Part shown: piece by piece, positions 1 to 64,000 of the stretch
Position numbering within the stretch: position 1 is the stretch's first letter
How the letters are laid out: each line of letters starts with the position of its first letter
Virus record (IMG/VR): IMGVR_UViG_3300045988_188298
Span: 1 to 64,000 of that record
Reading direction: 5' to 3' (one strand)
DNA length: 64,000 nucleotides
Origin: a virus
Made by a program: the position numbers and the translations under genes
Notes under the pieces: model-generated
Databases searched by the model: none
What the model saw: only the letters and a program-made list of their open reading frames with translations
What the model was told of the DNA's origin: nothing

Positions 1-55
1 ACTCACTCACTCACTCACTCACTCACTCACTCACTCACTCACTCACTCACTCACT
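1..55. repeat. Tetranucleotide simple-sequence repeat (ACTC)n, 13.75 units, truncated by the window start
   Basis: Perfect actc periodicity from nt 1 to 55, seen directly. Reading frame is open from the repeat into the downstream methyltransferase ORF. Confidence 0.95.
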
Positions 56-72
56 ATCAACCAACGCCGAGG

Positions 73-837
73 TTGCTGCATGGTGACTGCCTAAAGTTAA
101 TGCCTAGAGAGCTGGCTGATAATTCTATAGATTTAGTAGTCTGTGATTTACCCTATGGCACAACCAATGCAAAATGGGATTCAGTCTTAGATTTAGAAGC
201 ACTTTGGGAACAGTATAAACGAGTTGTGAAACCAAATGGAGCTATCTTACTCTTTGCACAAACTCCGTTTGATAAAATCCTTGGCTGTTCAAATATAGAG
301 CAGCTAAGATATGAAATCATCTGGGAGAAAACTCATGCCACTGGCCATCTAAATGCAAAGAAGATGCCATTAAAAGCCCATGAAAACATTTTAGTCTTTT
401 ACGAAAAATTACCAACATACAACCCACAAAAAACACAAGGACACACAAGAAAAGTTTCATCTGCCAAATCAAAAGTCCAATCATTAAAAAGGCACAAAGA
501 GAACATGAAAGACGGCAAAGCCATTTATGGGACATATAATGAAACCAGTTATGATTCGACGGAACGTTATCCACGAAGTGTTCAAGTATTCTCAAAAGAT
601 GTTCAGACATCAAAGCTGCATCCAACACAAAAACCAGTGGCCTTATTAGAGTGGTTAATTAAAACTTACTCTAATCCCGGCGACACTGTTTTGGATAATA
701 CAATGGGTTCTGGCTCTACTGGTGTTGCTTGTATTAATACCGGGCGTAAATTTATTGGAATTGAACTGGATGAGAAATATTTCTATATTGCCAATAATCG
801 GATTTTAGAAACAATGAGTGATAAAAATAAAGATTAA
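73..837 (+). CDS. DNA N6-adenine/N4-cytosine methyltransferase (beta-class, PF01555-like). True start may lie upstream, inside or beyond the SSR
   Basis: Catalytic DPPY-like motif DLPYG near the N-terminus and AdoMet motif DNTMGSGSTG near the C-terminus. The ORF stays open upstream through the (ACTC)n tract. The only in-window start is a TTG at 73. Confidence 0.8.
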   Translation: MLHGDCLKLMPRELADNSIDLVVCDLPYGTTNAKWDSVLDLEALWEQYKRVVKPNGAILLFAQTPFDKILGCSNIEQLRYEIIWEKTHATGHLNAKKMPLKAHENILVFYEKLPTYNPQKTQGHTRKVSSAKSKVQSLKRHKENMKDGKAIYGTYNETSYDSTERYPRSVQVFSKDVQTSKLHPTQKPVALLEWLIKTYSNPGDTVLDNTMGSGSTGVACINTGRKFIGIELDEKYFYIANNRILETMSDKNKD

Positions 838-862
838 TAATTATCTTGTTGATTCCACTTAG

Positions 863-905
863 TTTATAATAGTCGTTGTAAATTATTTTACAACTATTAT
901 TATTT
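863..905 (+). promoter_or_regulatory. Conserved promoter module: TATAAT, then TTGTAAA, then TTTTACAA, then an AT-rich tail
   Basis: TATAAT at 865-870, TTGTAAA at 876-882, TTTTACAA at 886-893. Same architecture repeated upstream of at least 20 genes in the window. Confidence 0.55.
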
Positions 906-928
906 TTTAACATAAAGGAGTTTTTATA

Positions 929-1576
929 ATGAGAGTAAAAAACTTATTCAATGAACAATCATTTTTCTTCAACCCTAAAGGAAATCATCTAATTGTTGGT
1001 GAAAACGGAACAGGAAAAAGTAAATTTCTGGAGGCCTTGCGTCGTCCTGATGATATTGATACATTTGAGATTGATATGAATCTCAATAACAAAGGAGAAA
1101 AAGTTGAATTTATAGAGCCAGTATTTAATTATTCTGATTTGGGATTATCTAAATTGGTTCACCAATTTTATCGTCATAAGCTTTGTGACGGAGATGTGTA
1201 CGATAAGGTCTTAGATGTTCTTAAATCTTTTCCCGGACTTAAAGATGTTTTAGAGCAAGAAATTGACTGGCGTTATGATGAGTATGACGCTAGTTCAGGG
1301 CAGAAAGAAATTATCCGTATAATTGTTTCGTCAGCGCTGCTAATTCTTGATTCGAAATCTGAGGGTTCACATATTCATCTTTTGTTTGACGGACTAGGCT
1401 CTCAACTAAGCTCTTCAAATGCTGAAAAGCTTCCTGAAGCATTGTTAGATGTTATTGAATTTCTGGATTACTTATACCCTGAATTGCCAAAGACCAATAT
1501 CTCAGTAGTGACATACAACGAAAAGATACAGATGTTCTTTTTGACTCAAAAAGGTTTCAATCTTGTAAGAATGTAA
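929..1576 (+). CDS. Small P-loop NTPase (Walker A GENGTGKS)
   Basis: RBS AAGGAG 8 nt upstream. Walker A motif and a downstream hydrophobic-Asp Walker B-like LLFDG. Own promoter module and terminator. Confidence 0.5.
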   Translation: MRVKNLFNEQSFFFNPKGNHLIVGENGTGKSKFLEALRRPDDIDTFEIDMNLNNKGEKVEFIEPVFNYSDLGLSKLVHQFYRHKLCDGDVYDKVLDVLKSFPGLKDVLEQEIDWRYDEYDASSGQKEIIRIIVSSALLILDSKSEGSHIHLLFDGLGSQLSSSNAEKLPEALLDVIEFLDYLYPELPKTNISVVTYNEKIQMFFLTQKGFNLVRM

Positions 1577-1594
1577 AATCTACATATATTTTGT

Positions 1595-1636
1595 TTAAAG
1601 ACTAGATTTTTAAAATTTTCTAGTCTTTTTTTATTA
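1595..1636 (+). terminator. Intrinsic terminator
   Basis: Hairpin aaagactagattttt...aaaatctagtctttttttatt. Confidence 0.6.
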
Positions 1637-1711
1637 TTTTTATAGCAAATGCGATATTTTCTCAAAAAATATGGTATAATAGACAAAACGATTAAATAAT
1701 AAGGAGATGTA

Positions 1712-2419
1712 ATGAATATGAGGTTATTCATAAGTGAATTAATGAGTGGAAACAATCAATATAATCAACTAAATAGATTCTTTTTTCATCTAACACCGTC
1801 TGGAATATTATTTATGATTTTTTCTTTAATCTTAGTTAGTTTTCTTTTTTGGTTTTTTATTTCCATATACAAGAACACTATTGCAAAAACAAGGTTGTTC
1901 CAAAAACATTTTAAAACAGGTCATTCATCCATTCCTAATTCTGGGTTTGATAAGGTTGATTTTTATTTCATAGGATTTGTTGTTTCACTATTACCAGTCC
2001 TATGTATCATGTCTTTTCTGTTTTCTAATGTCTCTATGTTTCAAGCTTATGCAAGAGAATCAGAGGCCGTTGACAGTCTTCAAAGAAAAGATATTTTTGA
2101 AAACTATGATTCTAAAGTAGTGGTTACAGGCAACTATAGATATTCAAACTATACAGAGAATGAAGTTAAAAATGTGTTTTTAGTCTTAGAGAAAAAAGAT
2201 AAGTCATCTTTTTATTCCAACCCATACTATTTACAACCAGTTAATAAGGTTGAGCTTTCAATTGATGGTGTTGGCGATAGAGGATTTAAGCTCGTTGACA
2301 CAAATGTAGATTTTCTTCCCCCAAGAAAATTCTTTATTAAAAAAGAAGATGCCCCAGAAATTTACAAGAAAATATTAAAATATAAAAAAGAAATAGAATC
2401 AAAAACTGAGAGGAATTAA
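1712..2419 (+). CDS. Membrane protein, member 1 of a tandem paralogue triplet
   Basis: N-terminal TM helices. C-terminal region related to the next two ORFs. Confidence 0.5.
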   Translation: MNMRLFISELMSGNNQYNQLNRFFFHLTPSGILFMIFSLILVSFLFWFFISIYKNTIAKTRLFQKHFKTGHSSIPNSGFDKVDFYFIGFVVSLLPVLCIMSFLFSNVSMFQAYARESEAVDSLQRKDIFENYDSKVVVTGNYRYSNYTENEVKNVFLVLEKKDKSSFYSNPYYLQPVNKVELSIDGVGDRGFKLVDTNVDFLPPRKFFIKKEDAPEIYKKILKYKKEIESKTERN

Positions 2420-2422
2420 ACT

Positions 2423-3079
2423 ATGTTACCTATTTTACCTAATTTTACACCAATCAAAATTGACCCAATTATTGATTTATTTACCAAAATAAATAATAAT
2501 GAAACATTACTAAGCCAATCAGATAAAGGAGATTTAGGATTCTTTTATATTGAATTAGTTTTCTTAATATTGACTATCTTTATAACCACTTTGGTTTATT
2601 TTTGCAAAAGAAAAGATGACAAAAAAATAGCAAAACAAAAAGCAAAAGAAGGACTTTGTGTGATGCTACTTCTTGTATACTCTTCTCTTTTCACATATTT
2701 TACAGCAATAAATCCAACAATTAGCAAATATAATGAAATCAATAATTTACAGTTAGAAACAGTCTTCTCCAACTACAATATTGACAGAGTTGAAAGTGTA
2801 AAGAATAATGAAAAAACTGTAATTTATGATGCTTCTGGGAACAAAAAACCAGAAACTCAGTTCAAAATTTACTTAAATAAAACTATAAACAGAAATGATA
2901 TAAGCAAATCTATATATCGTTATCTAAAAAAATCTGTTGTTATCAATGTTACAAAAGTTAATAAAGACGGCTTTGATATTCTTCTCCCTAATGGAAAAGT
3001 TGTAACAATCAAAGAGAAAGATGCTGAACAAATCTTCAACACTCTAAACAAAATTAAAGCAAAAGAAAGTGAGAATTAA
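2423..3079 (+). CDS. Membrane protein, member 2 of the triplet
   Basis: Shares a C-terminal block with the 3083 ORF: YDAxGNxK...FK(I/V)YL(N/D)KT...V(T/S)KVNKD(G/S)FDI(L/I)LP..K..TIK. N-terminal TM helix. Confidence 0.5.
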   Translation: MLPILPNFTPIKIDPIIDLFTKINNNETLLSQSDKGDLGFFYIELVFLILTIFITTLVYFCKRKDDKKIAKQKAKEGLCVMLLLVYSSLFTYFTAINPTISKYNEINNLQLETVFSNYNIDRVESVKNNEKTVIYDASGNKKPETQFKIYLNKTINRNDISKSIYRYLKKSVVINVTKVNKDGFDILLPNGKVVTIKEKDAEQIFNTLNKIKAKESEN

Positions 3080-3082
3080 AAT

Positions 3083-3757
3083 ATGTTTTCAAATATTACA
3101 GAAATTAATCCTATTTTAGAATTGTTTATGTCTAAGAACCCCCCATCATCACTCTTTGTTATTCTGTTTTTTATATATTTAGTATTTTTTGTAGTAATGG
3201 CAGGTTTGTCACTTTTAATTAGTGATTTTACAAGAATAAATAAATACACTCCTTTTGTACGAAAAATAATTTCGTGGCAGAAATGGTTATACATTGTAAC
3301 ATTTATTGCCATATGTCTTGTATTTGTATTTCATTATGAAACCACCAATAAAGCTATTAGAAAAACACCATTAAAATCTGTATTTTCTAGTTATCGTATC
3401 GCTAAAATTAAACAACCAAAAGAATCTGATTCAGCTATAACTTATGATGCTTTTGGAAACCAAAAATCAGAAAGACCAAAAACTCTTTTCAAGGTCTATT
3501 TAGATAAAACAAAAGATGTTAAAAATATAGAGCTGGAACATGATGTTATATTGGAAGTTTCAAAAGTCAATAAAGACAGTTTTGACATTATTCTACCTGA
3601 TGAAAAAGTAGAGACAATTAAAAAGGATGATGCTTTGCAGAAGAGAAGACTGATTAATCTTCTCTTTCTTTTTTTATTTTATAATATTAAATGTAAATCA
3701 TTTTACAATATAAAATTAAAATTTAACAAAAGAAAGGAATCTTGTTTTAAAGGATAA
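3083..3757 (+). CDS. Membrane protein, member 3 of the triplet
   Basis: Same conserved C-terminal block as the 2423 ORF. TM helices at the N-terminus. The stop of one gene is 3-4 nt from the next start. Confidence 0.5.
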   Translation: MFSNITEINPILELFMSKNPPSSLFVILFFIYLVFFVVMAGLSLLISDFTRINKYTPFVRKIISWQKWLYIVTFIAICLVFVFHYETTNKAIRKTPLKSVFSSYRIAKIKQPKESDSAITYDAFGNQKSERPKTLFKVYLDKTKDVKNIELEHDVILEVSKVNKDSFDIILPDEKVETIKKDDALQKRRLINLLFLFLFYNIKCKSFYNIKLKFNKRKESCFKG

Positions 3758-3777
3758 AACAAGATGGTAAAAGAAAA

Positions 3778-4347
3778 ATGAAAAAAGATTATGTTATCCC
3801 AGTCGAATGGACTATTGTGAAGAATGTTAAAGTTTCGGCAGAATCTCTAGATGAAGCAAAAGAACTCGCAGCTTTTGCTTCTGTTGAAACAGGAACATAC
3901 TTGGATGGTTCATACAGAATCAATGAAGAGTTACTTGAAGAATTTGAGGAAAGTCGCAAACAAAAAGAAAACATTGAAAGCAATAAAGAAAAGTTGTTGG
4001 ATAAAACTTTCTCAGACGATTTTCTTTCATCTCTGCCTCTACGTTGGGTATGGGTTGGTAAAGTTGATGCTGTTTTGCCAGATGGTGAAACATGTAAAGC
4101 TGTCAAATTTAGCCGCTCTGAAGGTTGGGGAGTGAAGGCCACAACCACAGAAATGGTTTTCGTACCTCAGGATGAGCCAAATCTTCTAGATGAAGAAAAT
4201 TACTTTGATGTGTACAAAGTTGGTTTCGAGGGTAGTGATTCCCTTTATAAGACCATTGATTTTGTTTCTACATCAAAACTAGAGAGCTACCTCAAAGAAA
4301 ATCTCAACAATATGGCTGAGTTCTTTGATGCCATCTCTAAAAAGTAA
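3778..4347 (+). CDS. Hypothetical acidic protein
   Basis: Long ORF with RBS. Overlapping antisense ORFs are judged spurious. Intrinsic terminator at 4383-4418. Confidence 0.45.
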   Translation: MKKDYVIPVEWTIVKNVKVSAESLDEAKELAAFASVETGTYLDGSYRINEELLEEFEESRKQKENIESNKEKLLDKTFSDDFLSSLPLRWVWVGKVDAVLPDGETCKAVKFSRSEGWGVKATTTEMVFVPQDEPNLLDEENYFDVYKVGFEGSDSLYKTIDFVSTSKLESYLKENLNNMAEFFDAISKK

Positions 4348-4527
4348 TAATCCTTTTCATAATCTCTTCCACATTTATTTAATTAAAAAGGCTAGACAAA
4401 AAATCTAGTCTTTTTTGTTTTATTTCTGAGAATATCGTATATAGCAAAAGTGATATTTTGGATTATTTATGGTATAATAGACAAATAGGAAAACAAGACA
4501 AAGAATGAGAGAGGGTAAACAAACAAT

Positions 4528-5193
4528 ATGTCATATAGATTCACATTTTATTTCAAAAACGACATAAAAGACATAAAAGACTTTCTGGAGTTTCAAGAGA
4601 AAGTTACCAACAGTTTTTCATTAAATAACTTCATCAAACTTCTAGATACTTGGATTATTGATAAAGCTTTTCTAGTTAAAAAAGGGAAGCTACCTCTAAA
4701 TAGATTTTACAGCGAACTATACCTAAAATGCCAATCTATATCCATGTCATTTTATTTTTGGCCAGAATATGATTTAGTTGGAACTATTTTGAATTATGGG
4801 TCAAATAAAGATATTGAAAACCTTTATGACTGTAGTTTCTATTTCCAAGATAGTTCTGATGAAGATTATCCATATAGCTCTTATGAGGGGCTTCCTGAAA
4901 AACTATTAGAACATTTCAAGAAAGAAGATGACTACAATACAGCTTCCGAGCGTTACCATCAACTTTGTAAAGAGCTAAAAATTAACGAGATTCTTTATGA
5001 TAAAGACAGTCAGCTAGCTCACATTCGACTCAAAGTCATTAAAGACAGGAAGTATGACATTGCAGTCATAAAAATGTGTTCCTGCATTGAATCTCATCTG
5101 AGAGATACTTTAGATAACGATAAAGGCGTTTTTGAAGAAATGTCAAACTATTTAGAAACAACAAATTGGGATAAATTAAATACCCAACATTAA
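4528..5193 (+). CDS. Hypothetical protein
   Basis: ORF preceded by a promoter module with a GGTATAAT -10-like box and RBS GAGAGGG. Confidence 0.45.
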   Translation: MSYRFTFYFKNDIKDIKDFLEFQEKVTNSFSLNNFIKLLDTWIIDKAFLVKKGKLPLNRFYSELYLKCQSISMSFYFWPEYDLVGTILNYGSNKDIENLYDCSFYFQDSSDEDYPYSSYEGLPEKLLEHFKKEDDYNTASERYHQLCKELKINEILYDKDSQLAHIRLKVIKDRKYDIAVIKMCSCIESHLRDTLDNDKGVFEEMSNYLETTNWDKLNTQH

Positions 5194-5321
5194 TTAAACA
5201 AGGAGAAATAAAAATTATGCTAGTAAAAACACTAATGATTATCGGTCTAATATTAGCTTCAATGCTATTGATTGGAGCTACTGTTATTAATGTTAAGGAA
5301 GTTGATAAAGAGGTATAATTC

Positions 5322-6581
5322 ATGAAAAAAAATAACAAAAAAATCAAAATAAACCCAAATGTTGATTTATCTGATGCAACACTAGAAGAAATGACACAAG
5401 TAGAACAAGAATTGCTTGTCAAACTGGCCAAAAAGAAACTTACTTCAAAAATGGTAGAGGATGCCTACAAAAAACATCCAGATTGGCCATCACCAGCAGC
5501 AACAATTATGCCCGTAAGAAGCACGATTGGCTATACAGCTTTGTTTGGGAATTATTATTTGTTCTATCTGACAATTCCTGAATTGCTAGATGTTCTTTTG
5601 GTTGATAATGTTTTCTATGATGAAAAAGAAATGAAATGGAGAGTTAAATTTAAAGGAATTGATATTGATAGCCTAGATAAAGCTGTTGGATTGTTTTTCA
5701 AATCTATTTCCTTTAAAGAATTGTATTCCGGGAATGACCTCTATAAACTGATGTTTAAGTTTTCGTTTGTAAAATTTCCTAAGTCACCACTAGGTCTATC
5801 AAAAAAAGAATTTGACGATTTGGTTTATGATTTGGCATCAAAACCAGAAGTTTTAAAAAATAAGCTAGACATTATCCAAGTCTTAGAAAATGAATTAAAA
5901 TATCATGGCTATAATTTAGGAGCTACCCCATTTATCAAGCATAAGGATGTTCCTAAAAAACTATATAGAACTATGATGAACAATGACGCCTCAGACATCA
6001 TCAGTTATGTTCCAAAAACAAAAATCTTTGACTTATGGAAAGAAAACCCTAATAAGCAGTTAGAAGAATCAAATGGTTTTTATGACTATATTGTTAATAT
6101 CCATGAATTGCCTGATGATACTTACATTAATATTCGCATTACCTCAGAGAAACCAATGCTAACAAAATTTTATTGGCCACATCCATGCAATCAGTATAGG
6201 GGTTACACCCGTTTCTTGCCAAACAATCTTCAAAGCCTATTAAGACCTAAAAAATTAGCTGATAAGATTTTAAGAGAATTATCACCTATTGTCAAAATAG
6301 AGACCTATCCTAGCCTTAGAATTAAAACTGTTTTGGAAAGTTTAGACAAAGGATATGAAATTGAGAACTTCAAGTCATTGATTAATTTCTATGTCAAATC
6401 TTTGCAGCAAAAAGGCCTGATTGACAAATTACAAATTGAAGTAACTCTAGAAGATATGTTAGAAGAAACATTAAAAGAGGCTGATTTCGTGGAGAAGGTA
6501 AAATCAAGAAGCAAAACATGCTTGCATATTGTAGGAAAATCATCAAATGGACTGGGGGATGAAGTTTTGACCTCAGAATAA
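5322..6581 (+). CDS. Hypothetical protein (419 aa)
   Basis: Long ORF with RBS AAGGAAG. No recognisable motif. Confidence 0.5.
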   Translation: MKKNNKKIKINPNVDLSDATLEEMTQVEQELLVKLAKKKLTSKMVEDAYKKHPDWPSPAATIMPVRSTIGYTALFGNYYLFYLTIPELLDVLLVDNVFYDEKEMKWRVKFKGIDIDSLDKAVGLFFKSISFKELYSGNDLYKLMFKFSFVKFPKSPLGLSKKEFDDLVYDLASKPEVLKNKLDIIQVLENELKYHGYNLGATPFIKHKDVPKKLYRTMMNNDASDIISYVPKTKIFDLWKENPNKQLEESNGFYDYIVNIHELPDDTYINIRITSEKPMLTKFYWPHPCNQYRGYTRFLPNNLQSLLRPKKLADKILRELSPIVKIETYPSLRIKTVLESLDKGYEIENFKSLINFYVKSLQQKGLIDKLQIEVTLEDMLEETLKEADFVEKVKSRSKTCLHIVGKSSNGLGDEVLTSE

Positions 6582-6642
6582 CTTTGCTCATTAGTTATAA
6601 TAAAATATAGAAAATAAAAATAAAGAAAAGAGAAATAACTAG

Positions 6643-7605
6643 ATGAAAGGAAAAAACAATCGAATCTCAAAAATAGAAGAAATTGAAAAAGGTCAAGAAG
6701 TTCAGGTTGAATTTTTATATATAGGGGAACAGGAGAAAATCAATGGCTGCACACCCTATAATTATGCTATAGGTGCTATTGATTTCAAGAACTTGGTTTC
6801 CCATAGATTTGATGACAGAAACAATGAAGAAATTTGTGAAAAAGTTGTTGTATATATTGTTTTGCGAGAATATCAAGATGGCAAGCAAGACATTCATTAC
6901 ATTGATGTAAGTAATATCTTGAATGATGAAAGAAAAGACTCAGAAAAAGCACTAGATGCCTTAAACAAGCAGATGGAGCGCCTATCTATCTTGTCTTACA
7001 AAGAGTTTCTTGATGCTTTTGGAAATAATGTCATTACATTTACACCAGAAGTCATTACTGTTTTATCAAGATATGGTTCAACCGATACAAATCTTCTGTT
7101 AAAGTTTGATATTTCAAAAAATGATGTATCAAATGTGTCCGGCTCATCAGATTCAACACTGGTAAGTATAAATAATTTATATACTTATAATGTGTTTGAC
7201 ACCTTTTCAAAAAAGACTGAAAAAAAGAAGACAGACTTTAAAACTCTCATCAAACAGTCTAGTCAAGGAATTATAAAACCTCATTTTTGTGTTATGGTTA
7301 AGAAATCAAAAAAATCATCAAAACAAAATGAGTGTCCAGAACATCCTTTGAAGTCAACTATCCTTGATAACAAAAACAACAATGATAAAAAAGAGAAAGC
7401 AAAAACTTCTCATTTACAAAGGGTTTATTACCCAGCATTGGTAGTTGGTGGCCTAGACAATGAAGATAAAAGTTATCTACTTTGGGAAGACTTCTTTAAC
7501 TTGATTGTTCAGGCGCAGGAAGTCATTGAGATGGTTGATAATGGGGCTTTCTTTGTTGATGGTATTTTGTATTTACCAAAAATCGTTGATAAAGCTTCTG
7601 ATTAA
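6643..7605 (+). CDS. Hypothetical protein (320 aa)
   Basis: Long ORF, AT-rich lysine-rich linker. No recognised domain. Confidence 0.5.
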   Translation: MKGKNNRISKIEEIEKGQEVQVEFLYIGEQEKINGCTPYNYAIGAIDFKNLVSHRFDDRNNEEICEKVVVYIVLREYQDGKQDIHYIDVSNILNDERKDSEKALDALNKQMERLSILSYKEFLDAFGNNVITFTPEVITVLSRYGSTDTNLLLKFDISKNDVSNVSGSSDSTLVSINNLYTYNVFDTFSKKTEKKKTDFKTLIKQSSQGIIKPHFCVMVKKSKKSSKQNECPEHPLKSTILDNKNNNDKKEKAKTSHLQRVYYPALVVGGLDNEDKSYLLWEDFFNLIVQAQEVIEMVDNGAFFVDGILYLPKIVDKASD

Positions 7606-7661
7606 TTTTTAGGTTTTAAAAAGACATCTATTATTGAATTTAGTAGATGTTTTTTTATTGA

Positions 7662-7703
7662 TTATAATATTCAATGTAAAAACAAGTTTTACAATATTAT
7701 TAT
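7662..7703 (+). promoter_or_regulatory. Conserved promoter module (TATAAT, TGTAAAA, TTTTACAA)
   Basis: attataatattcaatgtaaaaacaagttttacaatattatta lies immediately upstream of the RBS AAGGAGG and ATG at 7728. Confidence 0.55.
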
Positions 7704-7727
7704 TTTACAATTCAAAAAAGGAGGTTC

Positions 7728-8828
7728 ATGAAAATGAACAATAATAAATTAACAAAAATTGCCGCTAAAGGCATGACAAAATTTGACCTTGCACCCAAAA
7801 AAGAGGTGGCAATTGAGCAGCTTAAATCCATCCAAAAGGAACTTGCTAATATTGGCAAGGAATACAAATTGAACATCATTTCAAAGCTTGACAACTTTCG
7901 TGGAATTGCGAAAGCTTTACAAGCACTTCGTGTATCAGGAGTTGATGTACTGACCTTAGAAGAAATCAAAAAAATTGGTTTCTATACTAAGTTAGCTCGT
8001 CAAAATCTTTTTGAAGAAGTTCTGCTTCGTGAAAAAGTCTTTGAAAAGGCTCTGAATAGCTGGGTGGAAGCTAAGTCTGTTTTTGATTTAGGCATCAGCT
8101 TTGATGAGAATTCTAAAGAAGCAAAAGTAGACGGCAACCATGACATCTATCTAAAGATGTCTGATAAGAAGCCCGGAAAACTTGTAGACATCATTGCAGA
8201 AATTGACCAAAACATTGATTTCTGTGAGAAACTGATTTGCCAAAGCCGTTTCAAAGAAATTCAAGCTGCTTTTGTAGGAGTTGGATATGATGAATTTGCA
8301 GAGGATTTCAAGAAAGACTTGCGAATCCTTAAAGGTCAATTTGTTATCCTAAAAGAATCTCTCAATGGCTACAATATCAATCTTGAAGAGTATGTAGAAC
8401 ATACTCTAAAAGGAATGGTTGATTTTGCCAACACAGCATTTAACCATTACACAAACATCAATACTCTCAAAAAAATGGAAGAGTATGGTAAATTTGTGGA
8501 CATGGAAGAAAAGCGCATCAAAGACGAAGAGAAAGCAGCAATTGATTTCTTCTGGGGAACATTCAGTAAGAAATTTGTCTGGAATGTTATTCCAAAAGAT
8601 TTTGCTTTTGCAGTTTTCCGTAAAACAATCGGCGGTCTGACACAGACTCGCTTCCATGAATTAAGTCAAGAATGGATGAATGATAATCCAAGCTGGACTT
8701 ACAAATTCGGCAATCTAAAAATTGTTGTTGGGTCTAAAATGGATGAGGTTGAACCTCTCGAAAAAGAACTCAACATCAAAGTGAAACGTCAAAAAACCGT
8801 TCGTGGTTATTTGCGTCTTGCCAAATAA
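7728..8828 (+). CDS. Hypothetical protein (366 aa)
   Basis: Long ORF with a strong RBS. Terminator hairpin at 8851-8881. Confidence 0.5.
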   Translation: MKMNNNKLTKIAAKGMTKFDLAPKKEVAIEQLKSIQKELANIGKEYKLNIISKLDNFRGIAKALQALRVSGVDVLTLEEIKKIGFYTKLARQNLFEEVLLREKVFEKALNSWVEAKSVFDLGISFDENSKEAKVDGNHDIYLKMSDKKPGKLVDIIAEIDQNIDFCEKLICQSRFKEIQAAFVGVGYDEFAEDFKKDLRILKGQFVILKESLNGYNINLEEYVEHTLKGMVDFANTAFNHYTNINTLKKMEEYGKFVDMEEKRIKDEEKAAIDFFWGTFSKKFVWNVIPKDFAFAVFRKTIGGLTQTRFHELSQEWMNDNPSWTYKFGNLKIVVGSKMDEVEPLEKELNIKVKRQKTVRGYLRLAK

Positions 8829-8954
8829 TGTTATCAAACATAAAATAAAGTCTTTTATTCAATAAATAAAAGGCTTTTTTTATTTTATAACTTATGTTAT
8901 AATAGAATCAAGAATATATATCAAATAAAATAATTGGAGAATTAATAATATAAT

Positions 8955-9476
8955 ATGAATAAAGCAAAATCTTTTTTATTCAAATTGATTGATGATAGAA
9001 AATGGAAGGTAACTCAATCATTTGAATTTGATTATCACAATGAAATTTGGAACAGGTTGGCCCTTGAATACTTGGTCAACCCTAAAAGCCATGAACCTAA
9101 AATCTTACAACTAAAACAAATTCAAGCAGACCTTTTTAATTCAGATAAACATGATTACTGGCAGCGCAAACTACAGAATAAGTCTTTAGAAGACTTTGAA
9201 ATCGCTGTATTGTTGAGTACCTTTGAAAACTGGTATTTAAAACCAGAAAGTATTACATGGTTTGCATCTATGTTCAAGAAGTTTGAAGAAAAATATAGTC
9301 AAAATAATTATGTAGGCAGCAAAAACAATTTTTTCTCTGAAGTCAATTCAGCATTGTCTAACAAAGAACATAAAATGCCTGTTGTGTTCGTTCAATCTTT
9401 AGCGTCTGACAAATTACTAGACCAAAAGATTACAGAATTAGATAAAAAATATCAAGATATTAAAGGAGTATTTTAA
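8955..9476 (+). CDS. Hypothetical protein, first gene of a three-gene translationally coupled set
   Basis: ORF. Its stop overlaps the start of the next gene (ATGATG at 9476). Confidence 0.45.
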   Translation: MNKAKSFLFKLIDDRKWKVTQSFEFDYHNEIWNRLALEYLVNPKSHEPKILQLKQIQADLFNSDKHDYWQRKLQNKSLEDFEIAVLLSTFENWYLKPESITWFASMFKKFEEKYSQNNYVGSKNNFFSEVNSALSNKEHKMPVVFVQSLASDKLLDQKITELDKKYQDIKGVF

Positions 9477-9871
9477 TGATGAAAAGAAATGATTTATATG
9501 ATTTATCTAGAAAGTTAAACAAAGAGCTTTCTGAAATTGCAGAAGATAAACGCTATGTTGATGTTGATTTTGTAGGACGCTTCCGTGGCTCTAATTTTGG
9601 CAGCTTTTATTGGGGTGGCCTAAATACCAATGTTTTTCAGTTGCTCTTGACCGTAAAAGATAATGGTAAATACACGTTTACTGTAAAATTTGTGGATAGT
9701 GTAGAAGATTACAAAAACAAGGCATCTGATTTAGATATTAAAGAATGTTCTAGTATGGTTTGTTTTGACAACTACGAATTTACTACATACGAATCACTTG
9801 TAGACCATATTCAGATTATGGTGAGAACATTATTCAAATTGTATGGTATTGAAAAGAATGGAGAGAATTAA
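9476..9871 (+). CDS. Hypothetical protein
   Basis: ORF coupled to its neighbours. Confidence 0.45.
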   Translation: MMKRNDLYDLSRKLNKELSEIAEDKRYVDVDFVGRFRGSNFGSFYWGGLNTNVFQLLLTVKDNGKYTFTVKFVDSVEDYKNKASDLDIKECSSMVCFDNYEFTTYESLVDHIQIMVRTLFKLYGIEKNGEN

Positions 9872-9876
9872 GGACT

Positions 9877-10521
9877 ATGGCATTACCTAAATCAAGAAAT
9901 TTTAAAGCGGAGCGTGCAGCACGCGCCGCATCAAGAAATAATCAAAAAGAAAACAGCCTAAGGCCAAAACCAAAGCTAGAGCCTAAATTCCTTTATGGCC
10001 ATAAGGTTCATTTTATGGCCAAGGATAAACGCCTAAAAAACAAGAGAAAAGCTTACTTCTGGAAAGCTGAGGTTGTTCATCCTTTATCAAGAAGAAAACA
10101 ATTCCTTGAAAAACATGTTCCAAAGTTGGAACGATATAAAGACAGGCGATTCAACAAAATCGACAGATACATTGACCTTGAATATAAGCAACTAGAAGCA
10201 CTTGAACTACGGCCGACTGCTGTGATTTTCGGTCTAAAAACTAAAAACAAAGAAATTTCTTATAAAGACGGAACGATTTCTGTTAAAACTGGGCACAACC
10301 CAGAAAATCCCAAATTTCAAGCTATTTTAACATTTAAAAACGTGGATGGCTCAGATAACGAGTTATCATTTAGTAAAAAAGAAATTATGGAATTATGGTT
10401 ACTTCGTCGCCTAGAAACATCTTTTAGTGGCCCTGTTGGCAAATGGGAAGTCCAAGACTACTATTACCTTGCCAGAGCTGTTCTTAGAGTTATTTATGCT
10501 CTACTGGCTAGCTCAAAATAA
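9877..10521 (+). CDS. Hypothetical basic protein
   Basis: ORF with RBS AAGGA. Arg/Lys-rich N-terminus. Terminator at 10521-10560. Confidence 0.45.
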   Translation: MALPKSRNFKAERAARAASRNNQKENSLRPKPKLEPKFLYGHKVHFMAKDKRLKNKRKAYFWKAEVVHPLSRRKQFLEKHVPKLERYKDRRFNKIDRYIDLEYKQLEALELRPTAVIFGLKTKNKEISYKDGTISVKTGHNPENPKFQAILTFKNVDGSDNELSFSKKEIMELWLLRRLETSFSGPVGKWEVQDYYYLARAVLRVIYALLASSK

Positions 10522-10560
10522 AACAAAAAAGACGTAAGTAAAATTTACGTCTTTTTCTTT
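10521..10560 (+). terminator. Intrinsic terminator
   Basis: Hairpin aagacgtaagtaaaatttacgtctttttc. Confidence 0.6.
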
Positions 10561-10582
10561 CTTATATTACAGTTTAGATTTA

Positions 10583-11236
10583 TTAATAATGTAAATCAAT
10601 CTGTAACTCGCCAGAAACCTTGTGTTCCATATCAAAGATATTAAGCATATCTTCTGAATGAAGATGTTTAATTCGCTTCCTGACATCTTGGTCTACTAAG
10701 TCAGGCAACACCTTAGAGTTCTTCTTAATGTAGTCCACAGGAACGAATTTGTTATTTCCTGTATAATTTTCGATTAAGTCATACAAGAACAAATCCCCAA
10801 GACTTTCAAACAGTGGAACAATTGTGTAACCTGCTGCATCAATAGCGGCTGCACAACTCATTGACTCTACATTTTTATAATCATATAGAGAAACAGCTTT
10901 ATCTAACAGCAAACTCTTTGTCCAATGTCCAAAATCGTTAAGCAATTTATTAAAGTCTCGCTCAACCCAACCGGAACGAAATTCAGCCTGAGTAAGACCA
11001 ACAACAGCATACCCACCGGGCTTAATGACTCCGAAATCAAGAGGCATAATAGTCTTTTCTCCAGACCAACCAACTGATTTCTCCCAGATTTCAGCCTCAA
11101 CGCCATCAAAAGACTTAGATAAAACCTTGAAGAAATGAGGTTGATATTCCTCGTCTAGTTCTATCAATGCAAACACTCCTCCAAGAGGGATATTTTTTAC
11201 AAGCTCTGACGGAGCAAACACAACTGATGATTCCAT
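10583..11236 (-). CDS. Hypothetical protein (217 aa)
   Basis: ORF with RBS AAAGGAGAAT and a promoter module on the minus strand at 11262-11305. Confidence 0.5.
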   Translation of the reverse strand: MESSVVFAPSELVKNIPLGGVFALIELDEEYQPHFFKVLSKSFDGVEAEIWEKSVGWSGEKTIMPLDFGVIKPGGYAVVGLTQAEFRSGWVERDFNKLLNDFGHWTKSLLLDKAVSLYDYKNVESMSCAAAIDAAGYTIVPLFESLGDLFLYDLIENYTGNNKFVPVDYIKKNSKVLPDLVDQDVRKRIKHLHSEDMLNIFDMEHKVSGELQIDLHY

Positions 11237-11261
11237 ATCATTCTCCTTTTAATTTTTATTT

Positions 11262-11400
11262 TAAAATAATATATTTGTAAAATGAATAACTTTTACAAAT
11301 AATAGTATAACTGTTATTGATTTATTAATTGTTTTATAATAAGAGATGTAAAACTTTTTATTTTACAAATATATTATTTTTTTTATTTCAGGAAGGAGTA
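11262..11400. promoter_or_regulatory. Divergent promoter region containing two copies of the conserved module, one per strand
   Basis: tgtaaaatgaataacttttacaa on the plus strand is the minus-strand module. gatgtaaaactttttattttacaaatatattat is the plus-strand module. Confidence 0.5.
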
Positions 11401-11406
11401 TTTGAC

Positions 11407-11904
11407 ATGAAAACAAATACTAAAACTAATACTTTTATCAACAACATCAAAGAAATTTTTAAACAGCAAAAAGGCCCAGTAAAAGAATCTGCTTGGGTGG
11501 AATTCTTAAAAGATGTTGAAACTCATATTCTAAAAAAAGACAATAATGGCATTGAACTCATCAAGGCAGAAATTGTTTATGATGATGCAGCAAGCAAAGA
11601 TTTGCAAAAACAAACCCTTATTCTGGGAATTAATATAACTTCAAAAATGGGCAAAGGAATTCCATTGGTTATCAAGTTTTCTTGCCACTTCATTGATGGC
11701 AAACTCTTAATCAAGACAGCCTATAAAGAGCAAAATTCCTCATATGCTCATCAATGGAGAGCTGAAGATAATTATACTTATCTGTTGAGGGAAATTGACT
11801 TCATGTCAGAAAGTCATGAAGCTATGAAAAAGCAATATAACAACTATATTGATTTCATTCAACATGACATTGACAAGTTATTGAGCTTTGCTGATGCACA
11901 CTAA
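11407..11904 (+). CDS. Hypothetical protein. Start placed at the ATG after RBS GGAAGGAG
   Basis: The ORF-track ORF 11329-11904 is trimmed to the ATG that has an RBS. Confidence 0.45.
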   Translation: MKTNTKTNTFINNIKEIFKQQKGPVKESAWVEFLKDVETHILKKDNNGIELIKAEIVYDDAASKDLQKQTLILGINITSKMGKGIPLVIKFSCHFIDGKLLIKTAYKEQNSSYAHQWRAEDNYTYLLREIDFMSESHEAMKKQYNNYIDFIQHDIDKLLSFADAH

Positions 11905-11930
11905 TCAAATCTTTATTTCAGGAGTTTATA

Positions 11931-12383
11931 ATGATGAAAGTAATTACAGCTAAAGTTGTTAAAGAAGAAAAAAGACATCTTCATCAAATGTCTGAAAAAG
12001 AAGTAACATACATAGAAAAGACATTGCAGAATTTTCTTGGGAAATACTTTTACAATGGTGGCAAATATCGCATTTGCCCACACGCTAAAGAAAGAATTTT
12101 TCGAAAAGGCAGAGGTGAAGTGACTAAACGCAGCTTAAAAATGGTTCTTTTGTTTGGTAATCTAATTGAATTTAAGAAGATTACATTTTCAGACAAACAA
12201 ACAGAACTACGTTGTGTATTTCGTTTAGATGAACAAATCGTTGTTTATGATTTCTTCAGACACACAATCGTTACATTCTGGAAAAATTCTAAGGATGACC
12301 ACCATGAAACTTTAGATGTTTCTAAATATACACTATCTAGAAAACAAGTCTCTAAGTTTCTTGATGAACTCATTTCTGCTTAG
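11931..12383 (+). CDS. Hypothetical protein
   Basis: ORF with RBS AGGAG. A DUF4258/RelE-fold toxin-like motif HAKERIFRKGRG is possible but unverified. Confidence 0.4.
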   Translation: MMKVITAKVVKEEKRHLHQMSEKEVTYIEKTLQNFLGKYFYNGGKYRICPHAKERIFRKGRGEVTKRSLKMVLLFGNLIEFKKITFSDKQTELRCVFRLDEQIVVYDFFRHTIVTFWKNSKDDHHETLDVSKYTLSRKQVSKFLDELISA

Positions 12384-12508
12384 TTTATGTTTCTCTATTA
12401 TATTAAAGAAGTCTACTTTTTAGACTTCTTTTTTCTTTGACAACTTATAACGTTTGCGATATAATAGTTTCAGAAATAAAAGTAAAGTATGAGGTGCAGA
12501 TATAGAAT

Positions 12509-12823
12509 ATGTTGTTTTTATTTAATCTAGTAATGTTTACAATTTTCTACTTAATTCTAGATTATTGTTTTGTAACAAATGGAAAGCCAACTATAAACAG
12601 AGTATTGAATAGCTTGGTGTTAATTTTGGGCGTGTTTCTGATGACTGTATTTGATAGATTTTCACTACTTACATTAGTGCTGTCTTTTTATACTCTAACT
12701 CATGGACACCTAGAGTTCAGGAAGTCAAAGGAAAGCCTAGATATTGATTTTTACAAGAAAATCATGAAATTCTCAGTGATTGTTATTCTTGTCTCTCTTG
12801 TGTTACTGGTTATTGGACTATGA
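12509..12823 (+). CDS. Small membrane protein
   Basis: Three predicted TM helices. RBS GAGGTG. Confidence 0.4.
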   Translation: MLFLFNLVMFTIFYLILDYCFVTNGKPTINRVLNSLVLILGVFLMTVFDRFSLLTLVLSFYTLTHGHLEFRKSKESLDIDFYKKIMKFSVIVILVSLVLLVIGL

Positions 12824-12868
12824 TAAAATAATTCCATTTTGATTTGATTTAGAATAATTTATTTATTA

Positions 12869-13147
12869 TTGAAAGGTGGTGATAGAATGACCTTAAAAGA
12901 AGAGTTTGAAAAACTTCTTTGCGACTACAAAGGTCAGTTAGATAATAGTAATGAGAATTCCCATAAAATAACGAGAAAATTTTCTCGGAAAGTATCTAGA
13001 TTCATCATTCAGAATATTGAAAATCTGAATGTACACGATTTAGAGCAATTGAATGATTATCCTGAATTACGCAGAAAAATTTCTGGTAAGGCACTGATGG
13101 TCTTCAAAGTCACACAAATCATCCACCTTTCAGGTGGTGAGATGTAG
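12869..13147 (+). CDS. Hypothetical small protein
   Basis: ORF with RBS AAAGGTGG. Confidence 0.35.
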   Translation: MKGGDRMTLKEEFEKLLCDYKGQLDNSNENSHKITRKFSRKVSRFIIQNIENLNVHDLEQLNDYPELRRKISGKALMVFKVTQIIHLSGGEM

Positions 13148-13252
13148 GCGAATCTTATTATGTTGAGCTATTAAATTGATTTCAACCTTTTTCTTTGATA
13201 AAATTGATTGAAAAAGGAAAATGAAAAGATAAATAGGTAGATAGGAGGAAAA

Positions 13253-14407
13253 ATGACAAAAACAAAACATAAATCCTATAAGTTTCGTCTCTATCCAAAT
13301 CAGAAACAAATGCTAATGTTTGAAAAGACCTTTGGCTGTTCGCGTTTTATTTGGAATCAGATGCTGGCTGATAAAATAGCTTATTATAAGGAAACAGGAC
13401 AAACTTTGAAGAATACACCTGCCCAATATAAGAAAGAATTCCCTTGGCTGAAAGAGGTAGATAGCCTAGCTCTGGCAAATGTCCAATTGAATCTTCAAAA
13501 GGCTTATCAATCATTCTTTAAAAATAAAAACCATTTTGGTTTTCCTAATTTTAAATCGAAAAATAAAATGACTCATCAATCTTATCGAACCAACAACAAA
13601 CAAGGAGTAGGAACAATTAGATTAAGTGATAACAATAATCAAATCAAACTCCCAAAGATTGGTTGGATAAAAGTAAAGGCTCATAGGAAACTAAAAGGTG
13701 TAATAAAAAGCGCTACGATTTCAAAGACCTCAACCGGTAAATATTTTGTTTCGATTTTGTGTGAAATTAAGATTGAGGTTGAAGAGAATATTAAAACTTT
13801 CCCAAAAACGAATTCCAACATTGGGATTGATTTAGGGTTAGAGCATTTTGCTATTCTCTCCACTGGAGAAAAGATTGAAAATCCTAGATTCTTAATCTCG
13901 GCCTCTAAAAAATTAAGGAGAGAACAGAAAATATTATCTCGTAGAGGGCTGTTGGCAAAGCAGAGGGGCAAAAGTTTAAATGACTGCATGAATTATCAGA
14001 AGCAGCGCCTAAAGGTTGCTAGACTTCATGAAAAGATTTCTAACCAAAGAAGAGATTTTCTTTCCAAGTTGAGTATCAATCTTATCAAGAACCACGATAA
14101 GATTTGTATGGAAGATTTAGCGAGTAAAAATCTCATGAGAAATCACCATATTGCCAGAGCGATTGGGGATGCTTCTTGGTCTGAATTCTGTAGAATGTTA
14201 GAGTATAAGGCTGAATGGTATGGGAAACAGATTATTAAAATTAATAGATGGTTTCCATCATCTCAACTATGTTCAAACTGTAAAACGAACTCAGGGAAGA
14301 AGCCACTTCATATTAGAGAGTGGACATGCGATAGTTGTGGCACTCGTCATGATAGAGACCTCAATGCCAGTGTGAATATTCTACATGAAGGCTTGCGTTT
14401 GGCATAA
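13253..14407 (+). CDS. tnpB: TnpB (IS200/IS605-family OrfB, RuvC-like RNA-guided nuclease type). No tnpA partner, so IS1341-like
   Basis: N-terminal YKFRLYPNxxQ motif. C-terminal zinc finger CSNCx...CDSCG. RuvC-III DRDLNASVNI. Upstream gene is not a Y1 transposase. Confidence 0.9.
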   Translation: MTKTKHKSYKFRLYPNQKQMLMFEKTFGCSRFIWNQMLADKIAYYKETGQTLKNTPAQYKKEFPWLKEVDSLALANVQLNLQKAYQSFFKNKNHFGFPNFKSKNKMTHQSYRTNNKQGVGTIRLSDNNNQIKLPKIGWIKVKAHRKLKGVIKSATISKTSTGKYFVSILCEIKIEVEENIKTFPKTNSNIGIDLGLEHFAILSTGEKIENPRFLISASKKLRREQKILSRRGLLAKQRGKSLNDCMNYQKQRLKVARLHEKISNQRRDFLSKLSINLIKNHDKICMEDLASKNLMRNHHIARAIGDASWSEFCRMLEYKAEWYGKQIIKINRWFPSSQLCSNCKTNSGKKPLHIREWTCDSCGTRHDRDLNASVNILHEGLRLA

Positions 14408-14575
14408 CTCAACTAAAATGAACCGTAGGAACTACGGGGATAGCTTGGTAAATTTGTGTAACCTCTGGGAACTAGACACCTAGTTTCTAAGTCTGTACAT
14501 TACCCAAGAAGCTCATCCCTTTTAACAAAATAGAGGGATAGGTAGCTCACACCATGAACAAAAATAAATCAAATT
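14408..14575 (+). ncRNA. Candidate omega-RNA (right-end element RNA) of the IS605-family TnpB
   Basis: About 170 nt of ORF-free sequence directly after the tnpB stop. Hairpins include ccgtaggaactacgg and gggatag...ctcatccc. Inferred from the known TnpB/reRNA arrangement. Confidence 0.4.
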
Positions 14576-14604
14576 AATTTTATATTCAAGGAGAATATTA
14601 TTTT

Positions 14605-15936
14605 ATGAAAAATATGGTCAAACTATCAATGGTTACATTTGCTGCTATTAGTGGACTTCTTTATTCTAGCAATGTTTTAGCTAGTGAAGTCACTAAGGAA
14701 GGTACTGAGGTTTCTGTCAAACAACCAGAAATTGATGTTACTCGTCAAGATGATACATTTTACACAAAGATTGATGTAAAAGTGTCAACAGCAATTCCAG
14801 ATGATATTACCATCAATCAAGGAGACACAATGACCATGCCCTTGCCAAAAGAGCTTGAATTGGAAACAACTTATGATTTCCCAGTAAATGCTCCTGACGG
14901 TGAACCGGTAGGTCAAGCTACAGCGAACGCTACGACAAATACTGTCACTACAGTGTTCAATGATTATTTTCAAAAGAAGCCTTTGAATAAATCAATTTCA
15001 TGGACTATGCGTACACAAATTAACCGTGAAGTTGTAAAAGACGAAGGCACAATGCACCTTGATTTTAAGGGCACTGTTGTTGATGTTAAGACTGGCTCAA
15101 AAGGCGACACCAATCTCAATGAAGAATTGTATAAATGGGGGCGGCAGGATAAGGATGATGCTTCTGTAGTCCACTGGGTTGCTCGCGTAAATTATCGCAA
15201 GGCTAGTCTTAAAGGTGTCCATGTTCATGATACTTGGGATGAATCACAAGAGTATGTTCCGGGGTCAATGATTGTAAATTACCTACATTCAGCAAACCCT
15301 TGGACTCTTGCATATACTGCTGACCCAAGCTTCGTGAAAATCCGTAAAGACGGTTTTGATGCGGAAGTTGGTGATTTGGATAAAGTTGTAACTTTTGAAT
15401 ACAGCACGCGCTCCAAAGACCGCTCTATCATTCCTACTAACACCTTTACGGTACAAGCGCAAGATTACTTCTTGCAGCACGAAGTGAATTACAAATGGGC
15501 GGATGGCTCAGGTGAAGCTGATGGCAAAAATAAGCCAAAAGATAAGGTAAAACCAAAAGAATTTGAACCTAAAAAGGAAGAAAAGAAAAAGACTGAAAAT
15601 GTCAAGGTGACACCTAAACCTGAAGAAAAGCCGAAGCCTAAAGAAGATACACCAAAACCACCAGCACCAGAGGTTGAAAAACCAAAGGCTGAACCAAAAG
15701 AAGAGCCTAAGAAACCAGAACCAAAACCTAAAGAAACTCCTAAGCCAAAGGAAGAAAAACCAACACCAAAACCAGAAGTGAAAGAAGTTCCTAAGCCAAC
15801 TGAGCCTAAGAAAGTTCTTCCTAAAACTGGTTCAGATGACCGTGTTGTAAAAATTCTTGCAGGTCTGGGATTTGGAATTCTGATTGGCGTAATTGCTCTT
15901 ATGACTGGTGGTACTAAATCTACAAAGAAAGGTTAA
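14605..15936 (+). CDS. LPxTG cell-wall-anchored surface protein with a Pro/Lys/Glu-rich (PKPE) spacer
   Basis: Signal peptide. C-terminal LPKTG, hydrophobic segment and basic tail. PEPK repeats. Confidence 0.85.
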   Translation: MKNMVKLSMVTFAAISGLLYSSNVLASEVTKEGTEVSVKQPEIDVTRQDDTFYTKIDVKVSTAIPDDITINQGDTMTMPLPKELELETTYDFPVNAPDGEPVGQATANATTNTVTTVFNDYFQKKPLNKSISWTMRTQINREVVKDEGTMHLDFKGTVVDVKTGSKGDTNLNEELYKWGRQDKDDASVVHWVARVNYRKASLKGVHVHDTWDESQEYVPGSMIVNYLHSANPWTLAYTADPSFVKIRKDGFDAEVGDLDKVVTFEYSTRSKDRSIIPTNTFTVQAQDYFLQHEVNYKWADGSGEADGKNKPKDKVKPKEFEPKKEEKKKTENVKVTPKPEEKPKPKEDTPKPPAPEVEKPKAEPKEEPKKPEPKPKETPKPKEEKPTPKPEVKEVPKPTEPKKVLPKTGSDDRVVKILAGLGFGILIGVIALMTGGTKSTKKG

Positions 15937-15941
15937 AAAGG

Positions 15942-16154
15942 GTGCGCTGCTTGGAAGACATCCAAAAAATTAAAGCAAAAATTGAATGGCTCTTAGAAAA
16001 CTTTTCTCAGAGCGAAATGGCCAAAGAGACAAACGTACCACAATCTACGTTGTCTTACTTGAAGAAAGGTACTCGCAAAATCCGCAATCTCTCTGTTGGC
16101 ACTGTTCAAGAATTAATTCAATTCTATGACAGGCATCACAAGGAGAAAGAGTGA
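15942..16154 (+). CDS. Short XRE-family HTH regulator (paralogue 1 of 3). GTG start
   Basis: HTH region SQSEMAKETNVPQSTLSYLKKG. Related to the 46284 and 52450 ORFs. Confidence 0.55.
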   Translation: MRCLEDIQKIKAKIEWLLENFSQSEMAKETNVPQSTLSYLKKGTRKIRNLSVGTVQELIQFYDRHHKEKE

Positions 16155-16465
16155 TGCGTGGGTTTATGAATGTACACGGATATATCAAAATCAGGCTGGA
16201 TAATACATCTTATTATCCGCCTGTTTCTGGTAGTCAAGACCAGAAAGGATATATTCGCCAAGGATTACAGTTAATCCGTGATTATTCTGGTAATTACAGT
16301 GTTTTTGATAGTCAAAACCGTCTTTTAGGAGAAATACCTAAACGACTATCAAAACTATATCATCTTTCTGAAATCATCTACAATAAAAGTTATGAAAGAC
16401 TTGCTATTCGTTATGAGATAGAAAGAGATAGTTACCAAGGCTTTCTGTTTATTGACTGTTATTAA
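16151..16465 (+). CDS. Hypothetical protein, translationally coupled to the XRE gene (ATGA overlap)
   Basis: Four-nt overlap GTGATG with the upstream regulator. No recognised domain. Confidence 0.45.
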   Translation: MMRGFMNVHGYIKIRLDNTSYYPPVSGSQDQKGYIRQGLQLIRDYSGNYSVFDSQNRLLGEIPKRLSKLYHLSEIIYNKSYERLAIRYEIERDSYQGFLFIDCY

Positions 16466-16514
16466 AATAGAATAAAATAAAAAGGCCTCTTGATTGCAAG
16501 GGTCTTTTTATTTT

Positions 16515-16560
16515 TCTGAATTGTTTTATAATATACTCTGTAAAAGATTCATTTTACAAA
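16515..16560 (+). promoter_or_regulatory. Conserved promoter module
   Basis: TATAAT at 16517-16522, TGTAAAA at 16529-16535, TTTTACAA at 16542-16549. Followed by RBS AAGGAG and ATG at 16593. Confidence 0.55.
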
Positions 16561-16592
16561 AGCATATTATTTTATAAAAAAGGAGTATTAAC

Positions 16593-17033
16593 ATGGGCAT
16601 TGATACAAATGTTAAGATTATTGGAAAGTTGGATGTTGACCAACTTGTTACTTTTATCAAAGAAGAAATTTCTGAGAGCATCACAACTAGTATTGAAGAA
16701 GAAGAACAATTCTTTGACACTAGAAGTGATATTGTATTTTTGGGTATTGATGGCATTGAAAAAAGGGATGTGGGGTGGATTCACATTTCCTATAACGGAA
16801 AAAATCGAAGCATTTTTTATCTTTACAAAGACACCTTTTGGTTTAGTCCGCAAGATATTGCATCTAACATCAAAAATGGAACTCCAGAACTGAATGGCCT
16901 TTATACTTATCTTTCACTTGGGTTTGATTCTGATGCTGTTGAAATCATGACAAAGATTGCCAAGAAGTTTGGTGGTTATATTGATGAACAAGACACTGAC
17001 AACATCCCTTACAAAAAGGTTGAGATTGATTAA
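16593..17033 (+). CDS. Paralogue family B, member 1 (146 aa)
   Basis: N-terminus M..TNVKIIGKL shared with the next two genes. Conserved NGYI/GGYID C-terminal block. Confidence 0.5.
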   Translation: MGIDTNVKIIGKLDVDQLVTFIKEEISESITTSIEEEEQFFDTRSDIVFLGIDGIEKRDVGWIHISYNGKNRSIFYLYKDTFWFSPQDIASNIKNGTPELNGLYTYLSLGFDSDAVEIMTKIAKKFGGYIDEQDTDNIPYKKVEID

Positions 17034-17167
17034 CTTTTCATTCTTATTTATTAAATGTCTGAATTTATTTTCAGGCATTTTTTGTTTTTGAAAATCCAAA
17101 TGACTTATAATATATTTTGTAAAAATATTTTACAATATTATTTTAATTTTAAGAAGGAGGTGCTGTT

Positions 17168-17917
17168 ATGGCATCAGAAACAAAAGTAAAAATTGTAGGT
17201 TTTGTACCTTTTGGTGAAATCGTGGATTTTATTGGTTTTGGAATGGAGAATGTTATTGGTTTAGTGTATTTAAAATCTGAAATCATTCAAAAAAGTGAAA
17301 AGCCATATCGTCCACTAACACATTCTGATATTGTTGTGGATGGAACAAAATTAATAGAACAAAAAGTGTTAATAGAAATTCTTTATCACAACAAGAAACA
17401 CAGTATTTTGTATAATTACAAAAATTATATAAAATTCAATATTGATGAAGTCTTCAATAATTTCAAACATGGCACTACGGAATTAAATAATTTCCCTCAG
17501 ACTGAATTAGTCATGGATGCAGATAGTGAAATCCTTGACATCATGCAAAGAATCGCCTATGAATTCAATGGTTACATTGGTGACAATGATGCTTGGTATG
17601 AAAAGGTGAAGGAAGAAGACTTATTCCCTGAAGCTCCAGAAGATACCTATTCACTTCAAATACATGGCATCTTTTATAGCAATCTAAAGAATTTTTCTTT
17701 TGATGAAGCCAAAAATAAAGTTTTGGAATACGTTCACAGCATGAAGGTTTTCTTCTACAATGACAGTTACTATGAAGCAGCACTAGAATCTGTTGAAGAG
17801 TTGACCCCTGAGAATAATGTTCTACGATTGGAAGGGCCAATGAATTACCAACCTCTCATCAAAATCGTAAAAGACAAAAGGAAACAGAATCCTTTCAGAA
17901 AACCAAAACACTCATAA
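17168..17917 (+). CDS. Paralogue family B, member 2 (249 aa)
   Basis: TKVKIVGFVPF near the N-terminus and FNGYIGDNDAWYEKV near the C-terminus. Own promoter module at 17104-17145. Confidence 0.5.
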   Translation: MASETKVKIVGFVPFGEIVDFIGFGMENVIGLVYLKSEIIQKSEKPYRPLTHSDIVVDGTKLIEQKVLIEILYHNKKHSILYNYKNYIKFNIDEVFNNFKHGTTELNNFPQTELVMDADSEILDIMQRIAYEFNGYIGDNDAWYEKVKEEDLFPEAPEDTYSLQIHGIFYSNLKNFSFDEAKNKVLEYVHSMKVFFYNDSYYEAALESVEELTPENNVLRLEGPMNYQPLIKIVKDKRKQNPFRKPKHS

Positions 17918-18002
17918 TGAGTGTTTTTTCTTTTAGTTTTATAATATTACTTGTAATCATTTTTACAAATATTATTTTAAAAACAAAAAGGAGAAAACAA
18001 AA

Positions 18003-18737
18003 ATGGAAAATGTTACAACAAATGTTAAAATTGTAGGTGAGCTGCCATTTCAAAGATTGGTAAATTTCTTTCTTTGGAATATTGATGAGAAAGCTGAACA
18101 TGACTTTAATGTTGTTGAAGAAAAGTATGACCCATCAACACATAAAGATGTTAGTTTTGAATCAGGAAAAGAAACTGACACCTTGAAAACTGTATCAGGT
18201 TTTGTAAAATTTACCTACAAAGGAGAAGCTGGCTCTGTTTCTTATAATTACAGAAATCACTTGAAGTTTGATAAGAAAGACTTGTTTGACAATGCAATTA
18301 ATGGAACATACAGACTCAATATTTTTTCAACAACAGACCTAACAATGGAATATTCTTCTATTTCAATTATGGTTATGGAAAAGCTTGCTATGTTTTTTGC
18401 AGAAAACATCAGACATTTTGAGGGATATATTGACTTACGAAATGATGACAAAATTTGGTATCAAAAAATTGATGCTGAAAAATTTGTCAAAGAAACTCAA
18501 GATTCATATACTCTCTTCATTGATGGCAAAGAGGTACTTTTCAGCCATCATTGGAGTGAAATTGAAGATATGCTATACGATTTCTTGATAAGTCTAAGTA
18601 GTTATTTCGAAGACTATTATGATTATCTCAGGTATAAAGAATCACTTTCAATTACTGGAACTCAAGGTGGGCTATATATTGATGGTTTGACTATTGATTA
18701 TCGTCCTCATATCGAAGTTGTTGTGAAATATTTCTAA
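18003..18737 (+). CDS. Paralogue family B, member 3 (244 aa)
   Basis: TNVKIVGELPF near the N-terminus and FEGYIDLRNDDKIWYQKI near the C-terminus. Own promoter module at 17936-17978. Confidence 0.5.
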   Translation: MENVTTNVKIVGELPFQRLVNFFLWNIDEKAEHDFNVVEEKYDPSTHKDVSFESGKETDTLKTVSGFVKFTYKGEAGSVSYNYRNHLKFDKKDLFDNAINGTYRLNIFSTTDLTMEYSSISIMVMEKLAMFFAENIRHFEGYIDLRNDDKIWYQKIDAEKFVKETQDSYTLFIDGKEVLFSHHWSEIEDMLYDFLISLSSYFEDYYDYLRYKESLSITGTQGGLYIDGLTIDYRPHIEVVVKYF

Positions 18738-18846
18738 AACTAAATTTTAAAAAACGCTCTTTATGGGTGTTTTTGTTTTGCTTTATAATAGTAAATGTAA
18801 TCATTTTTACAAATATTATTTAAAAAATAAAAAGGAGAAAACAAAA

Positions 18847-19425
18847 ATGAAAAAACGTATCAGTTTGTATAACATGAAAAAAGCAGGGGAACATGTTACA
18901 TCTTTATTTGAAAAATCAAACATGACTTATGAAGAGCTGTATACTTCTCGTCATGAAATTGAGGAAGCTGTTTCTAACTTCATTGAAGAAAATAAGATGG
19001 AATCTGGAGATAATCTGATTTTGCTTATTAATGAAACTGAGCTTTATTTTGTTGCCGGTATTGTTCGTGCTTGCTTTTCAAAAAATATTTGCTTAACCGT
19101 TGTGTCATTTGAGGATTTTGTTGACAATAACAAAGGGATTTGGAGCATTGAAAATTACTTCGTCTCAGAACAACAAAAAGAAGAGGATATTGATGGGTGT
19201 GATGAATATCCGATTTATAGTGAAGATGAATCGAATATGACATATCCATGCCTTGTTGAACTAAAAAACGGTAGCAACGGAATCTTCGACCAAACTTTCT
19301 CAACAGAATCTGGCAATGAAGAAAATTGTCATGCTACAGGTTATGAACTTCGTAACTCAGATGATTGTAGTGACTGGTGGCTTGAATTTGAAGATAGTCA
19401 CGGCAAACTGCATTATGGTAGATAA
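18847..19425 (+). CDS. Hypothetical Cys-rich acidic protein. Start placed at the ATG with RBS AAAGGAGAAAAC
   Basis: ORF trimmed from the track ORF 18763-19425. Promoter module at 18786-18826. Confidence 0.4.
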   Translation: MKKRISLYNMKKAGEHVTSLFEKSNMTYEELYTSRHEIEEAVSNFIEENKMESGDNLILLINETELYFVAGIVRACFSKNICLTVVSFEDFVDNNKGIWSIENYFVSEQQKEEDIDGCDEYPIYSEDESNMTYPCLVELKNGSNGIFDQTFSTESGNEENCHATGYELRNSDDCSDWWLEFEDSHGKLHYGR

Positions 19426-19557
19426 TACTGAAAATCAAACACTCTTATTAAGAGTGTTTTTTGTTTGCAACTATTCTATTATTCAAGTTTATTTTTAGCT
19501 TAAATTATGGTAAAATATAAAGAAATAACAAGGCAAAGAAACCACTAGGAGACAATA

Positions 19558-20037
19558 ATGATAACAGCACAAAAATTCTTTGATTTCTATAAGAAAAAGG
19601 CCAATATGGACTTGATACAAGTTGCTAATAAATTAAATATAAAATTTGATTTTTCTGATGCTGGACAACTAAGAAATTCAGTTCTTTTTATGCTGCAAAA
19701 ACCAGAAAATGACGACTATAACAACTATGAAATCGTTGATGACCAAGAAGTGCTTAAAAATTTTCTTTTGCGGATGCAATCCATTTACAAAATCATTCAG
19801 GATAATCCAAGTATAGTTGATAGCATTAACATCAAAAATGACAATGTTGATGAACGATTCCTGCACATCAAGCTTACTTATGACTACAAAGAAAAGCCGT
19901 ACATAAAAATAGACACTCTTGTTTGCTCTAGTATTGAAAATATGTATACAGCAGATGATGGTATTTTTAAACTTGAATTACAATCAAATCAAATAAATTC
20001 TCAGCGTTATTTATTCTTTGATGAAAGTAGTAACTAG
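19558..20037 (+). CDS. Hypothetical protein
   Basis: ORF with RBS AGGAGA. Confidence 0.4.
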   Translation: MITAQKFFDFYKKKANMDLIQVANKLNIKFDFSDAGQLRNSVLFMLQKPENDDYNNYEIVDDQEVLKNFLLRMQSIYKIIQDNPSIVDSINIKNDNVDERFLHIKLTYDYKEKPYIKIDTLVCSSIENMYTADDGIFKLELQSNQINSQRYLFFDESSN

Positions 20038-21238
20038 TAACCGAATTTCATTTAAGACTAAACAAAAGAGAAACACATTTTCAGACACGTTAGCCTATGA
20101 TGGTCTATCAACATACCTCATTAAAGACTTTCCTTACCCAAACTTAAAAGAATTCTCATGTCTAAAAGAACATCAGGAAGAACTTGTAAAACTATCAAGG
20201 CAAAACATTGAATTCTTGTATAGAGATGGCTCAGGAGCAAGGCTTAATACGACCTTGACTATGGAAGACTTGCATCAGGCAGGTCTAAAAAGAAAAACAA
20301 GTAAAAGGGATATTTTCAAGAGAAAATACAGTCAATTCTCGAAATTTTCCCCACTCATTTCAGATAGAAATATAGAGCAAATTCCAACTACAGACCTCTA
20401 TTATTTGTTTAAAATTTGGTTGATTTTAGATAAAGAAGAATGGCCTCGATTTTATGGTTGGTATAGAACGCATGGTCAGGGGAAAGCTTCTATTTATGAC
20501 AAAGTGTTCAATGAAGTATTTAATCATCCAAGGAGAATAACAGAATATGACTGGTTGAGCAGCTATTACAAAGATAAGTATTCTGATGATGAGCGCCTTA
20601 CTTATAAAACAACAAAATTTGCAATGAAACTAAAAAATCTCAAGTTGTTTTATAAGAAAATACCAGCAAACTATAAAACCCTTGACCTTATGTTGGAAGA
20701 TGCTAATAAAGTTCGAGATGTGATTGAGTTTAGAGCTGCAATTAGAAAATTGAAGCAAATCATCAAGAAGAAGGAAAACAAAAAATTCAATTATTCCAAG
20801 GTGGCCATGCCAAATGAAACTAAAGATGTACTAGAAGAATTTTCTCAGTACAAACCTATCACAATCCATCAATGCCCAAAAGAAATATTGGATTTGATTA
20901 AATGTGATTACACTGGAAACTTTGATAACCTCAACTATGAAATCAACAGGCAATATGCAAACGAGGAACGTAGAGCTAAACAAAAGACAAAGGATGTGCC
21001 TATTTTCCTCAGCTACAATAAAGACAATAAAACTCTATTTTGTCTTTGCACATTGCAAGTCAGATACAGTGAAAATGATATGGACACTAGAACTCATTTC
21101 AATATCTCAGCCCAATACTTTACATCAGATAAAGCTTCTAAAGAATCTATTTTAGAGCACAAATCAAAATTTGAGAAGATAAAATCATTTATCCAAAACT
21201 ACATTGTAGACAAGTACGGCTATGATGTATACCAATAA
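20018..21238 (+). CDS. Hypothetical protein (about 405 aa), start overlaps the previous stop
   Basis: Long ORF, unknown function. Confidence 0.45.
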   Translation: MMKVVTSNRISFKTKQKRNTFSDTLAYDGLSTYLIKDFPYPNLKEFSCLKEHQEELVKLSRQNIEFLYRDGSGARLNTTLTMEDLHQAGLKRKTSKRDIFKRKYSQFSKFSPLISDRNIEQIPTTDLYYLFKIWLILDKEEWPRFYGWYRTHGQGKASIYDKVFNEVFNHPRRITEYDWLSSYYKDKYSDDERLTYKTTKFAMKLKNLKLFYKKIPANYKTLDLMLEDANKVRDVIEFRAAIRKLKQIIKKKENKKFNYSKVAMPNETKDVLEEFSQYKPITIHQCPKEILDLIKCDYTGNFDNLNYEINRQYANEERRAKQKTKDVPIFLSYNKDNKTLFCLCTLQVRYSENDMDTRTHFNISAQYFTSDKASKESILEHKSKFEKIKSFIQNYIVDKYGYDVYQ

Positions 21239-21349
21239 GAACTAAATATATATAAAGACCTTGAAATAACAAGGTCTTTCACTTATAATAGTCAATGTAA
21301 AAAATAAATTTTACAATAAATTATTTAATTTTTAAAAAAGGAGAAAAGT

Positions 21350-22801
21350 ATGGCAACTTTTTTAGCAACGGTTGAGGGATTGAAATTCCTCAAAAACTCA
21401 ATGGACAGTCTTATGGCAGAAACAACCAAAGCTGGTAAGGACACAGTTCTACGTTTCCACAGCACTGATGAGCGTTTCAAGAAGCTTCTAAAATTCTTGC
21501 TAAATAATGATATTACTACAGGGATTTCAGCAAAAAAACTAGAACGCAGGAAGTCATTCAGTGATGATATTCATGAAGAAAATTCTGAACAAAAAATCAC
21601 TAATCTTTTAAGTTTATTAGATTATCTTAAAGTGAATAACACTGGCCGAGATGCGGATATTCGTGTTGTTCATCAATACATCCAAAATCAACCAGAAGAA
21701 CTTCATGACTTCATTGAAAAAGTGGTGACAAAATCTTTGAAACTAGGTGTCACAGCTAAAACGGTCAATGCCGTTTATGGAGAAGGATTTATTCCTGTTT
21801 TTGAAGTTCAACTGGCCAAATCAATTGATAAGCTGGATGCAGAAAAACTAAAAGGTCTTCTAGGATTTATTACATTAAAACTAGATGGCCATAGAACCCT
21901 TGCTCAGATTTCTTTTGATGGATTTGATGGAATTGGTGTACCTGTCACAATTGGTGAACAGGTCAGAATTGGTGGGAGTGTCAACGTAAACTTCTTTACT
22001 CGGCAAGGAAAACCAGTTGCAGGGATGACAGATGTTGCAACAAGCATCTTTAATTCTTTTGATTGGAACAAACTAGCCAAAGTATACCCAGAAGGACTTT
22101 TCTTAGATGGAGAAATCCTGATTACAGAATCAGACAAACCAAAAGAAGAATGGTTTAACGAAACTTCTAAAATCATCCGTAAAGATGGTGAAAAATCTAA
22201 CCTGACTTATCATGTATTTGATATTGTTGGTGTAGATGAATTCTTCCAAGATAAGAAATCTATCCTTACTTATAAAGACCGCCGCAATATGCTAAATGAC
22301 CTTTTCTTGGACAATCCTGATGCAGCAGGCATTGAACTTGTTCCTGTTCTTATGGAATCTAATGATGTCTATAATGACTTAGAGATTATCTACAAACTCT
22401 TTGATGAGCAGGTTGCTCTAGGAGAAGAGGGGTTAATGCTGAATCTTGATACACCATATGAATGTAAACGTCATAATGGCCTCTTAAAGATTAAGCCAAC
22501 TAAATCGGCTGACCTTGAAATTATTGGATTTGAACCCGGTGCTCCATACACTAAGTATGAAAATACTCTAGGAGCATTGATTATGGATTTTGAGGGTGTT
22601 CCTGTTAAGTTTGGTTCTGGCCTTACAGATGAACTTCGAGATGAAATCTGGAATAATCAAGATAAGTACCTTGGGGCTATTGGAGAAATTCAGTATACTT
22701 CTTACAGCAAGAATCAAAACAATGATGAAATCAGTTTGCGTTTCCCTCGTTTTAAAGGGATTCGAACTGACAAATCTGTTGAAGATGTGAATATTGAATA
22801 A
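21350..22801 (+). CDS. ATP-dependent DNA ligase
   Basis: Adenylation motif I KLDGHR. Overall size and C-terminal OB-like region. Promoter module at 21283-21330. Confidence 0.75.
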   Translation: MATFLATVEGLKFLKNSMDSLMAETTKAGKDTVLRFHSTDERFKKLLKFLLNNDITTGISAKKLERRKSFSDDIHEENSEQKITNLLSLLDYLKVNNTGRDADIRVVHQYIQNQPEELHDFIEKVVTKSLKLGVTAKTVNAVYGEGFIPVFEVQLAKSIDKLDAEKLKGLLGFITLKLDGHRTLAQISFDGFDGIGVPVTIGEQVRIGGSVNVNFFTRQGKPVAGMTDVATSIFNSFDWNKLAKVYPEGLFLDGEILITESDKPKEEWFNETSKIIRKDGEKSNLTYHVFDIVGVDEFFQDKKSILTYKDRRNMLNDLFLDNPDAAGIELVPVLMESNDVYNDLEIIYKLFDEQVALGEEGLMLNLDTPYECKRHNGLLKIKPTKSADLEIIGFEPGAPYTKYENTLGALIMDFEGVPVKFGSGLTDELRDEIWNNQDKYLGAIGEIQYTSYSKNQNNDEISLRFPRFKGIRTDKSVEDVNIE

Positions 22802-22926
22802 TAAACAAAATGAAAGATTGGAGTTTTCCAGTCTTTTTTGTTTTATATTTTAAACAATGTTTTATACTATATCTTGTAACTGTTTTTTCAGTTGCAAAAA
22901 TAAATACTAATCTAATTTAATGTAAT

Positions 22927-23262
22927 GTGAAGAAAGGAGACTTTTATATGAATATAAATTCAAAGTCTTTGAAAACAAAAGTAGCTGTTGCTGCAAGTGT
23001 GGCCGGATTGGCCCTTAATTTGGCCTCTGCCATGCCTGTTTTAGCAAGTGAGACCAAATCATCCACTTATGATATAAACACAACTATGGGCTACGCAGGG
23101 CCTCCAGAAGCGGCGTTTAGAAAGTGGCAAGAAAAACCAGTTAAACCGGTTGTTATCAAAGGTGTGAATGATAACATTGCTTATTACGGCTATGTTGATG
23201 GTGCTGGTTATTGGCAATGCTATACAGATGGTTATGGAAACTATATATATTCTAAGGGTTAA
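22927..23262 (+). CDS. Small secreted protein (signal peptide, Gly/Tyr-rich mature part)
   Basis: N-terminal hydrophobic signal with an ASAMPVLASE cleavage-like site. Confidence 0.45.
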   Translation: MKKGDFYMNINSKSLKTKVAVAASVAGLALNLASAMPVLASETKSSTYDINTTMGYAGPPEAAFRKWQEKPVKPVVIKGVNDNIAYYGYVDGAGYWQCYTDGYGNYIYSKG

Positions 23263-23366
23263 TTCGTTATATATCCAACACAATTTGTATTTGTCTGTTG
23301 CGATTTCTTTTATCATTTGTTATACTGAACTTAACTAAAAGAAAGGAAAAAATAAGGAGAAAGACC

Positions 23367-24671
23367 ATGAGACAAGTCGAACGTCACTGGATTAAAGAAG
23401 GGCATGCCTTATATCCTATCTGTGACGATTTAACCTTTAAAGCTAAGAATCTTTACAATGCAGGGCTGTATCAAATTCGTCAATCCATTTTTGAGCGAAA
23501 CAAATGTGATAATAAAGAAGAAAAACCTTCTGTACTGTCTTGGATTGAATTAGTTTCTCAATTCCGAAAAGAGAAACAAAGTGATATGTTGGCGTTGCCC
23601 TCCAAGGTTTCTACCAACATTTTAAAGAACCTTGGTTCTTCTATTAGCTCTTACTATCAACTCTTAAAGTGTTTTCATGATAAGTCTAACACAAGTGTAT
23701 CTAGCAAACCTCAGTTGCCTCGCTATCTTCACAAGACAAAAGGGCGTTATATAGCAGAGTTCACACATCAGACCTTTTCTAAAAAGAGGGGGTTGAATGG
23801 AGAACTTATTTTATGTCCTAAAGATTTTAGTTTGGTTATCCCAACTAAGGTTAAGAATCCTAAATGTGTTCGTATTGTTCCTAAATTAAAAGCTTTTGTC
23901 ATTGAGGTTGTTTATGAAGTAGAACCAGCTCTTTTAAAACATACTGGAAATTATGCAGCGATTGATTTAGGAATTGATAACCTAGCTAGTGTTACCTTTT
24001 CAAACAACGTGAACCCACTAGTGGTAAAGGGTTCTAAATTAAAGAGCATTAATCAAGGTTACAATCGTTTAATTGCTAAAGCAAAATCTAAACTTCCAAT
24101 GAGTCAAAAGACCAGTCAGCACATCCACCGTCTTTGGAAAAATCGTGAATTGAGGTTTCAATCAGAACTTCATAAAATCACTTCTTTTCTTTCACTTTAT
24201 TTTGACGAGATGGCGATTGAAACAGTCTTTGTAGGAAAAAATTTAGGTTGGAAGCAAGGGGTTTCTTTAAGAAAGAAAAATAAACAAACTTTCACACAAA
24301 TTCCTTTTAATGCTTTCATTTCTCAGTTGACTTATAAATGTTTAATAAGAGGAATAAAAGTATTAGAACAGGAAGAGTCTTACACCTCTAAAGCTAGTTT
24401 CTTAGACGAGGACGAGATTCCTATCTATGAAAAGAACAATCAAAATCAAAATTTTATCTTTTCAGGAAAACGAATTAGCAGAGGGTTATATAAATCTAAA
24501 GATGGTAGCCTCTTGAACGCAGACGTTAATGGGTCTTACAATATCTTAGTGAAAGGACTTTTAACCTTAAACAAATCTCTTAATAGGAAAAACCTTTCTT
24601 TTCATACAAGGAGTTTAAAGAATGATTTAACGTCAGTGTCCAATGTTGACTTGCTTTTACAATACATGTAA
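23367..24671 (+). CDS. tnpB: TnpB, IS607-type. Orphan, no tnpA
   Basis: Shares PRYLHKTKGR and the RuvC-III NADVNGSYNIL motif with the IS607 tnpB at 54775. Start placed at the ATG after RBS AAGGAGAAAGACC. Confidence 0.8.
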   Translation: MRQVERHWIKEGHALYPICDDLTFKAKNLYNAGLYQIRQSIFERNKCDNKEEKPSVLSWIELVSQFRKEKQSDMLALPSKVSTNILKNLGSSISSYYQLLKCFHDKSNTSVSSKPQLPRYLHKTKGRYIAEFTHQTFSKKRGLNGELILCPKDFSLVIPTKVKNPKCVRIVPKLKAFVIEVVYEVEPALLKHTGNYAAIDLGIDNLASVTFSNNVNPLVVKGSKLKSINQGYNRLIAKAKSKLPMSQKTSQHIHRLWKNRELRFQSELHKITSFLSLYFDEMAIETVFVGKNLGWKQGVSLRKKNKQTFTQIPFNAFISQLTYKCLIRGIKVLEQEESYTSKASFLDEDEIPIYEKNNQNQNFIFSGKRISRGLYKSKDGSLLNADVNGSYNILVKGLLTLNKSLNRKNLSFHTRSLKNDLTSVSNVDLLLQYM

Positions 24672-24800
24672 ACCTATATCTTAGATTAAGATTATTTAAG
24701 AGAGGGTCTAGGGGTCTTGTAGGAGACCTTTAATGAAGACAAGAGTTGTTCACTGACTCTTGTGGAGCATTAAGAATCAGATGGTGCAAAACATTTATTT
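24672..24800 (+). ncRNA. Candidate omega-RNA / right-end element of the orphan TnpB
   Basis: ORF-free. Shares agatta..agagggt..gtc motifs with the sequence downstream of the IS607 tnpB at 56017. Confidence 0.35.
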
Positions 24801-24924
24801 TGAAATAAAATATTTGTAATAACCGTTTGAACCTATCTGTATAACGGTTATTATTACTATTATTAACACAAAAGAAAAAGGCTAGAGTAAAATTATTAAA
24901 CTCTAGTCTTTTTTTATATTATTT

Positions 24925-26406
24925 TTATTTGTCAGCAGAAGTAATATCTTCAGCTTCAATCACAGGCTGTTCATCTTGCTTCAACTTATTGACAGTCATA
25001 TTGACACCTAAAGCACCAGTCAGTAATTGCCGAATATCAAATCCTGCACCTTGCGACACTTGGTCAATCGTCTGCATGATGTCACCAACCATCTTAGAAG
25101 CATTTCCCTCACCATACATAGTGATTTTATCCACCTTAGTAAGAGGCTCTGCTACGGCGCGTGCGATTTCAGGAAGTTTATCAACAACCATTTCAGTAAT
25201 CGCAGCTTCCTGCATTTTCTTCATAGCTTCCGCTTTCTTATCTAGACCTTGCGCTTCTGCTTCAAGTTTCAAACGAATAGCTTCGGCCTCAGCACGTCCT
25301 TTAGCTTCAATAGCTTCTGCTTCTTGCAATTGTGCAAACTTCTCAGCTTCGGCTTGGGCCTTGCGAGCTTCTGCTTCTTTTTGAGTTTCAAAGAGTTCAG
25401 CTTCCGCCTGACGTTGACGCTCAATTAATTGAGCTTCTGCTGCTTGTTGACGAGCGTATTTTTCTGCTTCTGCCTGTTTGCGTACATTAGCATCCAGCTC
25501 TTGCTCACGAACTTTTACTTCACGTTCCTTAACTTCAGCTTCTTTCTCTTGTTTCATGATGTTAGCTTCAGCGGCCACGCGCTCTTGCTCACGACGTTGA
25601 ATTTCGGCCTCAATGCCTTTAGCAGCGTCTGCCTTAGCCTGAGCAATATCAGCTTCTTGTTTCAAAGCGGCCTGCTTCAACTTCAATTCATTTTGCTTTT
25701 GAGCGATTTCAAGGTCAGCAGCTATCCGTTTGTCATTAGCCAGCTTATCTTGTTCAGCTTCTACTTCTTTACGCTCACGTTCAGCCTTAGCTTTAGCAAT
25801 CAAGGCATCTTTCTTAATTGTTTCAACGTTTTCAATACCAAGATTATCAATTACGCCGCCCTCATCAGAGAATGATTGAACAGTAAAGGCAATGACTTCC
25901 AGCCCCATTTTTTCCAAGTCAGGAGCTACATTATCCTGAACTTTAGAAGCGAATTCTTGACGGTCATTAACCATCTTACGCAATTCCATTTGTCCAATCA
26001 CTTCCCGAAGATTACCTTCCAGAACATCTTGGATGGATTCAGAAATATCAGTAGTTTTCCAATTCAGGAAGTTTTCAGAAGCTTTAGCAATCATTTCATC
26101 GCTAGTACCGATTTTGAGCTTCACAGCAGCATCAGCACGCACGTTAATAAAGTCTTTAGTTGGAACAGATTCAGATGTACGAACATCAGTTGAGAATTGT
26201 TCAATATCCAAATAAGAGCGACGCTCAATAAATGGAATCATGAAACCAGCTTTACCACGAAGATGTCGGAGTTTACGCAATCCTGTAATAACAATAACTT
26301 CATTTGGTTTCGCGTTGACATATCCTTTAACAAGTAAGACCAAAACGCCAATAATGATAAGAACAACTGGGATTACCCAAGTTGGAAATTGTGATAATGT
26401 GTCCAT
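24925..26406 (-). CDS. SPFH/Band-7 flotillin-like protein with a long Ala/Glu/Lys coiled coil
   Basis: N-terminal TM helix, SPFH domain, AEAExK heptad-like repeats. Terminator at 24890-24920. Confidence 0.85.
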   Translation of the reverse strand: MDTLSQFPTWVIPVVLIIIGVLVLLVKGYVNAKPNEVIVITGLRKLRHLRGKAGFMIPFIERRSYLDIEQFSTDVRTSESVPTKDFINVRADAAVKLKIGTSDEMIAKASENFLNWKTTDISESIQDVLEGNLREVIGQMELRKMVNDRQEFASKVQDNVAPDLEKMGLEVIAFTVQSFSDEGGVIDNLGIENVETIKKDALIAKAKAERERKEVEAEQDKLANDKRIAADLEIAQKQNELKLKQAALKQEADIAQAKADAAKGIEAEIQRREQERVAAEANIMKQEKEAEVKEREVKVREQELDANVRKQAEAEKYARQQAAEAQLIERQRQAEAELFETQKEAEARKAQAEAEKFAQLQEAEAIEAKGRAEAEAIRLKLEAEAQGLDKKAEAMKKMQEAAITEMVVDKLPEIARAVAEPLTKVDKITMYGEGNASKMVGDIMQTIDQVSQGAGFDIRQLLTGALGVNMTVNKLKQDEQPVIEAEDITSADK

Positions 26407-26590
26407 AATTTTCCTTTCTTTTTCCCAAAATTTATTTTATTTATATGAACCATCCCTATAAAAAGGATAAGAAGATTATATCATAGAAAAACTATAAAAC
26501 AAAAAATAATTAGAAGAAGAAAAAAGAGCAGAACCCACTGTTTAAGTTCTACCTCTCATTCTTGATTGTTTAATTTCATTCATGTTGAAG

Positions 26591-27046
26591 TTAAATTAAG
26601 CTAGAATAATATTCTAACATCACTTTCTTTGAGATGATTGTATTGCTAGATTCTTTCAGAGATAAACCTCCCCTTGTTTCTAACCAAGGCTTTTCATTTC
26701 TAATCAACTCACTCAGCCAATGAGGCTCTTTATCACCATAATCTTTTATGATAACGTCCAGTGTTTCTTTTTCATCTTTAGAAAAACAATATCCACTAAT
26801 ATAAGGTTTAAGTTTGTCTGCATTGACATTGAGGTCTTTGGGTAATTCAAAGATGTTGTAAAACTCTGAACAAACAGGGCCACTAGCCCAAGCTTCAAAT
26901 TCTTCTTCAAACAAAGCGAATTTATCCCAAGCTAAAGACCATGCCTGAGCGTAATAACAAAGTCTTTGTAGGTTCATAAATGTTGTCCATCCAATCTCAT
27001 TTAGAATGTAATAAGCTGCATCAAAAATTGTTCCTTTATCTTTCAT
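26591..27046 (-). CDS. Panacea-domain (DUF4065, SocA/PanA-like) protein
   Basis: Motifs LQRLCYYAQAWSLA and EAWASGPV, the canonical Panacea signature. Confidence 0.75.
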   Translation of the reverse strand: MKDKGTIFDAAYYILNEIGWTTFMNLQRLCYYAQAWSLAWDKFALFEEEFEAWASGPVCSEFYNIFELPKDLNVNADKLKPYISGYCFSKDEKETLDVIIKDYGDKEPHWLSELIRNEKPWLETRGGLSLKESSNTIISKKVMLEYYSSLI

Positions 27047-27588
27047 ATCTCTCGATTCCTTTTTAAAAATTAGTATTGGTTTGATTAATTAAATTATACC
27101 ATAATTTCATTTTAGATAAAAAGAAATCCCACCAGAAATTTTGGTGGGAATTGTGGTTAGTGAAATGTTTCCGCAAGCCACTAACTTTCTCATGAGTTGG
27201 TGAAAAGTAGGAACATCTTTCACCTATTCATTTTACAATATTATTTTTTTTACAACCCCTACACTCGCTAGGAGGAACAAGTGTAGGTAGAAAGGATTTT
27301 TTGTCCTGATATTCTCATATCAAGCACATTATTAGTATATCACCATCACTATATTTTGTCAATAGTTTATAAATATTTTTTCAATAAATTATAAAGATTT
27401 TTTAAAATAAAATAGTCAACATAGAAATACTGTTTTAGATACCACATGAACAATATTTTTCTCGCAAATATACAAAAAAGAAAGATAAACAAAATAATTC
27501 GCCTATCTTTCTTCATTAATTTATCATTCATAGATAAGAATTAGCAGCTCCTTATCTATAACTATAATATCACATTCAATAATTTATT

Positions 27589-28020
27589 TCAATTAATAGG
27601 AAAATTCTGGGCAAAGCTGTCATCCTTAACATACAAAGGTGAATAGATTTCTTTGTGTAATTGACTATCCGACAAAAGATAACCATTATCCAAGTAATCA
27701 CCAATTGAATCCACCCAATCACGAATATATTGATAAGTGAGTGGCATGTGTTTCTTAGTAATACCTAAATCAAGGAATTTGCTCTTCTTTTCTGTTGAAT
27801 GGACATGGATTCCGTCCGGCAGAGCTTCGGGAGCAATAACACCTTTAATATTAATAGGCCTATCAGCAATCATGACATGAGCTTCCATCAAGAATTCATC
27901 TTCTTTAATGTTGTAATCTAATACAATTTTATGAAGCAGCAAACGCTCTTCTTCAAACTTATGAACACTGATATTCCGTCTTTTCTTTGAATGACGCTTT
28001 TTGTTGTTTTTCTTAACCAT
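27589..28020 (-). CDS. Hypothetical protein with a basic N-terminus
   Basis: ORF with RBS. Confidence 0.4.
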   Translation of the reverse strand: MVKKNNKKRHSKKRRNISVHKFEEERLLLHKIVLDYNIKEDEFLMEAHVMIADRPINIKGVIAPEALPDGIHVHSTEKKSKFLDLGITKKHMPLTYQYIRDWVDSIGDYLDNGYLLSDSQLHKEIYSPLYVKDDSFAQNFPIN

Positions 28021-28073
28021 AGAATTTTCCTTTAATTAATCCTTTCTTTTATTCCAGTAAAACAATTTGTTTT

Positions 28074-28349
28074 TTACTTAGCTAGTGCATAAACTTCATC
28101 ACGCAATTCAATCAATTCAGGAGATGCCTGATGGTCTTCTAGGAATTGAATGATGTCTAACAACAGTTCTTGTTCATGAGGAACAAGTTTTTCTTGCAGT
28201 TTTTGCCATTGTTTATCAAGTTTTTCTTGGAATACTTGAATGGCATTGAGGTCTTCTTCAGCAAATCCGCTTGAAGATTTTTCAATTTCAGCCTTTGCAG
28301 CCTTTACTTCTTGAACGATTTTTTCTTTTAATTCTTCTTTTTTCATCAT
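28074..28349 (-). CDS. Hypothetical small coiled-coil protein
   Basis: ORF within a compact four-gene minus-strand cluster. Confidence 0.4.
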   Translation of the reverse strand: MMKKEELKEKIVQEVKAAKAEIEKSSSGFAEEDLNAIQVFQEKLDKQWQKLQEKLVPHEQELLLDIIQFLEDHQASPELIELRDEVYALAK

Positions 28350-28385
28350 ATTTTTTATAATATCTCTTTTCTAATATAATTTATT

Positions 28386-28712
28386 TTATAGTTTTTCCAG
28401 TAAACTAAGGTCACGAACGACTTGATAAACACCCTCTGATAAAACAGATTTATCAAAAGTATTATCCATTCGTTGACATAGGCTTTCTGGTATAATTAGC
28501 AATTCAAATCTTGGCAACAAAAGTTTTGCCTCAACTTCTGGCGGAAAATTCATTTGCTGAAAGCGCTCTAACATTCTTTGTTTGGTGCAAATGTCATTGA
28601 AGTGAGCTATATGCTTATTTAGAACTTTTTCAGCAGATTCCACAGAACCAGAATAGTGCATCACGGCAGCGCGTGCTTCCTCATACATAGCTACAACTAC
28701 AGCTTTCATCAT
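28386..28712 (-). CDS. Hypothetical small protein
   Basis: ORF, coupled to the 28717 gene. Confidence 0.4.
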   Translation of the reverse strand: MMKAVVVAMYEEARAAVMHYSGSVESAEKVLNKHIAHFNDICTKQRMLERFQQMNFPPEVEAKLLLPRFELLIIPESLCQRMDNTFDKSVLSEGVYQVVRDLSLLEKL

Positions 28713-28716
28713 AATC

Positions 28717-28965
28717 TTAATTTTCCTCTCTAATGATTTGATAACGAATGATTTCCTTTATGGCTGGGCAGTAATTCAACTCCAACTCATAAATCAATCT
28801 TCCATTTTCTTTTAACTCTTTGAACTTCTGCCCAAAGATTGTTTCTTTTTTAAATAGTTTTGCGTGCAATTCAGCCACAGCATCCGTTTCACTAGAATGT
28901 TGGCTTTTGATTGTTCGTTGAACAACCTCTCCATTCCGTAGTACAGTTTTTTTGATAGAGAACAT
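28717..28965 (-). CDS. Hypothetical small protein
   Basis: ORF. Confidence 0.4.
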   Translation of the reverse strand: MFSIKKTVLRNGEVVQRTIKSQHSSETDAVAELHAKLFKKETIFGQKFKELKENGRLIYELELNYCPAIKEIIRYQIIREEN

Positions 28966-29180
28966 AATAATAAATACCTTTCTAATTATTTTTTATTTGT
29001 GTGAAGTATTTATTTCAATAACGATTATATCACAAAAAAACAAAAAGAAAAATATTCATAGAAACAAAGAAAGCACTCCTAAAACCTTGTTGTCACAGTG
29101 GTAACGAGAAGTGCTTCTTGGTCTGTAATGGTAAAGTAAATATATGTTAATTATTAATTAATTTTTGCCATATTAATGAA

Positions 29181-29816
29181 TCAAATTGTAGCAAAATCTC
29201 CAGAAACAACAACACCGTCATAATTAGGATTTGTAGTAGCATCTTTAATCTCAAAAAATGTTTCACCATCTATTAATGATAACAATTCTCCATCTTTTCC
29301 ATTGTTATCATGATATAACTCGCATTCAAAATTGTTATCATCATCCTTTTTATGGCTGCATTTAGAATGTGTTGTTCTCAAACGTCCTTCATATAAAACA
29401 ATAGAGGTACAAATCAAAAAGTTTTCATACTCATTTAATTCCTCATCAGCCATAATAGACTTGAAGCAGGCTATCATTCCTTTAGCGCTTGTCTTTTCAG
29501 GATATTTCTCTTCGAATTCTTCAATTTGTTTGATGAGCCAATCCACAGAGGAACGGCGAATAATAGTTTTATCAAAAGTGGAATTTAGCACGGCTCTTTC
29601 AAATTCAGGAACATCTTGATTAGAGGCCAATGCCCAGACTTTAGAAATATTTTCACTATAAGGATTTAAAAGAAAACTTTTTGAATTTTCTTTTTCTTTC
29701 ATATATTCTCCCCATAAAGAAAGCCAAATATTCATGTGCCAATACCAAGAGTTTTTCACTTCTCTTAGTTTTGTCCATTTTCCGTTTTTTGAACCAAAAA
29801 TATAGGTATATGACAT
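29181..29816 (-). CDS. Hypothetical protein (211 aa)
   Basis: ORF with RBS GGAGAAATAA. Confidence 0.45.
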   Translation of the reverse strand: MSYTYIFGSKNGKWTKLREVKNSWYWHMNIWLSLWGEYMKEKENSKSFLLNPYSENISKVWALASNQDVPEFERAVLNSTFDKTIIRRSSVDWLIKQIEEFEEKYPEKTSAKGMIACFKSIMADEELNEYENFLICTSIVLYEGRLRTTHSKCSHKKDDDNNFECELYHDNNGKDGELLSLIDGETFFEIKDATTNPNYDGVVVSGDFATI

Positions 29817-29828
29817 TTATTTCTCCTG

Positions 29829-30570
29829 ATAAAAAAGATTAATTAAGCGCTGCACAGGAGTTGAACCTGAGTTTCTATCATAAAGGCAGCGTCTTAGACC
29901 CTTGACTAACGTTACTATTCTTCGTGTGGCGTATGATGCCACGCTGTTTCCGATTGTCGCTCGAATGCGACACCTAGCAATTATTCTGCACGGAAACTGT
30001 CACCCAGTGGGGCGTGAATAATACACCTCCACATCTCTACCACGAAGAAACCAATACCCTTAACACCTCTGGTATCTTATACTGGAGAACCACATAACCA
30101 GTAAGTTTTTAAGCCTCAACCTAGTACATTCTAGTTGATATGCCTGCGCTTTTTGTTGTCAAAAAAATGTACTTCTTAACAACTGGATTTACTTCTGTAG
30201 ACAAATGTGTAGCAGGTGTTTGGATAGTCGTTACTACCATTACCAGTAAAACATTGTCTGCAAAAAATAACATTCCCTTATAAGACTTTGACATCTTGTA
30301 AGGGATTCATTCCAATAAAATAATTAGAACTAGCAGCTTGGTTTTTATTCTTGACAACTCAAAGGATTGTACTTACCATTGAACCTTTTTATGCGAGTCA
30401 TCTCATCAACCTTATCTATCCAGATTTACTATTCTGAACGAACCGTTGCCGTCACCACTTAAAGCCGTGGGGCATGATAACAAATCTCACCGTTATCGGG
30501 GCGTACCTCTAGAATAAAGTATCGACAGTTATAGAGGTATTTTACACTCGCTGAAACACTGCAAAATCAG
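29829..30570 (-). ncRNA. About 740-nt ORF-free, GC-richer structured region of unknown identity. Candidate large non-coding RNA
   Basis: No ORF of 60 aa or more on either strand. GC clearly above the flanking DNA. Multiple G/C-rich hairpins: 29956-29971 gtcgc/gcgac, 30504-30539 tacctcta/tagaggta, and a tRNA-like T-arm at 29829-29855. Confidence 0.3.
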
Positions 30571-30578
30571 CTTGCATA

Positions 30579-30652
30579 TAGTCTCTACAGGACTCGAACC
30601 TGTAACCTGTCGCTTAGAAGACGATTGCTCTTTCCAGTTGAGCTAAGAGACC
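30579..30652 (-). tRNA. tRNA-Arg (anticodon UCU)
   Basis: Reverse complement folds as a cloverleaf: D-arm GCTC/GAGC, anticodon loop CTTCTAA, T-arm ACAGG-TTCGAGT-CCTGT, acceptor with a G1-U72 wobble. Similar to known tRNA-Arg(UCU) sequences. Confidence 0.8.
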
Positions 30653-30665
30653 AAAAATAAAACAA

Positions 30666-31055
30666 TGGAGCCGGTGGGAGTCGAACCCACGTCCAAACAA
30701 TCATTCCAATCAACCTTATTACGCACTGTTACATTTTTTTATTTTCTGAACAACAGTAAATGCACAAACCTACTATTCATATCTCTTATTTAACCTTAAA
30801 ATCCGAGAATTCTTTCAAGGCGATTACCGTAATTTGAAGTAGTTGTTTTACCGGCACATAAAACAGGTACTCGTCTAACTATTCTAAGTAGACTATATGA
30901 TAAATTCAATTGATATGTAAAGCTTCATCTAAGCAAATGCTTAGGCAGCCATATCAGTAGCAAAATTGTTTGCAGTTATGTTTAAGTTGATAGATAACGT
31001 CATCACTCGGTGCGAGGTTGAGAAGTCCAATCGCCTGTCGAAGCCGGGCGACCCC
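30666..31055 (-). ncRNA. ssrA: tmRNA (ssrA), about 390 nt. Predicted tag peptide ANNFATDMAA
   Basis: 5-prime GGGGTCGCCCGGCTTCGACAGG on the reverse complement. 3-prime tRNA-like GGGTTCGACTCCCACCGGCTCCA. Acceptor pairing with a G-U at position 3. Canonical TTGACA-17-TATTAT promoter at 31080-31110. Confidence 0.85.
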
Positions 31056-31166
31056 TCAAAAACTTACAAGACTATAATATCACTTATGTTATAATTTGTC
31101 AATAAAAAAATCTCCTTTATTCAATGTTTTCAACAGAATAACAGAATAAAAGAGACTAAAAAATAA

Positions 31167-31982
31167 CTATACATATTTTTCTATATATTCTCTGACAATA
31201 GATGAATTATCCATAGAAAGATGAGAAGCATCAGTGGCAGGAGAATAAATATTTGACCAAGAGCTGTCTTCATGAACTCTATAAATCAAGGTGAAGTCAT
31301 CAATGTTATTAACTTGATTGACGATATTTTCAATAAAAAGCTTTACATTTTTTAATTCTATTGTATTGAAGAAATTATCAATCGCATCATCAGTTAAGTC
31401 CATTTCTGAATAACTAACATTTTTCAAATCGTCATAAACATCAATTTCTACAGGGCCATATTTCCATGCTTCAAAGTTTGCGAAAAATAAGTTTTCTGGA
31501 TAACTTTGTTCAGAAAAATCATTATCGCCTTTATTATCATCTTGGAGGCGACCATAAGTTGCACCATAAAAGGCAAAAAGAAGATAGAGAGTTTTCTGGA
31601 TTTTTACTTTTGAAGGTTTTTCTAGAAGCCTATAAAGAAGTTTCACTAAAAAGTATTTATCCGTAAACACTACCTCTTCCATATTATTTTTCGTCCTTTC
31701 ATCTTTATCTAAATTTGATACACAGACTTTATCCATATAAACAAGGCCATCAAAATCAGATGTAAATTCCTTACATGTTTTAATCCGTTTTTGAGACCAG
31801 TCACTACTAGCATCGAATCTTTTCCATTCTGGTAATGGCACAAGTTTTGCATTATACCCATGAAAGTGAAGTTCATTCTTAGAACTTCTATATTCGTTCA
31901 ATATCCATATCTCAGTTTTCCATGTTTCTGCTGCTTCATCAGACATTACAGAGAAGCTTTTTGGGTACTTATCAAAATCCAT
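31167..31982 (-). CDS. Panacea-domain protein (C-terminal Panacea, about 110-aa N-terminal extension). Candidate antitoxin
   Basis: Motifs QKTLYLLFAFYGATYG and FEAWKYGPV. Start overlaps the stop of the upstream membrane-protein gene. Confidence 0.65.
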   Translation of the reverse strand: MDFDKYPKSFSVMSDEAAETWKTEIWILNEYRSSKNELHFHGYNAKLVPLPEWKRFDASSDWSQKRIKTCKEFTSDFDGLVYMDKVCVSNLDKDERTKNNMEEVVFTDKYFLVKLLYRLLEKPSKVKIQKTLYLLFAFYGATYGRLQDDNKGDNDFSEQSYPENLFFANFEAWKYGPVEIDVYDDLKNVSYSEMDLTDDAIDNFFNTIELKNVKLFIENIVNQVNNIDDFTLIYRVHEDSSWSNIYSPATDASHLSMDNSSIVREYIEKYV

Positions 31983-32866
31983 TATTTATCTTCTTTCTTT
32001 TCATCTTTTGATTTCATTTTGGCAATACCTACAGGCAATTCAATTACTTCTAAACTTGACGCAATTGAAATCACTTGGTTACTCAATGAAAAACTAGTTA
32101 GAGTAAAGGCATCTGGAATATCTATCCCTAAAGGAAACACATCAAATACAAAATGATAAATAGTGTTAAAATCTGTAAATTCTCGTTCTACTTTATCTTT
32201 TAAAATATAAGAATAATCGAATCCAGAATTAGATTCACGTTTCAAGAATGATAATTCAACAATTCCTTGATAGTCAGGTTTGACAGCATATTTATTAATG
32301 ATTTCAAAGCGTTTCTTAGCATCTTCTTCTTTGGCATCAATAAACACACTAACACCCTCAGAGCCATTATTTTCTCCAATATGATATTTCAAATAATTCA
32401 TATTTAAAATTTTATCATTTACATACTTGTTAAAGAAATAAGGTATTGCTTTTTTAACAATCAAATAAACAATAGACCATACTAAGAAAAACCAAAACAA
32501 ACTTTCAGCTTCCTTTGCATTGGCATCTTTTATTTCCGCTGTCAAAAGCAATGTCAAAATAGAATACAGGAAACCTCTGATAAAATTAACTGTAAATCTT
32601 TCAAAACTTCTATGATTTAATAGATTTACGATAGGTGCTGCTACATAGAACGTACAAATAACAGCGATAAGTCCAGAAATATTTGATTCAATTTCAACAA
32701 ATCGAATAGTATATGTTGTCCAAAGTATTGCAACTAAATCAAAAAATAGTTTATTTAGTTTTTCTAAAACAAATCGGCCAAAAACTACAGAAGACACCTC
32801 AATAGCTTTAGGCTTCATATTTTTAATATGTGAAATATATTCTTTCATCTTTACTCCTTTTCCCAA
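31982..32866 (-). CDS. Multi-pass membrane protein with a C-terminal soluble domain. Candidate toxin partner
   Basis: Three to four TM helices across residues 40-140. Translationally coupled to the Panacea gene. Confidence 0.55.
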   Translation of the reverse strand: MGKGVKMKEYISHIKNMKPKAIEVSSVVFGRFVLEKLNKLFFDLVAILWTTYTIRFVEIESNISGLIAVICTFYVAAPIVNLLNHRSFERFTVNFIRGFLYSILTLLLTAEIKDANAKEAESLFWFFLVWSIVYLIVKKAIPYFFNKYVNDKILNMNYLKYHIGENNGSEGVSVFIDAKEEDAKKRFEIINKYAVKPDYQGIVELSFLKRESNSGFDYSYILKDKVEREFTDFNTIYHFVFDVFPLGIDIPDAFTLTSFSLSNQVISIASSLEVIELPVGIAKMKSKDEKKEDK

Positions 32867-33010
32867 AAGGTTTTATTTTTATAGCATTTGCTATACAACC
32901 ATTATACACCTTTATCACGCGCAATTCAAATTATTTTCTGATATAATATTTCATGTAAAAATTAATTTAATTTTACAAATATTTTTTTATAATAAAGGAG
33001 AATTTAGTGA

Positions 33011-33805
33011 ATGATTAAATCAAATACAAACAATCATCATATCACTTGGAGCGAAGCACTAAATACTATCATCTCAGGTGAGAACCCAATAAAACTTAAA
33101 GATTTTCTGGACAAACATAAAATTTCTTATCCTAAAGAAATTAATTGTACAGAAGACTCTATTGTTTCTTTGGAATCGCAGATGCTGATTGATACAGTAT
33201 TAATCAATAATTGTTATCAGCCGATTTTTGTCAAAACTGTCTCATACTCAACATTAAATCAATATTTAATGTTTATGAAAATGTATTTCCAAGAAAATCA
33301 ATTAAAAATCTTTGAAGATAAATTCAAAGAAGTTTTTGACAAATGGTTTAATGTGCAAAAATATTGTTCATCAAATGTTTCTGACATTGATAATATTTTC
33401 AAAGATTGTCTGAAGTATGATGAAGATGATGTTGTTTTAGATATTGAAAAAATTATGAAAGAAGTTATCAGAGACCTATCTGCGGAGTTTGGCCCTCTGC
33501 AACAGAGTGTACAAAAGGATGGCCAAGTTACTTATTATATATTTGCCAGCAATATTGGGAACATTTTTTATCGCATTAGAGTCTTTGAGGGGATTGCTGC
33601 ATCTACAAACGAGTACATATATTACATAGATTTAGAAAAAGTGGATGATGATTTCCCAGAAGAAATCATTAAATTAGCATCTAGAGAACTTTGTCTTTCT
33701 CATAAGCTTAATGACACTATAAAAGATTCTAAAAATCGAGTTATTTTTGTAGGTCAGAAATATATCGGAAAAGAAATTGCTCTTGAATTTTTACCTCTAG
33801 AATAA
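33011..33805 (+). CDS. Hypothetical protein (264 aa)
   Basis: ORF with a promoter module at 32950-32990 and RBS AAAGGAG. Confidence 0.45.
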   Translation: MIKSNTNNHHITWSEALNTIISGENPIKLKDFLDKHKISYPKEINCTEDSIVSLESQMLIDTVLINNCYQPIFVKTVSYSTLNQYLMFMKMYFQENQLKIFEDKFKEVFDKWFNVQKYCSSNVSDIDNIFKDCLKYDEDDVVLDIEKIMKEVIRDLSAEFGPLQQSVQKDGQVTYYIFASNIGNIFYRIRVFEGIAASTNEYIYYIDLEKVDDDFPEEIIKLASRELCLSHKLNDTIKDSKNRVIFVGQKYIGKEIALEFLPLE

Positions 33806-33880
33806 AATATAAGAAGAAAAGCACTTGAAATATTTTTCAAATGCTTTTTTTGTTTCTAATTCCTTTCTATTTAGACCGAA

Positions 33881-34216
33881 TCACCCTAGTTTAAAATTAA
33901 GTATTTTAGTAAGAATTTTAACAGATTTTACAATCTGAGTCTCCGTAATTTCATTTAAGCCAGTATAATGAACATATTTACCAATTATTTCCACAGAAAA
34001 TTTATATTCATTCAACAATTTTCTAAACATAAAGTAAACAAAGTCTAAACTTACCTTCGGAACTCTATCAAAGGAAATCTCTACATGTTCTTTTCGCGCC
34101 AAAGATTCAGCAATATTGTCAGCAATAATTGCCCCTTGTTCTGAATCAAATTCTAGAAAGAAACGTTTTTTATAGTTATAAACACTAATAACCTTATTGA
34201 TTTTTTCTTTATCCAT
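33881..34216 (-). CDS. Hypothetical small protein
   Basis: ORF with RBS. Confidence 0.4.
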   Translation of the reverse strand: MDKEKINKVISVYNYKKRFFLEFDSEQGAIIADNIAESLARKEHVEISFDRVPKVSLDFVYFMFRKLLNEYKFSVEIIGKYVHYTGLNEITETQIVKSVKILTKILNFKLG

Positions 34217-34259
34217 ATTTTTTAAAAATTCTCCTTGTTTATTTTAAGTTTTAGATAGA

Positions 34260-34997
34260 TTATGCTCTCGTATTAAAACCAAATCTATCATCTGTAGATT
34301 GATATTCTTCAATATATTTACTTTCCAAGGCCAACAAATCCTCATGTGTGCCCTTTTCAACAACATCAATAGCCTCAAAAGTCCAGTCGCATATACTGGA
34401 ATTTTCTTTGAAGAACTCATGAAACTTTGTTCCGGACTGGGCTTTAATGTGTTGCCACCAACGCCACAAAGGGAAATTTACAGTTTTACCAATATAGACT
34501 TTGCCAGTTGGCTTATGGGTAATTTTATAGATGTAGCCTACAACCTTAGTGTCGTAACCTTCTTTGTCAGCTTCTATTCGTAGATTATATTCTTCTCTAC
34601 ACTCTTTGCTGCAACAGTAATTACGGTGATGACCGTATGCAGGAGAGTTTTCAAAGTCCAACCTAGTCATTGGGTTCTTTTGGCAGACAATACAGGGAAT
34701 GTCATCTAGCCAAAAGGATTTCCAGTAATCATTCAACTTGTAAACAGTAGCGAAAAAGAATTCATCCTTAGAAGTTCGTTGAGGAACTTTCTCAGAAAAG
34801 TATTCAGGGAAGTCTTCTTTTACTTGTTTTAACACCTCCTTTTTGTCATTAATGTCAAAATAGACTTGACGGTATACTGTGTGTGGAGAGAACTCTCCTT
34901 TTTCTTTTTTAAGATTTATATTGACAATCCAGTCCATATCTTCCAAAACCTCACTTTTGTTATTGTTTTTTTTATAAAAAGAGCAAGCTCTATTCAA
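34260..34997 (-). CDS. GIY-YIG endonuclease-domain protein with an N-terminal Cys-rich zinc-ribbon region. Homing-endonuclease-like
   Basis: GYIYKITHKPTGKVYIGKT GIY-YIG motif. CxxC...HH...CC cluster. Confidence 0.65.
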   Translation of the reverse strand: MNRACSFYKKNNNKSEVLEDMDWIVNINLKKEKGEFSPHTVYRQVYFDINDKKEVLKQVKEDFPEYFSEKVPQRTSKDEFFFATVYKLNDYWKSFWLDDIPCIVCQKNPMTRLDFENSPAYGHHRNYCCSKECREEYNLRIEADKEGYDTKVVGYIYKITHKPTGKVYIGKTVNFPLWRWWQHIKAQSGTKFHEFFKENSSICDWTFEAIDVVEKGTHEDLLALESKYIEEYQSTDDRFGFNTRA

Positions 34998-35039
34998 TTT
35001 ATCTTAATTAAACTAGAGCCTTGCCTTTTTAGATTTATT

Positions 35040-35489
35040 TTATTTATCTGTACTTCCAAATCCGCCCACGCGCTGCCCAGTAGCTTCATCACCATCAGCA
35101 ATCAAGAACGGCATGAATACCCCTTGCATCATTGCAGTACCAGCTTCAATTACTACTGTTTCATCTGTAATATTAGTGAATTGCGCATGAATGTTTCCAT
35201 CATTATCAGGATTTCCATAGTAATCCTTGTCAATTACTCCAACAGAGTTAGACAGGACAATACCTCGTTTACGAGGATTAGAAGACCGGTCAAACAAATA
35301 AAGGACTTCTCCCTCTTGCATATAAGCTTTAACATTTGTAGGGATTAACTTGATTTCACCCGGTTCAATAGAAACTGTTTTAGCAGCAATGAAATCATAA
35401 CCTGCTGAATGTGCAGTAGACCGTTGTGGCAACAGACTGACATCTGTTTCACCTTTTACCAATTCAAATCCTCGTAGTTTTTGTGACAT
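35040..35489 (-). CDS. dut: dUTP diphosphatase (dUTPase)
   Basis: Motifs AGYDF, RSS, GVIDKDYYG and the C-terminal GQRVGGFGST. Confidence 0.9.
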   Translation of the reverse strand: MSQKLRGFELVKGETDVSLLPQRSTAHSAGYDFIAAKTVSIEPGEIKLIPTNVKAYMQEGEVLYLFDRSSNPRKRGIVLSNSVGVIDKDYYGNPDNDGNIHAQFTNITDETVVIEAGTAMMQGVFMPFLIADGDEATGQRVGGFGSTDK

Positions 35490-35567
35490 ATATAATATTC
35501 TCCTTTAAATTATTATTTCTTAATCTATTATAACATATTCTATAATTTTTTTCATTCAGTAAAGTTG

Positions 35568-35924
35568 CTAAAACTTAACTGTTTGTTTAAGTAATTCTGG
35601 ATGTTCATAAATATTTCCAAGTATCTTAATAAATTCAGAACCAATTGCCATCAAGGGAGTAATACCGCTTAAAAACCTAGTTCCGAAACAACCGTCTTCA
35701 AATAATACTGGTAAAATAGTTTCGCCATAAAGTTCAACAATATCCCCCTCAAAAATCTCTTTGCCATTCTTGTCTTTTAACCCAGTTGATTGCATAAGAA
35801 CAACTTTCTCAATCTCTATTGCTTCAAACGAAAGTACATCAATCACGCCATTATAAAAATCAAGCTTATTTACATTTGACATGATTTTTTCGGCTTTAGA
35901 CCAAGCTCTAAATTTTGGTTTCAT
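35568..35924 (-). CDS. YopX-family phage protein
   Basis: N-terminal MKPKFRAW motif characteristic of YopX. Size about 120 aa. Confidence 0.65.
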   Translation of the reverse strand: MKPKFRAWSKAEKIMSNVNKLDFYNGVIDVLSFEAIEIEKVVLMQSTGLKDKNGKEIFEGDIVELYGETILPVLFEDGCFGTRFLSGITPLMAIGSEFIKILGNIYEHPELLKQTVKF

Positions 35925-35962
35925 TTTAAATCCTCTTCTTTGAATATATAACTTATAAAAAA

Positions 35963-36436
35963 TTATTTAGTAAAATCACTAAAATCAAAGAAATCAAGAT
36001 TGATATTACATTTAGAACAAGTATATGAATCAATAAGAGAATTATTACTCAACCCAATTTCTGTAACCAATGCTGATGTATTTGTTTTTGAGTTAAAATC
36101 ATAAACATTTTCATGTTTTACAAATTCTGTAACAAGAACTTCTGTGGAATGACACTTAGGACATCTTTCAAACTTCGGATGTAACATCTCATCACTCACT
36201 TCAATGACATCAATACTCTTAACTTCTTGAGAAATCAAACTATTCTTAATATTATTTGTGGCCTTTTTAGTTTTGTAAAGACGAATCATATTTTTATGTT
36301 TCATCAAGAACAAATTTAGTTCGTCTTTGTTTTCAAAATCAGGAACTGGCTCAGCAATCAGCTTCCGCCAATCTTTTTTATATAAAAAATGTTTATTCCC
36401 AGTTTCTTTTAGCGTTACTAATAGTGTATACAGCAT
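35963..36436 (-). CDS. Zinc-ribbon protein (CPKC...CSKC)
   Basis: Two CxxC pairs. Confidence 0.45.
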   Translation of the reverse strand: MLYTLLVTLKETGNKHFLYKKDWRKLIAEPVPDFENKDELNLFLMKHKNMIRLYKTKKATNNIKNSLISQEVKSIDVIEVSDEMLHPKFERCPKCHSTEVLVTEFVKHENVYDFNSKTNTSALVTEIGLSNNSLIDSYTCSKCNINLDFFDFSDFTK

Positions 36437-36451
36437 GATTTTCTCCTTTTT

Positions 36452-36775
36452 CTATAAGATAACGACTTTGGCAAAAATATGAGCCAATAGAAATTGTTTC
36501 CGCTCGTCACTCAAAGTCTTATCAAGTTCTATAATTTTCTTTTCTGGCTTTATTTTATAGTAAGGATGATAATGAACATAAATTTCATAAATATCATATC
36601 CAGAAATGGTCAGCATTGTACGGACAGGTATTACAGTTTTATTTTCACCAGCAAGTTCAAGATTCAGCATTGCTTTCTTTGCTGCTCTTGTTATTCTTTT
36701 TGATTTTAAAATGCGTAAAATTTCATTTTTTCCTAAAACATCTTTGACTTTCAACGTTTCATTTACAAAGGTCAT
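36452..36775 (-). CDS. Hypothetical small protein
   Basis: ORF with RBS. Confidence 0.4.
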   Translation of the reverse strand: MTFVNETLKVKDVLGKNEILRILKSKRITRAAKKAMLNLELAGENKTVIPVRTMLTISGYDIYEIYVHYHPYYKIKPEKKIIELDKTLSDERKQFLLAHIFAKVVIL

Positions 36776-36947
36776 GAATATTTCTCCTTTATTTTTATAA
36801 ACCCATTATACCACCTTTGTTTCCAAAAGTAAACATATCTAAACTAACATCTTGTATAATAAAAGGTGTAAATCATTTTACAAAAATAATTTTAAAACAA
36901 TATAAAGAAAGGCCTTGATTATAGAAAGTCAAGGTAGGTATAAAACC

Positions 36948-37310
36948 ATGAAAATTGAAACACTCAAAGAAATTGCAAATGACATTAACATTGTTACTTC
37001 AGACAACTTTGTTGAAATCATGGAGTCTCTGCCCAACAAAAACTACGGCCGACTCATGAATGAGTTAGACCGTGTTGGTGACTCTGAGGGTGATTATAGC
37101 CTTTGGAATCAACGATTTAATTCTGATAACATCAGCAACAATATTGTCACTATTTGCAATGATGTCATTGAAATCGTCTTTGATTACAATGAAGGAACTA
37201 CCAATGTTTACTTCTTAAATAATTTTCAACCAAAATGGTTGAACTGGAATTGGATTTTGCAAAACGTAGAAGAAAATTCTATCAAAGATTTAGAAATTAA
37301 TCATTATTAA
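36948..37310 (+). CDS. Hypothetical small protein
   Basis: ATG after RBS GGTAGG. Promoter module at 36850-36895. Confidence 0.4.
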   Translation: MKIETLKEIANDINIVTSDNFVEIMESLPNKNYGRLMNELDRVGDSEGDYSLWNQRFNSDNISNNIVTICNDVIEIVFDYNEGTTNVYFLNNFQPKWLNWNWILQNVEENSIKDLEINHY

Positions 37311-37448
37311 CAAGTTGTTCTAGTGAAGGAGAATAACAAAAAATATATAAAAAGCACCTAAAAAGGTGTTTTTTTGATGTTTTTGCTATCGCTTTTGCGA
37401 TAAATGTGATACAATAGTATAAAGATTAAAAACTAGGAGAACAAATAA

Positions 37449-39836
37449 ATGAAATACAATAACATCAATTCAACCCTTAATCCCTTTGATGATGAATTAA
37501 ACAAAAAGCACGCGCAATACGAGGAGTTTCGTGACAACCTATCAAATGAATCAATTTTCAGTAAAAAGCCGCAGGGATATGTTACACTGAAAAATGATTT
37601 TCCTGTTATCGACCAAGAAGACTGGGCAGTCCGAACCAACTATTATGAACAACTAAAAGAGGTTATTCCTCAACAAGACCTCAAAGCCCTATCTCATGGA
37701 ATTCATGTATGTGAAACAGGATTTAAAACAGAAGAATGGTCTGGTGATTTTAGCTTTGAGGCCGTAAAAACAGGCAAAATCAAGCAAATCAAAGTAACCA
37801 AGCCAACAGACTGGTATAAACACTTGATGGATAATCTAAGTATAAAATACCCTTACTATTTAAGTGAAAATAATCTTTATGTGATTTCTGTTAATGGCTT
37901 CAAAATACCAGTTCTGAAAGATTGGGTAAAGCTATATCAATCTGAGCTAGAAAACAATTCTAACACAGGAACAACAAGCTTTGCTATTGAAGAAAGTAAA
38001 AATAATGCTCTGGCAATATCTAATGACATTAAGACTCAAATGAATCAATTAACTCTTGCTGATTCTTTTGATGTTCCTGAACTGGCAGATATGAAAGAAG
38101 AATTTGAGGTTAAAAAAGCTGAACTTGAATCAATGCTGAAAGAGATGTATCAAAAGCAAGCTGCTATCCGGGAGCAACTGCAACAAGAAATTGAACTCAA
38201 TCAGCAAAAGCTCTTTGTTAAATCAGCAGACCTTTACGCCCTAGAGTACCGTTTAGGTTCTCCAGTAGAATTTAAGCAATTACTGCAAGGAACTCAGGCA
38301 GAACTAGAAACGCCTGTATCTATTCATCAAAAAGTGTATTTCTTGGATGAAGACCTTCCTCGTATTTCTCTGCTTACAAATATTCCAGAAGTGAAAAGTG
38401 TTGAAGAGTTGCTTTCTTCATCACCAGCAGCTCTTAATTATCTAGTGCCATCCAAAAAAGGGATTTCTTTTGTTAAGATGTCTCGCAACAACAAGGATTA
38501 CTCTTTAAACAAAGACCATAAACTAACTTATTCACAAAAATTCCACGCTAATCAAGTTGGAATTATTGTCCGAAACAATGAAAATGTCTGGTTTGCTTGG
38601 TGTGATGCTAATAAAGTCAAATTGACCGAAAACAGCTTTGCATCACGCTCAGTTAGTGAAGAACTGGACAAAGACTTACTTGCATCACGTTACTTCATTT
38701 TTAACTTAATTCTTGGACTTTTAGAACGTGGAGACCTTTTGAGCGTACCTACTCCACCTAAAGATATTGCAGGTCTAGAATTCAACCAATACGTGGTATT
38801 TTCTAACGCTGATGCACAAATTGAGAGTCATCCATATCTTCCATTTGCTGATATTGTAAAACAAGTTAATGACTTCGTTCAAAAGAATGATACGGTTTAT
38901 ATTCCTCAAACTTTAACAGATGGAGAGGTTGATGGCCGTAAATTCAAGGCCAGCCGAGGCAAGAGTAAGGACAGAGTAACAACCTATGGAGCAACGGTCA
39001 GCAAAGGCTTCAATGTTATGAAAGACATTGAATACAAACCTGACTTTACTGAGATTCGTTATGTAAGTGCAAACGGTTATTCAGAAAAAACGCCTAATTT
39101 CAGAATTGATGAAGATGAATTTATTTTAACTTGGGTATTCAATTCAACCGTTATTGATTATTATTTAGCTTCAAAACAAATCGGCGATTATGCTGTTCAA
39201 GGTGTTCGTGTTGACTTTGCCTATATGGCTTCTGTGTTAGCAGAAATCAGCCAAAAACTCAAAGAACAAGAGGAAAAAGAACGTCTGTTAGTTTCTTCTA
39301 AATTGTATGACTTAGGCCTTATTTCTTCTTTCAAACTTCTTAATGGAGTTAAGGTTCTTACTAAACGGTCAGCCAAAACTTATGAAAAATGGGTTTCTGG
39401 TCTATCTGATAAAGAATTAGAAGAATACAAGGATTACAAAGTCATCAACAAGGCACAAGAACTGTTGGCAGCACAACAGAAGACACGTTATTTTGTTGGC
39501 TTTGAAACAGATGGAAAGATTTTCTATCTTAATAAAAAACTTGGCGGTTCTTATTCTTACGGATATTACAAACATTACCAAATTAGTCAGTTTGAGACTT
39601 ATGCAAAAGATGAAAATATCTTTGTTGTGTTGACTGATTTGCCAGTCCAAGTTTATACTTCAAAAACAATTGCTGAGAAGCTTCGTAAAGAAATGTTGAA
39701 TGTAGAAAAAACATTCTCATTTAATGGTGAAACTTATGAGAAGCCAGAGTGGCGCGTGTTTGAGTTCTCCAAAGAAGAAGTTTCAAAATACCACAAACAT
39801 ATCAGCTTAGAAGAAATGAAAAATGGAAAGGATTAG
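37449..39836 (+). CDS. Large hypothetical protein (795 aa) with a central coiled coil
   Basis: Long ORF. Extended -10 TGATACAAT promoter at 37405-37413. RBS AGGAGAA. Confidence 0.55.
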   Translation: MKYNNINSTLNPFDDELNKKHAQYEEFRDNLSNESIFSKKPQGYVTLKNDFPVIDQEDWAVRTNYYEQLKEVIPQQDLKALSHGIHVCETGFKTEEWSGDFSFEAVKTGKIKQIKVTKPTDWYKHLMDNLSIKYPYYLSENNLYVISVNGFKIPVLKDWVKLYQSELENNSNTGTTSFAIEESKNNALAISNDIKTQMNQLTLADSFDVPELADMKEEFEVKKAELESMLKEMYQKQAAIREQLQQEIELNQQKLFVKSADLYALEYRLGSPVEFKQLLQGTQAELETPVSIHQKVYFLDEDLPRISLLTNIPEVKSVEELLSSSPAALNYLVPSKKGISFVKMSRNNKDYSLNKDHKLTYSQKFHANQVGIIVRNNENVWFAWCDANKVKLTENSFASRSVSEELDKDLLASRYFIFNLILGLLERGDLLSVPTPPKDIAGLEFNQYVVFSNADAQIESHPYLPFADIVKQVNDFVQKNDTVYIPQTLTDGEVDGRKFKASRGKSKDRVTTYGATVSKGFNVMKDIEYKPDFTEIRYVSANGYSEKTPNFRIDEDEFILTWVFNSTVIDYYLASKQIGDYAVQGVRVDFAYMASVLAEISQKLKEQEEKERLLVSSKLYDLGLISSFKLLNGVKVLTKRSAKTYEKWVSGLSDKELEEYKDYKVINKAQELLAAQQKTRYFVGFETDGKIFYLNKKLGGSYSYGYYKHYQISQFETYAKDENIFVVLTDLPVQVYTSKTIAEKLRKEMLNVEKTFSFNGETYEKPEWRVFEFSKEEVSKYHKHISLEEMKNGKD

Positions 39837-39905
39837 ACAAAAAACAGCTCTGTCTTATTTTCAGTAACGAATAGGCAAAACTGACAATTTTGTTTAGGAA
39901 GAATA

Positions 39906-40289
39906 ATGAAATTATATTTAGTATCTGAAAAAATAGAATTTACTAGTTCAAGTGCCGTAGTAGTTTTACCTAAAACATCTTTTAGTAATTTAGGGATTTT
40001 TACGAGCCTAGATAGAGCCTATCAAGAAGCTTCTGGATATTATAAAGTAAGTAGTCTTTCAGATGAAGTAGAATCTACTGAACTAGAAAATTATCAATCA
40101 AAAATTTATACAAAATCAGAAGTTTTGGGAAAATTGAAAATTCAAAAAGTAGCAGAAGAGCTTTCACCTTTATTATTAGTTTGTGAAGAGATTCAAAAAA
40201 ATCATTCTCCTGCTGATTATAAAATCTGGACAGCACAAACAAAGTCTATCTATATACAAGTTTTCAACCCAAACTCTATTTTATATTAA
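39906..40289 (+). CDS. Hypothetical small protein
   Basis: ORF with RBS GGAAGAATA. Confidence 0.4.
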   Translation: MKLYLVSEKIEFTSSSAVVVLPKTSFSNLGIFTSLDRAYQEASGYYKVSSLSDEVESTELENYQSKIYTKSEVLGKLKIQKVAEELSPLLLVCEEIQKNHSPADYKIWTAQTKSIYIQVFNPNSILY

Positions 40290-40349
40290 TGAATAGGAGA
40301 AAAATATGCAAGAAATAAAAATGAAAACAGGAGAAAAATAGTTTAAAAT

Positions 40350-41322
40350 ATGAATCGTTACAAAACAATTGATTTATTTGCTGGAATTGGTGGTCTTCGT
40401 TTGGGCTTTGACCAAACCAATCGGACGGAGACTGTATTTTCTAGCGAGATAGATAAATTTGCAAGACAAACATATCAAGCAAATTTTGGAACTGAACCGG
40501 GGGGGGGATATTACTAAGATAGAAGCATCTGATATTCCTGACCACGATATTCTCTTGGCAGGTTTTCCTTGTCAAGCTTTCTCACATGCCGGACTAAAGA
40601 AAGGTTTTGAAGATATTCGAGGAACTTTATTCTTTGATGTCGCTAGGATTTTGAAAGAAAAGAGGCCCAAAGCGTTTTTGTTAGAAAATGTAAAAGGCCT
40701 TATAGCGCATGACAATGGCAATACATTCAAAGTTATTTTAGAGACATTGAATGAGTTGGGTTATGATGTTCATTATAAAATCCTCAACACAAAAGATTTC
40801 AACATCCCTCAGAATAGGGAACGTATCTATATTGTTGGATTTTTAAAAGAAGTAGTTCTAAATTCTTCTATCTTTGATTTCCCTATTGAAGAACTAAAGA
40901 AACCGGGATATTTACAAGTTTTTAAAAAAGCTGTTCTGGGAGATGTTTTAGAAAAACATGCTTCAGATAACTACACTATATCTGACAAAGCATGGAAAGG
41001 TCTCAAAAACAGAAAGAAGCGGAATCAGGAATCTGGTAAAGGTTTTGGTTATTCCTTGGTCAATCCTAAATCTGAATACACAAGAACTTTGGTTGCTCAT
41101 TATTGCAAGGATGGGAATGAAATTCTTTTAGAACAAGATGGGAAGAATCCTAGAAAACTAACTGAACGAGAATGTGCTAGACTACAAGGGTTTCCAGAAG
41201 ATTTTGTTTTTCCTTGCAGCAAAACACAGACCTACAAACAATTAGGTAATTCTGTTACAGTTCCAGTTATTTATAAAATTGCTCGCAAGATTATTATGAA
41301 ACTAGATAAAGACACAAAATAA
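40350..41322 (+). pseudogene. DNA cytosine-5 methyltransferase interrupted by a +1 frameshift at a G9 homopolymer (40499-40507)
   Basis: Motif I DLFAGIGG in frame 0. Then GDITKI, PCQAFS and ENV motifs in frame +1 (ORF 40459-41322). Eight Gs would restore a single ORF reading EPGGDITKI. Confidence 0.85.
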
Positions 41323-41358
41323 AAGACTAGAATTATTTATTTCTAGTCTTTTTTATTA

Positions 41359-42690
41359 TTATTTCTTGCGGCGTTTGAACAATGTTCCACTACCTAGTCC
41401 AAGGGCAGCCAAGCCTCCTGCAAACTGCATACCGATAGCTTCAGCACCAGTCTTAGGAAGTGTTTTGTTTCCTACTGTTGGTTTTGGAGTTTCCTTTTTA
41501 CCAACTTCTTGCTTTTGAGGAGTTTCTGATGGGGTTGCTGGTGTTTTTGATTTATCACCATCATCTTCTTTCTTCTCAGGAGCTTTTTCTGGAGTTTCTG
41601 TTACTTTTGGAGTTTCTTCTTTTTTCTCCAGATTTGGCTTTTCTGTAGTTGGTGTTTCTACTGGTTTCTCTACTGGCTTTTTAGGAAGCTCATTTGGTTC
41701 TGGCTTATCAGTCAGATGTTCGTTAGGGGTAGGAAAAACTGATTCTCGGATAGTTTCAACCGGTTTTTCAGCAGGCTTTTCAACTTCCTTAGCTTTCACA
41801 TTGTCCTTTTGAGACTTGACAGTTGTAGCATCTTTATCTAGCTTTTCTAGTAGAGTTCCACCAACCTTACGAAGAACAACAACTTCAACCTTACCTTTTT
41901 GAACGATAGATTTAGAAATTGTGATATTTCCAGTTGCTTCATCAAATTTGAATCCATCTTTAACAAATTCAGCTTCTTTTCTGAAATGGTCAAAAATGTA
42001 ATCAAGCTTACCAGTTTTTGGGTTGCGGAAAAGTTTAACATTGGTTACATTGCTAGTCTTGTCAGCAGTGGCAGGCTTATTGTTGAAGAATAAAACTGTC
42101 AAAGCTTTTACATTGTCATCTGTTTTGACATAAAAGTTTTGTTCGTCTGATGTCAAATAAAGATTTTTTTGTTCTGCATCAGTCTTTTTAGCTTCATCCT
42201 TTTGAGGCGCTGCTGATGGAGCTTTCAATGGAGCTGTAGAAATGCTTGTTTGTACCTTTTTAGGGGCAGCAGGTGCAGGAGTAGAAGTCTGAGCATTTGT
42301 ATCTGTTGCAGGCTTTGCAGATGGTGCTTTTAGTGGAGCTGTAGAAACAGATGTTTGCACAGTTGCTTGTGGTTTATCACCAAAGATTTCTTTTCGAACA
42401 GCAGCCGTATCTTCGGATTCTTTTGTTGGTTGGGCCTTAACATCCTTGCCTACAATGTCCATATAGTTGTCAGTGCTTTTAGCTTCTACTTTATCTGTAG
42501 TTGTGGTTACTTTATCTGGCGTTGCTGTTTTATCTGTGGTAGGGTTTGCAGCATCTGATGTGGTTGTAGTGGCTGAATTTTCCTGTTTTACAATAGGAGT
42601 ATTTTCAGCAGCAAAAACATTTTGCGCAGAACCTAGCCCAACAATACCAGCAAGTGCTAGAGAACTAGCCAATCGAAATTTCTTATTCAT
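41359..42690 (-). CDS. LPxTG cell-wall-anchored surface protein
   Basis: Signal peptide. C-terminal LPKTG, hydrophobic segment and KRRKK tail. Terminator at 41330-41358. Confidence 0.8.
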   Translation of the reverse strand: MNKKFRLASSLALAGIVGLGSAQNVFAAENTPIVKQENSATTTTSDAANPTTDKTATPDKVTTTTDKVEAKSTDNYMDIVGKDVKAQPTKESEDTAAVRKEIFGDKPQATVQTSVSTAPLKAPSAKPATDTNAQTSTPAPAAPKKVQTSISTAPLKAPSAAPQKDEAKKTDAEQKNLYLTSDEQNFYVKTDDNVKALTVLFFNNKPATADKTSNVTNVKLFRNPKTGKLDYIFDHFRKEAEFVKDGFKFDEATGNITISKSIVQKGKVEVVVLRKVGGTLLEKLDKDATTVKSQKDNVKAKEVEKPAEKPVETIRESVFPTPNEHLTDKPEPNELPKKPVEKPVETPTTEKPNLEKKEETPKVTETPEKAPEKKEDDGDKSKTPATPSETPQKQEVGKKETPKPTVGNKTLPKTGAEAIGMQFAGGLAALGLGSGTLFKRRKK

Positions 42691-42884
42691 ATGAATAAAA
42701 CCTTCTCTTTCATAAATTATTGATTTAATTAATTAATTTTTGTTTGGCAAAACATTTGATTTATTTTATCACTAATTCAAACATTTATATCCATTAACAA
42801 TTATATTAAGATTTCTTCATTTGTCAAATTTTATTACGAATTAATGACAAAACAAAAAAGGCTTTTTAAGCCTTTTTATTTTTA

Positions 42885-43220
42885 CTAAGACATATTATCT
42901 GTCATGAAAATAACGACATTGTGTGTCTTGTTATCTTCTCCCAGAATATCACATTCAAAAATGGATTTATATATCATTCCTGAATATGGCTCGTTGCAAG
43001 CAGCGTCAAAATCTTCTTTTAAGGCAACTTTGTACTCAAAGTTCCTATGGCTGAACTTAATTTCCCAGTAGAAATCTGTGATTAGAGGTTCTTCAAGATA
43101 AACAACCTCATATTCTTCCAGTTCAAAATCCAAGCCTTGAATCATCTTCATCATGGCTTGATAAAAGATGCTGCTCATGTTGATTTTGTCATTCTGTAAA
43201 GCTGTTATACTCAATCTCAT
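42885..43220 (-). CDS. Hypothetical small protein
   Basis: ORF with a promoter module at 43245-43290 on the minus strand. Confidence 0.4.
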   Translation of the reverse strand: MRLSITALQNDKINMSSIFYQAMMKMIQGLDFELEEYEVVYLEEPLITDFYWEIKFSHRNFEYKVALKEDFDAACNEPYSGMIYKSIFECDILGEDNKTHNVVIFMTDNMS

Positions 43221-43315
43221 TTTTACATTCTCCTTTTTATTAAACTGTAAATATTATAAAATGTTTTACAACTTTTATTATAAAACAAAAAAGATGGATA
43301 ATATCCACCTTTTCA

Positions 43316-43567
43316 TTAATATTCATTTGCATTTTCAGTCTTATCTGAAAGCAAGCCGTCTTTGATGGCAAAAGGAAACACCAAAGCCAAGCTGATAGTT
43401 GAGCAAGCCAATGCTCGCGCAATATCTGAATCAGTAATCATTGTCAAAAATACTCCAATGAATGATACAACAATGAAACCTAAAGAAATACGTCTTGCTT
43501 TTGGCGAAAGCGCCAAAAATAGCAAGCTGTAAACGAAAACGCCAATAGAAAATAGAATTAGTTCCAT
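43316..43567 (-). CDS. Small membrane protein
   Basis: Two TM helices. Confidence 0.4.
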   Translation of the reverse strand: MELILFSIGVFVYSLLFLALSPKARRISLGFIVVSFIGVFLTMITDSDIARALACSTISLALVFPFAIKDGLLSDKTENANEY

Positions 43568-43679
43568 AATAATAATCTCCTTATATTGAAAAAATATTGT
43601 TTTAAAATTAGTTACATAAAGTATTATAAAACAAAAAAGACCGAAATTTCATAAATTCCAATCTTTTTTTAAATATTTT

Positions 43680-44084
43680 TTAGGCTGATTTCACAGTATG
43701 TGAAATACCCACCAAAATGCCATTTTCAATTTCCAGCTCCAACTTATGGATATAAGCTGTTTCTGGGTCAATCAATACTGTATATTGGAATTCAGTCCAA
43801 GAAACAGTTGGTTTCTTGCCAATTTCCAATTCATAGAAACTTCCATGTAAGAAGTCAAACATAACTTCGATTAAATCGTTGTCATGCTGAGTGGCCTCCA
43901 AAAGCCCTTCACCAAACTTTTGGATTTTAACGTATCGAATGATACCTGAGTTCAAAATATTTTGAAACTCAGCGGCTGCTTCTTTATATGCTTCTTTACG
44001 AGTGTCAATGGAGCTTTTGATAATCATGATTGCTCTATCGGCGATATTGATGTTTGAAAACTTCAATTCTTCTTTTTTTGACAT
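43680..44084 (-). CDS. Hypothetical protein
   Basis: ORF with a promoter module at 44150-44190. Confidence 0.4.
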   Translation of the reverse strand: MSKKEELKFSNINIADRAIMIIKSSIDTRKEAYKEAAAEFQNILNSGIIRYVKIQKFGEGLLEATQHDNDLIEVMFDFLHGSFYELEIGKKPTVSWTEFQYTVLIDPETAYIHKLELEIENGILVGISHTVKSA

Positions 44085-44244
44085 TTTTGTTTACCATGTA
44101 TCTCATCTTTATAAATGAGAGCCTTTCTTTTTGTTAATTTTAAAAATAATAATTGTAAAAAGTTTTACATCTTTTATTATAAAACAAAAAAGACTGGTTT
44201 TTCAAAAACGACCAATCTTTTTCTAAAAAAATATTTTAAATTAA

Positions 44245-44859
44245 TTAACCAATACTCATGAAATCATCTTTCATTTGTTGCCCGGCATCAGTCAACATTT
44301 CAAACGAGGACAACCATTTTTTCGTGGATTGAATATCTATATCCACACCCATTTCTTCAGATAACAAATTCATCCATAGCTCACCATCTTCTCCTAAAGT
44401 TTGGCAAACATCTGCATCTTTTAAGATAGACTTCAATGTCTTATACTCTTCTTCCGAGCCTAGTTTCCCAATTTTGCGATTATCTGTGGCATAAATCAAA
44501 TCTCGAATTAATTTATTGTCAGCATAATCAAGCAGATAATAAGCTGAGGATTGTTCAAATACAAATACAGCAGTATCTAAGTTTTCTACTTCTGATTTAT
44601 CTTTATCATAACCTGCATCATGATACAAAGCTGCAAGAAGTAAACAAACAATTTCATTTTTAGGGAATGAAGCTGTAAGAGGATTGTTTAAGCATCTTTC
44701 AGCTACAGACCACATATGAGCCGGATTGTGATAAGAGTTATGATTATCATAAGTATTTTGGTCACTTACAATATTTTCTACTTGAAATCCATTTACATTG
44801 AGTAATGCCTCAATGTAGAAACGGTTTGATAAAACAGCTTTATTTTTTTCTAATGTCAT
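44245..44859 (-). CDS. HD-domain phosphohydrolase
   Basis: H...LYHDAGY metal-binding motif. Confidence 0.6.
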   Translation of the reverse strand: MTLEKNKAVLSNRFYIEALLNVNGFQVENIVSDQNTYDNHNSYHNPAHMWSVAERCLNNPLTASFPKNEIVCLLLAALYHDAGYDKDKSEVENLDTAVFVFEQSSAYYLLDYADNKLIRDLIYATDNRKIGKLGSEEEYKTLKSILKDADVCQTLGEDGELWMNLLSEEMGVDIDIQSTKKWLSSFEMLTDAGQQMKDDFMSIG

Positions 44860-44871
44860 ATTAATTACTAA

Positions 44872-46290
44872 TTATCCTTTCTTTCTATTATTTTCTTCTT
44901 CAATAATTTTTTCTTCTTCCTCTAAAGCTTTGGCATAAGAGAAAGTCATTAAAAACTCTTGCTTCAAACGCTCAATGAACTGTTTGACATCTTCTTCGTC
45001 ATGTTCTTGTCTGTATCGTCCAATTTTAGCCCCAAAACTACGAAGAAATGCACGGTTTTGAATGTCATCAAGTACAGTGAATGGAAGATTCCAGATGTGT
45101 CTTAAAGCTACAGTAATGAACATATTTTTACCGATTTTGACAAAGATATGACTTCTCCTAGAATTAATCAATACTTGATTTTCTTGAACTTCTGGGAAAT
45201 ACAATTTTAAATATTCAATATTCTTATACTTCAACATATGTCTCAGCATATAAGTTGAAAGACCAACTGGTTTTTCTTGACTTACATCAAAACCATTCAT
45301 TGCCTGATATTGCAATGGCCTAGATGGGATTAAGACTTTATCTTTTTTGCAGCCATAAAGAATGTTTTCTTTAAAATCCATAACAGCGTACAAACCATCA
45401 TTTTTTGTACCTGTTTTTTCATGAGCATTTAAGAACCTATCAATGCTTGACAAATCAAGCAAAACCATTTTTTCAGTTTCAGAATCACCAGCTCCAAAGA
45501 ATAAAGATGATAAATTAGCTTGTTTTACAAACAATTCAGGTAAATCAAGCAGCTTAAAGTTTCTTTGAACTGTTAAGTTCTTATAGAAAACAGTAATATC
45601 AATCGTATTTTTGTTAAAGGCCATCTGAACACGCGCCTCTTTAGAAGCTTTTAGTTCAGACAAGAAGTGAACAAACTCAGACCGTTCAATATATTTATTA
45701 GAGTACGGATGCTTCAAGTATTTCCAACGAATTGTTTGTCCATTAGAAAAAGAAAAGACCTTGTTATCATGAAATACAAAATTACTCAAAAATTGAGCAC
45801 GTTGATTAAATTCTTTTAGTCCATCAGTTGCATCCATAAACTTATAATCAATAAGGAAGTCACTCAATGCCTCAGATGTTTCTTCTTTTAACTCAGGAAT
45901 AACTTTCAAAGCCCCTTTATCTGATTGAAAGAACCCATAATCATCGCTTAGACAGATTTCTCCCTTATCTGTTTCTAAATAAAGAGAATCAGCAGAAACT
46001 AAGAATCTAAACTCTCCAACTAAAGGTAAAGAAAAGAATTTAGAAGACATATCTTCTACAAGTTGAGCAATGTTTGTGATTGGTGCTTCCCAAGTATCTT
46101 CAATACTGTTTAAGTCAGCTCCTAGTGGATAAACAATTTGTTCTTGGTTTTTATGACTAATAACAACCACTTCTGGGCCGAAGCTAATTTTTACTCCGCC
46201 AGATGAGTTTTTAAACTCTGATTTTGTCACACCTAAAAACTTGAATAAACTTTTAAAAATAGATGAAAATTCTTTAAAATTCATTACCAA
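44872..46290 (-). CDS. Hypothetical protein (472 aa). Candidate restriction endonuclease by operon position only
   Basis: Start overlaps the stop of the upstream short HTH gene. Sits downstream of a C5 methyltransferase and a controller-like regulator. Confidence 0.4.
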   Translation of the reverse strand: MVMNFKEFSSIFKSLFKFLGVTKSEFKNSSGGVKISFGPEVVVISHKNQEQIVYPLGADLNSIEDTWEAPITNIAQLVEDMSSKFFSLPLVGEFRFLVSADSLYLETDKGEICLSDDYGFFQSDKGALKVIPELKEETSEALSDFLIDYKFMDATDGLKEFNQRAQFLSNFVFHDNKVFSFSNGQTIRWKYLKHPYSNKYIERSEFVHFLSELKASKEARVQMAFNKNTIDITVFYKNLTVQRNFKLLDLPELFVKQANLSSLFFGAGDSETEKMVLLDLSSIDRFLNAHEKTGTKNDGLYAVMDFKENILYGCKKDKVLIPSRPLQYQAMNGFDVSQEKPVGLSTYMLRHMLKYKNIEYLKLYFPEVQENQVLINSRRSHIFVKIGKNMFITVALRHIWNLPFTVLDDIQNRAFLRSFGAKIGRYRQEHDEEDVKQFIERLKQEFLMTFSYAKALEEEEKIIEEENNRKKG

Positions 46291-46505
46291 TCTCCTTTTT
46301 CTGGATTATTAGCTTCATTTATATAGTCTTGAACCTTTTCAAGAGTTTCTTCCCTAAGATTTTTAAATTGCTTTCGGCCTAAACGAATCTGTGAAATCGT
46401 TGATGCTCCAATTCCGGTATCTTTTGCCAATCGTCTAACTGGTATATTTTCATTAAATAGTGTTTCTTTAACTTTTTCTGTATCAATAATCATATAGCAC
46501 CTCAC
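46284..46505 (-). CDS. Short XRE-family HTH regulator (paralogue 2 of 3), controller-protein-like
   Basis: HTH region RRLAKDTGIGASTISQIRLG. Located between the methyltransferase and the 472-aa ORF. Confidence 0.55.
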   Translation of the reverse strand: MRCYMIIDTEKVKETLFNENIPVRRLAKDTGIGASTISQIRLGRKQFKNLREETLEKVQDYINEANNPEKGDW

Positions 46506-46596
46506 TGTTTTTATAGGTTAGTTCTATTATACCACTACCTGTATACTTTAGTCAACAATAAAAGAGATGTATGCTTTTTTACATCTCTTCTTGTAA

Positions 46597-47548
46597 TTAT
46601 TGTAGGCTGTCTTTAATAGCTTCAGCTAGTCTTTTTATAACTGGCACAGAAACACTGTTGCCTGCCTGTTTATATAATCTGGAATTGCTTTGATTAGGGA
46701 ATTTATAGTCTTCTGGAAAGCCTTGGGCATTGAAACATTCTCGTGGGGTTAGTTTCCTAATCCGTCCATCTTCAGTTAAAATCAAAGGAACATTGCTGCC
46801 ACCCGTGCCCATGTTGGCTGTCAAAGTTGGAATTAATCCGTTTTTATTTTCTCTGACGTACTTTCGTCTCCATTGATAAATCCTGTCATTTCTTGTTATT
46901 CCTTCCTCTAACTTATCATAAAATTTATTTTTCTTCTTAGAATAATAATACTTTTCATCAACAGGGTTCTTGAAATCAATAACATCATCTAGTTTTGTAG
47001 TTAGTGGAATTTCATCAGGCATTGTAAAGTTATTGAAGTCTTCAATGTCTCTAAAGGCTACAATATAGATTCGTTCTCGTCCTTGTGGAATATTACCATA
47101 TTTGGCTGAATTCATCACTTTATAAGATATATAATAACCAAGGTCTTCTAGTGTTCTAGTAATCACGGAGAAAGTTCTTCCTTCATCATGTGACACTAGG
47201 TTTTTTACATTTTCAAAAAACGCAACTCTAGGCTTTCTTTCAGATATAACTCTAGCAACATCAAAGAATAAAGTTCCTCTAGCGTCACTAAATCCTAATT
47301 GTTTGCCTGCTAGGGAAAATGCTTGGCAAGGGAAACCAGCAAGCAAGACATCAAGGTCCGGCAATTCTGATGCTTCTATAGTTGTAATATCTCTCACATC
47401 TACTTTTATGCCAAAATTTTCTTCAAACGTTTGAGCTGGATATACATCAATTTCATTGGCATAGACAGTTGTAAAACCTGCTTGTGCGAAGCCTAAGTCC
47501 ACCCCCCACTCCTGAAAATAGAGAGGCCATTTTCAATTCTTTTTTCAT
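46597..47548 (-). pseudogene. DNA cytosine-5 methyltransferase with a frameshift at a G6 tract (C6 on the plus strand, 47502-47507) separating motif I from the rest
   Basis: An upstream ATG at 47548 gives MKKELKMASLFSGVGG (motif I), then the frame is lost. The main ORF from GTG at 47502 carries PCQAFS and ENV motifs. A -1 or +2 change in the tract restores one ORF. Confidence 0.8.
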
Positions 47549-47679
47549 AATAAAAATTTACCTACTTTTATTTATTTTTTATAGCATATTACATTTTATC
47601 ATTTTTTGAAGCATAAAACAAAAAAGAGATGTAAACAATTTATTTTACATCTCTTTTCTATTGAATATTAATTAATTAA

Positions 47680-47796
47680 ATCCCAAGAGGTTCACCACAT
47701 GGACCAAATGGAACACCAATATCAGCTAATATATCTAAAGCTTCTTCCTCTTGCTCGTCAAATTCTTTCTCATCTAATTCTTCTTTAGTCATGTTT
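47680..47796 (-). CDS. Possible 38-aa acidic peptide MTKEELDEKEFDEQEEEALDILADIGVPFGPCGEPLGI
   Basis: Short ORF with an AGGAAA-like RBS in an otherwise non-coding gap. Not in the ORF track because it is under 60 aa. Confidence 0.25.
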
Positions 47797-47897
47797 CTTT
47801 TTTTCCTTTCGACTTTTATTTTTTTTATAAATTTATTATATCACACAAAACAAAAAAGAGGAAGATAAAATCTTTCCTCTTTAAAATTCATTTCAAT

Positions 47898-50800
47898 CTA
47901 ATCTTCTTGTTTTTTAGATTTTATTGTTAATCCTAAAGCAACCAATCCAAGAATAGCTCCAAGAACTTGAAGTGTTCCTGTTTCTGTTTGACCAGTTTTT
48001 GGAAGTTCTTTCTTAGGAACTTCAGTCTTAATCACTGATGGTGCAGGAGCAGGAGTTTCGTCTTTCTTAGGTTCTTCTGGGATTTTTAGTTCTTCCAATT
48101 CAACAACAGGAGCGTCTTTTGGAACTTCGGTAACAACTAATTCAGTCAGTTCGTGAACCGGCGCTTCGTTAGGCACTTCGGTCAAGACTTTCTCTGGAAT
48201 TTCATGAATAGGCGCATCAGATGGAATCTCTGTAAGGATTTTCTCTGGCAGCTCATGAATTGGAGCGTCGCCCGGAATTTCAGTCAATACCTTTTCCGGC
48301 AGTTCGTGAATTGGAGATTCAGATGGAACTTCTGTTAGAACTTTTTCTGGCAACTCATGAATAGGAGCATCACCCGGTACTTGTTTTTCAACGCGGACGT
48401 AATAGTGAGTAGAGATATGGTCTTCTACTGTCGTCAGCTTAGAATAGACATATTCCTCACGTTCTCCGATAAACAATGGAGCAAGCACAACTCCTTTGAC
48501 AGTAGGAGCAATTTCTCGCTCTACGCCGTTTTCAACCGTTACGAAACGAGTAACATTAAGTGCACCAAAATCACTAATAGGGGCATTTTCAGGAACTTCT
48601 GAAACGGAGCGGTCATAGTAATGAGTTGTAACTCCATCTTCTTTGACAGTTTTACCGTTATATTGGAAGCTGCCTACATACATAGGAGCTTCATGAGTGC
48701 CCTCTTCAGCAGGTTTCACTTCAATTTCACCATTATCAGTAACAGCAATATAACGAGTAGCTTCACGAACTTCTGGTGTCACACTTGGTGCATCAATAGG
48801 CTTTTCACCTTTTACATAATGATAGTAGTGAGTGGTAATACCAGTCACACCGTCATTGGCATCAGTGTGGTCAAAGAAGTATTGGTGGAAGTCATCACCC
48901 AACCACATAGGGGCAGGAAATGTACCTTTTTGTTCATCACGAATTTCACTAAAGCTGCCATCTTCTTCAATTACCAAGAAACGTGTAATTTCTTGCATTT
49001 CAGGATTCACAGTTGGAGCATCAATTGGCTTATCTTTTTTCACTGCATCATAGTAATGAGTATGAATACCATCTTCAACCTTTGTTTGACCAGAATAATG
49101 ATATTTCTCATTTTGAAGAAATGCAGGAGCTTCATGAATACCTTCAAGAGATGGAGCGATTTCTTCTTCCACACCATTTTCCCCAACGGTTACAAATCGA
49201 GTAACATCAGAGACTTCTCCGGTCATTTTTGGAGCTTCATTAGGAACAGTGGTTTGGATTTTCACATAGTAATGAGTAGTAATTCCAGTTATTCCATCAT
49301 TAGGTGTAGTGTGGTCAAATTGATAGCTTCCAATAATGCTAGGCGCTGGCAGTGTTCCCTCTTGGGTTTCTGCAACCTCTACTTCTTCACCTTGCTCATT
49401 TACAAGAACAAAACGAGTAACTTCACGCATAACTGGTGTTACAGATGGTGCATCTGTAGGTAATTCGTGTGTTTCTGGTGTTGCCGTTGTTTCATAAATG
49501 AAATGTTGGCGAGAAATAGTAAGGCCTGTTGCAGGATTTTCTCCGACCCATGACTTAGGAAGAGTTACACCGTTTTGAACTTCTTTATCTGTAAATCCAA
49601 CAACGCCTGTCCACTTCTTGTTGCCCTTGTATTCAAGCAGCATACGGAAGCCGGCTAATTTATTATTTTCTACAGTTGGCAAAGTTTGCTCAGGAGTGTA
49701 GACACCCGGAGTGTAAGGATTATGTTCTGCATTTTCATCACCATCCCATTCAAAATGGTCAGTCATTTCGTGAGGAGTAATTTTTTCTCCGTTACGCATG
49801 AAGTAAATCTCACCGCTTTCATGGAAGTTCTTGTATACTTCTGTTTCTTCTTCTTTAGTCAACAAGAAATCATAGTAAAGAGATTTTGGTGTTACTCTTG
49901 GTTGTTGTGGCCCTCCAAATCCAAATGGATTTTCTAGACCTGAGACTGGTAATTCTGATGGCCCTAAACCAAACTCATTAACACCGTGGTCAGCAGGTTT
50001 CACATGCAGCAATGTATAATTTCTTACAATTGGCGCGTGCACTTCTTCACCATTAGTATTAGCAAAAGTCAATACCTGACTGAATTCAGATTTTGTCAAT
50101 GTGCTTTCTGGCAAATTAGCCATCCAGCGTGTTACACGAACAGTTGGGTTTGGTGTTTTAGAGTAATAATCACTTGCGTGTTCGCTGCCTTTAACTTCTT
50201 TCGGAAGATAAATTTCTGTTGAAAGTCGGAAACGTTGAGACACACCATACCCAAAATCACCATCCACTTTCAATGTAATTCCTTTACCTCGGCTGATAAA
50301 AGCTCCTGAACCGTAATAATAATTAGGTTTGTCTGGAGAATTCCAGCCTAATTTATATTCACTAGAATTGACTTTGTAGCGTCCTTTAGTCCAGTAATTA
50401 TTTAGGTTATAGAAGTTTTCGGTTTCCGGATTAATTGTTCCGCTGAAATTTTTTACTCCTGAACCCGGAATCTGAACTGCTTTATCGGCTGGGTTGAGAG
50501 TAATACTCTCCCAGTGTCCGCCCGGAGACAGAATTGGCTCTGGTGTATATCTCAATTCCGCTGATTCAAAGAAAATGTTTTTCCCATTGAGGATTGTAAA
50601 TCTACCAATTGTTTCACCTCTGGAATTTAGCTCGTTAAAGCCGTCATAGGTGCTGGTGATTTCATCACCCTCTGGCACACCTGTTTCATCATAATGAGAA
50701 ACATTTCGGAACACTCGAACACGTTGGTTTGGTGAGTACAGCTTAGTTGATTTTACATATGTTTCTCCAGTTTGTACTTCTGGACTTAAAACCTCATTAA

Positions 50801-52097
50801 CAGTTTTCGTTTCACCATTGGCATCCGTATATTCAATGTGAGCAACAAATTTATTCTCGTTTGAAATACGGTGGCCTGTACCATATTCTTTATGAACAGT
50901 ATAACGATACATTTCGTGGACAGCATACAAGGTTTTTCCTGTATTTTCGTCCAATTCTTGTCCATTTTCATCATAGTAATATGACTTAGCTACAATGCGT
51001 TGAGTACCGCCACGCGCAACATCTGAACCGAATAAAACACCGTTATAAGGATTTGCATCAACTTCAGCAATCACATTATGATTAGAACCCAAGCTTCTTT
51101 GTAACTCGAATGTCCGAACAATCTTAGCAATCTTTTTCTTTTCGCCATCAACAATCATATAGCTGTTAGATAGATTGGTATATGTAGCTGTTATACGGTC
51201 AGATTCACGAAATACCACGCGCTGCACACCTGTATCTCCCAATTGAGAAGATACATAATCATTTCGTGTAACTTTTGCAAGTTTTTGGAAACGAAGGTTT
51301 GAATAATCAACTTCATTTGCTGGTTTCTCAAACTCTTTTGATTTTGCTTCGCTCAGATAACGAACTTCACCAGTGATAGCAACCCTTGCATTTTCTTCAT
51401 TCCCAAGATGTAGATTTTGATTCTTCATGGCTTCTCGGATAGCATCACCCTTAGAACTCATGAGTTCTTCATAATCTTTCTTCATTTCTTGGTCAATATT
51501 GAACCGCTCATAGGCAGTGCTATTAATATTTCTTTTCTCTTCGCGAATCCTTTCGTATTCTGACCATTTTTCCATAAGTTGCTGTTTAATCTTTTCAGCT
51601 TCTTGCTTAGACTCTTCTTTTACAGCTTCAAGAGAAGCTTGGTCAGATGGAACTTCTTTTTCAACTTCTTCAACTGTAAAACCGTTTTGGTTAAGATTGT
51701 TTACCAATTCAGTATAACTTCCGTCAACATATTTAGTCGTAGACAAATTTGTATTTGTTGTTGCTCCATCAACCTCGGCAGAGCGTTTAGCTGCGTTCAC
51801 GCGCGTGTAATCGTTATTTTCAACAATTTCACGATTGTCTTGAACATTAGCCGGCAGTGGTGAGTTTTTAACTGCATCAGACAATTGTACACCTGATTGA
51901 CTGTTAAAGTCATCAATGCCTGTATTTACGGTTTGAGAGCTAGTCGGGCTAGTATTTACAGTTTCCTCAGCAGAAACGATTTGCGGAGCAAGAATAAGGC
52001 TTGCACCAAGCATCAAAGACAAAACTCCAATAGCTGTCTTACGGATTCCGAATTTTTCCTTTTTCCCTTGGATTAGATATTGTTTGTAGCTTTTCAT
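47898..52097 (-). CDS. Giant LPxTG surface adhesin (1399 aa) with a YSIRK-type signal peptide, about six 70-aa tandem repeats ending in THYY, and six 12-aa (A/S)PIHELPEKVLTE repeats
   Basis: N-terminal KxYKQ...FGIRKTAIGVLS. C-terminal LPKTG, hydrophobic segment and KSKKQED tail. Internal repeats are visible in the translation. Confidence 0.9.
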   Translation of the reverse strand: MKSYKQYLIQGKKEKFGIRKTAIGVLSLMLGASLILAPQIVSAEETVNTSPTSSQTVNTGIDDFNSQSGVQLSDAVKNSPLPANVQDNREIVENNDYTRVNAAKRSAEVDGATTNTNLSTTKYVDGSYTELVNNLNQNGFTVEEVEKEVPSDQASLEAVKEESKQEAEKIKQQLMEKWSEYERIREEKRNINSTAYERFNIDQEMKKDYEELMSSKGDAIREAMKNQNLHLGNEENARVAITGEVRYLSEAKSKEFEKPANEVDYSNLRFQKLAKVTRNDYVSSQLGDTGVQRVVFRESDRITATYTNLSNSYMIVDGEKKKIAKIVRTFELQRSLGSNHNVIAEVDANPYNGVLFGSDVARGGTQRIVAKSYYYDENGQELDENTGKTLYAVHEMYRYTVHKEYGTGHRISNENKFVAHIEYTDANGETKTVNEVLSPEVQTGETYVKSTKLYSPNQRVRVFRNVSHYDETGVPEGDEITSTYDGFNELNSRGETIGRFTILNGKNIFFESAELRYTPEPILSPGGHWESITLNPADKAVQIPGSGVKNFSGTINPETENFYNLNNYWTKGRYKVNSSEYKLGWNSPDKPNYYYGSGAFISRGKGITLKVDGDFGYGVSQRFRLSTEIYLPKEVKGSEHASDYYSKTPNPTVRVTRWMANLPESTLTKSEFSQVLTFANTNGEEVHAPIVRNYTLLHVKPADHGVNEFGLGPSELPVSGLENPFGFGGPQQPRVTPKSLYYDFLLTKEEETEVYKNFHESGEIYFMRNGEKITPHEMTDHFEWDGDENAEHNPYTPGVYTPEQTLPTVENNKLAGFRMLLEYKGNKKWTGVVGFTDKEVQNGVTLPKSWVGENPATGLTISRQHFIYETTATPETHELPTDAPSVTPVMREVTRFVLVNEQGEEVEVAETQEGTLPAPSIIGSYQFDHTTPNDGITGITTHYYVKIQTTVPNEAPKMTGEVSDVTRFVTVGENGVEEEIAPSLEGIHEAPAFLQNEKYHYSGQTKVEDGIHTHYYDAVKKDKPIDAPTVNPEMQEITRFLVIEEDGSFSEIRDEQKGTFPAPMWLGDDFHQYFFDHTDANDGVTGITTHYYHYVKGEKPIDAPSVTPEVREATRYIAVTDNGEIEVKPAEEGTHEAPMYVGSFQYNGKTVKEDGVTTHYYDRSVSEVPENAPISDFGALNVTRFVTVENGVEREIAPTVKGVVLAPLFIGEREEYVYSKLTTVEDHISTHYYVRVEKQVPGDAPIHELPEKVLTEVPSESPIHELPEKVLTEIPGDAPIHELPEKILTEIPSDAPIHEIPEKVLTEVPNEAPVHELTELVVTEVPKDAPVVELEELKIPEEPKKDETPAPAPSVIKTEVPKKELPKTGQTETGTLQVLGAILGLVALGLTIKSKKQED

Positions 52098-52230
52098 GTT
52101 TGATTTTTCTCCTTTTATATATAATTTAATTTAATTTAGCTTAAACACAAAACAAATGAACACGATTTTATTTTACTAATATGTAGTAATAAAATAAAAC
52201 AAAAATAAAAATAGCTTTTGAGCTTTTAAC

Positions 52231-52443
52231 TTATTTACTGATAACTTCTCCAGTATCTAAGTCAATGTTTACATTTTCACCATTCTGCCTTAACTGAACT
52301 GTATTCTCATCCAGTTTTTTAGGCGGAGTAGGCATATCTGTAGTAATTTCCTTAATATCAGGCATACCCGGCATTGAGGCCATTGCCCATGCTGCAAGCA
52401 TACCCATAATTACCATTACTACAATCAATTCAACCAATTTCAT
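52231..52443 (-). CDS. Small hydrophobic protein (70 aa), immediately downstream of XRE paralogue 3
   Basis: N-terminal TM helix. Genes are 6 nt apart. Confidence 0.4.
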   Translation of the reverse strand: MKLVELIVVMVIMGMLAAWAMASMPGMPDIKEITTDMPTPPKKLDENTVQLRQNGENVNIDLDTGEVISK

Positions 52444-52449
52444 TATTAA

Positions 52450-52665
52450 TCAGACATCCTTTCTATATTTGTTGTGACTTGTATTAATGAAATTACAAAG
52501 TTTTTTTATTGTTTTCCACGATAAATTCTCTATACTTCTACGGCCGCTCCTAATACTCGATATATTCGAGCTTGGAAATCCCGTAGCATCCTGAATTTCT
52601 TTAGGAGGGATTTCTGATTCAAAGAACAACCATTCAAGGTTTTTCTCTACTTCCTGAACTTTCAT
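52450..52665 (-). CDS. Short XRE-family HTH regulator (paralogue 3 of 3)
   Basis: HTH region IQDATGFPSSNISSIRSG. Conserved C-terminal NLSWKTIKKL, matching NLSVGTVQEL in paralogue 1. Confidence 0.55.
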   Translation of the reverse strand: MKVQEVEKNLEWLFFESEIPPKEIQDATGFPSSNISSIRSGRRSIENLSWKTIKKLCNFINTSHNKYRKDV

Positions 52666-52777
52666 TCTTCACCTTTTCTTTCTACATATAAATTGATTGC
52701 ATAACTATATTATCATTTGATAATGTAGTTGTCAATATGGTAACTTTAATTAGTTCTTTTTAAGAAATGAAACCAAA

Positions 52778-53242
52778 CTAAAGTTCTATCTGCTTTTGTA
52801 CAATGTTTTTAAAGTAATAAAAAAGTATCACCCAAGATACAATGACAAGAGTAAATAAAGAGATGAAAAAGAAATCCATAGAAATACTAGAAAAACTTTT
52901 CAATAAAGTAGCCACACTAATTAGATAGATGCTTAATATGAAACGTTCAAATTTTGGCATAAACATTTCAAGATACATAATTTTCTTATCTATTGTGTTT
53001 TTGTTTTCTTTTGTTTTATATATAAAAACAATCAAACGAAAAACTACATTAAGTGTAGTGAGACCAAGAAACGCCAGTAAAGCATATTGAACATAAATCA
53101 TTTGTTGCATCCAGTTAATGTTTTTCTTGGTGATTGAGTTAATAACAAAAACACCAGAATAAACAACACTAAAAGAACAAATATTTTTGGCAAAGCTCCA
53201 CAAAGCGCTCTTGGCCGCTTCGATTAACATTTTGTTTAACAT
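52778..53242 (-). CDS. Membrane protein (four TM helices)
   Basis: Hydrophobic segments throughout. Confidence 0.45.
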   Translation of the reverse strand: MLNKMLIEAAKSALWSFAKNICSFSVVYSGVFVINSITKKNINWMQQMIYVQYALLAFLGLTTLNVVFRLIVFIYKTKENKNTIDKKIMYLEMFMPKFERFILSIYLISVATLLKSFSSISMDFFFISLFTLVIVSWVILFYYFKNIVQKQIEL

Positions 53243-53465
53243 AATTTTGGTTAAACTCCTTTCCTTTTTGTAAAATAAAATAATTTTTCGTAAAATAATT
53301 TTTTACAAAGAATATTATAACGATTGTTCATTCTTGTTGATACTATTCAAGCGTTGAAGGTGGCGGAACGTATAGCAGATTTATTTGAGAGTTATAAATA
53401 AACAAAAAAGAGACTTTCGGTCTCTTTTCATTTTATTAGAATTTAAAACATTGACAACCTTAAAG

Positions 53466-54026
53466 TCAAGCAACCCTTCTTTTCTTTCGATTGTTTTTAC
53501 GTCCTGCCTTTTTGTTCTTTGTGACTTTCTTGGATTTAAAGAAAAACTCTTTATTGTTTTCCAATTCATTAAAGTCAAATCGGTTCTCGCCAAAGCTTTC
53601 TCGCCATAGTGCAGCACGGCCCTTGCGATTTTTTTCTTTGATTAGAACTTCTTTTCCTGATTGAGTCAAGAAAAGCTTATTCTTCTTTCTAGAAATAAAT
53701 CCAGCCCGGACTAACACCATCAGCTCTTTTTCGTGTTTATTGTGCAAAAAGTGCCTAAATCCTCGCTTTTTTTGCAACACATAAACACCTTTAAATTTAC
53801 TCCAAGAACTATTATATAAAGCGAAAAATTCAAAGTGATTACTGCAAGTTTCATCAAACAATCGTAACAATAAGAACCGGCTAGGCTTTAATGATGTCCA
53901 ACTATTTTCCTTGTAGATAGCCTGATAAATCATAGACTTAACAGATGGGTCATCAAGGTCAATAGTCTCATATAAATGATTTAACCGTGCCGGGAACAGA
54001 TTTTGGGTATTTTTAACATTTTGCAA
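53466..54026 (-). CDS. Hypothetical protein with a highly basic C-terminal tail
   Basis: ORF. The C-terminus reads KKAGRKNNRKKRRVA. Confidence 0.4.
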   Translation of the reverse strand: MQNVKNTQNLFPARLNHLYETIDLDDPSVKSMIYQAIYKENSWTSLKPSRFLLLRLFDETCSNHFEFFALYNSSWSKFKGVYVLQKKRGFRHFLHNKHEKELMVLVRAGFISRKKNKLFLTQSGKEVLIKEKNRKGRAALWRESFGENRFDFNELENNKEFFFKSKKVTKNKKAGRKNNRKKRRVA

Positions 54027-54083
54027 TAAATTTTAATTTTTTTAACTTATTTTCGACAACCTTCTTTATATTTGATAAACTAA

Positions 54084-54788
54084 ATGAAAGAAAGGAGGCG
54101 TTTTATTTTGTATAAAAAGTCAATGATTTTAAATAAATCAACTTATAAGACAGGAGAAGTCGCTGCTCTTCTAGGAGTATCAATTCAAACTGTTATCAAT
54201 TATTGTGAGATGGGGCACATCCCCTTTTATAAAACAGAACATGGGCATCGTCGTATTCTTGCGGAGGACGTTTACAATTACCTAGTTTCTCTAAATATGG
54301 CGTATGATGAAAATTCTAATTCTAATGATACAAATTCTACTTATACTAAATCAGACGTAATCTATGCTCGTGTATCTACACATAAGCAAGCAGAACGAGG
54401 TGATTTAGAGCAGCAAGTGGAAAAAGTAATGTTGTATGCAATTCATCAAAACGTAAACAACCTCATTGTTAAAACAGATATTGCTTCAGGGTTGGATGAT
54501 AATCGTAAAAATCTACTCTCTTTAATTGATATGGTACAAAAAGGGGAGGTTTCTCGAATTTTTGTTTTAGATAAAGACCGTTTAACTAGCTTTGGTTATC
54601 CTTACTTGAAGAAAATTTGCGACTTCCATGGAGTCTCTATCATTGTTGTTTTAGATGAGATTGACATTAAAACTCAATCAGAAGAACTGGCAGAGGATAT
54701 TATCACTCTCATTCATTCTTTTTCAGAGAAATTATATGACCTAAGACAAAAAATTAAGAAAGAAATAAAATGTAATGAAGAAAGTTAA
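54084..54788 (+). CDS. tnpA: IS607-family TnpA serine recombinase (MerR-like HTH plus resolvase catalytic domain)
   Basis: HTH region YKTGEVAALLGVSIQTVINYC. Catalytic VIYARVSTHKQ. The true start is probably the internal TTG or ATG after RBS AAGGAGG. Confidence 0.9.
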   Translation: MKERRRFILYKKSMILNKSTYKTGEVAALLGVSIQTVINYCEMGHIPFYKTEHGHRRILAEDVYNYLVSLNMAYDENSNSNDTNSTYTKSDVIYARVSTHKQAERGDLEQQVEKVMLYAIHQNVNNLIVKTDIASGLDDNRKNLLSLIDMVQKGEVSRIFVLDKDRLTSFGYPYLKKICDFHGVSIIVVLDEIDIKTQSEELAEDIITLIHSFSEKLYDLRQKIKKEIKCNEES

Positions 54789-56016
54789 ACAAGAACCTGA
54801 GATTATCTTATCTGAAAGACATATCATCTCATCTTCTCACCCTTATTTTTCAGAGTGTGACCACTTGACATTCTTAGGGAAGAATTTATATAACGCAACT
54901 CTATTTTATCAACGAGCTTCTTTTTTCAAAAAAGAATTTCAAAACTACTATGCTGTAAATAAAGTTTTCACCCATGAAAATCAGATAGATTACCGAGCTT
55001 TGCCTGCTAAAGTTTCAAAACAAGTTCAGATGCTAGTAGATAAAAGTTTTAAAAGTTACTTTGCTTTAGTGAGGAAAAAGGTTAAAGGAGAATATAGCTC
55101 TCCTGTCCGTATCCCTCGTTATTTGCACAAAACAAAAGGGCGTTGCACCCTCCCTTATCCTAAAGATGCTTTATCTTTGAAGAATGAGGGAGTAGTTGCA
55201 CTTTCTAAGACAGGAATTAGAATCCAAACGAAAATTAAAAGAGAAAAAATACAAGGTGCTCGCATAGTTCCTAAAGGAAACCATTTTGTTATTGAGATTC
55301 TTTATAAAGAGCAAAAGAAGAAACCTGTATCTGAGAAGATTCAGAACGTTGCTTTTATTGACCCCGGTTTAAACAACTTAATGACCGTGACCAGCAATGT
55401 CTGTTCCCCTCTTCTATATAGCGGTAAGAACTTAAAGTCAATGAACCAGTTGGCAAATAAAAAGATAGCACAAGTGAAAAGTTCTTTGAGCAAACGAGGG
55501 TTATATAGTTCTCCCCTTTTAATTTCTATTTACAACAAAAGGAACAGACGTATAAAAGATTGTTTACACAAAATATCAACTCATTTAGTGAATCAATTCG
55601 TTTCGCACAAGATTGATACCGTTATTTTTGGACATAATCTAGGGCAGAAACAAGACATTAAATTAGGCGTTGTTACCAATCAAAATTTTGTGCAAATTCC
55701 TTTTTATCAGCTCATTACTCTCTTGCAATATAAATGTGAATTGCAAGGCATCCGCTTTATAACAACAGAAGAATCTTATACCAGTAAGTGCAGCTTCTTG
55801 GATTTAGAAGAAATTGCTGAACAAAAAGAATATGTAGGCAAAAGAGTGAAGCGTGGCCTTTTTCAATCAAAAGAAGGTGTCCAGATTAACGCTGATGTAA
55901 ATGGCTCTTTGAATATTGGAAGGAAATATTTAACGAAACTAGGTCTTTATACAGATACTTTACATAAGGAATTAATTTATCACATGGCAAATCCTAAACG
56001 AATTTGTCTAGCTTAA
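54775..56016 (+). CDS. tnpB: IS607-family TnpB (RuvC-like RNA-guided nuclease type)
   Basis: PRYLHKTKGR motif and RuvC-III NADVNGSLNIG. Overlaps the tnpA stop. Confidence 0.9.
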   Translation: MKKVKQEPEIILSERHIISSSHPYFSECDHLTFLGKNLYNATLFYQRASFFKKEFQNYYAVNKVFTHENQIDYRALPAKVSKQVQMLVDKSFKSYFALVRKKVKGEYSSPVRIPRYLHKTKGRCTLPYPKDALSLKNEGVVALSKTGIRIQTKIKREKIQGARIVPKGNHFVIEILYKEQKKKPVSEKIQNVAFIDPGLNNLMTVTSNVCSPLLYSGKNLKSMNQLANKKIAQVKSSLSKRGLYSSPLLISIYNKRNRRIKDCLHKISTHLVNQFVSHKIDTVIFGHNLGQKQDIKLGVVTNQNFVQIPFYQLITLLQYKCELQGIRFITTEESYTSKCSFLDLEEIAEQKEYVGKRVKRGLFQSKEGVQINADVNGSLNIGRKYLTKLGLYTDTLHKELIYHMANPKRICLA

Positions 56017-56120
56017 ATTAAAACAAATTAAATAAAAGTAAAACATGATTAGATTAGTCTATCTAGGATTGTTTAGAGGGTAGTCGCAGTCGCCCCAACT
56101 CTGACTTAGAATAAAATAGT
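56017..56120 (+). ncRNA. Candidate omega-RNA / right-end region of the IS607 tnpB
   Basis: ORF-free. gattagattagtctatctagg...agagggtagtcgcagtcgcc is similar to the region after the orphan IS607-type tnpB at 24672. Confidence 0.35.
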
Positions 56121-56286
56121 TTTTTGTTTTGTAAGTAGGGTGAGAAACAACAAATATATTGTTGGAAACTTTGATTTTTCTTAATAAATTAGAGAACTGT
56201 AAGTTTTTTGAACATTACTTATATATCCATCCTATAAAAATAGTATTTGCAAAATGACAAGTGATTTTACAAATACTATCATAACA

Positions 56287-56820
56287 TTATTTTTCCTTTT
56301 TGGTCTTTTTCAGTGTTGAAGAGATTACTGCGTGAACTAACCAATACACAAATGGGATATAAATAGCCATATGCCCTAGTGCTGTTACATTACCGAGATA
56401 ATCAAATGAGTATTTCATGATGACAGACCAGAAAAACAGGAAAAACAATGAAACCTTAAATAGTCTAATAAAGCCTTCAGCAGCACTGTTCAGTTCGTCT
56501 CCTATATCACCATATTCGGCTTCTAATTCACCCAATTCATTGATAACCTCTTTATCGTTCAACTTAGTTTTCATTGTTCTATATTTCTTAGAATTTAAAA
56601 CAACAACAAAAAGAATGACAAGGTTTACAAATCCGAGTAAAGTTCCAACACTAATAGTCATCCAGAAGAATACCGAAACGTTATTCACAAAGCTGCTGGC
56701 AATAGCTGCTGGCAAGGCAACGAATAAATTTTCCATTGATAATGCTTTTAAATATGAAAGTTTTTTGAATTTTTCCATTTTTTCTATATCTATTTTTTTA
56801 ACATTGTTATTATTGTTCAT
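56287..56820 (-). CDS. Membrane protein
   Basis: Several TM helices. Confidence 0.45.
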   Translation of the reverse strand: MNNNNNVKKIDIEKMEKFKKLSYLKALSMENLFVALPAAIASSFVNNVSVFFWMTISVGTLLGFVNLVILFVVVLNSKKYRTMKTKLNDKEVINELGELEAEYGDIGDELNSAAEGFIRLFKVSLFFLFFWSVIMKYSFDYLGNVTALGHMAIYIPFVYWLVHAVISSTLKKTKKEK

Positions 56821-56840
56821 AAATTTATTTTCCTAACTTA

Positions 56841-57320
56841 TTAATTATTGTCATTATTATCTTTTTTGTACATTTTAAAAATCTTGTCTCCAAATTCAAA
56901 AAAAATATAAAAAGGGATAACAAAAGGGAGACCAATGGCAAAAGAGATAACGCCAAGTAATCTTACGCCATCAGTAATAGCAGGGATAAAATGGTAAAAT
57001 GACAAAAACCAAAAAATTGACGACCAAAGAGTGGTATTTATTATTGAACCCAAAAATATCTCAACAATAAAATTTAAAAACTTAATTATAGCATTGTCAT
57101 CCTCTGTGTTTTTAGGGATGTAAAATATTAATCCCATGAGAAAGGTTATGTAAGATAAGGCAACAGAAATAATATTTCCCATAATAATGATTTTTTGAAA
57201 TACCACCAAATCCTTAAAAATCAAACTACAAACAACAGCAGGTAATGTTATCAAAAAGTTTTCTAAGATTATAAGCTTTATAGCAAAAGCGAATGGTTTA
57301 TAATCATTTTTATTACACAT
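56841..57320 (-). CDS. Membrane protein
   Basis: Several TM helices. Confidence 0.45.
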   Translation of the reverse strand: MCNKNDYKPFAFAIKLIILENFLITLPAVVCSLIFKDLVVFQKIIIMGNIISVALSYITFLMGLIFYIPKNTEDDNAIIKFLNFIVEIFLGSIINTTLWSSIFWFLSFYHFIPAITDGVRLLGVISFAIGLPFVIPFYIFFEFGDKIFKMYKKDNNDNN

Positions 57321-57346
57321 ATAATTTCTCCTCTTTCAAAATAAAA

Positions 57347-57721
57347 CTATACAACTTCTACAGCACGAATAGAAATAATTGCTGTAGAACCTGACCAATT
57401 AGACACATCCCACCAAGAAACCTTAATGTCATCATTTTTGTTATCAATCTCAGAAGCACATTCAATCATTTTCTTTTCTAAAAGTTTCAACAAATCTTCA
57501 AATTTATTTTCTCCATCAACTTTCTCTCCATTAACATCTGGCCTATAGAGATTTTCTGCCATGCTTTCGAGGAGATTTTCTCTGAATAGGTCTACAACCT
57601 TTTGGACAAATTTCATCTTGTCATCAGAAGCTAATTCCAAAACTGTTCTTTCAGGCTCTATAAACTTATATCCGCCATATTCAGCTTCCTTCAAATTTAC
57701 TTTCAAAACATATACATTCAT
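57347..57721 (-). CDS. Hypothetical protein
   Basis: ORF. Confidence 0.4.
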   Translation of the reverse strand: MNVYVLKVNLKEAEYGGYKFIEPERTVLELASDDKMKFVQKVVDLFRENLLESMAENLYRPDVNGEKVDGENKFEDLLKLLEKKMIECASEIDNKNDDIKVSWWDVSNWSGSTAIISIRAVEVV

Positions 57722-57862
57722 TCTTATATCTCCTATTTCACTACTTTTAATTTATTTTTTAACTTTACATCTATTATATCAAAAAAATATGAATTTGTAT
57801 ACTTTCACAAACAAAAAAGAAGCTATATTTTAGCTTCTTTTTGTTATTAATTAAATAGAACA

Positions 57863-58237
57863 TTATTCTTCAGAACTTTCTCGAATCAACGTATTCAGAA
57901 TATCAGCAAGTTCTTCAATGTCTCCCAAATCTAATTTTTCAAAATTAATCTTAGAAAAATTTTCCTTAACTAATTTAATCATTTTTGATTTTTGGAGTTT
58001 TTGATGATGTTTACTGATTTTCTCTGGAGTAGCTTCTTCAAGTCTAACAACAGAATAACCGCTTCCTGCTTTTCCAAGATGAGAAAAAGTTGAATTGAAA
58101 ACTGTAATTCTGCCTGTAGGAGTAATTTTGGAAACTTTACCTAGTTTTAACGAAAAATCGCTCCTGACAAAAACGTTATCACCGACTTTAAGGTTTCCAA
58201 GCCATCCTGTGCGTTTATCTTTATCCATATTATTCAC
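57863..58237 (-). CDS. Hypothetical protein
   Basis: ORF. Terminator at 57820-57850. Confidence 0.4.
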   Translation of the reverse strand: MNNMDKDKRTGWLGNLKVGDNVFVRSDFSLKLGKVSKITPTGRITVFNSTFSHLGKAGSGYSVVRLEEATPEKISKHHQKLQKSKMIKLVKENFSKINFEKLDLGDIEELADILNTLIRESSEE

Positions 58238-58248
58238 CTTATCCTTTC

Positions 58249-59178
58249 TTATTCCGCCAAAAGTTTTTCAATTTTTTGCTTCAATTCTTGAATAAAAGTG
58301 AAATCTTTGAACAAATCATCATAAACAGCTTTGTCTTCCTTTTCTGTTTCAATCTTAATGTTTTTGAGGACTTTCTCTACAGAAAGTTCATCAGAAACAA
58401 TTTGAAGAAGATTATAGTAAAGTGCTTTCTTCAACTTTCCTTCGCCCTTTTTGAAGACCAATTTGTTTCCAGAAGGTAATTCCAGTTCAACTGTAACAAT
58501 TCGTGTTGCACCAGAACTGTTTTCGTTTTTCTTGAATTCGCTGTTTAGATTGACATTTACATCAAGTTCTTTAAATACGAGAAGAAGGTGAATAAATGAA
58601 GAACAGTTATCAAGCGCCATATCCACATATTCTGAATCTTCCCAATCAGAAAGCATGACATCATACTCTGACTCTAAATCACTTAAATGTTCAAAGCAAT
58701 CTTCATAAAGTGAATCAATGTCACTAATTCTTTCATCAGGATTATTTGTTAGAAATTCAATAATTTTATCATTTACAATTTCTCTAACATTTTGTTCAGA
58801 GGTAGATGAAAATTTATCACTCAAAAATCTCAAAACATGATATAAAACATCATTGAAAAATTCAAACCCAGATGATTTAGATGATGAACATCCATAGTAC
58901 AACTCCCCAATATGGGCTGCACCTAATTGTTCATATCTTTTTTCAATCTCTGACTGTACTTTTAGAAGGTATTCCATAAATTCTGAGAATGAGAAACTTT
59001 CAACAATTTGAATATCTTTATATTCAGCTATAAAAAATTCAATAGTATTGTCTTCAAGAATTCTTGCTTTTGATTCTCCAAAAGTCTCAAATTTTCCGTT
59101 AGTTGGGAAACCAAAAAAGTTTCTCATCAAATTAGCAACGAATTGTTCCAGCTCCATTTTTGTATTTGTTTTTGTCAT
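58249..59178 (-). CDS. Hypothetical protein (309 aa)
   Basis: ORF with a promoter module at 59205-59260. Confidence 0.45.
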   Translation of the reverse strand: MTKTNTKMELEQFVANLMRNFFGFPTNGKFETFGESKARILEDNTIEFFIAEYKDIQIVESFSFSEFMEYLLKVQSEIEKRYEQLGAAHIGELYYGCSSSKSSGFEFFNDVLYHVLRFLSDKFSSTSEQNVREIVNDKIIEFLTNNPDERISDIDSLYEDCFEHLSDLESEYDVMLSDWEDSEYVDMALDNCSSFIHLLLVFKELDVNVNLNSEFKKNENSSGATRIVTVELELPSGNKLVFKKGEGKLKKALYYNLLQIVSDELSVEKVLKNIKIETEKEDKAVYDDLFKDFTFIQELKQKIEKLLAE

Positions 59179-59317
59179 ATTCTTATGACCTCCTTAAAAA
59201 TAAAAATAATATTGTAAAATTAAATAAAAGTTTTACATCAAATATTATATAGCAAAAATAAAAAAAGAGAGTTAATGTAATAAAAACTCTCTTTTAACTA
59301 AAATGAAACAAAACAAA

Positions 59318-60253
59318 TTAAATTAATTTATCGTATGTTGCTCTATAAAAAGACACGGCATCTTCTAAATCTTGGAAATCAAAATCTTCTGAAAACCAGC
59401 TTTTCTTGATTTTCCCAGAAAACAAATTACGGAACAATTCATAATGTTCATCCTGTCGAGCTGGCTCTAAAAATCTTCCTTCCGCATCTTTTAAATAACC
59501 CTTACAAGGAATAAATAAAGCATTATTGATAACCAATGCCAAAGATACTCTGATATTTTTAGTGAATTGAATTGGATATGAACAAGAAAAAGTCTTTGGA
59601 ATCCAATTTTCTATATTAACAATTTTGAATTGAGCATAAACTCCATCATTGACATCCACAAAGTTATTCAATTGATAACTTATTAAAATCACATCTTTAA
59701 GCCAAATATAAATATCCTTATATTTGTTAGATACATGACCTTGCCCACCAGCAATGCCATTTCCACAGAAAATCAATTTCTCATAGACTTTTTTTAACCC
59801 AGAAGAAATTTCCTGCTTTTGCTCATAGGAAACAGTTAAAATTTTAACCTTTTCTACAATTGTTTCTGTAGACGTTGAGCTTGTTGTTAGTTCTAACATT
59901 TTTTGCCGATATTCTCTATCGAAAACATCTGGATTGGCTTTCATACGGATAGTTCTAGCTAAAGTATTGTAGACAACATTAAAGATGTTATCAGGTTTAT
60001 CTATCCCGTTATAAGAATCGCGGAAAATGCCTTCAAAATTATCTTTGATTTTATACCTTTCATCATCTTTAAATCTTTCAAAGACTTGGATATAAAGTTC
60101 ATCTTTGGTCAAAATAATTGTATTGTGGTTTTTATCTGATAAGAAAAGTTTTTCACCATCATTTTTCAATGAAAAGATTTTATCGACTAGTTCATCAACT
60201 TGAACTGTCAACACCTGCCACAAAACATCTTTCTCGAAATTTACACAAATCAT
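59318..60253 (-). CDS. Hypothetical protein. Start placed at the ATG with RBS AAGGAGAAT
   Basis: Trimmed from the track ORF 59318-60334. Promoter module at 60285-60330. Confidence 0.45.
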   Translation of the reverse strand: MICVNFEKDVLWQVLTVQVDELVDKIFSLKNDGEKLFLSDKNHNTIILTKDELYIQVFERFKDDERYKIKDNFEGIFRDSYNGIDKPDNIFNVVYNTLARTIRMKANPDVFDREYRQKMLELTTSSTSTETIVEKVKILTVSYEQKQEISSGLKKVYEKLIFCGNGIAGGQGHVSNKYKDIYIWLKDVILISYQLNNFVDVNDGVYAQFKIVNIENWIPKTFSCSYPIQFTKNIRVSLALVINNALFIPCKGYLKDAEGRFLEPARQDEHYELFRNLFSGKIKKSWFSEDFDFQDLEDAVSFYRATYDKLI

Positions 60254-60361
60254 ATTTTTAATTCTCCTTTTTATAAAATATTTTAATATATTGTAAAATG
60301 ATTTACACACTTTATTATAAAACAAAAAAGCCATTCAAAACGAATGACTTTTGTTTTATTA

Positions 60362-61720
60362 TTATTGTGCTTCGGCCTTGTATTTCACAAACAGTTCATC
60401 AAACAACTCAATGTTATTTACATAAAGTTGCAGTGCAGCATCAACCTCGGCTTTTCGTTCTTTGTAAGGTGATTGTCCAAGGTAAGCTTGGTTTAACAAC
60501 CAACGGATAATACAAGTAAAACTATTTGCGAATTCACTTTCGCTTCCATCTTTGACAGCTTTTAGTGTTGCCAGCATTTGACCATACGTCACATCAGTTG
60601 ATGGGCGGCGAACTACAGCAGAAACTTTAGCTTTTGCAAGTTCATATGAGATGCTAACATCTACATATTCAGGCAAAGCTTTACCTACTTCAGCCATAAT
60701 TTCTTTTGGTGATTTTTCAGGCAACAATTCCATTGATTCTGGTTGCTCTGGCAAGATTGCTTTTACTTCAGATACAGGAACATCCTCATTGCTTTCTTCA
60801 ATGAAATCAATTTGTACTGTTTCAGCTTGACCAGCATCCATGTTTGTCAACAAATCAGATGATTCATCAACAACGGAATTTTCTTCTCTAGATTGAACAT
60901 CTTCGGCCTCAATGTCTTCTTGAACATCGTTTGTTTCAGTAACAGCAGCTTGTTCTTCGGTAGATTCTTCTTTGTCTTCTTTAACATCAAACAACGAAAC
61001 TTCCTCAGATGAAGCATCTAAAGCGACTTCATCAGTTTTTTCTTCTTCAAATTGAACTTCTGTTTCAGCTTCAACAGCTTTAACCTCAATTGGTTGCTCT
61101 TCTGCTTCTACAGCAGTTTCTACAACTTCTTCAGGCTGTTCTTGTTTAACAGGTGCTTGCTGTTTACGAGGACGACCACGACGCTTTTTAGGCTTTTCTT
61201 CAGGTTGTTCTTCAATAGGAACTTCCTTGGTCTCCTCAGATGTTTTTGGAAATTCAACAACATTTGACTTTTCAGTGTTATCAGTTTCTTCTTGTACTTC
61301 TGGTTTTTCTTCTTCTTTTACCTTTAGTCCATGTTCTTTTTCGTATTCAGCTTTTTTAGCTTCACGAATTTCAAATGGTAAACCAAAACCAGCAGCAATG
61401 AGCGCAGCAGCGCGTGAGCGGCGCAGAGCTAACATTGGAGTTGTTTCTACTTTAGCTTTCATATCATCTGGAGATGCAACTCCAACAATATCTTTAGCCA
61501 AATAGGTTTCACCAACTTTGACGCTTGTGGTAGCAACGAAACTATCACCAACAAGATACATCTGACCTTGCTCTAAAGAACCATCCGGATGCACATTGTG
61601 GAACAATTCTAGCATATCATTGAACAACAAGAAAGCAGATGCTTTATCCTCAACATAGTCAAACTCAACTTGCGCCATTTTAGAAGCAAGTGCAACATCA
61701 ATTTTTTTATTATTAGCCAT
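60362..61720 (-). CDS. Acidic protein with a central AT-hook-like KKRRGRPRK motif (452 aa)
   Basis: Glu-rich low-complexity centre flanked by structured N- and C-terminal regions. Confidence 0.5.
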   Translation of the reverse strand: MANNKKIDVALASKMAQVEFDYVEDKASAFLLFNDMLELFHNVHPDGSLEQGQMYLVGDSFVATTSVKVGETYLAKDIVGVASPDDMKAKVETTPMLALRRSRAAALIAAGFGLPFEIREAKKAEYEKEHGLKVKEEEKPEVQEETDNTEKSNVVEFPKTSEETKEVPIEEQPEEKPKKRRGRPRKQQAPVKQEQPEEVVETAVEAEEQPIEVKAVEAETEVQFEEEKTDEVALDASSEEVSLFDVKEDKEESTEEQAAVTETNDVQEDIEAEDVQSREENSVVDESSDLLTNMDAGQAETVQIDFIEESNEDVPVSEVKAILPEQPESMELLPEKSPKEIMAEVGKALPEYVDVSISYELAKAKVSAVVRRPSTDVTYGQMLATLKAVKDGSESEFANSFTCIIRWLLNQAYLGQSPYKERKAEVDAALQLYVNNIELFDELFVKYKAEAQ

Positions 61721-61770
61721 TTATTTTTCCTCCTATACTTAAAGGGCTGAATGTCACAGTTGTTCCATTT

Positions 61771-62181
61771 TTATTTAACTGTGACCAAATCATATATAAA
61801 GCTTTGCGAATATTTTTTAGCTTTATATAAAGTTTCAAAACTAACATTCCCAGACTTCAAATCCAACAATTCTTTTTTTCTCAACCCCATATGCTTGAGC
61901 TTTGAATCTGAATTCAACTCTGGAAAATTATCCATTAGAGACTTCAATGCTTTTTGAGCATAGACGTATTGTTTCTGTGGGTCTGTGGTAGACGGCACAC
62001 ATTCACAATAGCTGATTGCTGTTTCAAAAACAACAATCCCTCTCTGAATTAGCGACAAGATTTCAAGTTTTTCAACCACTTGTGTAGTTTCCTGAAAAAC
62101 CTTTAGCTCTTGTTCAGCTAATTCTTTTTTGTTTATTAACTTTGCCCTCCTTTCCTGAAGGTCTTTGATGTAATCAATCAT
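61771..62181 (-). CDS. Hypothetical protein
   Basis: ORF with a promoter module at 62215-62270. Confidence 0.4.
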   Translation of the reverse strand: MIDYIKDLQERRAKLINKKELAEQELKVFQETTQVVEKLEILSLIQRGIVVFETAISYCECVPSTTDPQKQYVYAQKALKSLMDNFPELNSDSKLKHMGLRKKELLDLKSGNVSFETLYKAKKYSQSFIYDLVTVK

Positions 62182-62294
62182 ATATATTACACCATCCTTT
62201 CCTTTTGATTTTTAAATAAATAATATTGTAAAATAATAATTTACAAAATATATTATAAAACAAAAAACACCTAAAATAGGTGTTTTAAATTAAA

Positions 62295-62903
62295 TTAAGC
62301 ACGTTTCCGTCTATTTCTAAAATCTACGATTTTAGTGTCTCCATTACTTTTCAAGAGAGAGTAACGGAATCTATACCTTGTTACAACAATGTTATGTTGT
62401 CGTTTAAAACCTTCGACTTTTTTAAGCTTTGGAACTACAAACTTATACGGCTCAGGTGTTTCGCACAGTCGATAAAAACTACGTTTTGAGCGCTTTTCAA
62501 TGACCATTCTTGCATCTTCATAAGAAATGAAGAACTTGTTATCATAAATAACTTTATGAAGAATTTTCTCTTTGTTTTGAGCTCCTTCAAAGATATATTC
62601 CAAGAACATAGTGTCAGCCTCATAACGAGAAATAACTCCTGAAAACACAGTAACGAAAGACATTCTATCCATATACAATGATTTATGAATTTCATGTCTA
62701 TAAACATCATCTAGCCGTCCACTTCTGACTAAAATGACTTTCAAGTCTTCATCTTGATTGCCATTGTCAAATAGCAAAACACGATAGCCACTATCCAAGC
62801 CTCCTCGTTCAAAACGTGTCAAAACATATCCCTCATTGAACAATCTCTCAGTTTCTTTAGAGATGACTTTCGCAATCTCAAATTCTGGGTTGATAATTTT
62901 CAT
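62295..62903 (-). CDS. Hypothetical protein
   Basis: ORF with a promoter module at 62925-62975. Confidence 0.4.
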   Translation of the reverse strand: MKIINPEFEIAKVISKETERLFNEGYVLTRFERGGLDSGYRVLLFDNGNQDEDLKVILVRSGRLDDVYRHEIHKSLYMDRMSFVTVFSGVISRYEADTMFLEYIFEGAQNKEKILHKVIYDNKFFISYEDARMVIEKRSKRSFYRLCETPEPYKFVVPKLKKVEGFKRQHNIVVTRYRFRYSLLKSNGDTKIVDFRNRRKRA

Positions 62904-63054
62904 ATCATTTCCACTCCTTTTTTATTGTAATTAAAATAATTTTGTAAAAATAAATCTTTTACATATTCTATTATAACAAAAACAAAGGTTTCGTTTAACC
63001 ATGCGCTTAACTTCAAAAAACAACATCAAAAACAGAAAAAACAAAAAAAGGCTA

Positions 63055-63327
63055 TTAATAGCCTTTTATTTTTACACGATAGGTACTAAATTGAAAAAAA
63101 TGAGTAAAGTTGAATTGTCCAATAACAATAATTACCATACGAGGAATATCTAGGTTTTCATTCCCGATACCCAGTAAACACATAGTGATGCAAAGCATAC
63201 TTGCGAAAATCCCAAAAATATATGAAATGTTTGCTTTTATGAATTTGTGTTTATCAAAACAATTCACCAAAGCCCAAACAACATTAACACCAAGCAACAC
63301 CATATAAACAATATAAGAAATTTCCAT
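63055..63327 (-). CDS. Small membrane protein (three TM helices)
   Basis: Hydrophobic. Promoter module at 63355-63400. Confidence 0.4.
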   Translation of the reverse strand: MEISYIVYMVLLGVNVVWALVNCFDKHKFIKANISYIFGIFASMLCITMCLLGIGNENLDIPRMVIIVIGQFNFTHFFQFSTYRVKIKGY

Positions 63328-63457
63328 TTTTTCTCCTTATTTTTAGATAATTAAATAATAGTTGTAAAAAAACATTTACATCATTTATTATAATTCAAAC
63401 AAACAAGAAAAAAGCACCTGTAGAAACAGATACTTTTATTTAATTTTATTTTAAAAA

Positions 63458-63958
63458 TCACGATTTAGAGCGGATATATTCCCGGACTTCCATCAAGGCT
63501 TTTCCTGTAATATTTTCTCCTTTCCAACTATTCACATCTTGCACTGCCTGTGGTGCAACATTCGCATTAAGTCCAATACCATAGAATTTATCATATGGAT
63601 TAGCTTCGGCCAAAATTGCATCACCAGTAGATAATAACAGTTTTTTGAGTTCTGAGTTTTGAGAGAATTTCAGGTACATCCCGTTTTTAAGGATGCTGTA
63701 GAAATGTTCATCCCAGACTTTCTTGTCAAAAGCAAAAACTTTTCGGCCAAGCCGCTTGATATATAAAGGATTTTCCTCTATAAGGATTTTATCAGCGACT
63801 TTCTCGTCTTTGAAGAGCTTTGCCTTATTCCACATAAAGAATTGTTCTACTGAGTAGAAATTGATTCCTTTGTGTGTGAATTCGGCGCGTGCGAAGTTTG
63901 AAAATACTTCATATCCATTCTTCAATTGAGAATAGAAAGGGATTATTTTTTGTTCCAT
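63458..63958 (-). CDS. NADAR/YbiA-family (DUF1768) protein
   Basis: Motifs FSNF, EQFFMWNKA and the overall 166-aa size typical of the family. Confidence 0.65.
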   Translation of the reverse strand: MEQKIIPFYSQLKNGYEVFSNFARAEFTHKGINFYSVEQFFMWNKAKLFKDEKVADKILIEENPLYIKRLGRKVFAFDKKVWDEHFYSILKNGMYLKFSQNSELKKLLLSTGDAILAEANPYDKFYGIGLNANVAPQAVQDVNSWKGENITGKALMEVREYIRSKS

Positions 63959-64000
63959 AACTTTTTACTCTCCCGGTTTTTCTCGTTTTACAAGAATTTC

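Follow-up and report, generated by a model that had tools for sequence, protein, structure and literature searches.

The window, the whole 64-kb stretch of DNA analyzed here, contains a gene for a C5-cytosine DNA methyltransferase (MTase1) whose reading frame is broken exactly at a run of nine Gs. The question is what this run represents: an error of sequencing, the first lesion of a gene being lost, or a switch. It is quite likely that it is a heritable, hypermutable poly-G contingency locus in an orphan C5-methyltransferase. The best reading of the whole region is that two slipped-strand switches, both OFF in the window, act on orphan methylases that would serve for self-protection.

Structure of MTase1 and Its Poly-G Tract

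The features of the region are listed in Table 1. The preliminary description of this DNA had reported a G9 run at 40499–40507, motif I in frame 0 followed by an early stop, and GDITKI, PCQ, and ENV in the +1 frame. All of these observations were reproduced. The run consists of exactly nine Gs. The frame-0 ORF (40350–40517) encodes 55 aa, MNRYKTIDLFAGIGG...GTEPGGGYY*, and its stop codon (40515–40517) lies two sense codons past the codon in which the G run ends. The +1 frame (ORF 40459–41322) contains GDITKI, GFPCQAFS, LLENVKG, PQNRER, and GNSVTVPV. There is no single unbroken MTase1 frame in the window; the G9 run separates motif I from the remaining motifs. The 287-aa ORF lacks motif I and thus is predicted to be inactive by itself. 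The split into 55-aa and 287-aa ORFs is also called at other G9 loci.

Table 1. Coordinates of the methyltransferase genes, their G tracts, and the flanking signals in the window.
Feature	Position	Strand	Remarks
MTase1, C5-cytosine DNA methyltransferase gene, OFF phase	40350..41322	+	Matches to PF00145, TIGR00675, and M.HhaI
Truncated N-terminal MTase1 product, 55 aa	40350..40517	+	Translation; motif I (DLFAGIGG) only
+1-frame MTase1 ORF, 287 aa from TTG	40459..41322	+	GDITKI, PCQ, ENV, QxRxR, target-recognition region, GNSV
Poly-G tract 1, G9 in the window	40499..40507	+	G8 in frame; no other G/C run exceeds 6
Bidirectional terminator-like hairpin between MTase1 and the convergent LPXTG-protein gene	41321..41352	both	12-bp stem, T tails on both strands
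Strong promoter-like site for the next genes	46555-46526	-	11/12 matches, extended -10
Hairpin immediately downstream of the MTase2 stop codon	46562..46589		
MTase2, second C5-cytosine methyltransferase, M.Bsp6I-like, OFF	46597..47548	-	TIGR00675; 317 aa with G8
Poly-G tract 2, C6 on the + strand (G6 coding)	47502..47507	-	G8 in frame; inside motif I
Terminator-like hairpin upstream of MTase2	47617..47662	-	Insulates MTase2 from the GbpC-like gene and a 38-aa ORF

It had also been proposed that eight Gs would give an intact gene reading EPGGDITKI, and this is the case. Deletion of one G in silico generated a 323-aa ORF including EPGGDITKI, which matched Pfam PF00145 along its entire length (E = 6.9e-111, covering profile positions 1–323 of 324), TIGR00675 (dcm; E = 9e-110), and M.HhaI in PDB (E = 8e-72). 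These matches place the protein unambiguously in the family. The C5-methyltransferase motifs I, IV, VI, VIII, and X (DLFAGIGG, GFPCQAFS, LLENVKG, PQNRER, and LGNSVTVPV) are complete, and these five motifs are invariant in the protein alignment with homologs. MTase1 is 62–65% identical to proteins named ScrFIA or DsaV over 98–99% of its length. Based on this homology, its target is probably CCNGG (SsoII/ScrFI/DsaV type). The SsoII/ScrFIA/DsaV-type homologs have 60–90 additional N-terminal residues bearing a helix-turn-helix (HTH) domain (PF01381), which is absent from MTase1; the protein begins at motif I.

Tract 1 is unusual in its sequence context. The window has 33% G+C, and the G9 run is, as had been noted, the longest G run in it and the sole run of G or C exceeding six; it is followed in length by two C6 runs. 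Base composition predicts ~0.003 runs of nine or more Gs in the window, where one is observed. As G8, the tract reads CCG GGG GGG GAT, encoding P-G-G directly before GDITKI. These codons are rare (CCG represents 6.5% of Pro codons and GGG 12.9% of Gly codons), and none of the 20 other Gly-Gly dipeptides is encoded by GGGGGG. The probability that the rarest synonymous codons would make up the tract by chance is ~0.001 for tract 1 and ~0.002 for tract 2, the corresponding G run of MTase2 described below. Tract 1 also contains a CCGGG site.

Length Variation of Tract 1 among Related Elements

The window matches a ~233-kb element that recurs in many assemblies of human oral metagenomes. Its relatives are 227–248-kb contigs from human oral metagenomes, listed in IMG/VR as viral genomes, and the element size is ~230–250 kb overall. 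When the locus was searched by megablast, neither the PLSDB plasmids nor the INPHARED phages contained a match, and thus no annotated relative emerged. About 80 related sequences were compared for tract length, some of which may have been assembled repeatedly from the same reads.

Across related loci, drawn from numerous independent short-read assemblies, tract 1 is G6, G7, G8, G9, or G10. G8 gives the full-length protein (ON), while G6, G7, G9, and G10 cut MTase1 after 55–57 residues (OFF). Identical 972-nt MTase1 alleles differ in the tract only, with G8 or G9 in one case and G7 or G10 in another. When the tract is reset to G8, MTase1 is 323 aa long in all fully covered copies (48 loci). The median dN/dS of MTase1 is 0.12, and 0.20 among tract-bearing alleles.

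An allele without the tract, in which the corresponding residues are E-P-F-G (GAG CCT TTT GGA GAT), was never found truncated. The 15 listed cluster members of this allele, representing ~135 contigs, are each 323 aa long, and all fully covered tract-less loci are intact. In the tract-bearing clusters, 323-aa proteins are found alongside 287- and 255-aa fragments (~108 intact and 44 split contigs). Most tract-1 loci were retrieved via a protein of a given frame state, and the ON/OFF frequencies of MTase1 are therefore biased. The only unbiased sample, which is small, contains four G8 and one G7 among tract-bearing loci.

These data bear on the possibility that the true gene is an intact G8 gene and that the extra G is an artefact of sequencing or assembly. 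Some sequencing platforms, which may include the one used for the window, are prone to homopolymer errors, and several related contigs have a coverage of only 3–5x, as given in their SPAdes contig names. However, the exact 287-aa frameshift product is present on 11 contigs, which MEGAHIT, SPAdes, and Logan built from short reads of different samples in several studies. G9 in tract 1 and G6 in tract 2 are also shared by two contigs with 100% identity to the window across 11–12 kb and by a 99.8% identical relative from another sample. The length variants occur solely in tract-bearing alleles, and G9 is the most frequent OFF length in lineages that are 15% apart in protein sequence. Such an error is extremely improbable. 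The preliminary description had left phase variation and sequencing error as alternatives; the comparison between samples supports phase variation at the level of populations, and the recurrence of the same G9 in independent assemblies speaks against the error.

It is also conceivable that the G9 allele still produces the full-length enzyme by transcriptional slippage or programmed ribosomal frameshifting. RNA polymerase can slip on long homopolymers, and a small share of in-frame transcripts from G9 is plausible. However, G8 is the commonest length both in the only unbiased sample and among the cluster contigs, and the lengths fall in all three frames (G6, G7, G9, and G10), which no single programmed shift could rescue. 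Recoding is highly unlikely as the explanation, and at most it would make the switch leaky.

Contig breaks were considered as a sign of tract heterogeneity within samples, and they were uninformative. Two assemblies, probably of the same cohort data, break at position 40389 of the window, 110 nt upstream of tract 1, independently of k-mer size.

A Second C5-Methyltransferase Gene with a G Tract

MTase2 is located 6 kb from MTase1. The preliminary description was silent on this second C5-methyltransferase switch and on the giant mobile element. After repair, MTase2 matches TIGR00675 with E = 1e-104 and is 64–68% identical to proteins named "modification methylase Bsp6I". Its target, judged from homology, is probably GCNGC (Bsp6I type). 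Tract 2 encodes part of motif I, F-S-G-V-G-G-V-D (...GGA GTG GGG GGG GTx GAC). MTase2 looks monocistronic because a hairpin follows its stop codon and a promoter-like site for the next genes comes after it.

Tract 2 was compared in 41 related loci, which were not selected on MTase2. Its length is G6 in 11 loci, G7 in 16, G8 in 10, G9 in three, and G10 in one. Identical 954-nt MTase2 alleles have tract lengths of 9 and 7, 7 and 10, or 7 and 6. The presence of different tract lengths in identical alleles, as in MTase1, indicates that the tract mutates faster than point mutations accumulate. After repair, MTase2 is 317 aa long in 26 of 27 copies, the exception being one locus (L032) with a second lesion. 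The median dN/dS is 0.076 across alleles that diverge by as much as 13.8%. Only 10 of 41 copies, about one-fourth, are in frame. This share is close to that of random drift among frames, and thus the frequency alone is insufficient to show selection for ON MTase2. Three synonymous sites inside tract 2 are conserved, compared with 61% polymorphic four-fold sites (P ~0.06), which is no more than suggestive of selection on mutability.

Are these genes decaying? In that case, the frameshifts would be the first lesions of an irreversible loss, and the tracts would be merely the most mutable positions. Both genes are OFF in the window, the in-frame share of MTase2 is nearly random, and the locus with the second MTase2 lesion would fit such decay. 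However, with the tract disregarded, every fully covered MTase1 copy is intact, as are all MTase2 copies but one, and dN/dS stays at 0.08–0.2 with nucleotide divergence as high as 13.8%. No tract-bearing locus has an interrupted tract, and the lengths stay near the in-frame value (6–10) with no wandering. Identical alleles exist in both ON and OFF states, which implies recent changes in both states. Decay is very unlikely. The dead gene with an invariant tract that the preliminary description had allowed for does not agree with what was found: the tract varies between 6 and 10, it is the only lesion, and the gene is under purifying selection. Several features expected of a contingency locus are present at the sequence level, namely a repeat that sets the frame, length differences between otherwise identical genes, and selection on the rest of the gene.

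Orphan Status and Restriction-Linked Homologs

No partner endonuclease family was detected among the neighbors of MTase1 and MTase2 with Pfam, PHROGs, PADLOC, and NCBIfam, a search that very divergent endonucleases might escape. Upstream of MTase1, the scan covered two ORFs of 795 and 127 aa; downstream of MTase2, it covered ORFs of 73 aa (HTH), 472 aa, and 204 aa. It yielded just an HD-phosphohydrolase-like PHROG and a generic HTH. MTase2 is, moreover, enclosed by terminators on both sides. These neighboring ORFs are intact in OFF loci. An active cognate endonuclease would not be tolerated in the OFF state, so it is likely that none of them encodes one.

The pair of the 73-aa HTH and 472-aa ORFs was considered as a controller protein and an endonuclease and was rejected as an active cognate system. 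The pair is intact in many MTase2-OFF loci and has its own promoter behind a terminator.

The closest homologs outside the element are found in a different context. Homologs of MTase2 in Streptococcus anginosus and oral metagenomes adjoin a PF09504 (RE_Bsp6I) gene and lack a G tract; in relatives outside the element, the corresponding motif is encoded by GGC GTC GGA GGA ATC. An HTH-fused homolog of MTase1 adjoins a 305-aa endonuclease of the EcoRII-C family (EcoRII-C/SsoII-type). It is likely that MTase1 and MTase2 are the modification halves of restriction systems found in oral streptococci, and comparison of the orphan copies with these restriction-linked homologs suggests that the G tracts are a derived feature.

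Restriction Sites on the Element and Possible Function of the Switches

Some restriction sites are scarce in the sequence. GATC is absent, while ~190 are expected; CCWGG is also absent (31–44 expected), and GGWCC occurs twice (21–31 expected). CCSGG (25 sites) and GCNGC (110 sites) are not depleted. The shortage of GATC, CCWGG, and GGWCC suggests restriction pressure on the element.

Based on these observations, the following mechanism is proposed. MTase1 is carried on an extrachromosomal or viral-like element of ~230–250 kb, whose putative hosts are human oral streptococci. Slipped-strand mispairing during replication would add or remove Gs. G8 would join motif I to the remaining enzyme and turn MTase1 ON, and other lengths would leave it OFF. 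The MTase2 switch would operate independently, with G8 as ON and the G6 of the window as OFF. Two independent switches would give the element four possible methylation states. The function is likely to be switchable self-protection. In the ON state, the retained CCSGG and GCNGC sites would be shielded from hosts with matching endonucleases. The OFF state would spare the cost of methylation, or avoid methylation-dependent Type IV enzymes, such as those of the SauUSI type. SauUSI recognizes S5mCNGS (PMC3141236), a specificity that covers both predicted products (CCNGG for MTase1 and GCNGC for MTase2).

Another possibility is that the switches act as a phasevarion, mainly altering the expression of element or host genes via 5mC rather than affecting restriction. 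A phase-variable methyltransferase without a working endonuclease is the defining part of a phasevarion, and both MTase1 and MTase2 are orphans. Two switches would provide four epigenetic states, and the element has many genes for surface proteins (LPXTG, GbpC-like, and collagen-binding), which are often regulon targets. However, the phasevarions described so far are mostly chromosomal and of Type III or Type I, with N6-adenine methylation. The close similarity of MTase1 and MTase2 to Type II modification halves from the same habitat favors restriction evasion, as does the extreme avoidance of restriction sites by the element. Gene regulation as the main role is rather unlikely, and it is compatible with two slipped-strand switches on orphan methylases.

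A more specific form of the self-protection model can be proposed only tentatively. The two genes may constitute a phase-variable anti-restriction module with two switches and four states, composed of orphan copies of two host Type II modification enzymes (CCNGG and GCNGC), each made stochastically switchable by a poly-G tract of rare codons, by which the element would hedge its host range. Any population of elements would then include both forms at all times. ON elements would be pre-adapted to hosts with matching endonucleases, and OFF elements to hosts with Type IV enzymes recognizing S5mCNGS. Such bet-hedging would be performed by the mobile element itself, not by the bacterium. A limited literature search found no described example of an element-borne phase-variable anti-restriction module.

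Repeat-switched chromosomal Type III and Type I methyltransferases of pathogens are already known, and so is a chromosomal C5 CpG methylase in mycoplasmas. The two methylases described here, each with an independent switch, belong instead to a very large and widespread element from the human mouth that is still uncultivated. Should the switches operate as proposed, the element diversifies its own epigenetic "passport", which would affect the streptococcal strains it enters or persists in. Gene callers split the tract-bearing genes, and catalogs of such elements thus under-count functional methylases. Tract length could also mark the history of elements and hosts in oral metagenomes.

Comparison with Known Systems

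The element resembles Inocles, giant extrachromosomal elements of oral Streptococcus. Inocles are circular, 245–395 kb in size, and ~32% in G+C content (24% in one of four groups); they are rich in insertion sequences (IS), encode LPXTG proteins, and have the marker InoC of ~454 aa with an N-terminal PF13814 replication-relaxation domain (PMC12340149). The element shares with them the oral origin, the G+C content (32–33%), a similar size, many IS/TnpB genes (three TnpB genes were observed), and several LPXTG surface proteins; it also has GbpC-like and collagen-binding surface proteins. PF13814 was not found among the scanned ORFs of the window, which represents 64 of ~233 kb, roughly one-fourth of the element. 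The paper on Inocles contains no mention of methyltransferases or of phase variation (PMC12340149). The oral jumbo-phage list of Yahara et al. includes no Streptococcus element of such size.

The closest characterized enzymes are M.SsoII, M.ScrFIA, and M.DsaV (CCNGG) for MTase1 and M.Bsp6I (GCNGC) for MTase2. The proteins are 62–68% identical along their whole length, the variable region included, and all C5 motifs are shared. The copies on the element differ in that they have no partner endonuclease, while the restriction-linked homologs have no poly-G tract; MTase1 differs from SsoII/ScrFIA-type enzymes also by the lack of the N-terminal HTH regulatory domain. As stand-alone methylases that copy host specificities on an element with strong site avoidance, MTase1 and MTase2 are similar to the orphan anti-restriction methyltransferases of phages and plasmids. 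Those are described as constitutively or temporally expressed, not repeat-switched, and a limited literature search found no phage- or plasmid-encoded methylase with a homopolymer switch.

Phasevarions based on Type III mod or Type I hsd genes are known in Haemophilus, Neisseria, Helicobacter, Moraxella, and Streptococcus suis (PMC4417156, PMC6902483). As in these systems, frameshifting at a simple sequence repeat would randomly toggle a DNA methyltransferase and change methylation genome-wide, which is a prediction in the present case. Phasevarions are chromosomal, methylate N6-adenine, usually depend on tetra- or pentanucleotide repeats, and are tied to gene regulation. In contrast, the methylases of the element are orphan C5 enzymes of a Type II-like kind, their tracts are mononucleotide repeats, and they lie on mobile DNA; the switches are known at the sequence level.

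The most similar case is a phase-variable CpG C5-methyltransferase of Mycoplasma agalactiae, whose poly(G) tract ranges from 6 to 11 and which is OFF in most strains (PMC9465063). Both are orphan-type C5 (dcm-family) methylases in which the length of an intragenic poly-G tract decides between full-length and truncated protein. The gene of M. agalactiae is chromosomal, belongs to a Mollicute, targets CpG, and contains a centrally located tract (PMC9465063). In the element, the tract is positioned before GDITKI in MTase1 and inside motif I in MTase2. The variation in M. agalactiae was observed within a culture by fragment-length analysis (PMC9465063), whereas here it is known from the comparison between samples. 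The element further differs in having two enzymes, one SsoII/ScrFIA-like and the other Bsp6I-like, on a giant mobile element, where a natural tract-less allele coexists with the tract-bearing ones.

The Poly-G Tract of MTase1

In the preliminary description, the C5-cytosine methyltransferase gene MTase1 was reported to be split at a poly-G run (tract 1), and this was confirmed in all respects. Exactly nine Gs are present. The frame of the first ATG encodes motif I (MNRYKTIDLFAGIGG...GTEPGGGYY) and reaches a stop codon shortly after the tract, and the motifs GDITKI, GFPCQAFS, LLENVKG, PQNRER, and GNSVTVPV follow in the +1 frame up to 41322. When one G is deleted, a 323-aa protein is obtained, which covers the Pfam PF00145 profile over its whole length (E 6.9e-111) and also matches TIGR00675 and M.HhaI (PDB, E 8e-72). 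Tract 1 is not only the longest G run of this AT-rich window (33% G+C), as was claimed, but the sole G/C run longer than 6, against ~0.003 expected. It contains a CCGGG site. The 3' end of MTase1 has a bidirectional terminator-like hairpin. The features of the window are listed below.

Features of the window
Feature	Position	Strand	Remarks
DNA methyltransferase, N6/N4-type	73-837	+	third in window; PF01555 E 7e-36; phrog_67; no G/C tract
TnpB (OrfB_IS605 / Cas12f-like TNB)	13253-14407	+
TnpB (OrfB_IS605 / Cas12f-like TNB)	23298-24671	+
TnpB (OrfB_IS605 / Cas12f-like TNB)	54775-56016	+
Collagen-binding/Big_8 surface protein	14605-15936	+
ATP-dependent DNA ligase	21350-22801	+
SPFH/flotillin protein	24925-26406	-
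dUTPase	35040-35489	-
795-aa ORF	37449-39836	+	directly upstream of MTase1
MTase1, C5-cytosine methyltransferase	40350-41322	+	ATG at 40350; frame-0 stop at 40515-40517
Tract 1	40499-40507	+	G9 in window
LPXTG protein, 443 aa	41359-42690	-
MTase2, C5 methylase, M.Bsp6I-like	46597-47548	-	~6 kb from MTase1
Tract 2	47502-47507	-	poly-G inside motif I; G6 in window; G8 in frame
GbpC-like LPXTG protein, 1399 aa	47898-52097	-	tandem PxHELPEK-type repeats

Length Variation of Tract 1 and the Tract-Less Allele

All tract-carrying loci were compared, and duplicates were removed for counts. Tract 1 is G9 in 19 loci, G8 in 12, G7 in 9, G10 in 2, and G6 in 1 (one low-coverage contig), and it is absent from 21 loci; these frequencies are biased because, for most loci, the protein used in retrieval had a given frame state. 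Of the loci found by the tract-blind DNA-pattern scan, 11 lack the tract, 4 carry G8, and 1 carries G7. By contig counts of their members, the tract-bearing MTase1 protein clusters represent ~108 intact versus ~44 split genes.

Three other observations weigh more than the frequencies of tract 1. First, alleles are identical apart from the tract: 972-nt alleles of identical sequence carry G8 or G9 depending on the sample, or else G7 and G10. Second, the tract is the sole lesion in fully covered copies: with its length corrected to eight Gs, every one of them yields an uninterrupted ORF of 323 aa. Third, MTase1 is constrained, with a median dN/dS of 0.12 for all alleles and 0.20 for tract-bearing alleles.

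One lineage of the element serves as a natural control. It encodes E-P-F-G-D instead of E-P-G-G-D with the codons GAG CCT TTT GGA GAT and therefore has no tract. In the E-P-F-G-D protein cluster, a length of 323 aa is shared by each of the 15 listed members, which represent ~135 contigs. The fetched tract-less loci are intact (10/10), and the 11 from the blind scans have no frameshift where fully covered. Thus, frameshifts are seen only in alleles having the tract.

Two side observations were made upstream of tract 1. The 795-aa ORF has no family match in Pfam, PHROGs, PADLOC, or NCBIfam, and in some related loci it is shorter or is called in two parts (502+254 aa in L010, 179+440 in L032, 605+174 in L037, 455+203 in L058, and 409 in L020 and L027); it may be another variable gene. 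Two contigs, L065 and L066, end at the same base, 40389, 110 nt upstream of the tract, and L062 from the same sample begins at 40369, 20 nt before this break. The k119 and k127 assemblies sharing the break are probably from the same cohort data. Strain mixture or tract heterogeneity is a possible cause.

A Second Methyltransferase Gene with a Poly-G Tract

MTase2 has its own tract. In the window, this tract has six Gs: motif I is encoded as ...TCA GGA GTG GGG GGT GGA C..., and the frame is lost after 31 codons. With eight Gs, the motif becomes F-S-G-V-G-G-V-D-L-G in an ORF of 317 aa. The window is in a double-OFF state (tract 1 G9, tract 2 G6), where ON is the full-length frame given by G8 and OFF is any other length. 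As other genes were used to retrieve the loci, tract 2 was sampled without bias; among 41 loci, 11 are G6, 16 G7, 10 G8 (ON), 3 G9, and 1 G10. Otherwise identical alleles carry 9/7, 7/10, and 7/6 Gs. The repaired MTase2 is intact in 26 of 27 copies, and its 21 nucleotide alleles, which differ at up to 132 of 954 positions, have a median dN/dS of 0.076. Four-fold sites of MTase2 are 61% polymorphic and the three within the tract are invariant, but this conservation is suggestive only (P ~0.06).

Both tracts consist of codons that are the rarest of their synonymous sets in the element (CCG, 6.5% of Pro; GGG, 12.9% of Gly; GTG, 13.1% of Val). Of the 20 further Gly-Gly dipeptides that the window encodes, none is spelled GGGGGG.

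Relatives, Predicted Targets, and Orphan Status

MTase1 shows 62-65% full-length identity to methylases named ScrFIA or DsaV by their sources. These homologues have an N-terminal HTH domain, which MTase1 lacks. At x of P-x-G-D, MTase1 has the Gly made by the tract; relatives have H, N, A, or F. In an SsoII-like arrangement, one HTH-fused relative from the same oral cohorts and a 305-aa EcoRII-C-family endonuclease are encoded back to back. The proteins named M.Bsp6I, with which MTase2 shares 64-68% identity, adjoin a PF09504 RE_Bsp6I endonuclease both in oral metagenomes and in the Streptococcus anginosus chromosome CP118036.1. Motif I of these RE_Bsp6I-linked homologues is encoded by GGC GTC GGA GGA ATC or GGA GTT GGA GGC ATT and contains no G tract. 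Homology predicts CCNGG as the target of MTase1 and GCNGC as that of MTase2.

Four profile libraries detected no endonuclease or defence family in the genes flanking MTase1 and MTase2. Terminator-like hairpins lie on both sides of MTase2, and the genes that follow it are preceded by a strong promoter-like site of their own. Neighbouring ORFs are intact at loci where the methylase is OFF. An active cognate endonuclease among the neighbours is unlikely, because an OFF methylase would then be lethal.

Restriction-Site Avoidance

The window shows strong to extreme avoidance of GATC (0 observed, ~190 expected), CCWGG (0, 31-44), GGWCC (2, 21-31), and GATATC (0, 16). The predicted targets of the two enzymes, CCSGG (25, 9-15) and GCNGC (110, 47-81), are not depleted, nor are GGCC and CCGG. 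This site pattern is also found in 164 kb of related loci (L001, L003, L004, L009, L019, L029, L030, L033, and L037).

The Element Carrying the Methyltransferase Genes

No near match to the window was found in plasmid and phage reference collections. The protein collection contains close relatives with 85-95% identity. The contigs encoding them, from many human oral metagenome assemblies, show synteny to the window and are strikingly uniform in size (227-248 kb); IMG/VR has entries for three of them as viral genomes (223-234 kb). The window is 100% identical over 11-12 kb to ena:ERZ27262897:k119_90689 (232.7 kb) and to a Logan contig from ERR589654. It is part of an uncultivated element of ~227-248 kb, repeatedly recovered from human oral metagenomes.

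Phage-like functions stand beside plasmid-like ones in the gene content. In addition to the genes in the table, NADAR, YopX, GIY-YIG, resolvase, and SocA/Panacea-domain proteins are encoded; most other ORFs have no family match. No capsid, terminase, or conjugation genes were seen within the 64-kb window. One site upstream of the dUTPase gene is occupied in related loci by either a TnpB copy or a GIY-YIG gene, and these gains and losses of TnpB point to active IS200/IS605-type turnover. The GbpC-like product varies from 1213 to 1507 aa among loci. The element resembles the recently described Inocle elements of oral Streptococcus (PMC12340149) in its habitat, G+C content, size range, LPXTG proteins, and load of IS elements. 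The Inocle marker InoC was not found within the 64-kb window, which is a piece of the ~227-248-kb element.

Proposed Switching and Comparison with Known Systems

Comparison between samples suggests that slipped-strand mispairing alters tract length. With any length other than G8, the MTase1 product would end before the AdoMet-binding and catalytic core, and the MTase2 product inside it. In the ON state, the remaining CCSGG and GCNGC sites would be shielded from SsoII/ScrFI-type or Bsp6I-type endonucleases of hosts; both types exist in oral streptococci. The OFF state would remove 5mC; the gain may plausibly lie in evading Type IV enzymes that depend on 5mC. SauUSI targets S5mCNGS (PMC3141236), a pattern that fits the predicted products of both enzymes. 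Alternatively, the gain may be a lower cost in hosts without matching endonucleases. A phasevarion-like regulatory role of the switches is compatible with such protection from restriction.

No phage- or plasmid-borne homopolymer-switched methylase was found in the literature searched, which is weak negative evidence. Three points are new here: the switches are carried by a mobile element, giant and widespread, of oral Gram-positive bacteria; two different restriction-system-derived orphan C5 methylases are present, with one switch apiece; and a tract-less allele coexists with tract-bearing ones. Among described systems, the nearest is the orphan CpG C5-methylase in Mycoplasma agalactiae, switched by a poly(G) of 6-11, for which variation within a culture was demonstrated (PMC9465063); in the present element, the variation is seen between assemblies only. 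Phasevarions follow the same principle, but with Type III or Type I adenine methylases.

Follow-up and report, generated by a model that had tools for sequence, protein, structure and literature searches.

Methylases switched by repeats (simple sequence repeats, SSRs) are well known in bacterial chromosomes, mainly as regulators of gene expression. They include the poly-G Type IIG gene cj0031 of Campylobacter jejuni (PMC4889913) and Type III mod genes with tetranucleotide repeats (PMC5909438), and they are known from Streptococcus suis (PMC6265453). The first report of contingency loci in phages dates from late 2025 and concerns a poly-A SSR in the T2 glucosyltransferase gene agt, by which a DNA-modification gene hedges between McrA/BC and TgvAB (bioRxiv 10.1101/2025.10.21.683753, PMC12633550). 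Methyltransferases have no occurrence in that paper, and a paper on oral jumbo phages and another on the CJIE1 prophage had no bearing on phage-borne switching methylases or on the element described here.

That element, ~233 kb in length and of human oral origin, is listed as viral in IMG/VR; the 64-kb stretch that we analyzed is called the window below. We read it as a mobile element of human oral Firmicutes. From the IMG/VR cataloguing and the gene content the element is predicted to be viral; capsid, terminase and other phage hallmark genes were not found in the window plus 10 kb past each end (84 kb), and 22 kb searched by megablast against INPHARED and PLSDB matched no known phage or plasmid. 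Several restriction sites are depleted, with 0 GATC observed versus 188 expected, 0 CCWGG versus 44 and 2 GGWCC versus 22. GCNGC is not avoided (110 observed versus 81 expected). The features that matter here, most of them in a minus-strand cluster, are as follows.

1..837, plus strand: N6/N4 DNA methyltransferase with a 5' (ACTC)n repeat (PF01555, E 7e-36); the window opens within the repeat and includes at least 13 copies
40350..41322, plus strand: second C5 methyltransferase, OFF through G9 at 40499-40507; 323 aa if G8
44187..44222, minus strand: hairpin and T-run closing the HTH-470-aa-HD unit, then TTTTTTGTTTT on the minus strand
44245..44859, minus strand: HD-domain phosphohydrolase, 204 aa (PF01966, E 8e-5; phrog_16069, E 6e-13)
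44872..46284, minus strand: lineage-restricted ORFan of 470 aa, ATG at 46284
46284..46493, minus strand: XRE-type HTH protein, 69 aa, ATG at 46493 with a GAGG ribosome-binding site upstream
46526..46555, minus strand: predicted sigma-70-type promoter, TTGACT-18-TATAAT with TG extension (11/12 match); -35 and -10 kept in relatives
46562..46589, minus strand: hairpin AAGAGATGTA/TACATCTCTT right behind the methylase stop, with a T-rich run after it; kept in relatives
46597..47548, minus strand: orphan M.Bsp6I-like C5 cytosine DNA methyltransferase gene, OFF in the window; 317 aa if the tract is G8
47453..47548, minus strand: N-terminal frame of 31 codons with motif I (LFSGVGG), a translation that meets a premature stop when OFF
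47502..47507, minus strand: poly-G tract, G6 in the window, within the two adjacent Gly codons of motif I; proposed switch
47593..47601, minus strand: candidate promoter upstream of the methylase, extended -10 TGATAAAAT, invariant in 8 aligned relatives; putative function
47617..47662, minus strand: terminator-like hairpin (inverted repeat) upstream of the methylase unit

The gene order on the minus strand, methylase, HTH, 470-aa ORF and HD protein, is as an earlier sequence-only reading described it, and its claim that the C5 methylase is broken at 47502-47507 with motif I out of frame is borne out by the translations and by the span of the Pfam match. The main ORF has 301 codons (46597-47502) and matches PF00145 with E 6.5e-82 over profile positions 13 to 323 of 324; since the match begins at position 13, what this ORF lacks is exactly motif I. 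An ATG at 47548 opens the 31-codon frame, MKKELKMASLFSGVGGGLRLRTSRFYNCLCQ and then a stop. The two frames join within the G6 run (C6 on the plus strand), which covers methylase codons 14-17 and whose length sets the frame: G5, G8 and G11 are in frame, and G6, G7 and G9 are out of frame. Motif I (FxGxG, which binds AdoMet) is therefore out of frame with the rest of the window gene and in frame in relatives with G8. Restored to G8, the protein reads LFSGVGGVDLGF there, aligns without gaps to LFAGLGGFRLAL of M.HhaI and continues in alignment with M.HhaI end to end. The catalytic motifs are present: IV GFPCQAFS (PCQ), VI FENVKN (ENV), VIII QGRERIY (QxRxR) and X GNSVSVPV (GNS). Two unbroken relatives of 317 aa (P0002 and P0003) show 91-92% identity. 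The methylase reads as a genuine but lone enzyme carried by a mobile element.

The same tract site could be compared in about 15 related alleles, found in independent metagenomes of the mouth and in viral contigs of IMG/VR; a narrow, haplotype-specific DNA pattern gave 0 matches in the scan of viral contigs, and a broader pattern gave four. Tract length is G6 in the window, L001 and L002 (the last two are identical contigs that may share one source sample), G7 in L053, G8 in L003-L007, L009, L054 and L055, and G9 in L008, L010, L024 and L052, so that about 8 alleles are ON and about 7 OFF. Once the tract is normalized to G8, all 10 of the full alleles examined are open across 317 codons, and the OFF alleles reconstructed in full (window, L008, L010 and L024) show no second lesion in 4/4 cases. 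Synonymous codon differences exceed non-synonymous ones, e.g., 75 versus 14 codons, OFF lineages included. Runs of at least 6 G are expected about twice by chance in 64 kb at 33% GC, by our estimate, and three are seen. The G6 run by itself is within chance expectation for 64 kb; its position together with homologous G7, G8 and G9 tracts in relatives is far beyond chance. Highly mutable tracts usually have at least 7 G, a length that the G7-G9 tracts of the relatives reach and for which the G6 of the window is borderline, and the window allele may be effectively locked OFF. Ribosomal +1 frameshifting at G GGG GGT, considered as a route to expression of the G6 allele, found no support and is not needed.

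Codon choice at the tract is unusual. With the flanking valines, motif I is written GTG GGG GGG GTR in every haplotype, while GGG makes up 12.7% of the Gly codons of the window and only 1/24 of its Gly-Gly pairs are GGG-GGG. Three positions downstream, the next Gly codon is GGC, GGG, GGT or GGA among the haplotypes. Homologues with 64-68% identity over the full length occur in S. anginosus (CP118036.1) and in oral metagenomes. These chromosomal genes adjoin an endonuclease of the Bsp6I family (PF09504 RE_Bsp6I, 180 aa), and one of the R-M-linked genes was named 'modification methylase bsp6I' by JGI. They encode GVGG as GTT GGA GGC or GTC GGA GGA, with no G run. Given this identity to the R-M-linked homologues, the methylase is predicted to act on GCNGC. 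PF09504 had 0 matches among the 66 window ORFs scanned and, within that scope, the element appears to have no cognate endonuclease.

The other methyltransferases of the element have repeats of their own. The second C5 gene, at 40350..41322, is G8 and intact in L003, L024, L053 and L056; in L009 the tract is absent (EPFGD) and the gene intact. The states of the C5 pair are OFF/OFF in the window, ON/ON in L003 and L055, and OFF/ON in L024 and L053, and the two genes appear to switch independently of each other. At the N6/N4 gene, TRF finds 13.8 (ACTC) copies at 1-55, and the count is 7, 8, 12, at least 13 or at least 14 among related elements whose remaining sequence matches at 99.97-100% identity. 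A methylase of the D12 class lies just beyond the window, and its frame breaks at an A7 run ahead of DPPY. There are four methylases in the element, and each of the other three has a repeat, (ACTC)n, G8/G9 or A7, at a frame-sensitive site. Apart from these methylase repeats, the 64 kb have no microsatellite and no long G run. Three of the four genes, the two C5 and the D12, are OFF in the window element.

The genes downstream of the methylase had been read as controller-like and endonuclease-like, in one operon with it. The sizes given (73 and 472 aa, with a 7-nt overlap) are those of maximal ORFs. The likely genes encode 69 and 470 aa and share a single nucleotide (TAATG), a prediction also reached by independent gene calling on identical contigs. 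The hairpin at 46562-46589 and the promoter at 46526-46555 lie between the methylase and these genes, so the methylase would not be co-transcribed with them, and HTH, 470-aa and HD genes are best read as an independent, separately promoted unit. The 69-aa protein matches HTH_19 (E 3e-4, below the Pfam cut-off) and phrog_1529 (E 1.5e-9), and its best PDB match is the N-terminal HTH of AcrIIA15 (E 4e-4). It is one of three such paralogues in the window, and the other two, at 15942-16154 (plus strand) and 52450-52665 (minus strand), both head unrelated genes. As for C-box operators, 46480-46620 holds no inverted repeat except the terminator. An ACTA-N11-TAGT-N11-ACTA arrangement in the HTH promoter, spotted by eye, was dropped as a C-box candidate on finding that it is not conserved in relatives. 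The operon, then, does not hold up, with the methylase a separate unit, the HTH paralogues heading unrelated genes and no conserved C-box dyad.

Neither does the 470-aa protein look like a restriction enzyme. Word-indexed and exhaustive HMMER searches of 5.8e9 and 1.84e9 proteins found no homologue beyond its own family, and Pfam, PADLOC, PHROGs, NCBIfam and a PDB profile search gave no nuclease or restriction endonuclease signal. The ORF is intact in methylase-OFF alleles (window, L008 and L024) and in ON alleles, with 83 synonymous versus 23 non-synonymous codon differences, and the gene appears to be under purifying selection whether the methylase is ON or OFF. An AF2 model built with three sequences shows three helix-plus-three-strand modules; at pLDDT 40.7, fold searches with it give hints only. 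In Foldseek against the PDB the top 50 matches of this low-confidence model are all sliding clamps, weakly (best E 0.015, TM about 0.1), matches in BFVD are mixed, and Pfam DNA_pol3_beta does not match the protein. We tentatively call it sliding-clamp-like. The 204-aa HD protein weakly resembles the catalytic core of PDE5 (E 0.03). Doubt about the larger protein as a classical restriction enzyme, voiced from the sequence alone, was well placed; the HTH and 470-aa genes do not read as a controller-endonuclease pair.

We favor a model, at a probability of roughly 0.78, in which an orphan M.Bsp6I-like methylase without a cognate endonuclease is under evolved, repeat-driven phase variation and hedges between host restriction types. 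GTG GGG GGG GTR would write a G8 run that acts as a contingency locus, the length of which is altered by polymerase slippage. G8 (or G5 or G11) would give the full 317-aa enzyme, and with G6, G7 or G9 translation would stop after about 31 codons; the window would then carry a G6 OFF allele. Switching the methylase OFF should not be lethal, since the element appears to have no cognate endonuclease. When ON, methylation would shield the many GCNGC sites of the element from Bsp6I/Fnu4HI-type restriction, in hosts that may include oral streptococci. The methylated DNA would also become open to methyl-dependent cleavage, either at G5mCNGC, which the BisI family cuts (PMC4926085), or at S5mCNGS, which SauUSI cuts (PMC3141236). 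If the mark protects in some hosts and exposes in others, stochastic ON and OFF progeny would hedge between host types, and the three other methylases with their own repeats would make many methylation states possible. The orphan methylases of the element probably serve anti-restriction. The sequences themselves show the tract with its length variation and codon bias, its place as sole lesion, no restriction endonuclease among the ORFs scanned, and the transcription signals; how fast the tract switches, that the enzyme is specific for GCNGC and that bet-hedging pays are inferred. A broader version, which we put at somewhat below even odds, is that predicted huge oral phages of 223-244 kb have all four methylases under their own repeats (G8, G8, (ACTC)n and A8), so that bursts mix up to 16 methylation states and hedge Type II against methyl-dependent restriction.

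How else could a methylase be broken at a G run? The run might be a mutational weak spot, with OFF alleles becoming pseudogenes in hosts that do not need them and no evolved switch. Such decay would fit the window element, where both C5 methylases and the D12 methylase are out of frame, as expected under relaxed selection without host cognate endonucleases; G6 is also a poor substrate for slippage, and the second C5 methylase of L009 works without a tract (EPFGD). Against decay, the OFF alleles of the window, L008, L010 and L024 have no second lesion, and synonymous differences far exceed non-synonymous ones. The rare GGG GGG is retained in all haplotypes though neighboring synonymous sites vary, and the chromosomal homologues avoid the G run. 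The tetranucleotide repeat at the 5' end of another methylase, which ranges from 7 copies to at least 14, is a classic evolved contingency tract. We regard decay as unlikely. An artefact, in which the true tract is G8, the gene is intact and short-read assemblers miscounted it, is clearly less likely again. Homopolymers are a classic site of indel errors, and the identical contigs L001 and L002 could stem from the same reads. However, the window differs by -2 and not by +/-1, G6 recurs in two or more assemblies that come from different programs (a k119 contig and a JGI contig), four lengths are found across MEGAHIT, SPAdes, Logan and IMG/VR assemblies, and variation in (ACTC)n is impossible as a homopolymer error.

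The sequence-only reading had left programmed switching and systematic homopolymer error side by side. Programmed switching is preferred here because lengths of 6, 7, 8 and 9 occur at one codon pair in independent assemblies, because the tract is the sole lesion in every OFF allele, because rare GGG codons are kept across diverged haplotypes and because a third methylase varies in a tetranucleotide repeat. It is also tempting to see a controller-regulated Type II R-M system, with the 69-aa HTH as C protein, the 470-aa protein as a novel endonuclease and methylase switching as a modulator of restriction. The layout, a methylase alone and then a small HTH gene overlapping a larger ORF behind a strong promoter, resembles a C-R unit, and restriction enzymes are often ORFans. 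Against this, the 470-aa ORF is intact and under apparent purifying selection in the methylase-OFF alleles of the window, L008 and L024 too, which for a cognate endonuclease would be self-destructive. It matches no restriction endonuclease in PADLOC, Pfam, NCBIfam or the PDB, and its low-confidence fold signal is clamp-like and not that of a nuclease. Two HTH paralogues head unrelated genes, conserved paired dyad operators were not found, and the real partner in this methylase family is the 180-aa RE_Bsp6I. This makes a controller-regulated system the least probable of the alternatives, marginally behind the artefact.

If switching of all four methylases is true, these would be the first methyltransferase contingency loci of phages, and in natural phages rather than laboratory coliphages. 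In this natural element, widespread in the mouth, repeat switching appears to act on all of the orphan methylases. Confirmation would mean that mobile elements stochastically diversify their own epigenetic 'passport', and would account for movement between hosts with opposing restriction systems. There is also a practical warning, that a frameshifted methylase in the assembly of a phage or plasmid is not to be written off as a pseudogene or a sequencing error.

Compared with known systems, the locus shares with the SSR-switched methylases of bacteria a 5' coding repeat that sets the frame, ON and OFF lengths among related genomes, and a tract that is the sole lesion. Those methylases are chromosomal genes of pathogens, for the most part of Type III or Type I and as a rule restriction-linked, and are studied as phasevarions. 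Here, in contrast, orphan Type II-like C5, N6/N4 and D12 methylases are carried on a ~233-kb element of Gram-positive oral hosts, and their role is likely anti-restriction and not regulation. The methylase shares 64-68% identity with the M subunit of the Bsp6I-type (GCNGC) R-M systems of oral streptococci but, unlike in those systems, no endonuclease partner was found among the window ORFs scanned, and a G8 run replaces GGA GGC or GGA GGA in motif I. It resembles the orphan anti-restriction methyltransferases of phages and plasmids in being solitary, related to host R-M and borne by a mobile element that purges restriction sites; to our knowledge, the known ones have constitutive or temporal expression and are not repeat-switched. 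The closest parallel in logic is T2 agt, where a homopolymer also toggles a phage DNA-modification gene, such that ON blocks one defense and OFF escapes another that targets the modification. That case is a glucosyltransferase with a poly-A tract in a T-even coliphage, with experimental proof, whereas the present one is computational and concerns methyltransferases, poly-G and tetranucleotide repeats, and all four modification genes of the element.

The C5 cytosine methyltransferase gene is broken as the sequence-only reading had claimed: motif I (LFSGVGG) and the main open reading frame (ORF) lie in different frames that meet at a run of six Gs.

Methylase gene and its tract
46597-47548, minus strand: C5 cytosine methyltransferase (PF00145 match of the main ORF)
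47502-47507, minus strand: poly-G tract (G6), junction of both methyltransferase frames

The main ORF lacks motif I and is covered by PF00145 from profile position 13 onward (Pfam, E 6.5e-82), while motif I sits in a separate 31-codon frame that starts at the ATG at 47548. Two added Gs restore a 317-aa methyltransferase, which can be aligned with M.HhaI over its full length (LFSGVGGVDLGF vs LFAGLGGFRLAL). Hairpins at 47617-47662 and 46562-46589 flank the gene with a common stem, AAGAGATGTA...TACATCTCTT, and the gene looks as if it were a cassette between copies of one terminator. The upstream hairpin and a 38-aa acidic ORF upstream of the methylase (47676-47792) are absent from three related alleles (L004, L006, and L007).

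Using a degenerate DNA pattern, we retrieved the same tract site from independent assemblies (L numbers denote related contigs or alleles from metagenomes, Logan, and IMG/VR). Both in-frame (ON) and out-of-frame (OFF) lengths occur.

Tract length and state of the first C5 methylase
G6, OFF: window, L001, L002
G7, OFF: L053
G8, ON: L003, L004, L005, L006, L007, L009, L054, L055
G9, OFF: L008, L010, L024, L052

In L010, the immediate tract flanks are identical to those of the window, yet the tract is G9 instead of G6. When the tract is normalized to G8, all 317 codons are open in 10/10 full-length alleles, and synonymous differences far outnumber non-synonymous ones, OFF lineages included (e.g., 75 vs 14 codons), which argues that OFF alleles are not decaying genes. 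The tract codons are GTG GGG GGG GTR in every haplotype. GGG makes up just 12.7% of the element's Gly codons, GGG-GGG encodes 1 of its 24 Gly-Gly pairs, and the Gly codon three positions 3' of the tract uses all four synonymous codons among alleles. Chromosomal homologues write the same GVGG as GTT GGA GGC or GTC GGA GGA, with no run; thus, the G run is derived and specific to this element. This comparative evidence supports programmed switching, one of the two explanations offered earlier: the alleles show a frame-setting repeat in motif I with natural ON and OFF lengths, in which the tract is the sole lesion, the protein is under selection, and codon choice creates the run.

Three further methyltransferases of the element carry repeats.

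Other repeat-bearing methylases
40350-41322, plus strand: second C5 methylase, broken by G9 (tract 40499-40507), which lies in EPGGD
1-837, plus strand: N6/N4 DNA methyltransferase (PF01555), (ACTC)n at its 5' end (repeat 1-55)
L014 9097-9124, L015 3216-3263, L016 1-56, also L057 and L058: (ACTC)n repeat in relatives
L011 1573-2426, ~8.3 kb beyond window position 64000: D12-class (Dam-like, PF02086) methyltransferase with an A7 run

The second C5 methylase has G8 and is intact at 323 aa in L003, L024, L053, and L056; in L009 it is intact without the tract (EPFGD). The two C5 genes appear to switch independently, as they occur in the combinations OFF/OFF, ON/ON, and OFF/ON. The 795-aa and 127-aa ORFs upstream of the second gene had no family match. 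The N6/N4 methylase begins ATG TCT GAT AAT, runs directly into (ACTC)n, and is in frame solely at n = 1 mod 3. The window opens within this repeat (at least 13 copies); the copy number is 7, 12, and at least 14 in relatives with 99.97-100% identity across 3.5 kb, and 7 and 8 in IMG/VR contigs. The repeat is also a frequent contig break point. A homopolymer sequencing artefact, the other explanation offered, is impossible for such a tetranucleotide. The D12-class gene loses its frame at A7 (GAGACAAAAAAACATTT), immediately 5' of DPPY, in 3/3 copies seen (L011, L012, and L013), and A8 would restore it. Apart from the methylase repeats, the 64 kb contain no microsatellite and no G run exceeding 6 nt; the pattern recurs systematically among the methylases of this element. 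C6 at 3139-3144, the one remaining 6-nt G/C run of the window, falls close to the 5' end of a plus-strand ORF (3083-3757, 224 aa, paralogue at 2423-3079); its length did not vary, with C6 in 3/3 related copies.

The same reading had assigned the methylase to a methyltransferase-controller-endonuclease-like operon, which is not supported by the organization of the downstream genes.

Downstream unit
46562-46589: hairpin between methylase and HTH gene
46526-46555: sigma-70 promoter between methylase and HTH gene (11/12 match, TG extension)
46284-46493, minus strand: HTH protein, 69 aa
44872-46284, minus strand: 470-aa protein
44245-44859, minus strand: HD-domain protein, 204 aa
44187-44222: hairpin and T-run, end of the HTH-470aa-HD unit

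The 73-aa and 472-aa ORFs described earlier exist as maximal ORFs, but the likely gene products have 69 and 470 aa, with their reading frames overlapping in TAATG; gene calls made independently on identical contigs give the same result. A hairpin and a promoter, both elements of which are kept in relatives, split the methylase from the HTH gene, and no paired dyad operators are conserved among relatives. The HTH protein is one of three ~70-aa paralogues in the window, 31-38% identical (15942-16154, plus; 46284-46505, minus; 52450-52665, minus), each heading a different gene set; one of the other two paralogues heads the 1399-aa GbpC-like LPXTG adhesin gene. By sequence, the AcrIIA15 HTH is the nearest structural relative of the 69-aa protein (E 4e-4). 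The 470-aa protein, for which two very large searches returned no homologue outside the element family, is under purifying selection: of its codon differences, 83 are synonymous and 23 are not. It is intact in methylase-ON and methylase-OFF alleles alike, which would be intolerable for a cognate endonuclease. AlphaFold2 gave a poor model of it (pLDDT 40.7), with a secondary-structure order of three helix-plus-three-strand modules. The top 50 Foldseek PDB matches are all sliding clamps, though weak (E >= 0.015, TM ~0.1), and a BFVD search gave a mixed list with clamps among the matches. These matches are no more than a hint at a clamp-like protein, not a nuclease. The HD protein has the H...HD...D residues and weakly resembles a cyclic-nucleotide phosphodiesterase core. 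As a low-confidence guess, the unit may have an accessory role in DNA or nucleotide metabolism.

Outside the element family, identity to the methylase peaks at 64-68%, in homologues from Streptococcus anginosus (CP118036.1), S. suis, and oral metagenomes. Some carry the JGI name "modification methylase bsp6I," and in their genomes the neighbouring gene encodes a 180-aa member of Pfam RE_Bsp6I (PF09504). Such a protein had no match among the 66 window ORFs, a set from which the cognate endonuclease appears absent, and the methylase is probably an orphan, related to the methylases of host restriction-modification systems. Restriction-site avoidance in the window is extreme: GATC (0 observed vs 188 expected), CCWGG (0 vs 44), GGWCC (2 vs 22), CTGCAG (0 vs 9.5), and CAGCTG (0 vs 12) are depleted, whereas the predicted target GCNGC is not (110 vs 81), and neither are GCGC, GGCC, and CCGG. 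The element thus avoids some sites and would methylate others.

The 21.4 kb around the region match two metagenome contigs (232,729 and 232,780 bp) without a single mismatch. Related contigs occur in human oral metagenomes, in IMG/VR viral genomes of 223-244 kb, and in one case binned with an uncultured Gemella MAG. Most window ORFs have no family; the remainder include an ATP-dependent DNA ligase, dUTPase, YopX, a GIY-YIG homing endonuclease, NADAR, and the following.

Mobile and cargo features
30663-31055, minus strand: tmRNA (Rfam 114 bits, tag peptide ANNFATDMAA)
30578-30653, minus strand: tRNA-Arg(TCT) adjoining the tmRNA
54084-56200 region: IS607-type pair, serine recombinase and TnpB (one of three TnpB copies)
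56044-56200: IS605-orfB-II RNA following the pair (Rfam 133.6 bits)
13253-14407, 23298-24671: two further TnpB-like genes
47898-52097 (minus), 41359-42690 (minus), 14605-15936 (plus): LPXTG-anchored surface proteins

No capsid or terminase genes were seen in the 84 kb inspected; the label "predicted huge phage" thus depends on gene content and on the listing in IMG/VR. tmRNA and tRNA genes are known from huge phages, and the pair found here might also indicate a site of integration. The several LPXTG adhesins, with a GbpC domain and, elsewhere, collagen-binding and Big_8 matches, are unusual phage cargo that may affect host adhesion.

How might such switching serve the element? Slipped-strand mispairing in replication would generate the tract lengths. 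An ON enzyme with the predicted specificity would methylate GCNGC and shield the element from Bsp6I/Fnu4HI-type restriction, and OFF progeny would evade methyl-dependent enzymes. Because SauUSI has a preference for S5mCNGS (PMC3141236) and G5mCNGC is cleaved by enzymes of the BisI family (PMC4926085), the methyl mark may be a liability in some hosts. Additionally or alternatively, the methylase may regulate host or element genes, as a putative phasevarion. The same switching logic is found in the T2 glucosyltransferase gene agt, where poly-A repeats toggle McrA/BC resistance vs TgvAB resistance (PMC12633550); that case is experimental, whereas ours is drawn from sequences. Repeat-switched DNA methylases are a known kind; new here is that they are orphan, multiple, and on a large oral mobile or viral element.
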